DNA of 24,000 nt from assembly GCA_029688825.1 (NCBI GenBank), contig JARUKX010000013.1, positions 7,789 through 31,788 on the forward strand, given 5' to 3'. The notes beneath the pieces are model-generated. The model was given only the letters and a program-made list of their open reading frames with translations. It was not told the origin of the DNA and did not search any database. The DNA is from Haloarculaceae archaeon H-GB1-1 (GTDB lineage: Archaea; Halobacteriota; Halobacteria; Halobacteriales; Haloarculaceae). A program made the position numbers and the translations under genes. This document shows, piece by piece, positions 1 through 24,000 of this stretch (position 1 is its first letter; each line of letters starts with the position of its first letter).

Positions 1-77
1 CGAACCCGGCGTGACCTGCGGACTTCTTCTACCAGCCGACGGGGCTGCACGTCCAGCCGGGCGACGTCGTCAGGTGG

Positions 78-602
78 GTGGCCACGACGCCGGACCACAA
101 CGTGGTCTCGTACCATCCGGCGTTCGGCATGCGCCGTCGCGTTCCGCTGGGCGTGGCGTCGTTCACCTCGCCCGTTCTGGGATGGCGAGCCGAGTCCATC
201 GCCGACGACCAGATCGAACCGCCAGCGGAGATGGGCGGCAACGGGACCGAAACACCCAGCGGCGACGCATCGGACGAGCGCGGCCCTCCTGAGCCGCGGA
301 CCTGGCTCCACGAGTTCGAGCAGCCGGGCGTCTACGACCTCCTCTGCTCTCCACACGAGACCTTCGGGATGGCGATGCGGGTCGTCGTCGGCGACCAGAC
401 GGAGACCGAGTTCGAGACCGGCGACCCCGACGCCCTTCCCGAGCCCCGTGCGGGACCCGTCGGGCTGGCTCGCCTCGTCCTCACGGACCCGTCACTGCGT
501 CCGGAGCAGATCGTCGAGGAGGGGACGGTCGCGTGGGAGTCGCTAACGGTGAATCAGGCCGGGGAGACGACGCCGGAGGGGACCCAGACGCCGGAGGGGT
601 GA
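78..602 (+). CDS. Type-1 copper (cupredoxin; plastocyanin/halocyanin-like) domain protein, 5' end unresolved
   Basis: Copper-ligand pattern: His in TPDHNVVSYHP, then C-S-P-H-x-x-F-G-M in YDLLCSPHETFGMAMRVVVGD. The first cupredoxin strand (FFYQPTGLHVQPGDVVRWV) lies upstream of the GTG at 78, in the same frame back to a TGA at 12-14. The true start is therefore unclear: frameshift, pseudogene or sequencing error. Confidence 0.7.
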   Translation: MATTPDHNVVSYHPAFGMRRRVPLGVASFTSPVLGWRAESIADDQIEPPAEMGGNGTETPSGDASDERGPPEPRTWLHEFEQPGVYDLLCSPHETFGMAMRVVVGDQTETEFETGDPDALPEPRAGPVGLARLVLTDPSLRPEQIVEEGTVAWESLTVNQAGETTPEGTQTPEG

Positions 603-608
603 CTCGCC

Positions 609-2126
609 TCACTCCAGCAGCGACTCGCCGGTCATCGCTGGCGGCAGCGGGATGCCCATGAGTTCGAGGACGGTCGGCGCGAGGTCACAGAGCGAGCCGC
701 CGTCCCGGCAGGTGAGGCCGCCGTCCGTTCCCTCTTCGTCGACGTAGACCACGGGGACGGGATTGAGGGTGTGCGCGGTGTGGGGGTCGTCCGCCGTCCC
801 CATGTCGTCGGCGTTGCCGTGGTCGGCGGTCACGACGACGTGGCCGCCGGCCGACTTGACCGCGTCGACGAGTCGGCCCAACTGCTCGTCGACGGCTTCA
901 CAGGCTTCGATCGCCGCCTCGTAGTCGCCCGTGTGACCGACCATGTCCGGGTTCGCGTAGTTCAGGACCATCGCTGCGGGGTCGTCGCGCTCGATGACCT
1001 CGATGGCCGTGTCGGTCACCTCGGCGGCGTGCATCTCCGGTTTGAGGTCGTAGGTCGCGACGTCCGGACTCTCGATGATCTCGCGAATCTCGCCGGGGAA
1101 CTCGACCTCGCGGCCGCCGTTGAGGAAGTAGGTGACGTGGGCGTACTTCTCCGTCTCCGCGATGCGGAGCTGGGAGTGATTTGTCTCCGAGAGGACCTCG
1201 CCGAGGACGTCTTCGGGCTGGTTCGGCGGGAACGCGACGGGCAGGTCGAACGTCGCGTCGTACTCGGTCATCGTCACGAGGTGGACGTCCGGTGGAGAGG
1301 TCCCGAACTCCCACTCCGGATCGACGTCCGCGAGCATCCGGGTGAGCTGCCGCGCGCGGTCCGAGCGGAAGTTGAAGAAGACGACAGCGTCCCCGTCGGC
1401 GAGCGCGGAGCCGCCCTCGACGAGCGTGGGTTCGACGAACTCGTCGGTGTCGCCGCGCTCGTAGGATTGCTCGACGGCGGCGACGGCCGACTCTGCGGTG
1501 TGGTCGGCCTCGCGGTCGACGATGGCCCGGTAGGCGCGGTTCGTGCGGTCCCAGTTCTCGTCTCGGTCCATGGCGAAGTACCGACCCGTGACCGTCGCGA
1601 CGTGACCGGTCCCGCGGTCGTCGACGTGGGCCTGGAGGTCCGCGAGGAAGCCCGTGCCGCTCTCGGGAGCGGTGTCACGCCCGTCGGTGAACGCGTGGGT
1701 GACGGCCTCGACGTCGTGTTCGGCGGCGAGGTCGACGAGCGCGTGGAGGTGGGACTGCGAGGAGTGGACGCCACCGTCGCTGACGAGTCCCATGAAGTGG
1801 ACGCGACCGTCGTGCTCGCTGGCGTAGTCCAGTGCGGACAGGAGCCGCTCGTTCTCGAAGAACGAGCCGTCGTCGATGGCGTCGCTGATGCGGGTGACGC
1901 TCTGTTTGACGACGCGGCCGGCACCGATGTTGAGGTGGCCGACCTCGCTGTTCCCCATCTGCCCCTCGGGGAGACCGACCCGGCGGCCGTGCGTTTCGAG
2001 GGTGCTCGTCGCGCCACGCTCCCGAAGCCCATCGAAGGTCGGCGTGTCGGCGGCACGGACGGCGTCGCGGGCTGATTCGTCGGGGTTCAGTCCCCAGCCG
2101 TCGAGGATGACGAGGGCGGCCTGCAT
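609..2126 (-). CDS. gpmI: 2,3-bisphosphoglycerate-independent phosphoglycerate mutase (iPGM)
   Basis: 505 aa from the ATG at 2126-2124 (MQAALVILDGWGLNPD...). Motifs: GQMGNSEVGHLNIGAGR (catalytic Ser region), DGGVHS, TADHGNADDM. The ORF-track extension to 2927 is an upstream read-through artefact. Confidence 0.95.
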   Translation of the reverse strand: MQAALVILDGWGLNPDESARDAVRAADTPTFDGLRERGATSTLETHGRRVGLPEGQMGNSEVGHLNIGAGRVVKQSVTRISDAIDDGSFFENERLLSALDYASEHDGRVHFMGLVSDGGVHSSQSHLHALVDLAAEHDVEAVTHAFTDGRDTAPESGTGFLADLQAHVDDRGTGHVATVTGRYFAMDRDENWDRTNRAYRAIVDREADHTAESAVAAVEQSYERGDTDEFVEPTLVEGGSALADGDAVVFFNFRSDRARQLTRMLADVDPEWEFGTSPPDVHLVTMTEYDATFDLPVAFPPNQPEDVLGEVLSETNHSQLRIAETEKYAHVTYFLNGGREVEFPGEIREIIESPDVATYDLKPEMHAAEVTDTAIEVIERDDPAAMVLNYANPDMVGHTGDYEAAIEACEAVDEQLGRLVDAVKSAGGHVVVTADHGNADDMGTADDPHTAHTLNPVPVVYVDEEGTDGGLTCRDGGSLCDLAPTVLELMGIPLPPAMTGESLLE

Positions 2127-2149
2127 ACGGGGGCGTTGCTGCGCCGCGA

Positions 2150-2158
2150 TTAATACCC
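2150..2158 (-). promoter_or_regulatory. TATA box candidate for gpmI
   Basis: GTATTAATC (minus sense) about 24-32 nt upstream of the ATG at 2126. Confidence 0.35.
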
Positions 2159-2222
2159 CTTCGGAACCCGCGAAAGGCGAGGGAGGCACGGAAGTTATGT
2201 GAGTGCGTATCGACGGGGCGGT

Positions 2223-2624
2223 ATGGAGATCGAATCGAACCTCCTGCCGGACGAGCTCGCAGAGGAAATCGTCACCGTCGCCCGGACGGCGACCGGTGAC
2301 AGTCTGCGCTCGGTCACTTACTTCACGAGGAGCGACTTCGACCAGCTCTACCTCCGGGGAGACCTCGAACAGGACGCCGACCTGAACACCTTCGTCGGCC
2401 ACGAGTGGCGCGGGTTCAAGGATACCCGCAACGCCTACCAGAGCTCCGAGCTCGGCGACTACCGCTTCACCGTCCGCGCGTTCGACAACGGCTACCTGCT
2501 CCGGACGACCCACGAGCGCGCCGGCGTCCTCATCACGACGGACGGCCTGAGTATGCAGAGCTACGAGGAGATCGCCGACGCCATCGAGAAGCTGCTGGCC
2601 GAACACGACGTTCACGCCCGGTAG
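2223..2624 (+). CDS. Acidic hypothetical protein (133 aa)
   Basis: ATG at 2223 (MEIESNLLPDELAEEIV...) preferred over the GTG at 2199. Acidic composition and a GC-rich third codon position. I recognise no motif. Confidence 0.6.
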   Translation: MEIESNLLPDELAEEIVTVARTATGDSLRSVTYFTRSDFDQLYLRGDLEQDADLNTFVGHEWRGFKDTRNAYQSSELGDYRFTVRAFDNGYLLRTTHERAGVLITTDGLSMQSYEEIADAIEKLLAEHDVHAR

Positions 2625-2665
2625 AGCGACGTCGCCCCGACCGTCGTCAGTGACCGACGCCACTG

Positions 2666-2674
2666 CATTTTTAC
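2666..2674 (+). promoter_or_regulatory. TATA box candidate for the NurA-like gene
   Basis: CATTTTTAC about 24-31 nt upstream of the ATG at 2697. Confidence 0.4.
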
Positions 2675-2696
2675 TGCTGCCCGTGAATCGACCTGC

Positions 2697-3968
2697 ATGA
2701 CGCTTGACCCCGTACACGTCGACGGGATCGCCAGACTCGCAGGCCGGGTGAGCGGCGGGGTCGACGAGACCGACCAGCAGCGCCTCGCCGAGACGGTCTG
2801 GGCTGACTTCCTCGACCCGCTGACCATCGACGGCGCGCCCGTCCTCGAATCGCTGGGCGAGCACAGGCGACGGCTCGCAAACGTCGAGTCGGTCGCCCTG
2901 CAGGACCCACCGTTTCCGAGCACTCACGGACTCGATTCGGGGACCATCAACCCGACGACGTTCAAGAACGGACTGGTCCTCGACGTTTCACAGGCGGCGA
3001 TGGCCGCCGTCCCGTCCGACCTCGACCTCCACCGGGCGCGGACGATCGTGATGACCGTCCACACCAACGACGACACCTTCACCGTCGCGCAGGACGACTG
3101 GACGATGACCGACGAGGGGTACGTCCGCGAGCGGGCGCTGCACGCACCGCGCGTGGACCGCTACGAGCAGAACGTCGTCCACGCGCTCGCTCTCTATCTC
3201 GCCGAGAGCAAGCACGCCCTCTCGCAGGTCGAGGTCGTCGACGACCTCCTCATCCTCGACGGACCGATCTACCCGACGGGGCTGCTGAAGTGGATCGAGC
3301 GCGATACCGAGCTTTCCGACCTGCTTCAGGAACGAGAAGAACCGGCCGACATCGTCGCGAACTACCTCGAACTCGTCGAGCGCTTCGTCGAGCGAGACGT
3401 CCCGCTCGTCGGGTTCGTGAAGAACAGCGCCTCGAAAGCCGTGACCCAGGCCGTCCGTCGAAACGCCGCCGCACCGAACGCACCGTGGGCCAACGACGCA
3501 GCCTTCTTCACCCGCGTCCTCGCCCGTCGCGACGACGACGGCGAGGCCCTGACCGACGCGCTCACCTTCACCAACTGGTTCGTCTCCCGCGTCGGGACCG
3601 ACCGCATCCTCGCAACGGACGACGAGACGCTCGACCTCGACCGCGAGTTCGCGCTCGCCCCCGAGGACTACGAGGTGACGTTCTTCGTAGTCTACGACCC
3701 TCGCGACGACCTCCTCTACCGTATCGAGGCCCCCTACGCGTTCACGAGGGACGAGGCGCTCCGTGAGCGATTGACCCGGCAGTTCCTCCTCGAAATCGCC
3801 GCCGAGCGCGGCCCCCCGCTGGCCGTCGCGAAGGCCGACGAACTCGCGCGTATCGACCGGCAAGGAAAGGAGCAACTCCGCCGGAAGATAGAGTCCGTCT
3901 TCGAGACCGACCGACACAAGGAGTACAACGACAAGCGCTGGGGGATGACGTTCGAGGGCGACCTGTAG
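2697..3968 (+). CDS. NurA-domain nuclease-like protein
   Basis: 423 aa. NurA-type motifs: HGLDSGTINP (Asp at aa 80), LLILDGPIYPTG, GFVKNSASK. TATA-like CATTTTTAC at 2666-2674, about 24-31 nt upstream of the ATG. Confidence 0.8.
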   Translation: MTLDPVHVDGIARLAGRVSGGVDETDQQRLAETVWADFLDPLTIDGAPVLESLGEHRRRLANVESVALQDPPFPSTHGLDSGTINPTTFKNGLVLDVSQAAMAAVPSDLDLHRARTIVMTVHTNDDTFTVAQDDWTMTDEGYVRERALHAPRVDRYEQNVVHALALYLAESKHALSQVEVVDDLLILDGPIYPTGLLKWIERDTELSDLLQEREEPADIVANYLELVERFVERDVPLVGFVKNSASKAVTQAVRRNAAAPNAPWANDAAFFTRVLARRDDDGEALTDALTFTNWFVSRVGTDRILATDDETLDLDREFALAPEDYEVTFFVVYDPRDDLLYRIEAPYAFTRDEALRERLTRQFLLEIAAERGPPLAVAKADELARIDRQGKEQLRRKIESVFETDRHKEYNDKRWGMTFEGDL

Positions 3969-4307
3969 TCACTCCGCGCCGACGACGTCCGCGACCTCGA
4001 TCTCGACGTCGGATTCGGGCACGCCGATGCGGGCGAACTGCGTCCGGAGGTGGGCTTTCGCCGCCTCGATAGCCGCCTCACGCGTCTCGAACCCGCGCGG
4101 CATCGGCGACTCGAAGGCGACCTGTATCTCCCGCCCGCTGATCACTTGTGCCTGCCCACCGCTGTCGACCTCGTAGAACTCGTCGCACACCCAGACGTAG
4201 GGGGTCCCCTCGTCGGGTGCGCCCTTGAACGACGGGGCCTCCTCGCCGCGTTCGTAGAGCGTCCCCGTCAGCGTCGTCCCGCCCGCAGAACCGTTAATTA
4301 GTAACAT
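3969..4307 (-). CDS. Hypothetical small acidic protein (112 aa)
   Basis: ATG at 4307 (MLLINGSAGG...), with a TTTTTA element (minus sense, 4332-4339) 25-32 nt upstream. Its stop codon directly abuts the NurA stop. No recognisable motif. Confidence 0.6.
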   Translation of the reverse strand: MLLINGSAGGTTLTGTLYERGEEAPSFKGAPDEGTPYVWVCDEFYEVDSGGQAQVISGREIQVAFESPMPRGFETREAAIEAAKAHLRTQFARIGVPESDVEIEVADVVGAE

Positions 4308-4331
4308 ACCACATAGTAAGGAATCACACCC

Positions 4332-4339
4332 TAAAAACT
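4332..4339 (-). promoter_or_regulatory. TATA box candidate for the 112-aa gene
   Basis: AGTTTTTA (minus sense) 25-32 nt upstream of the ATG at 4307. Confidence 0.4.
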
Positions 4340-4495
4340 ACGCGTCCGCTGCACCGCCTACCGGTTTCGAGTCGTCGACGGTCTGTGACATGCCGGCCGG
4401 CTGGCCCCTGCCTCCGCACACCGTCGCTCAGGTGAGTACGACCGACATACACAACGTTAACCCCGGTGGCGCGATAATTCCATCTTATTCAACCA

Positions 4496-4507
4496 GTATT
4501 TAATTAG
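4496..4507 (+). promoter_or_regulatory. TATA-like element upstream of the HerA-like gene
   Basis: GTATTTAATTAG about 56-67 nt upstream of the ATG at 4563. This would imply a ~30-nt 5' UTR. Confidence 0.3.
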
Positions 4508-4562
4508 TTCCGACCTCCCACACAGGGAAACGGGTTTCACACCGGAGCCGGATTGGACGTGT

Positions 4563-6416
4563 ATGTCCGATCTGGGGGACTTCACAGACTTCGAACCCGA
4601 CGACGCCGATTCCGACGACGGTGCGGCGGAGCCGACCGACGACGCGACGTTCGTCGACGCATCGCAGTCGGATGCTGACGAGGCCACGGACGACTTCGAC
4701 CACCTCGGCGTCACGCCGACGGGGAGCGACCGCGGTATCGGCGTCCTCTCGGCGACGGACGGGCTGACCATCAGCGAGGACCCCGACGACACGACGCTCC
4801 GGGCGTACGTCACCGTCGCGAACCGCTCGGACGTCCGCATCGGGAAGTACCTCCTCGTCCCCTATCCGGGTCCGGGCGGCCGCAGCGCGGGCGAGCGGCT
4901 GTTCTGTCGCATCACGGCCCTGGAGTACGTCCAGGAGTTCCGCGCCGACGACGCCACGGAGATCCACGCCCGGCGGGCGATGCGGAGCGACGGCATCGAC
5001 GAGCAGGACTTCAAGTTCATGGCCACGCTGGAGCCGGTCGCCATCCTCTATCGGCAGGACGGCGAGTTGAAACGCCGGATGACCGACCGCGTCCCCAAGC
5101 CCGAGACGGCCGTCCGCGAGGCCGACGACACCGGCGAGATCAAGACCGGCCTGAAGATTCCGGAAGACGGCGTCTTCCTCGGCCATCTCGCGGTCGGCGG
5201 CGAGAAGGTCCGCACCTCCACCGAACCGCCGACCATCGACTACCGGCTGAAGGACGACTACGACGCCGGCGACCCGCTGGTGTTCCGACACACCCTCGTC
5301 GCGGGCGGGACGGGGTCCGGGAAGACCCACGGCGCGAAGAACGTCCTCCGGCAGTACCTCGCCGACGAGCGGACCTACCCCGTCGAGGAGGGGACCCGCG
5401 AGGCGTCGCCCTGCCTGGTGATGTTCGACCCGCAGGACGAGTACGCCCAACTCCACGACGACAATCCCGACCTCGACGACGAGTTCGCCCGGCGACTCGA
5501 ACGCGAGGGCGTCGCTCACGGCGGCTACGACGACACCATCGCCTTCGTCCCGAAGGTCGCGGGCGCGAACTACGCGGCCAGCAACCACCGCGCCGAGCAG
5601 GTGGAGTTCACCATCCCGTTCTCGATGGTCCAGGAGAACCCCTGGCTCATCGCCGGCTCCAGTCTCAACGGCAATCAGTACAACGCGCTGAAGTTCCTGC
5701 TCGACCGTTTCGAGGACGACTACGGCGAGAACGGGACCTACCAGCAGTTCAAGACCTTCCTCGACGATCCCGCGCTGCGGGAGGAACTCGACGAGACCGG
5801 TCGCGTCCACGAGGCCACGTTCAACGCGGTCAAGCGCCGCGCGTACGGCTTCGACGGCATCTTCGACCAGGACGCCCGCCCCATCACCGAACAGATCCAC
5901 GAGTTCGTCCGCGCGGGCGGCGTCTCCGTCGTCCCGACCTACCACATCAACAACTCCCGCTCGACGGTGACGGTCGTGCTCGCGCTGGCCGCCCTGCTCG
6001 TCGACGAGAAGCTCTCGAACAGCCCGCGCTACGAGCGCATCAAGAACACGCCGCTGATTCTGGGCCTCGACGAAGCGCACAACTTCCTCTCGTCGGTCGA
6101 CAGCGTCCAGGGCGAGCAGATCATCGGGAAGTTCACCGAGGCCGCCAAGCAGGGCCGCAAGGAACGGCTCGGCCTGTTCCTCATCACGCAGGACCCACAG
6201 GACATCGCCGAACCCGTCTTCAAGCAGATCAACACGACCGTCGTCCTGAATCTCGGCGACGACGACGCCATCTCCGCGGTGAACATCCCCTCGAAGCTGG
6301 AGGCGAAAGTGCCCTACATGGAGAAGGGCCAGATGGTCGTCTACTCGCCGGACAACTCCGAACCCGTCGAACTCGTCGGGCTCTCGAAGTGCGTGACGAA
6401 GCACGGGCGGGACTGA
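4563..6416 (+). CDS. HerA/DUF87-type P-loop ATPase (HerA-FtsK superfamily)
   Basis: 617 aa. Walker A GGTGSGKT (nt 5304-5327), Walker B LILGLDEAHNF (DEAH at nt 6069-6080) and LFLITQDPQDI (HerA-like ITQxP motif). A barrel-like region (IGKYLLVPYP...) precedes the ATPase, and the first ~50 aa form a highly acidic tail. Confidence 0.85.
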   Translation: MSDLGDFTDFEPDDADSDDGAAEPTDDATFVDASQSDADEATDDFDHLGVTPTGSDRGIGVLSATDGLTISEDPDDTTLRAYVTVANRSDVRIGKYLLVPYPGPGGRSAGERLFCRITALEYVQEFRADDATEIHARRAMRSDGIDEQDFKFMATLEPVAILYRQDGELKRRMTDRVPKPETAVREADDTGEIKTGLKIPEDGVFLGHLAVGGEKVRTSTEPPTIDYRLKDDYDAGDPLVFRHTLVAGGTGSGKTHGAKNVLRQYLADERTYPVEEGTREASPCLVMFDPQDEYAQLHDDNPDLDDEFARRLEREGVAHGGYDDTIAFVPKVAGANYAASNHRAEQVEFTIPFSMVQENPWLIAGSSLNGNQYNALKFLLDRFEDDYGENGTYQQFKTFLDDPALREELDETGRVHEATFNAVKRRAYGFDGIFDQDARPITEQIHEFVRAGGVSVVPTYHINNSRSTVTVVLALAALLVDEKLSNSPRYERIKNTPLILGLDEAHNFLSSVDSVQGEQIIGKFTEAAKQGRKERLGLFLITQDPQDIAEPVFKQINTTVVLNLGDDDAISAVNIPSKLEAKVPYMEKGQMVVYSPDNSEPVELVGLSKCVTKHGRD

Positions 6417-6456
6417 GTCGGCGGGGTCAGAACGACGACGGCGCGCACTGGTCGAC

Positions 6457-7449
6457 TCACACGTCGTAGTGGTCACCGAACACCTCGACGGTCGTCTTGA
6501 ACAGCCCGACGAGGATGGGGCCGACGAACAGTCCCATCGCGCCGAGGAGGTACGTCCCCCCGAGGACGCCGACGAAGATGGTCGCGGAGTGGAGTTCCGA
6601 CTCGCGGTCGATGAGGTACGCCCGGAGGTAGTCGTCCGTGATGGCGACGGTCGTGACACCCCAGAGGACGATGAAGGCTGCCGACAGGAGGTTTCCCTGC
6701 AGGAACAGGTAGACGACCGCGCCGCCGAGCACGGGGGCGACGCCGATGATCGGGACGATTGCGAGAATCATCATCGCGAGGGTGAGGGTGCCGGCCTCCG
6801 GAACGCCGGTCACGAACAGGGAGATGCCGGCGACGAGTCCCTGCACGATAGCGACGAAGACGTGCCCCTTGAGGACGGCCCAGGTCAGGTGGTCGGCGGC
6901 GGCGAACAGTTCCGTCGAGACCTGCCGGTCCAGCGGAGCCACCCGCTGCAGCCACCCCACGAACTCGGGACCGTCCGTCAGCAGGTAGTACAGCAGGAAG
7001 GTCAGGAGCAGGAACCCCAGAAAGACGTGCAGACTTCGGCCGATGATCGACGTCGCCCGGTCACCGAGGAGCGTCGTCGCTCGGTCGACGCCCTGCTCGA
7101 CGACCGGCGTGATCGACACCGGGCGGCCGAGCACCTGCTCCAGCACGGTCTCGACCCGTCGCAGTGCCTGAGCCTCTCCGAGGCTCTCCAGCAGCGGAAT
7201 CCCGTGTGAGAGCGCCACGTTCGTCCCGAGGCCGAGCCCGACGACGACGAGGAGTACCACGACCGCGACGAGCACGCCAGCCGAGGGCCGCGCACCGAAT
7301 CGCGGTTCGAGCCGGCGCTGGACCGGGTGCAACACGACCGCGAGGAGCCCGGTAACGAGGAGCCAGGACAGGAACGGTTCGAGGATGAGCCAGGTGACGA
7401 CCCCCAACACGGTGACCAGGAGCCACGCGAAGACCGTACGAGCGTCCAT
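6457..7449 (-). CDS. AI-2E family (PerM/UPF0118) membrane transporter
   Basis: 330 aa polytopic membrane protein. It has the typical family layout and a C-terminal GLFVGPILVGLF segment. Confidence 0.8.
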   Translation of the reverse strand: MDARTVFAWLLVTVLGVVTWLILEPFLSWLLVTGLLAVVLHPVQRRLEPRFGARPSAGVLVAVVVLLVVVGLGLGTNVALSHGIPLLESLGEAQALRRVETVLEQVLGRPVSITPVVEQGVDRATTLLGDRATSIIGRSLHVFLGFLLLTFLLYYLLTDGPEFVGWLQRVAPLDRQVSTELFAAADHLTWAVLKGHVFVAIVQGLVAGISLFVTGVPEAGTLTLAMMILAIVPIIGVAPVLGGAVVYLFLQGNLLSAAFIVLWGVTTVAITDDYLRAYLIDRESELHSATIFVGVLGGTYLLGAMGLFVGPILVGLFKTTVEVFGDHYDV

Positions 7450-7512
7450 CGTCTACAGGGACCAGACCGGCGCTGAAAACCGTTTGGCGGCGACCCGAGA
7501 CGTGACGGCCCG

Positions 7513-8919
7513 TCACAGCAGGAAGAACACGGCGGTCCCCAGCACGCCGCCGCCGACGATGAGGTACGCCGCGTCGACGTCGCGGGTGAACAGCCCGAAC
7601 GTGAGTGCGGCGAGGGCGACGCGGACGGGGTCCAGCGGCGCACCGGCGAAGACAGCCGGCGTGCCGCCGATCACGGCGAATGCGTCGGTGGCGAGGGTCA
7701 CCGTCGCGCCGACGATCGCACCGACGACGGCGGCGTTGATTCCGTACAGCGCCGCTTTCACGACCTCGTTCTCGCGGACCCGGGCGACGTACGGGAACGC
7801 GCCGGTGATGAACAGGAACGAGGGGGCGAACGCGCCGACCATGGCGACGAACGCCCCGGCGACCGCCCAGCCGACTGTCCCGTACGTGTCCAGCATCAGC
7901 TTGTAGCCGACGAACGCCGTCGTCATCACGACCGGGCCGGGCGTTAGCTGGCCGATGGCGATACCGTCGACGAACTCCGTGGCCGTCAGCCAGCCGAAGT
8001 TCGCGACGACGAACTTCTCGATGAAGGGGATGAGGACGAGGCCGCCGCCGAAGATGAACGATCCCGTGTAGAGCATGAACAGGAACAGCTTCACCCAGGG
8101 AGAGGCCCACGCCGCCGCGAGGAGGCCGCCGACGGCGCTCGGCAGCGTGACGCGTCCGTCGAGAGCGGCCGACAGTCGGTCGCGGAACGCCGAGAGGCCG
8201 GCCAACACGAGCGCGCCGAGCGTTGCCAGCGAGAGCCGCGTGCCGTTGGCCCGGACCCATCCCGGCCTGAACAGCACGACGGCGATGGCTCCGGCGACGG
8301 CGAACTCGACGACCGGGTTGGGGTTGACGAGCACCGTCGCGACGAACGCGCCGGCGAGCAACGCGAGGAGTCGCCAGTCGATCTGCCACTCCTCGCCGCC
8401 CAGCGTGAACTCGACGTCGGAGCGACCTTCGCGGAGCGAACTCCGCCCCATCGAGAAGGCCGCACCGGCGATGAGGCCGATGACGACCGGGTTCACGCCG
8501 TAGAAGAACGCCTCGACCGACGGGACCTGCCCGAACGCGAAGTAGACGTACGAGAGCGCGACGACGATGAGGAACGTGGGGGCCATGAACGTCGCGCCCG
8601 CGACCAGCGCACCGAGGTTCCCGCCGCGGACCCAGCCCATGAAGATGCCCAGCTGCGTCGAGGCCGGTCCCGGAAGCATGTTGCAGATGGCCAACCCCTC
8701 CATGAACGTCGATTGGTCGGTCCACTCCTCGCTCCCCGTCCCGACGAGTTCGTCCTCCATCATCGCGATGTGGACGAGCGGCCCCCCGAACCCGACGAGG
8801 CCGAGTTTGAGGAAGAACCGTGCGATCTCCCTGAGTTTGCTCGCCGAGGCCGTGCCGCGATAGCGCCGGGGTTCGTCCGCGGAGCGCGTGTCCTCGACGG
8901 AGCCCGAGTTCTCTGTCAC
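7513..8919 (-). CDS. chrA: Chromate transporter, long-chain (two-domain) CHR family
   Basis: 468 aa. FLKLGLVGFGGPLVHIAMMEDELV and CNMLPGPASTQLG in the N-terminal half; the motif recurs in the second half as IGQLTPGPVV. Confidence 0.9.
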   Translation of the reverse strand: MTENSGSVEDTRSADEPRRYRGTASASKLREIARFFLKLGLVGFGGPLVHIAMMEDELVGTGSEEWTDQSTFMEGLAICNMLPGPASTQLGIFMGWVRGGNLGALVAGATFMAPTFLIVVALSYVYFAFGQVPSVEAFFYGVNPVVIGLIAGAAFSMGRSSLREGRSDVEFTLGGEEWQIDWRLLALLAGAFVATVLVNPNPVVEFAVAGAIAVVLFRPGWVRANGTRLSLATLGALVLAGLSAFRDRLSAALDGRVTLPSAVGGLLAAAWASPWVKLFLFMLYTGSFIFGGGLVLIPFIEKFVVANFGWLTATEFVDGIAIGQLTPGPVVMTTAFVGYKLMLDTYGTVGWAVAGAFVAMVGAFAPSFLFITGAFPYVARVRENEVVKAALYGINAAVVGAIVGATVTLATDAFAVIGGTPAVFAGAPLDPVRVALAALTFGLFTRDVDAAYLIVGGGVLGTAVFFLL

Positions 8920-8996
8920 GTCCGGAGGGTCAGCGAGGACCTACTTAATTCGTGGTTGGTCGCCGATATCGATGCCATTGTGTCGCTATGGAGCCG

Positions 8997-10103
8997 TCAC
9001 GAGCGGTCGGCGTCTTCCGGGGACGGGCGCTCTCCGAGCGTGACGGTCACGTTCTGCTGGTCACCGTCTCGGAGAACGGTGAGCGTCACCTCGTCGCCCG
9101 GACGGGTCTCCGTAAAGAGGTACGACGCCAGCGCTTCGTTCGATCCCACGGACTGGCCGTCGATGGCGACGATGAGGTCGCCGCCGACGGGGACTTGCTC
9201 GCCGTCCACGAGGACGGTCTCGGTCGTCCCCTGCAACGTACCGTTCGCCGGCGCGTCCGCGTACACCTCGTGAACGTAGACGCCGCCGGTCGCATCGAAG
9301 CCGTTCGCCTCGAGGAGTTGCGGGGTGGCGCGAGCGGTCCCGATGCCGAGGAAGGTGTGCTCGAACTCGCCGTCGTCGATGAGTTCCGGAACGACGGTCC
9401 GGACGGCCGACGCGGACACGGAGAAGCCGATGTTCTCGGCCTCAGAAGCCGTGATGCCAGCCGTGTTGACGCCGATCACCGTCCCGTCACAGGACAGGAG
9501 CGGGCCACCGCTGTTGCCCGGGTTGATGGGCGCGTCGGTCTGGACGACGTCCGGAATCGTGAACCCGAGCGTCGTCGGCATCGACCGGTTCGTCCCGCTG
9601 ACGATACCGTGCGTGATCGTCCCTTCGAGTCCGAACGGGTTGCCGACCGCGGCGACCTTCTCGCCGTGCTGTGGCGGTTCGTCCGCGACGGGAAGTGGGT
9701 CGACGTAGTCCGGTGTATCGTCGACCCGAACGACGGCGAGGTCGGAGAACGTGTCGTTACCCACGACGGTCCCCATTCGCGACTCTTCGCGGGCAAACTG
9801 GACCTGCACGTTCGAGGCCTCGCCGACTACGTGCGCGTTCGTGACGAAGAACGCGGACCCGTCGTCGGCGACGCGATAGGCGAAGCCCGACCCCAGACCG
9901 TCGCCAGTTCGGATGGCGACGACGGAGTCGATGGTCCGGTCGTAGAGCGACGCGTACCCACAGGCAGCGCCCGCGTCGACCTGGTTCGTCCGAGCGGCGT
10001 CCGAGGGGTCGGCCGGGAGCGATGCGCCGACGCCGGTCATCGCCACGCCAGTCGTCACGAGAAGGAGCGTTACGACGACTGCTGGAAATCTCGTGTCGTT
10101 CAC
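8997..10103 (-). CDS. HtrA/DegP-type (S1C) serine protease with C-terminal PDZ domain
   Basis: 368 aa with an N-terminal hydrophobic anchor. Catalytic triad contexts TNAHVV, DLAVVRV and GNSGGPLL. PDZ-like tail (GVYVHEV...GDLIVAIDGQSV). Confidence 0.9.
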   Translation of the reverse strand: MNDTRFPAVVVTLLLVTTGVAMTGVGASLPADPSDAARTNQVDAGAACGYASLYDRTIDSVVAIRTGDGLGSGFAYRVADDGSAFFVTNAHVVGEASNVQVQFAREESRMGTVVGNDTFSDLAVVRVDDTPDYVDPLPVADEPPQHGEKVAAVGNPFGLEGTITHGIVSGTNRSMPTTLGFTIPDVVQTDAPINPGNSGGPLLSCDGTVIGVNTAGITASEAENIGFSVSASAVRTVVPELIDDGEFEHTFLGIGTARATPQLLEANGFDATGGVYVHEVYADAPANGTLQGTTETVLVDGEQVPVGGDLIVAIDGQSVGSNEALASYLFTETRPGDEVTLTVLRDGDQQNVTVTLGERPSPEDADRS

Positions 10104-10268
10104 GCGTCAACTTACAGTCTGTTCCGGAGAATGCTTTCTCACGGATTGGTTGCCAGTCGACTGCGAAGCGACGAGCGGCCAGTCACTGGCGCTCGCTGCC
10201 GGCGACGGAGGAACTCGCGGCCGAAAGCAGGCGAAACACCGAAGCCACCCGGCGTGAAACACGCCCAC

Positions 10269-10703
10269 ATGGGAAAGCGGATTCTGGTTCCAGTCGACAG
10301 ATCGGAACAGGCGAAAGAGGCCTCTGCGTTCGTCGTCTCGGAGTTCGGGAGCGAAGACACCGAGATGGTACTGTTGCACGTCATCAACCCCACCGAGGCA
10401 GGGTACAGCGCACAGGCGTCCATCCCGAGCTTCTCCGAAGAGTGGTTCGAGCGGGAGAAGGAGGCCGCACAGAACCTGTTCGACGACTTAGAGGCCGAAG
10501 CGACTGCACACGGCATCACGGTCAGCCACGAGATCGAGGTCGGGAAACCGACCCGCTCCATCGTCGAGTTCGCCGAGGAGAACGACGTGGACCAGATCGT
10601 GATGGGGAGCCACGGACGGGCGGGCGTCACCCGGATTCTGCTCGGAAGCGTCGCGGAGGCGGTCGTCCGGCGCTCGCCCGTTCCCGTAACTGTCGTTCGG
10701 TGA
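10269..10703 (+). CDS. Universal stress protein (UspA family)
   Basis: 144 aa from the ATG at 10269 (MGKRILVPVDRSEQA...). ATP-binding tail MGSHGRAGVTRILLGSVAEAVVRRSPVPVTVV. The upstream part of ORF 8952..10703 is antisense to the protease gene. Confidence 0.85.
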   Translation: MGKRILVPVDRSEQAKEASAFVVSEFGSEDTEMVLLHVINPTEAGYSAQASIPSFSEEWFEREKEAAQNLFDDLEAEATAHGITVSHEIEVGKPTRSIVEFAEENDVDQIVMGSHGRAGVTRILLGSVAEAVVRRSPVPVTVVR

Positions 10704-10725
10704 TGGACGACGATGGCGGCCCGAC

Positions 10726-11253
10726 TCACGACGGCGGCGTCGGCGTCGTCGGGCACGCATCGGCCGTACAGGGTATCGACTTCACCCTGACGAAGTCGCC
10801 CTCCTGGACGAGCGTGATGCCGTAGTACCGGCCCTCGTAGTGGAGGTACGTGTGGGCGAAGGATTCGCCGTCGGTCTCCTCCCAGCGACGCTCGACGTGC
10901 GCGAACAGCGCCATCACGTCGCTGCGGTCGCCTCCCCGGGAACACTCCCGATAGGTCCCGTCGGCTGCGAGCGCGCGCTCGACGGCGCTCCTTGCGGCGG
11001 CGTCCAGGGTATCGTACGCAACGACGACCGTGTCGGCGTACTCTGTGACGTACGACGGGACCTCGAACAGCGTCAACGCGTCGACCGCCGACTGGGGGCC
11101 TCCCGTCTCGGTGGTGGCCGCACACGCATCGGTCTCGGCGTCACCGTCCGTGGAGTGGTCGGTGGTCCCGTTCCGCAGCGCGGCGTTCGAACAGCCGGCC
11201 AGAGAGAGCGACGCCACCGCAGCGGTCGTCGAGAGATACTGTCTCCGATGCAC
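10726..11253 (-). CDS. Tat-signal lipoprotein, unknown function
   Basis: MHRRQYLSTTAAVASLSLAGCS carries a twin-arginine motif plus an LAGC lipobox. The mature part has several Cys and a PTTPTPPS tail. Confidence 0.7.
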   Translation of the reverse strand: MHRRQYLSTTAAVASLSLAGCSNAALRNGTTDHSTDGDAETDACAATTETGGPQSAVDALTLFEVPSYVTEYADTVVVAYDTLDAAARSAVERALAADGTYRECSRGGDRSDVMALFAHVERRWEETDGESFAHTYLHYEGRYYGITLVQEGDFVRVKSIPCTADACPTTPTPPS

Positions 11254-11362
11254 GTCTCAGCCGTCGTCGAGACGACTGAAAGAGGTTGGCGACGATCAAG
11301 CGCGCGTTTCACACTCCATCTCGCCGACGTGCACGCACCAGGTGCTCGCGTCGACGCCCCGC

Positions 11363-11812
11363 TCAGTCGACGTGGCGAACGATGTGGACGTCGTAGCGCG
11401 GGTCTTCGGAGACCGGTGCGCCGACGCTCGTCACGGGCGTCGTGACGCGGCCGGCATTCTCGCTCCCGATGAACACGATTTCGGCATCGACCTCGTCGGC
11501 GACGTTCCGGATGGTCCGCACGACGTCCATCTCGATGGTCGCCTTCTCGCTGACGTCCTCCGTCGTCTCACAGCGGAAGGTCGCCGAGGGTGCGACCGCG
11601 TGGACCTCCTCGCGCAGTCGGTCACAGATGGCGTCGAGGTCGAACGGCTCGTCCTCGCCGAGCCAGCCCTGGTCGACCGCGAACCACGACTCGTCGTCCG
11701 GGACCACCGTCAGCGCGACCACGTCGGCGTCCATGAACGACGCGAACTCCGACGCGCGTTCGAGCGCCGCCTTCGAGAGGTCCGTACCGTCGTAGGGGAC
11801 TAACAGCGTCAT
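11363..11812 (-). CDS. Universal stress protein family protein
   Basis: 149 aa. USP-like start MTLLVPYDGTDLSKAAL and a later IVFIGSENAGRV segment. Confidence 0.75.
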   Translation of the reverse strand: MTLLVPYDGTDLSKAALERASEFASFMDADVVALTVVPDDESWFAVDQGWLGEDEPFDLDAICDRLREEVHAVAPSATFRCETTEDVSEKATIEMDVVRTIRNVADEVDAEIVFIGSENAGRVTTPVTSVGAPVSEDPRYDVHIVRHVD

Positions 11813-11877
11813 CGTCTGCCGGTGCGGTGCGGGTCCACAAGAAACTACGGACGGTGATGGACCGTCGGGGACGTGAC

Positions 11878-12672
11878 CTACCGGTCAGGATGTCCCGAAA
11901 GGGCCGCGGTTCGCTCGCGGACGAACGGGGCCACGGCGTCGGCGACCACGTCGGGTGCCGTCTGGGTCGCGACGTGACCGACGCCGTCGAGTTCGACGAG
12001 GCGACTGTCGGAAAGCCGCTCGTGCAGCGCGTCGACGGCGTCGCGGAGGTGTCTGGGACCGCGCTCGCCAGTGAGGAGGAGCGTGGGTACGTCCACGCCG
12101 GGGTCCGACGGAAGGCGGTAGTTCTCGACGGCCTCGTTCTCGCGAACGACCGTCTCGACGCGGTCGAGTCTCGCTTCCTCGGGCCACCACGGCAAGCGTT
12201 CGACGTCCGGGACGCCACCGCCCTCTTCGAGGAACAGCCGCATCGCGGCCTGTCGGTCACCGTCGTCGAGACGCTGCTGCATCCGGGCGGCGAGGTCGTC
12301 GCCGCGGTGCTCGCCGACCAGCATCGCCGGCTCGTAGAGGACGAGGCCAGCGAGCGACGCCTCCGTGGCCGTCGCGAACGCGACGAGGCCGCCGAAGGAG
12401 TGGCCGAACAGGACGGGGTCGCCGTCGACGGCGGCACAGAGGGCGGCGGCGTCTTCCACCTCCCGCTGGAGACTGTACTGCTCGCCATCGCCGCTGTCGC
12501 CCCGGCCGCGTCGGTCGGCAGCGACGAGCGTGCAGTCGCTGGCGAGGTGGGCCGCGAGCGGGTCCCAGTGGTGGCGGTCGCCCGACCCGCCGTGGAGGAG
12601 GACGACGGGCGGCCCCTCGCCGTGTCGTTCGTACGCGATCGTCGTTCCGTCCGCGGACGTGACTGTCTGCAT
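11878..12672 (-). CDS. Alpha/beta-fold hydrolase
   Basis: 264 aa. HGGSG oxyanion region (VVLLHGGSG), nucleophile elbow GHSFGG and a late His (GVGHVA). Confidence 0.85.
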   Translation of the reverse strand: MQTVTSADGTTIAYERHGEGPPVVLLHGGSGDRHHWDPLAAHLASDCTLVAADRRGRGDSGDGEQYSLQREVEDAAALCAAVDGDPVLFGHSFGGLVAFATATEASLAGLVLYEPAMLVGEHRGDDLAARMQQRLDDGDRQAAMRLFLEEGGGVPDVERLPWWPEEARLDRVETVVRENEAVENYRLPSDPGVDVPTLLLTGERGPRHLRDAVDALHERLSDSRLVELDGVGHVATQTAPDVVADAVAPFVRERTAALSGHPDR

Positions 12673-12780
12673 GGACGTCCCCGTAGGCCGAGAGGTGTGG
12701 AATGCGTGACTCTCAGCTGTTCGACCATTTATATCTCGACGGGTCCGTGCGCGACGTCCAGATCCGGGCAGCGTGACCGC

Positions 12781-14079
12781 TCACGCACGCTGTAGTTCGA
12801 CGACGAACACCACGCCACTGTCGTAGGCGTCGGGATCGATGCCGGTCGTCGGGTCCTGGTCGGCGCGGTCCTCGACCCACACCTCGCCGCCGTAGGTCGT
12901 GACCAGCCGATTCACCAGATAGAGTCCGATACCCGTCCCGTCGCTGTCGAGCGACTGCTCGCCCTTCCCGAAGATGACCTCCTTCTCCTCGTCGGGGACG
13001 CCGGGTCCGTTGTCGGCGACCCGAAGCTCGACGTGCTCGTCGACCGTTCTGGCCGCGACCTCGACCACGGGGTCGTCGCCGTCGTTGTGGTTGACGGCGT
13101 TGCTGAGGAGGTTCCTGACCACGGAACTCAGCATCTCGTTGGCGATGACCTCGACCGACGGGATCTCCGTCAGCCGTTCGAAGTCGGCCTCCGGGTAGGC
13201 CTCCGCCTGTCGCTCCAGTTCGAACGAGAGGAGGTCGTCGAACGCGATGGGCTCCAGCTGGGGTTCTTCGGAGCTGGCGAGCGTATCGATGAACTCTCGC
13301 GCGTCGTCGGTCACTCCGATGATGTGGTCGCTCGTCGTGATGATCTTCTCCGCGGCGCGGTCGTCGTCGGTTCGCTGGGCCACCACCTCGGCGAAGCCAC
13401 GGATGATCTGCATGCCGTTGCGGATGTCGTGGCGGACCACGCGGTTCAGGGCCTCCAGTTCGTCGTTGATGGTCTCCAGGCGCTGCTCGTAGGTCTTCAG
13501 TTCGGTGATGTCGATGACGCCACCGCGGAAACCAGCCGGTGCGCCGTCCTCGTACATGACCTGCGCGTTGTCCGAGACCCACCGAACCTCGCCGTCTCGG
13601 CGCCGGATGCGGTACTCGAAGTTCTCGATGGTCTCGCCGTCGCGAAGGGCCGTAACGTACTCCTCGTATCGGTCTGGGTCGACGAACACGTCGGTCTCCA
13701 CGTCCGAGACGGCCCGCTGGAGTGCCTCGGGCGTCTCGTAGCCCAGCACGTCCGCCATCGACTCGTTCGCGACGACGTAGCGGCGACCGTCCGGTGTCGT
13801 TCGGTAGATGCCCTCGACGGCGTGTTCGAACAGCGAGCGGTACTTCTCCTCGGCTTCCTGGAGTTCCAGCGTCAATGCGACCATCCCCTCGTTGGTCTCT
13901 TCGAGCTCCGTCGTCAGTCGGGAGAGGCGGTCGTCCTGCTCGTCGAGTCGGTCCGCTGCCTCCGCAAGCAGCGCTGCAACGTCGTCGTCGTGCGATTCTG
14001 CGGCTTCTCGCAGTCTCCCACGAAGGTCTTCCTCGGTCATTGGCCAGTGTCGATGCGCCGTCGATACGGCGTCATCCAC
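12781..14079 (-). CDS. PAS-domain sensor histidine kinase
   Basis: 432 aa. Helical N-terminus, one PAS/PAC domain (YRSLFEHAVEGIYRTTPDG...), H-box VVRHDIRNGMQII, N-box NLLSNAVNHN, G-boxes ADNGPGV and GTGIGL. The start could instead be the ATG at 14041 (MTEEDL). Confidence 0.85.
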   Translation of the reverse strand: MDDAVSTAHRHWPMTEEDLRGRLREAAESHDDDVAALLAEAADRLDEQDDRLSRLTTELEETNEGMVALTLELQEAEEKYRSLFEHAVEGIYRTTPDGRRYVVANESMADVLGYETPEALQRAVSDVETDVFVDPDRYEEYVTALRDGETIENFEYRIRRRDGEVRWVSDNAQVMYEDGAPAGFRGGVIDITELKTYEQRLETINDELEALNRVVRHDIRNGMQIIRGFAEVVAQRTDDDRAAEKIITTSDHIIGVTDDAREFIDTLASSEEPQLEPIAFDDLLSFELERQAEAYPEADFERLTEIPSVEVIANEMLSSVVRNLLSNAVNHNDGDDPVVEVAARTVDEHVELRVADNGPGVPDEEKEVIFGKGEQSLDSDGTGIGLYLVNRLVTTYGGEVWVEDRADQDPTTGIDPDAYDSGVVFVVELQRA

Positions 14080-14133
14080 AGTAAACGTCCCGGATACCCA
14101 TCAGGCCGCCAATCTGTCCGCTCACTCGCCCGT

Positions 14134-15168
14134 CTAATCGGTCGTGTCCTCGGAGACGACGAGCACGGTCGCGTCGTCGTGGTCCTTCCCCAGGTCGTTC
14201 AGCAGGCCGCGCGCGATCACCGTCGCCGGTTTGCCGTGCAAGCGCGAGTAGTCCTGCCACTCCCAGTGGGAGGTGGCACCGTCGGAGAACAGCGCCAGCC
14301 GATAGTCGGGTCGCCACTCGGTGCTTGTGACGGCAGGATCCGGCCCGTTCCCGCCGACGACGCCGCGTCGCGTGATGAGTCGGACGTCTCCGCCCCCGTC
14401 GATCTTGTAGTTGATGTTGCCGACGCTTCCGAAGGTGACCGTTTCCTCGTCCCAGTCGAAGCGAGCGAGGGCCATCACGACGCCCCGAGTCCCGCGACAG
14501 GCTCGCTCGGCTCCGCTGAAGATCGACTGGATCGAGTTGTCGTAGTGGCGCTCGACGTACCCCTTGGCCGCCATCGCGGCCTTGTGAGCACCCACGCCGT
14601 GGCCCAGTCCGTCGATGACGCCGACGAGCGCCTCGTCGTTCCAGCGTTTGAGGATGAAGCTGTCGCCGTTGGGCGTGCCCGGTGTCATCGGCCGGGACGC
14701 GGCACCGAACGAGAGGGGGCAGTCCAGCGTCGTCTCGTATGCCGGCCGGAGCCATCGATCGGCGACCACGTGCGTGCCGTACTTGGGTTCGCCCGGTGCG
14801 GCGACCGTGACCTCGTCCATGAGGCGATTGACCGCGCCGAGTCCGGCCCCGAGACTGCCCGCCGTCGATTCCCCGTCGGCGAACGCCTCGTCGACGTCGT
14901 CGATACCGGGGCCGGCGTCCAGCGATTCGATGCGGACGCCCGTCCGCTCACCCGTGCGTATGGTCGCGACGGAGACCTCGCCGCGGTCGGCGTGCGCCAG
15001 GACGTTCGCCGCGAGTTCCGCGGCGACGAGACCGATCTCGGTGGCGGCCGTCTCGTCGAACCCGACGTCGGCGGCCACGTCCTCCGCGGTCGACCGAACG
15101 AGGACGTCGTCGCCCTCCCGCTCGACGGGCCGGTTCGTCGTCTCGCGCACCTCGACATCGTCGCTCAT
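14134..15168 (-). CDS. Fusion protein: RsbT/RsbW-like GHKL ATPase domain plus PP2C (SpoIIE/RsbX-like) phosphatase domain
   Basis: 344 aa from the ATG at 15168-15166 (MSDDVEVRE...). N-terminal half: ELAANVLAHAD, DAGPGIDD, GLGAGLGAVNRLMDE. C-terminal half: GDSF, VIDGLGHG, LFSDG, DDATVLVV (PP2C acidic motifs). The start overlaps the upstream stop (TGATG). Confidence 0.8.
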   Translation of the reverse strand: MSDDVEVRETTNRPVEREGDDVLVRSTAEDVAADVGFDETAATEIGLVAAELAANVLAHADRGEVSVATIRTGERTGVRIESLDAGPGIDDVDEAFADGESTAGSLGAGLGAVNRLMDEVTVAAPGEPKYGTHVVADRWLRPAYETTLDCPLSFGAASRPMTPGTPNGDSFILKRWNDEALVGVIDGLGHGVGAHKAAMAAKGYVERHYDNSIQSIFSGAERACRGTRGVVMALARFDWDEETVTFGSVGNINYKIDGGGDVRLITRRGVVGGNGPDPAVTSTEWRPDYRLALFSDGATSHWEWQDYSRLHGKPATVIARGLLNDLGKDHDDATVLVVSEDTTD

Positions 15169-15614
15169 CAGCGCCACTTCCGGATGAGAATCGTCGTCCC
15201 TTTCTCGGCGCTGGAGGTCAGTTCGAAGTCGTCCATGAGCTTCTTCGTCCCCTGGATACCGCGCCCCATACCGTTCGAGGTGGAGTGGTCCGCCCGGAGC
15301 ACGCCGTCGACGTCGTCGATTCCCGGGCCGTCGTCCTCGAAGACGAGTTCGATTCCGACGCGGGGTCCGTCCTCGATCTCGCGCCACTTCATCACTCCCT
15401 CGTCCGCGTAGAGGAAGACGTTCCGCGCCAGTTCCGAAACGGCTGTCACGGTCCGCGTGACGTCGGTGATGGAGAGGCCGATGTCCTCGGCTATCGAGCG
15501 CGCCTGCTGGCGGGCACGGAGGATGTCGTCCTCCGAGTCGATCCACACCTCGCCCGACCGTGCCGTCGTCGTCGGTGAGCGTCGCCGCTCGTCCGATTCC
15601 TGCCGCTCATCCAT
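15168..15614 (-). CDS. RsbT-like anti-sigma-type serine/threonine kinase (HATPase_c_2 type)
   Basis: 148 aa. SELARNVFLYA (N-box), DDGPGIDD (G1), GMGRGIQGTKKLMDDF (G2). The ATG overlaps the upstream STAS gene by 8 nt. Confidence 0.85.
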   Translation of the reverse strand: MDERQESDERRRSPTTTARSGEVWIDSEDDILRARQQARSIAEDIGLSITDVTRTVTAVSELARNVFLYADEGVMKWREIEDGPRVGIELVFEDDGPGIDDVDGVLRADHSTSNGMGRGIQGTKKLMDDFELTSSAEKGTTILIRKWR

Positions 15615-15993
15615 CGCGTTCCGCCTCGCTGGTGGTCGAGATTCCGAGCAACGTCAGCGCGTGGTCGGTGTTGCGCGCGGTCTCGATGTCGCCCAGCCCG
15701 AAGCCGAGTTCGGCGGCGGTGATGGCGACTGCGGGACGCATCCCGACCACGACCGCCCGTCCACCCATGAGCGCGACCATGTTCGCCGTCTCGGAGATGA
15801 CCCGCGCGAAGAACGAGTCCAGCGTCGTCACCGCGGAGATGTCCAGCACGACGCCGCGCGGGTTCACGTCCTCCATCTCGTTCAGGACCGCCTGCTGAAG
15901 TTGGTCGACGGCTTGATCGGTCGGTCGCGACGGGAAGTTGGCGATCAGCACGTCGAAGACCTGCGTCACCGAGCCATCCTCTGCCGTGGTCAC
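15607..15993 (-). CDS. RsbS-like single STAS-domain protein
   Basis: 128 aa from the GTG at 15993-15991, which overlaps the TGA of the upstream gene as GTGA. STAS core VVLDISAVTTLDSFFARV with Ser60 (nt 15814-15816), then VVVGMRPAVAITAAELG. No in-frame ATG gives a full domain. Confidence 0.75.
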   Translation of the reverse strand: MTTAEDGSVTQVFDVLIANFPSRPTDQAVDQLQQAVLNEMEDVNPRGVVLDISAVTTLDSFFARVISETANMVALMGGRAVVVGMRPAVAITAAELGFGLGDIETARNTDHALTLLGISTTSEAERDG

Positions 15994-16757
15994 TCGAACT
16001 TCACCCCCTGCCAGGTGAGCGCGACACGGAGCCCCTCCATCAGCGAGGACTGCGTCTCGACGTCTTCGAGCTTGACGCCGAGCTGGACGAGCGTCTGCGC
16101 GATGTCCGGGCTGATGCCGGTGATGACGACGTTCGCGCCCAGGAGGTTCACCGCGTTGATGGTGTCGATGAGGTGCTGTGCCGTCGCGGTGTCGAGCGCC
16201 GCGACGCCGGTGATGTCGATGAGCGCGACGGCCGCTTCGGCCTCGACGATGCGGTCGAGCAGGTCCTCGGTGAGCCGTTCGGCCTTCTGGGTGTCCAGCG
16301 ACCCGACGACCGTCGTGAGGATGACGCCGTCCCAGATCTCGACGACCGGCATCGAGAGGTTCCGGACCTCCTGTGCGAGGCTCCGCAGTCGGCGCTCGTT
16401 CTCGCGCCGGTCGGTGATGTCCCGACCGATGCCCGCGATGGCCTCGACATCGCCGTCGGAGGTCAGCGGCGATACCGAGAACTCGTAGGGTACCTCGGTC
16501 CCGCCGCGGGTCTCCAGGTTCGCCTGAACCGTCGTACGAGTTCCCCTCTCCTGCACCTCCTCGATGGTCTCCCCGATGACCTCGCGCTCGTCGCCGGAGA
16601 ACAGGTCCTTCGGCGACATCTCCCCGATCTCGTCGTCGTTGTAGCCCGTGACCGCGGGCAATTGTTCGTTCCACTCCAGGAAGTCGCCATCCGCCGAGAA
16701 GATGTAGAAGACATCTTCAAGCTCGTCGATGCCGGTCGCGAGTAGCTCGTCGTCCAT
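15990..16757 (-). CDS. RsbR-like PAS + STAS sensor protein
   Basis: 255 aa. N-terminal PAS (no LOV-type Cys motif seen). C-terminal STAS with GSLDT(156)QKAERL and ITGVAALDT(190)ATAQHL, then VVITGISPDIAQTLVQLG. TATAAAA at 16783-16789 (TTTTATA in minus sense) lies 26-32 nt upstream of the ATG. Confidence 0.85.
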   Translation of the reverse strand: MDDELLATGIDELEDVFYIFSADGDFLEWNEQLPAVTGYNDDEIGEMSPKDLFSGDEREVIGETIEEVQERGTRTTVQANLETRGGTEVPYEFSVSPLTSDGDVEAIAGIGRDITDRRENERRLRSLAQEVRNLSMPVVEIWDGVILTTVVGSLDTQKAERLTEDLLDRIVEAEAAVALIDITGVAALDTATAQHLIDTINAVNLLGANVVITGISPDIAQTLVQLGVKLEDVETQSSLMEGLRVALTWQGVKFE

Positions 16758-16782
16758 GGGGTCGAAGAAGGACTACGAGCCT

Positions 16783-16789
16783 ATAAAAC
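16783..16789 (-). promoter_or_regulatory. TATA box candidate for the RsbR-like operon (leaderless spacing)
   Basis: TTTTATA (minus sense) 26-32 nt upstream of the ATG at 16757, in a locally AT-rich 135-nt divergent intergenic region. Confidence 0.45.
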
Positions 16790-16892
16790 ACGAAGGTATT
16801 TCAGGAATGGATCGTTACAAAAAAGCCAGCCCGTCCAGCGCGGCGGATGTCGCCTTCGCTACCCACTAGTAACGTCGGGGCCAACACCCGGT

Positions 16893-17756
16893 ATGGGCTA
16901 CGAATACACCGGCGACGCACATCGCCGACTCGTCGCGTCCTACGCGGCCGACGAGGACCCTTTCAAAGAGCACGCGGGGGCGAACTTTCCGCCCCGGGAC
17001 CACATGCGCAAGGAGGTCGCCGTCCTGAAGCGACTGCTCTTTCCCACCTGCTGGAACGCCGAGGACCTGCTCGATAACGAGGAGCGGACGCTCGCGAAGC
17101 TGAACAAGCTCGGGCGGCTCTACTGTGCCGGCATCGACCCCTACGCGGAGGGCAACTCGAAGGAGATCGTCGACAGCGTCATCGACGACCTCCCGGACAT
17201 CCGCGACGCGCTACAGAAGGACGTCGAGGCGGCCTACAAGGGCGACCCTGCCGCCAAGAGCTACACGGAGATCATCCGGTCGTACCCCGGCTTTCACGCC
17301 ATCATGGTCCAGCGAGTCGCCCACGCCATCTACGAGGCCGGTGCCTCCGAGTACGCTCGCGAGTTGACGGAGTACGCCAAGACCGAGACGGGCATCGACA
17401 TCCACCCCGGCGCGGACATCGGCGAGTACTTCTTCATCGACCACGGGACCGGCGTCGTCATCGGCGAGAGTGCGACCGTCGGCGACTGGGCGCGGATCTA
17501 CCAGAACGTGACGCTCGGCGCGCTGCACTTCGAGGCGGAAGAGGACGAGGAGCACATGCTGAAGAAGGGGTACAAGCGCCACCCCGACATCGGCGACCAC
17601 GTCGTCATCGGCGCGGGCACCAACATCATGGGGCCCATCTCCATCGGCGACCACGTCAGCATCGGCGCGAACTCCTGGATCACAGACGACATCCCGGACA
17701 ACACGACGGTGTACATCTCCGACCACCCCGAGCAGGAGCGCAAGCAGAACGACTAG
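16893..17756 (+). CDS. cysE: Serine O-acetyltransferase (long form with acidic loop insertion)
   Basis: 287 aa. GIDIHPGADIGEYFFIDHGTGVVIGESATVG signature and hexapeptide repeats (HVVIGAGTNIMGPISIGDHVSIGANS). Confidence 0.9.
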   Translation: MGYEYTGDAHRRLVASYAADEDPFKEHAGANFPPRDHMRKEVAVLKRLLFPTCWNAEDLLDNEERTLAKLNKLGRLYCAGIDPYAEGNSKEIVDSVIDDLPDIRDALQKDVEAAYKGDPAAKSYTEIIRSYPGFHAIMVQRVAHAIYEAGASEYARELTEYAKTETGIDIHPGADIGEYFFIDHGTGVVIGESATVGDWARIYQNVTLGALHFEAEEDEEHMLKKGYKRHPDIGDHVVIGAGTNIMGPISIGDHVSIGANSWITDDIPDNTTVYISDHPEQERKQND

Positions 17757-17763
17757 CCAGCGG

Positions 17764-18696
17764 TCACTCCGAGAGCTCCGCCGCTGCGAGGTCGCGAACG
17801 GCCTGGGAGACGGCGACGAGCTTCCCGCTGGGGAGGTCCCTGCCGGGTTCCAGCGGTCGTCGGTTCACGACGAACACGTCCGTGTACTTGTCGTAGAGGA
17901 TGGAGTTCAGCGCCCGCAGGATGCGCTCGTCCAGCCAGAACCCCTCGGCCACGAACCCATCGGCCACGACCTCTAGCAGCGCCTGCTCGACGTCGTTCTC
18001 GTCCGTCTCCGTCGCCAGCAGTCGCTCGTAGGCCTCCACCTCCGCCGCCGCCGTCTGATAGAGCGGGTCGGATTCGTCCAGCGTCTCCGTCCGGGCCTCC
18101 CACTGCTCGATCTCCTGTTCGTACACGTGCGTGCCCTCCAGGCTCGGTGCCGTCTCGGGACTTTCGAGATATCGTTCGGCCAGTCTGATGACCCGGTTCT
18201 TGAAAGCGTCGATCGAGGCGAGTAGCGACGCGTACTCCTCGCTCTCGGCCAGTTCGGCGTCGGTCTTCTCGGCTTCGAGCGCGGTCACCTTCGCGGCGTT
18301 TGCGAAGTACTCTCGCGTGTCCGGGCCGGCCGCGTCGACGCCGAGCAACCGTTCGACGACGGCCCGGAGATCGTCCTTCTCCACCGGTTTCGTGACGTAG
18401 TCGTCGAACCCCATCTCGACGATGTCGAAGTCCGGGTCGACGGCCGACACCATGGCGACGCGCGCGTCCGAGCCGTCCGACCGGATTCGGTCGAGGAACT
18501 CGTCGCCCGAGAGGCCGGGGAGTCGTCGGTCGAGGAGGACGACCGCCACGGTGTCGTCCATGGCTTCGAGTGCTTCCTCGCCGGAGTACGCCGTTCGGAC
18601 CTCGTAATCGTCGGAGAGCCAGAGCGTGAAGAGATCGGCCAGCTCTCGCTGGTCTTCGACGACCAGCACGACCGGCGGAGAGCCACTGGTTGTCAT
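17764..18696 (-). CDS. Response regulator: receiver + HalX-type helical domain + uncharacterised C-terminal domain
   Basis: 310 aa. REC motifs VLVVEDQ, VVLLDRRLPGLSG and a conserved Lys in YVTKP. A coiled, acidic middle segment follows, then a C-terminal ~95 aa with no motif I recognise. Confidence 0.85.
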   Translation of the reverse strand: MTTSGSPPVVLVVEDQRELADLFTLWLSDDYEVRTAYSGEEALEAMDDTVAVVLLDRRLPGLSGDEFLDRIRSDGSDARVAMVSAVDPDFDIVEMGFDDYVTKPVEKDDLRAVVERLLGVDAAGPDTREYFANAAKVTALEAEKTDAELAESEEYASLLASIDAFKNRVIRLAERYLESPETAPSLEGTHVYEQEIEQWEARTETLDESDPLYQTAAAEVEAYERLLATETDENDVEQALLEVVADGFVAEGFWLDERILRALNSILYDKYTDVFVVNRRPLEPGRDLPSGKLVAVSQAVRDLAAAELSE

Positions 18697-18766
18697 CTCA
18701 CGCTACCTATTCCGCAGACGTCGTTAACGTTTGTGTCCGTCCCGAGGGGGCTGGGCGACGGTCGGC

Positions 18767-21700
18767 TCACGAGTGCCTGTCCACGAACGTCATCGTCACC
18801 ACGCTTCCCCGGGGGTCGTTCGACCCGAAGGAGAGCGTCCCGTTCGACCGGCTGACGATCCACGTGGCGAGCCAGAGACCGAGGCCGCTGCCGTGGTAGA
18901 GCGGTTCGATGGGGCGGTCGCCGAGGACGACCTCCCGTTCGATCTCGGGGATGCCGGGCCCGTCGTCGCGAACGGCGACTTCGACCGCGTCCGGGTCGGC
19001 GGTCAGTTCGACGCTGATGGTCGGCGTCTCCCGGTCGGAGTGCTCGACGGCGTTCTCGACGAGTTCCGTCAGTGCCTCGTCGATAGTGTGGGACACGACC
19101 GCGGTCGCGCCGGCGGGTGCGTCGATCTCGATGATGGCGTGTGGATGGCGCTTCCGAGCCCGTTCGACGACGTCGTGAGCGGCCTCTGACAGGTCGATTC
19201 GCTCCCGCATCGGCTCCGAGGAGAGGAGCTCTGTGATGGCCTTCTCTTTGTCCGTGACGTCGAGGAGATGGTCGCACTGAGCGATGACCCGGTCGGCGTA
19301 CGCCGAGAACGGGTCCGGTGCTTCTTCACTGACTGTCTCTGCGTACCCGCGGATGACGTTCATGTCGTTGTGGAAGTTGTGTCGTAACACGGTGTCGAGG
19401 ACGCGCAACTGCTGGATGCGCTCCTCGCGAGCCGTGACGTCGATCGAGACGCCGATCATCGTCCGCCCGCCGTCCTCGTCGTCCGTTCGAACGGTCCCGC
19501 GCCCGTCGATCCAGCGCTCGACGCCGTCGGCCCGAACGATGCGGTAGGTCATCGCGAACGGGCGTCCCTCCTCGAGGGTGGTCTGGATAGCGGCCTGTAC
19601 CTCCGCTCGGTCGTCGGGGTGGACGTACCCCATGAAGGCGTCGACCGTCCCCTCGAACGCGCCACGTTCGAGTCCGAACAGGCGCTCGCACGTGCTGTCC
19701 CAGTGGACGTCTTTCTCGCCGACGGTCCACTCCCAGATGCCCGCATCAGCCGCTTCGAGCGCGAACGTCCGACTCGCGTGGGTCTCCTGGAGCGCTCGTT
19801 CGTACTGGACGCGTTGGGTGACGTCGCGGATGCTGTACAGTCTCGAGCCGTTCTGGATGGCGACGGACGTGACGGTCACGAGGACGGTGTGGTCCGTTCC
19901 GTCGGCGTCGGTCACGACGAGTTCGACGTTCTCGACGACGTCCCCGTGACCGAACTCGTCGGGGGCCGGGTCACTCCCGAGGATCTCCGCGACGGAATCC
20001 ATCGCCTCGACCTCCGCAGCCGAGTACTCGAAGATGTAGTGGACGTTCGGACAGACGTAGGTGAACCGTCCGTCGTCGTCCGTGATGAACACCGTGTCGG
20101 TGATGTTGTTCAGCGTGGTTCGGTGAAGCTCCTCAGATTGCTCGAGTTCTCGCTGAAGCCGTTTCTGCTCGGAGATGTCCGCCATCGACGCCACGGCGAA
20201 CTCGACGTCGCCCTCCGTCGAGCGCGTCGGTGCGACGTTGACCGACAGCCATACCGTCTCGCCGTCGGGACCTTCGACGCCGAGTTCGGAGCCGAAGACG
20301 GCCTCGCCGGTACGCATCGCGACCGAGAACGGGAGGTCCTCGCTCGGAATGGGCGTGCCGTCCTCGTCGACGATGTTCCAGTCCGTCTCGTCGTAGGCTC
20401 GACCCGCGATCTCCGACCGTGGGAGGCCGAGCAGCTCTTCGGCACGCTTGTTCGCCTGGACGATGGTCCCGTCGGTGTCGAGGACGGTCTTCGCGACGGG
20501 GCTGGTGTCGAACAGGTGCTGGACGAACTGATGTTCCGTCGACAGCGCGCGCTCGATCTGCTTGCGACCGCTCACGTCCCGGGCCGTGACGACCATGCCC
20601 TCGATGGCCGGGTGGTCGACGTACCCTCGGCTTGCGGCTTCGAGCCACCGCCAGTCGCCGTCGGCGTGTCGGAACCGATAGGTGACGCGAGTGGTCTCTT
20701 CGAGCCCCGTCAGCGCCTCGTCGAGGGCGTCGACGAGCTCCCCCTGGTCGTCCGAATGGACGTAGTCGAGGACGTCCTCGCCCACCATGTCGGCCGGTTC
20801 GTACCCCAGCATCTCCGTCACGGCCGACCCCAGGTAGGCGAATCGGCCATCGCCGTCGATGACCGTCACCAGATCGCTGACGTTCTCCAGAAACGCCTCG
20901 CGTCGTTCGAGTTCGCGTTCGCGGCGCTTCCGGTCCGTCACGTCCTGCACGGCCCCGCGAAGCGCGACGATCGCACCGTCGCGTTCGATGGCGTCACCAC
21001 GCGCTCTGACCCACCGCTCGTCGCCGGTGGCCGTCTCGAACCGGAGTTCGACGTCGAAGGCCTCCCCGAAGTCCCGGCAGCGCTCGACCGCACGGCGCAT
21101 CGTCTCGCGGTCGTCGGGGTGGTAGAACCCGATGGCATCGTCGAGCGTCGGATCGGAGTCGTCGTCGACCTCGTGAAGACGGCGCGCGCCCGTCGACCAC
21201 CACACAGAGTCCGTCTCCGCGTCGAGCACCCAGCCACCGATGTCGGCCAACTCCTCCATGTCGTCCAGGAGGAACTGCAAGCGCTCGCTCTCGCGTTCTC
21301 GTTCCCGCTGCTCGGTGGCGTCTCGGCAGATGAGTATCGTCGCCGGGTCGCCATCCCAGTCGATTCGCGCGGCCGTCACCTCGACGGGCGCGGATTCCTC
21401 ACCCGCTCGCGTCATCGAGGTTTCGACGCGGTCCAGCGTCCGTGATCCCGACTGGATGCTCGCGAGCAGGTCGGACGTGACCCCGGCCTGGAACGAGTCC
21501 GCGGCCACGGTACCGTCCAGGGCTGTCCGGTCCTCCGCGCCGAGGAGGGTCACGGCAGCCGCGTTGAGGTGGACGAAGCGACCGTCTCTGACGATGGCGA
21601 CCGCGTCCGGAACGGCGTCGAGCAGCGTCCGGGCGCGGGCCTCGGTCTCGACGAGGCCGGACCGGGTGCGGGCGTACGCGACGGCGCTGACGACGAGCGA

Positions 21701-22066
21701 GCTGAGCCGCACCCACTCGTCGTCGGCGCGCTGCTTGACGAGGTAGTCCGTCACACCGGCCGAGATGGCACGGCTCGCGATCTCCTCGGAGCCCTCGCTG
21801 GTGAACAGGATGAACGGGAGCGTCGGCGATTGGGCCCTGATCGCCTGGAGGAAGGCGAGACCGTCGGTGTCCGGCAGGTCGTGGTCGCTCACGATACAAT
21901 CCACGTCGTCCGTCGCGAGCGTCGATAGCGCGTCACCGACGGTGCTGGTCGTCGTGACGCCGATGCCGGCGTCGGCAGCGAGTTCCTCGGAGACGATGCT
22001 CGTGTACTCCTGATCGTTACTGACCACGAGCAGATGTATCGGGTCGTCCGTCGGAACCGAACCCAT
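18767..22066 (-). CDS. Hybrid sensor histidine kinase: N-terminal receiver, about six PAS/PAC domains, HisKA/HATPase core
   Basis: 1099 aa. REC (LLVVSND..., CIVSDHDLPDTDG, YLVKQ). Six PAS-like blocks, each ending in an (R/K)-rich linker (DATEQRER, DVTDRKRRE, DVSGRKQIE, DISEQKRLQ, DVTQRVQYE, DVTAREERI). H-box LRHNFHNDMN, N-box ELVENAVEHS, DDGPGIP, GSGLGLWL. Confidence 0.9.
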   Translation of the reverse strand: MGSVPTDDPIHLLVVSNDQEYTSIVSEELAADAGIGVTTTSTVGDALSTLATDDVDCIVSDHDLPDTDGLAFLQAIRAQSPTLPFILFTSEGSEEIASRAISAGVTDYLVKQRADDEWVRLSSLVVSAVAYARTRSGLVETEARARTLLDAVPDAVAIVRDGRFVHLNAAAVTLLGAEDRTALDGTVAADSFQAGVTSDLLASIQSGSRTLDRVETSMTRAGEESAPVEVTAARIDWDGDPATILICRDATEQRERERESERLQFLLDDMEELADIGGWVLDAETDSVWWSTGARRLHEVDDDSDPTLDDAIGFYHPDDRETMRRAVERCRDFGEAFDVELRFETATGDERWVRARGDAIERDGAIVALRGAVQDVTDRKRRERELERREAFLENVSDLVTVIDGDGRFAYLGSAVTEMLGYEPADMVGEDVLDYVHSDDQGELVDALDEALTGLEETTRVTYRFRHADGDWRWLEAASRGYVDHPAIEGMVVTARDVSGRKQIERALSTEHQFVQHLFDTSPVAKTVLDTDGTIVQANKRAEELLGLPRSEIAGRAYDETDWNIVDEDGTPIPSEDLPFSVAMRTGEAVFGSELGVEGPDGETVWLSVNVAPTRSTEGDVEFAVASMADISEQKRLQRELEQSEELHRTTLNNITDTVFITDDDGRFTYVCPNVHYIFEYSAAEVEAMDSVAEILGSDPAPDEFGHGDVVENVELVVTDADGTDHTVLVTVTSVAIQNGSRLYSIRDVTQRVQYERALQETHASRTFALEAADAGIWEWTVGEKDVHWDSTCERLFGLERGAFEGTVDAFMGYVHPDDRAEVQAAIQTTLEEGRPFAMTYRIVRADGVERWIDGRGTVRTDDEDGGRTMIGVSIDVTAREERIQQLRVLDTVLRHNFHNDMNVIRGYAETVSEEAPDPFSAYADRVIAQCDHLLDVTDKEKAITELLSSEPMRERIDLSEAAHDVVERARKRHPHAIIEIDAPAGATAVVSHTIDEALTELVENAVEHSDRETPTISVELTADPDAVEVAVRDDGPGIPEIEREVVLGDRPIEPLYHGSGLGLWLATWIVSRSNGTLSFGSNDPRGSVVTMTFVDRHS

Positions 22067-22154
22067 GAATGTCTCTGTATACAGACGCGCACAGGTGGGA
22101 TAAGCCTGCTGGCGACCGACACTGGAGGTGTCCCACAGCGCCGTGAGACGAGTG

Positions 22155-22466
22155 CTAGGGCTGCGTCGTCGGTGGGTCTCGAACTGCCGTCACCTCGTAG
22201 ACGCCGTCGAGACGCGTCGGTTCGGCGGTCGCGGTCACCGACTCCCCCTCGGGAACGGGCGCGTCGGCGACGAGGGTCACCGCCTCGATGGACCGACGCG
22301 TCAGGAACGCGAGCGCCCGTTCGACCAGCGACGGTGCCCCGCCCGCGCGGCAGACGAGGACGTACCTGGACTCGGCCAGTTCCCGGAGCTCGTCGTCGAC
22401 GTCGTACTCGTCGAGGTCGGCGGGTGGGACGACGTGCACGACCTCGCCGCGAATCGTCTCGGCCAT
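22155..22466 (-). CDS. Hypothetical small acidic protein (103 aa)
   Basis: ATG at 22466. Strongly GC-biased third codon positions and acidic composition. No recognised motif. Confidence 0.6.
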   Translation of the reverse strand: MAETIRGEVVHVVPPADLDEYDVDDELRELAESRYVLVCRAGGAPSLVERALAFLTRRSIEAVTLVADAPVPEGESVTATAEPTRLDGVYEVTAVRDPPTTQP

Positions 22467-22582
22467 ACCGGCCCCAGTCGCTCGAGGGTGATGGAGGTAC
22501 CTATCCGCGACTGCTCCGGGGTGACCCAGTGTTCACCGGCGGGGTCGGGAGCGCTACGTGGCAGAATCGCTCCCGAGGGTCG

Positions 22583-23629
22583 CTACTCCTTGCCGACGAA
22601 GTGGCCCTGTTCGTCCCGTTGCTGCTTCTGTGCGGAGTGTTTGCCGCCGCGACGGCGAGCCTCCTCGGTCAGTCCCTGCTGATTCTCGTCCTGCTCGGCG
22701 TCGCTTCCGCGTCGGTTCTGTCCGGACTGGGTGTCGCGGTCCTCGGTGCCGCCGTACTGGCTCCGGTCGCCCTGCCGGGAGCCCTGACCTTGCTGGCCGG
22801 TGTGCTGCTGGCTGCCCTGCGAGACGAACCGTCCCGTCTGCGGGTCACGCGGCCGCTGCGAGGCGACGTCGTGCATCCGCTGGCGGAACTGCTGGGAGTG
22901 GCGCTGATCTTCGACGCCCTGCTGGCCCTGTTGATGGGGTTGTTGACGCTGCTGACTCTGCTGGTGTGACTGCTGACCCTGTTGACCGTGCTGGATGGGT
23001 TGGCCACCGAACTGCTGGCCCTGCTGATGGGGTTGCTGGCTCTGCTGACCCTGCTGATGGGGTTGCTGGCTCTGCTGACCCTGCTGATGGGGTTGCTGGC
23101 TCTGCTGACCCAGCTGATGGGGTTGCTGGCTCTGCTGACCCAGCTGATGGGATTGCTGACCGTGCTGGATGGGCTGGCCGCCGAACTGCTGGCCCTGCTG
23201 ATGGGGTTGCTGGCCCTGCTGATGGGGTTGCTGGCCCTGCTGGCCCTGCTGGTGGGACTGCTGACCCTGCTGGCCCTGCTGATAGGGCTGCTGCTGATAG
23301 GGCTGCTGCTGCTGATAGGGCTGCTGACTCTGTTGGCCCTGCTGGTTCTGCTGACGCTGCTGTCCCTGCTGATAGGGCTGCTGACTCTGCTGGCCCTGCT
23401 GGTGACCCTGCTGATAGGGCTGCTGACTCTGCTGGCCCTGCTGCTGGCCCTGCTGCTGCTGATAGGGCTGCTGACTCTGTTGGCCCTGCTGCTGGCCCTG
23501 CTGATAGGGCTGCTGGCCCTGCTGGCCCTGCTGGTGGGACTGCTGGCCCTGCTGGGAGTAGTGGCCGCCCTGCGCTTGGTTCGCCTGTTTCTCGCGTCGG
23601 CTGGTGTCTCGTCGGTTGTGGTGTGGCAT
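22583..23629 (-). CDS. Glutamine-rich low-complexity repeat protein with KGG-like C-terminal motif
   Basis: 348 aa from the ATG at 23629 to the stop at 22583. By hand count, 149 residues are Gln. The core (aa ~25-237) is built of QQGQQSQQP(H/Y)Q-type decapeptides. The unique C-terminal 110 codons have about 85% G/C at position 3 in this frame (hand count) and contain EEARRRGGKHSAQ. All other frames are also open here, so frame and strand are not fully settled. Confidence 0.6.
   Translation of the reverse strand: MPHHNRRDTSRREKQANQAQGGHYSQQGQQSHQQGQQGQQPYQQGQQQGQQSQQPYQQQQGQQQGQQSQQPYQQGHQQGQQSQQPYQQGQQRQQNQQGQQSQQPYQQQQPYQQQPYQQGQQGQQSHQQGQQGQQPHQQGQQPHQQGQQFGGQPIQHGQQSHQLGQQSQQPHQLGQQSQQPHQQGQQSQQPHQQGQQSQQPHQQGQQFGGQPIQHGQQGQQSHQQSQQRQQPHQQGQQGVEDQRHSQQFRQRMHDVASQRPRDPQTGRFVSQGSQQHTGQQGQGSRQGDRSQYGGTEDRDTQSGQNRRGSDAEQDENQQGLTEEARRRGGKHSAQKQQRDEQGHFVGKE
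22919..23557. repeat. Composite CTG/CAG-rich coding repeat region (15-, 21-, 30-nt units and a ~174-nt higher-order duplication)
   Basis: The block gaccgtgctggatggg(t/c)tggcc(a/g)ccgaactgctggccctgctgatggggttgctgg occurs at about 22984 and about 23158. ctgctgatggggttgctggcc occurs twice at 23195-23236. Repeated ctgatagggctgctg units span 23279-23520. Confidence 0.9.
23021..23140. repeat. 30-nt tandem repeat: three identical copies plus a fourth with one substitution
   Basis: ctgctgatggggttgctggctctgctgacc at 23021-23050, 23051-23080 and 23081-23110. At 23111-23140 the unit starts cag instead of ctg. A degenerate fifth copy follows. Confidence 0.95.
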
Positions 23630-24000
23630 CGGTCGGTCTCACCGTGTTGGATCGGGTGCGATCCGCACATCTGATTACTCAGGAACAGTTGTATGGTCAC
23701 TGCTTGCAAGTGCCAGCCAGGTGACCAGCTCGTTCACGCGACGTTGGAGCCCAATCCTATCAGATTCATACTGTATCTTCTATACGTTTCTTTATACAAC
23801 ATCGGAGTTCGGACCACGTTCGACGGAATTAGCCACTCTGGTAGGCTCTTCAGGGAATTGCCGAGTGCTCCCGGGGCAAGAGTCTGGAGGAAAGCGAATC
23901 GAGGGTTACAGTCGAGTCCGACATGAATAGGCGATTCAACCCTCTTCGACGGATTTCTCCCGCCGCTACTGCTCGGATACAGTACTCGTGGTGAAGGGGC

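Follow-up and report, generated by a model that had tools for sequence, protein, structure and literature searches.

What would a stressosome control in an archaeon? Reviews record rsbRSTX in "some archaeal species", and Vibrio already offers an example of a two-component output, so a module of this kind is in itself not new. The sequence-only reading of the locus held that such modules had been listed in surveys and that none had been characterised in archaea, which agrees with the literature (PMC9237108, PMC10014275, PMC8942246). We analysed a 24,000-nucleotide stretch of Haloarculaceae archaeon H-GB1-1 (the window) that carries five genes, here called R, S, T, X, and D. We think it fairly probable that they form a horizontally acquired stressosome cassette of bacterial type, kept functional in the haloarchaeon, whose nearest relative is Halorientalis brevis, and signalling through T to the histidine kinase D.

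Gene layout and components of the cassette

Four consecutive minus-strand genes had been read as a module in the bacterial stressosome order, followed on the same strand by a kinase gene 54 nt downstream. Domains and coordinates agree with this (Table 1), and the X-D gap (14080-14133) does measure 54 nt. The R stop codon overlaps the GTG start of S (GTGA), S overlaps T (ATGGATGA), and T overlaps X (TGATG), which indicates a single transcription and translation unit from R to X. Alignment with orthologues suggests that D may instead start at the ATG at 14040 (Met14), which would widen the gap to 93 nt. A gap of 54-93 nt leaves room for a separate promoter of D. Read directly from the sequence, a TATA-box-like element (TTTTATAG) lies ~25-30 nt 5' of the R start codon; it is a candidate archaeal promoter whose transcript would have a short leader or none. 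When the window was translated in six frames, phmmer detected no STAS or T-like kinase ORF beyond these genes (E<1e-4) and no second copy of X (strict cut-off, E<1e-20).

Table 1. Features of the cassette and its surroundings (nucleotide positions are those of the window)
Feature	Nucleotides	Strand	Residues	Remark	Source
TATA-box-like element TTTTATAG	16782-16789	minus			sequence reading
R (PAS-STAS)	15990-16757	minus	255 aa	RsbR-like co-antagonist	
R PAS sensor	16401-16727	minus	aa 11-119		Pfam
R C-terminal STAS	16071-16349	minus	aa 137-229		Pfam
R Thr156 codon	16290-16292	minus			
R Thr190 codon	16188-16190	minus			
S	15607-15993	minus	128 aa	single STAS, RsbS-like	
S Ser60 codon	15814-15816	minus		TLDSFF	
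T	15168-15614	minus	148 aa	RsbT-like small GHKL Ser/Thr kinase	
X	14134-15168	minus	344 aa	GHKL kinase + PP2C fusion	
X T-like GHKL kinase domain	14797-15099	minus	aa 24-124	motifs ELAAN, DAGPG, GAGLG	
X RsbX/MtX-type PP2C	14155-14679	minus	aa 164-338	motifs GDSF, DGLGHG, SDG, DDAT	
D (PAS histidine kinase)	12781-14079	minus	432 aa	candidate output	
D N-terminal coiled-coil motif LSRLTTELEETNEGMVALTLELQEAEE	13846-13926	minus	aa 52-78		motif HMM
D PAS		minus	aa 78-195	after N-terminal helical region	Pfam/NCBIfam
D HisKA with His217		minus	aa 210-263		
D HATPase_c		minus	aa 316-408		Pfam/NCBIfam
REC-HalX response regulator	17764-18696	minus		candidate cognate regulator of D	Pfam

Profile searches placed R and S in the STAS family. 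R matched Pfam PAS_4 (1.6e-14) and STAS (5.2e-14), and S matched STAS (9.9e-10). In PDB sequence searches, the STAS domain of R was nearest to stressosome RsbR (V. vulnificus 7o0i, 4.7e-23; 6qcm, ~7e-23), and its linker helix and STAS domain align to V. vulnificus RsbR from residue 121 onward. Thr156 and Thr190 align gap-free to positions 175 and 209 (offset 19) in an RsbR of 278 aa (7b0u/9o4r); Thr175 and Thr209 are the named phosphorylation sites of RsbR1 (PMC8942246). S was nearest to RsbS (6jhk, 9e-18; 6qcm, 7e-16; Moorella MtS 2vy9, 1e-14), and its Ser60 aligns with the IDSF serine of RsbS. A second RsbS chain (9o4r_a) reads IDAF at this column and otherwise does not differ from the first across the aligned region. 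Among eight aligned orthologues, Ser60 is invariant, column 156 of R is Thr or Ser, and column 190 is always Thr. The acceptor residues proposed from the sequence are thus borne out, and the B. subtilis numbering with which they had been compared (S59, T171, T205) agrees with PMC7522486. The PAS domain of R is not of the LOV type, so light sensing is unsupported.

T matched HATPase_c_2 (Pfam, 3.7e-10) and carries the N-box ELARN (aa 61), G1 DDGPG (aa 94), and G2 GMGRG (aa 115), all invariant in orthologues. The NCBIfam SpoIIAB and RsbA models matched T only with scores below their cut-offs, no RsbT-specific model matched it, and its nearest solved relative was SpoIIAB (PDB sequence search, E 5e-3). 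T is a putative RsbT, assigned from its domain and its gene position only; wherever a locus extends far enough upstream, T follows S.

X combines HATPase_c_2 (3.5e-13) and SpoIIE (9.5e-8) Pfam domains. Its phosphatase domain was nearest to Moorella MtX (3zt9, 2.7e-11) and B. subtilis RsbX (3w40, 4e-10) in the PDB sequence search, while its N-terminal domain is 35% identical to T (E 6e-21). The AlphaFold model of X (pLDDT 87.9) matched 3zt9 (Foldseek TM 0.90, rmsd 1.9 A), 3w40 (0.83), and SpoIIAB 1l0o (0.72). Across 15 homologues 66 columns are invariant, and the metal-binding Asp motifs of the PP2C and the N, G1, and G2 boxes of the kinase are invariant in haloarchaeal and bacterial orthologues. 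The description of X as RsbX-like with a second ATPase domain stands for the phosphatase, but X is no plain RsbX; the ATPase is a full T paralogue. This also qualifies the claim that the window holds no RsbV, RsbW, or RsbU homologue: the six-frame phmmer search at E<1e-4 gave no additional STAS or T-like ORF, but X contributes a second RsbT/RsbW-type kinase domain. We found no description in the literature of a T paralogue fused to an RsbX/MtX-type phosphatase.

Synteny of the cassette and the N-terminal motif of D

Of 88 loci scored, all those that reach far enough upstream have the same order R, S, T, X. X is followed on its own strand by a sensor kinase in Halorientalis, Halonotius, Halovenus, Halorubrum, and a Halobaculum plasmid, as well as in both bacterial genome loci examined, so the kinase next to X is syntenic. 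In homologous loci the X and D genes directly adjoin, often with a 4-nt overlap, and D follows X although the other flanking genes differ between haloarchaeal and bacterial genomes. The kinase does not follow in every locus: a Bat-type HTH_10 regulator replaces it in some haloarchaea, and three contigs related to the Halonotius-type loci have no D gene. The Halonotius-type loci themselves have R-S-T-X and a kinase without the motif described below. The reading of the locus is thus largely supported: R-S-T-X plus a same-strand output gene forms a fixed cassette in haloarchaea and many bacteria.

D matched PAS_3 (7e-12) and HATPase_c (2.4e-21) in Pfam; its HisKA score (25.3 bits) is slightly below the cut-off of 26.9, and the H-box RHDIRN (His217) is nevertheless present. 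Its N-terminal region contains a motif with the consensus ELxETNxGLxALTLELE, in which Thr is conserved at 97% and the next Asn at 91%. Glu58, Leu59, Thr62, and Asn63 of D occupy near-invariant columns. Searches of Pfam and the PDB gave no match to the motif.

The motif was discovered in loci that had all been chosen via the fused form of X. When an HMM of it was scanned across 78 loci picked via X alone, 111 of the 113 matches were on the same strand, from 60 nt before to 600 nt after the X stop, and 75 of the 78 loci contained one. Across 94 loci the motif stands almost exclusively directly after X. Conversely, all three proteins picked by the motif alone directly follow R-S-T-X or, on a short contig, the C-terminal end of X. 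The association of motif and cassette is thus tight in both directions. When 1.84 billion representative proteins were searched with the profile, the motif lay at residues ~1-60 in nearly all of the best 150 matches, and the 84 longer matches carried mostly HisKA (75/84), rarely HD (2/84) or GGDEF (1/84). Bacterial D proteins often have two tandem copies and haloarchaeal D a single one.

Besides histidine kinases, the motif is linked to a GGDEF-HD protein located after R-S-T-X and to some haloarchaeal Bat-type HTH_10 regulators. In Natronosalvus and on an unrelated contig, R-S-T-X is followed by a GAF-BAT-HTH_10 regulator that starts with it; among 120 Bat-like relatives examined, only 4 had the motif. 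Pfam lists show a frequent REC domain in related Bat proteins, which suggests that the motif is an input module. We found no published description of a motif-headed output protein after X.

Candidate signal path and competing readings

The kinase had been taken as the sole nearby candidate output. This was too narrow, as the REC-HalX regulator in the window is also a candidate, with 44% identity (E 1e-46) to a regulator co-operonic with R-S-T-X and a kinase on a Halobaculum halophilum plasmid, where its gene follows the kinase. Two further loci (L006 and L026) have a comparable regulator close to the module; in total, only ~4 of 16 distinct haloarchaeal loci do. REC-HalX as a recurrent neighbour is another feature for which we found no description in the literature.

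We propose that R and S build a scaffold that would sequester T. On a signal at the PAS domain, T would phosphorylate Ser60 of S and Thr156 and Thr190 of R and then be released. Free T most likely acts on the N-terminal coiled coil of D (ELEETNEGMVALTLEL), which would stand in for the RsbU N-domain of Bacillus; T would most likely work by binding, shifting the register of this helix, which continues into the PAS and DHp domains, and so altering kinase or phosphatase activity. From D the signal would reach a response regulator, for which REC-HalX is a plausible candidate. The PP2C of X would dephosphorylate S~P and R~P and reset the system, with the T-like domain perhaps docking X onto the STAS surface used by T. 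No RsbU_N domain was detectable in D, so the proposed T-D interaction is without sequence precedent, and Heinz et al. could not demonstrate an interaction of V. vulnificus RsbT with the downstream kinase (PMC9237108).

T might phosphorylate the helix rather than bind it. Thr62 of D would then be a substrate of released T or of the kinase domain in X. The X phosphatase would take the phosphate off again, so that X serves the output in addition to S and R or in their place. The conserved Thr and Asn at a would-be coiled-coil core, unusual for a purely structural role, fit this, as do the kinase and phosphatase in one chain encoded always beside D, the RsbT-dependent phosphorylation of downstream kinases proposed by others (PMC9237108), and a Moorella RsbT homologue that phosphorylates a downstream diguanylate cyclase, as cited in PMC4976288. 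However, the kinase family is known to act on folded STAS domains in which Asp precedes the acceptor (DS/DT), whereas the residue before the motif Thr varies (E/K/R); the heptad pattern buries this Thr in the helix core, poorly accessible to a kinase, and RsbX and MtX, the nearest relatives of the phosphatase, act on STAS proteins. We consider phosphorylation of Thr62 possible, if somewhat unlikely. It is distinctly improbable that the X kinase domain is the partner of the motif, with X as switch or output adaptor and T phosphorylating only the scaffold. The adjoining X and D genes, the choice of discovery loci via fused X, and tandem motif copies that could serve two kinases would suit such a role, but haloarchaeal D has one copy although both kinases are retained. 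A Halanaeroarchaeum plasmid keeps the motif with an X that is a 214-aa PP2C without kinase domain, which favours T over the N-domain of X as the partner, and in one database protein (P0266) the T C-terminus is read directly into an ORF with the motif, X being absent from between them, possibly a gene-calling artefact.

The scaffold itself could be simpler, a partner-switching module like SpoIIAA/SpoIIAB or RsbV/RsbW that forms no pseudo-icosahedral particle of 1.5-1.8 MDa, with T and the X N-domain each controlling one STAS protein. Particle assembly is not readable from sequence, T is no closer to any solved structure than to SpoIIAB, and two STAS proteins with two paralogous kinases suggest one-to-one pairing. 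We regard this as unlikely, since R and S, in their STAS domains, match stressosome RsbR and RsbS at E 1e-23 and 1e-18 and SpoIIAA only at 2.6e-3, the R alignment to V. vulnificus RsbR includes the linker helix, and the Halanaeroarchaeum variant has one kinase only. That the module is a decaying, functionless relic of gene transfer, and D a neighbour with no link to it, is scarcely credible. Archaea lack sigma factors, a gap precedes D, and the cassette is clearly bacterial in type (S, T, and X 46-51% identical to bacterial counterparts), but the conservation data oppose functionless decay: catalytic and acceptor residues are intact throughout the clade of haloarchaeal copies, D stays in place across genera with differing flanks, and the motif is almost completely specific to X. 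The GC content of the cassette also matches its surroundings, and the module protein is acidic (D+E : K+R 1.8), as in other haloarchaeal copies. The signal path from T to D remains our preferred reading, and the conserved helix, which marks the output protein in bacteria and archaea, is a testable candidate for the point where the signal leaves the complex.

Comparison with known stressosome systems

The locus had been likened to variants in which RsbRST feeds a two-component system, and the syntenic D and the Vibrio precedent, where rsbRSTX and an adjoining two-component system are co-regulated (PMC9237108), support this. The Vibrio-type locus (V. vulnificus VvD1/VvD2; PMC9237108, PMC10014275) shares the order R-S-T-X, the lack of sigma B, RsbU, RsbV, and RsbW, and a same-strand sensor kinase directly downstream, and its RsbR (7o0i) is the nearest solved relative of the R STAS domain. 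It differs in its haem globin sensor, where the haloarchaeal R has PAS, and in an RsbX described as a single-domain PP2C. The haloarchaeal cassette has an archaeal host, and its D carries the ELxETN motif, a possible further difference.

The B. subtilis and L. monocytogenes stressosomes likewise combine scaffold proteins of the STAS family with a switch kinase of the GHKL type and a compact PP2C for feedback, and their S59/S56, T171/T175, and T205/T209 are homologous to Ser60, Thr156, and Thr190. Their sensor is a non-haem globin rather than PAS, and they signal through RsbU-RsbV-RsbW-sigma B, whereas the haloarchaeal cassette has no RsbU, RsbU_N, RsbV/RsbW pair, or sigma factor, and its X, which comes immediately after T, is a fusion with a kinase domain. 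The Moorella system provides the best structural match to the X phosphatase domain (MtX) and a relative of S (MtS); it also has an output other than a sigma factor. One of the motif-bearing relatives that we found is, in the same way, a GGDEF-HD protein encoded after R-S-T-X. In the haloarchaeal cassette the output is a histidine kinase, and MtX (3zt9, 192-193 residues) lacks the kinase domain that X has. On the archaeal side, the cassette connects to Bat HTH_10 and REC-HalX regulators, with BAT-HTH_10 after X in Natronosalvus; the cassette-linked Bat proteins begin with the bacterial-type motif, whereas many of their relatives have a REC domain.

Layout of the cassette and its surroundings

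Five minus-strand genes, all in the same direction, occupy 12781-16757 of the window. They encode an RsbR-like protein (R), an RsbS-like protein (S), an RsbT-like kinase (T), an RsbX-like phosphatase (X) and a PAS histidine kinase (D), the proposed output protein. The sequence-only reading had placed an RsbR-S-T-X gene set with a downstream PAS kinase in this region, and open reading frames, Pfam, PDB sequence matches and acceptor columns all bear this out. Alignment of D with its orthologues suggests the ATG at 14040 as a possible start, in which case the gap between X and D would be 93 nt. A TATA-like TTTTATAG can be read approximately 25-30 nt 5' of the R start, and would fit a leaderless haloarchaeal transcript of the cassette. 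The G+C content of the window is 61-70%, and the cassette shows no compositional break. Rfam and tRNA scans of the window were both empty, and no further ORF for a STAS protein or a T-like kinase was found within it.

The other products of the window include NurA and HerA-like proteins, a REC-HalX response regulator and a REC-PAS5 hybrid kinase. NurA/HerA-like gene pairs typically serve DNA end resection in archaea. Long alternative ORFs that lack a Pfam match overlap both genes on the opposite strand of this GC-rich window. Several overlapping ORFs of 300-390 aa lie on both strands of 22034-24000; the two tested had no Pfam match. Over the final kilobase of the window, G+C falls to 61%. A trypsin-PDZ protease such as the one downstream of D also occurs in Halorientalis brevis (locus L003), approximately 8 kb downstream of its cassette.

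Table. Coordinates of the cassette, the D motif and neighboring features in the window
Feature	Coordinates	Strand	Details
R	15990-16757	-	255 aa
S	15607-15993	-	128 aa; GTG start within the R stop (GTGA)
T	15168-15614	-	148 aa; overlap with S is ATGGATGA
X	14134-15168	-	344 aa; overlap with T is TGATG
D (histidine kinase)	12781-14079	-	432 aa; 54 nt between X and D
N-terminal motif of D	13846-13926	-	aa 52-78; reads LSRLTTELEETNEGMVALTLELQEAEE
Serine-acetyltransferase-like gene	16893-17756	+	divergent; between the cassette and the REC-HalX/hybrid kinase genes
REC-HalX response regulator	17764-18696	-	upstream of the cassette, same strand
REC-PAS(x5)-HisKA-HATPase hybrid kinase	18767-22066	-	1099 aa; upstream of the cassette, same strand
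Alpha/beta hydrolase	11878-12672	-	downstream of D; own ATATAAAT element ~50 nt upstream
Universal stress protein	11363-11812	-	downstream of D
HtrA-like trypsin-PDZ protease	8997-10103	-	downstream of D
NurA nuclease and HerA-like (DUF87) helicase gene pair	2697-3968 and 4563-6416	+	

Component proteins and their acceptor residues

Pfam assigns PAS and STAS domains to R and a single STAS domain to S. The best PDB matches of R are the RsbR proteins of solved stressosomes (E ~1e-23), aligned from linker residue 121 to residue 248. In this gap-free alignment Thr156 and Thr190, 34 residues apart, fall on RsbR residues 175 and 209, which are phosphorylation sites of RsbR1 (PMC8942246). S is most similar to RsbS (6jhk, 9e-18; 6qcm, 7e-16) and Moorella MtS (1e-14). 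Its Ser60, in a D-S-F context, lies on the acceptor serine column of RsbS, a position that is Ala in a second RsbS chain (9o4r_a). Ser60 is invariant among eight aligned orthologues of S, and the Thr acceptors of R are kept in eight orthologues. Alignments to PDB sequences and to orthologues thus agree with the initial claim that the three acceptor positions are conserved, and the B. subtilis residue numbering cited with that claim is correct (PMC7522486).

We considered and rejected a LOV/YtvA blue-light receptor reading of R. The YtvA_fam model scored 99.6 bits against a cut-off of 250, and the NCRFL-type Cys motif (GxNCRFLQ) is absent; the stretch at that position is SPKDLFSGDE, and R has no Cys at all. 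Judged by these features, R does not have a LOV-type PAS domain.

T, encoded after S, has a HATPase_c_2 domain (Pfam) with the N, G1 and G2 boxes present. Its best solved relative is SpoIIAB at a weak E of 5e-3, and no solved RsbT chain was among the PDB matches. In NCBIfam it was matched only by the SpoIIAB and RsbA models, each under cut-off, and not by an RsbT-specific profile.

X combines HATPase_c_2 and SpoIIE domains (Pfam). The initial description of X as an RsbX-like PP2C fused to a second ATPase domain stands for the phosphatase, in both fold and motifs; the N-terminal kinase domain is a paralogue of T and departs from canonical RsbX. PDB sequence matches of the PP2C domain are MtX (3zt9, 2.7e-11) and B. 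subtilis RsbX (3w40, 4e-10), and the PP2C motifs GDSF, DGLGHG, SDG and DDAT are invariant in homologues. The first ~140 residues share 35% identity with T (E 6e-21) and retain intact ATP-binding motifs. In the AlphaFold model (pLDDT 87.9), the C-terminal domain superposes on MtX (TM 0.90, rmsd 1.9 A) and RsbX (TM 0.83), and the N-terminal domain superposes on SpoIIAB (TM 0.72). As predicted from sequence and model, then, X is not a plain RsbX. The fused form is common: of the candidates that were scored, 2628 proteins reach E<=1e-5, and the best 120 have lengths of 313-390 aa with few exceptions. X has its closest homologues in haloarchaea, namely Halorientalis brevis (70%), Halonotius, Halovenus, Halorubrum, Halopenitus and Natronosalvus. 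No protein more than 75% identical to X was found in a collection of 5.8 billion sequences, which points to a haloarchaeal source without close representatives there.

D carries PAS, HisKA and HATPase_c domains (Pfam), with HATPase_c at 2.4e-21 and HisKA at 25.3 bits, slightly under the 26.9 cut-off. His217 lies in RHDIRN, and residues ~200-408 are aligned by many NCBIfam kinase models. Protein P0165, examined as a candidate X-D fusion, is actually a frame-shifted gene call.

Distribution of the cassette and of the output motif

We profiled gene neighborhoods using protein look-ups and one metagenome scan, from which 80 loci were picked via X alone. R-S-T-X is followed by a same-strand sensor kinase in Halorientalis brevis, Halonotius roseus, Halovenus marina and Halorubrum sp. 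BV1, and the genes around the cassette in these genomes are unlike one another. The proposed synteny of the downstream kinase therefore extends to four haloarchaeal genera with dissimilar flanks. The five-gene arrangement is also found in a Blastocatellia genome and one other bacterium, with more receiver and kinase genes after it. Every metagenome locus with enough upstream sequence has R-STAS, S, T and X in this order at near-constant spacing. A scan of genome contigs with X alone returned two weak bacterial loci only.

The window S, T and X proteins are 46-51% identical to bacterial proteins, approximately as to the most distant haloarchaeal copies. In a neighbor-joining tree of X, built without support values, the acidic haloarchaeal sequences form one group apart from the bacterial ones, with Natronosalvus beside it at the root. 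As an indication, this topology agrees with an ancient transfer out of bacteria and later spread among Halobacteria. Every acceptor residue is invariant, as are the N/G1/G2 boxes in T and in the kinase domain of X and the Asp motifs of the PP2C domain, which argues that the cassette genes are under selection and are not relics.

Two copies of the cassette are on haloarchaeal plasmids. On Halobaculum halophilum plasmid NZ_CP058531 (L094, 4356-8754), overlapping genes encode R, S, T, X, a motif-bearing histidine kinase and a REC-HalX response regulator; a second response regulator is encoded just downstream of the cluster on the opposite strand. On plasmid pHSR-CO of Halanaeroarchaeum sp. HSR-CO (NZ_CP087725; L095, 4411-10139), the gene order is unchanged and X consists of a single PP2C domain (214 aa). 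The next gene there encodes a 1181-aa protein in which the motif is internal (aa 191-223), behind an N-terminal GAF domain. Exceptions occur in a set comprising L004 (Halonotius roseus, 11214-13124), L011, L016, L020 and L022: Halonotius-type loci keep the cassette, and the PAS-PAS kinase that follows lacks the motif, and three related metagenome contigs have no same-strand gene after X.

The motif itself is a conserved stretch near the N-terminus that D has in common across the first eight loci. A 24-residue HMM built from these loci was searched against the six-frame translation of 90 loci and gave 105 matches at 12 bits or more, 103 of them on the X strand and no more than 600 nt after the X stop. 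With a refined model, 111 of 113 matches lay in the interval from 60 nt upstream to 600 nt downstream of the X stop. Of the 78 loci whose downstream sequence was long enough, 75 were positive. Four bacterial loci carry degenerate motifs that the narrow seed model missed. The two matches that do not adjoin X (L006, Halorubrum sp. BV1, ~13350; L026) are internal to a second, very large kinase approximately 2.3 kb past the X stop.

The motif core, EL-x-x-TN, is strongly conserved (Glu 100%, Leu 97%, Thr 97%, Asn 91%). The column table places the hydrophobic positions in an a/d heptad (L-L-T-L-L-L), so that the motif can be read as a coiled coil whose core contains or adjoins a polar Thr-Asn pair. 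Haloarchaeal proteins have one copy; bacterial proteins often have two in tandem, ~32-33 residues apart (L008, 11044-12138; e.g., L034-L040, L051-L054 and L064). The tandem copies differ by subtype, the first being ETN[RE]GL.AL and the second RTNSELLQL, with an ERT-type signalling-helix sequence behind each. The motif matched no Pfam family, and no PDB chain at a meaningful E-value. RsbU_N (PF08673) gave no match at E up to 10 in the D N-termini of the window, Natronosalvus and Blastocatellia. With Pfam and PDB both negative, we dropped the idea that this region is an RsbU_N domain or resembles the first helix of B. subtilis RsbU.

A word-indexed protein search with the motif profile gave only 14 short gene fragments. 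Seeded with these, a profile search of 1.84 billion representative proteins gave 500 proteins at E<=1e-3, of which 156 reach E<=1e-10. The motif is at residues ~1-60 in almost all of the top 150. The 84 longer matches contain HisKA (75), HATPase_c (73), PAS (approximately half), GAF (12), REC (11), HD (2) and GGDEF (1) domains. In a reverse test, we picked three proteins by the motif alone. A GAF-GGDEF-HD protein and a PAS-GAF kinase are encoded directly after R-S-T-X, and the gene for the third protein lies on a short contig, where it overlaps the part of an X-type PP2C gene that encodes the C-terminus. The association is two-way, because loci chosen via X carry the motif and proteins picked by the motif adjoin the cassette. 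One further protein of this search, P0266 (191 aa), joins the C-terminal portion of a T-like kinase directly to a motif-bearing N-terminus, X being absent; it could reflect a cassette without X or a gene-calling artefact.

The motif is not confined to kinases. In Natronosalvus halobius (CP099997; L007, 11017-13374), the gene overlapping the X stop encodes a GAF-GAF-GAF-BAT-HTH_10 protein with the motif at residues ~16-49 in place of a kinase, and a GAF-BAT-HTH_10 regulator with the motif also follows X at L093 (4696-7152). Among 120 Bat-like relatives, four have the motif: two Natronosalvus species, one Saliphagus and one 44%-identical protein on an unrelated contig, again after R-S-T-X. Pfam lists a REC domain in many other Bat-like relatives, and REC has been described in Bat-like proteins (PMC5847659). 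This suggests that the motif acts as the input module in the cassette-linked Bat-type proteins. The window REC-HalX regulator is 44% identical (E 1e-46) to the Halobaculum halophilum plasmid regulator. Similar regulators are near the module in two Halorubrum-like loci and absent near most haloarchaeal loci. We treat this protein as a lead to a partner of the window cassette, not as a result.

Proposed partner switch and relation to known stressosomes

Direct support extends to the set of proteins, their conserved residues and the genomic associations. The best-supported reading of the cassette is a stressosome-type partner switch, with interactions modeled on those of Bacillus, Listeria, Moorella and Vibrio. 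R and S, possibly assembled into a pseudo-icosahedral particle of 1.5-1.8 MDa, would hold T. On a signal at the PAS domain of R, T would phosphorylate Ser60 and Thr156/Thr190 and depart. Free T would then act on the N-terminal helix of D, and X would reset the R-S scaffold by dephosphorylating S and R.

Two kinase domains are candidates for recognizing the motif, T and that of X. We favor T as the probable partner because the motif is also present where X lacks a kinase domain. The invariant Thr of the motif may itself be phosphorylated, an alternative for which RsbT homologues that phosphorylate downstream proteins provide precedent. Returning to recognition by T, we consider it quite possible, if a little short of probable, that the 45-60-residue coiled coil, (I/L)RxLQxELxETNxGLxALTLELE, is a new portable receiver of stressosome outputs, an analogue of RsbU_N recognized by RsbT-type kinases.

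If this is true, one R-S-T-X sensor could be plugged into histidine kinases, c-di-GMP enzymes and haloarchaeal Bat-type HTH_10 regulators, and a sigma-independent path would lead from a bacterial stress hub to gene expression in a TBP/TFB organism. This bears on how stressosomes signal without RsbU and sigma B. A short conserved motif on both bacterial and archaeal outputs offers a concrete surface for testing, and a straightforward sequence criterion by which genomes can be searched for stressosome outputs. In haloarchaea, the copies would represent a bacterial Ser/Thr partner-switching hub that was acquired, kept intact and rewired to REC-HalX and Bat/HTH_10 proteins, a clean example of signaling modules crossing domains of life. 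Particle formation, phosphorylation sites and the stress sensed in archaea would each be new knowledge.

The presence of R-S-T-X in archaea is already known, as rsbRSTX has been reported in diverse bacteria "and even some archaeal species", with two-component systems and c-di-GMP enzymes among the stressosome outputs (PMC9237108, PMC10014275, PMC8942246). We found no study of a characterized archaeal stressosome or of haloarchaeal partner switching in the open-access literature. In that literature, taken without the main 2005 and 2017 reviews, we also found no description of the kinase-fused X, the output motif or the Bat-type output variant. The interest of the finding therefore rests on the output motif and not on the archaeal host as such. 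According to Heinz et al. (PMC9237108), the RsbU_N domain is missing from most downstream proteins, and an interaction between the Vibrio RsbT and kinase was not detected. The Vibrio-type RsbX is, by description, a single-domain PP2C (PMC9237108), whereas X of the window is fused to a kinase domain.
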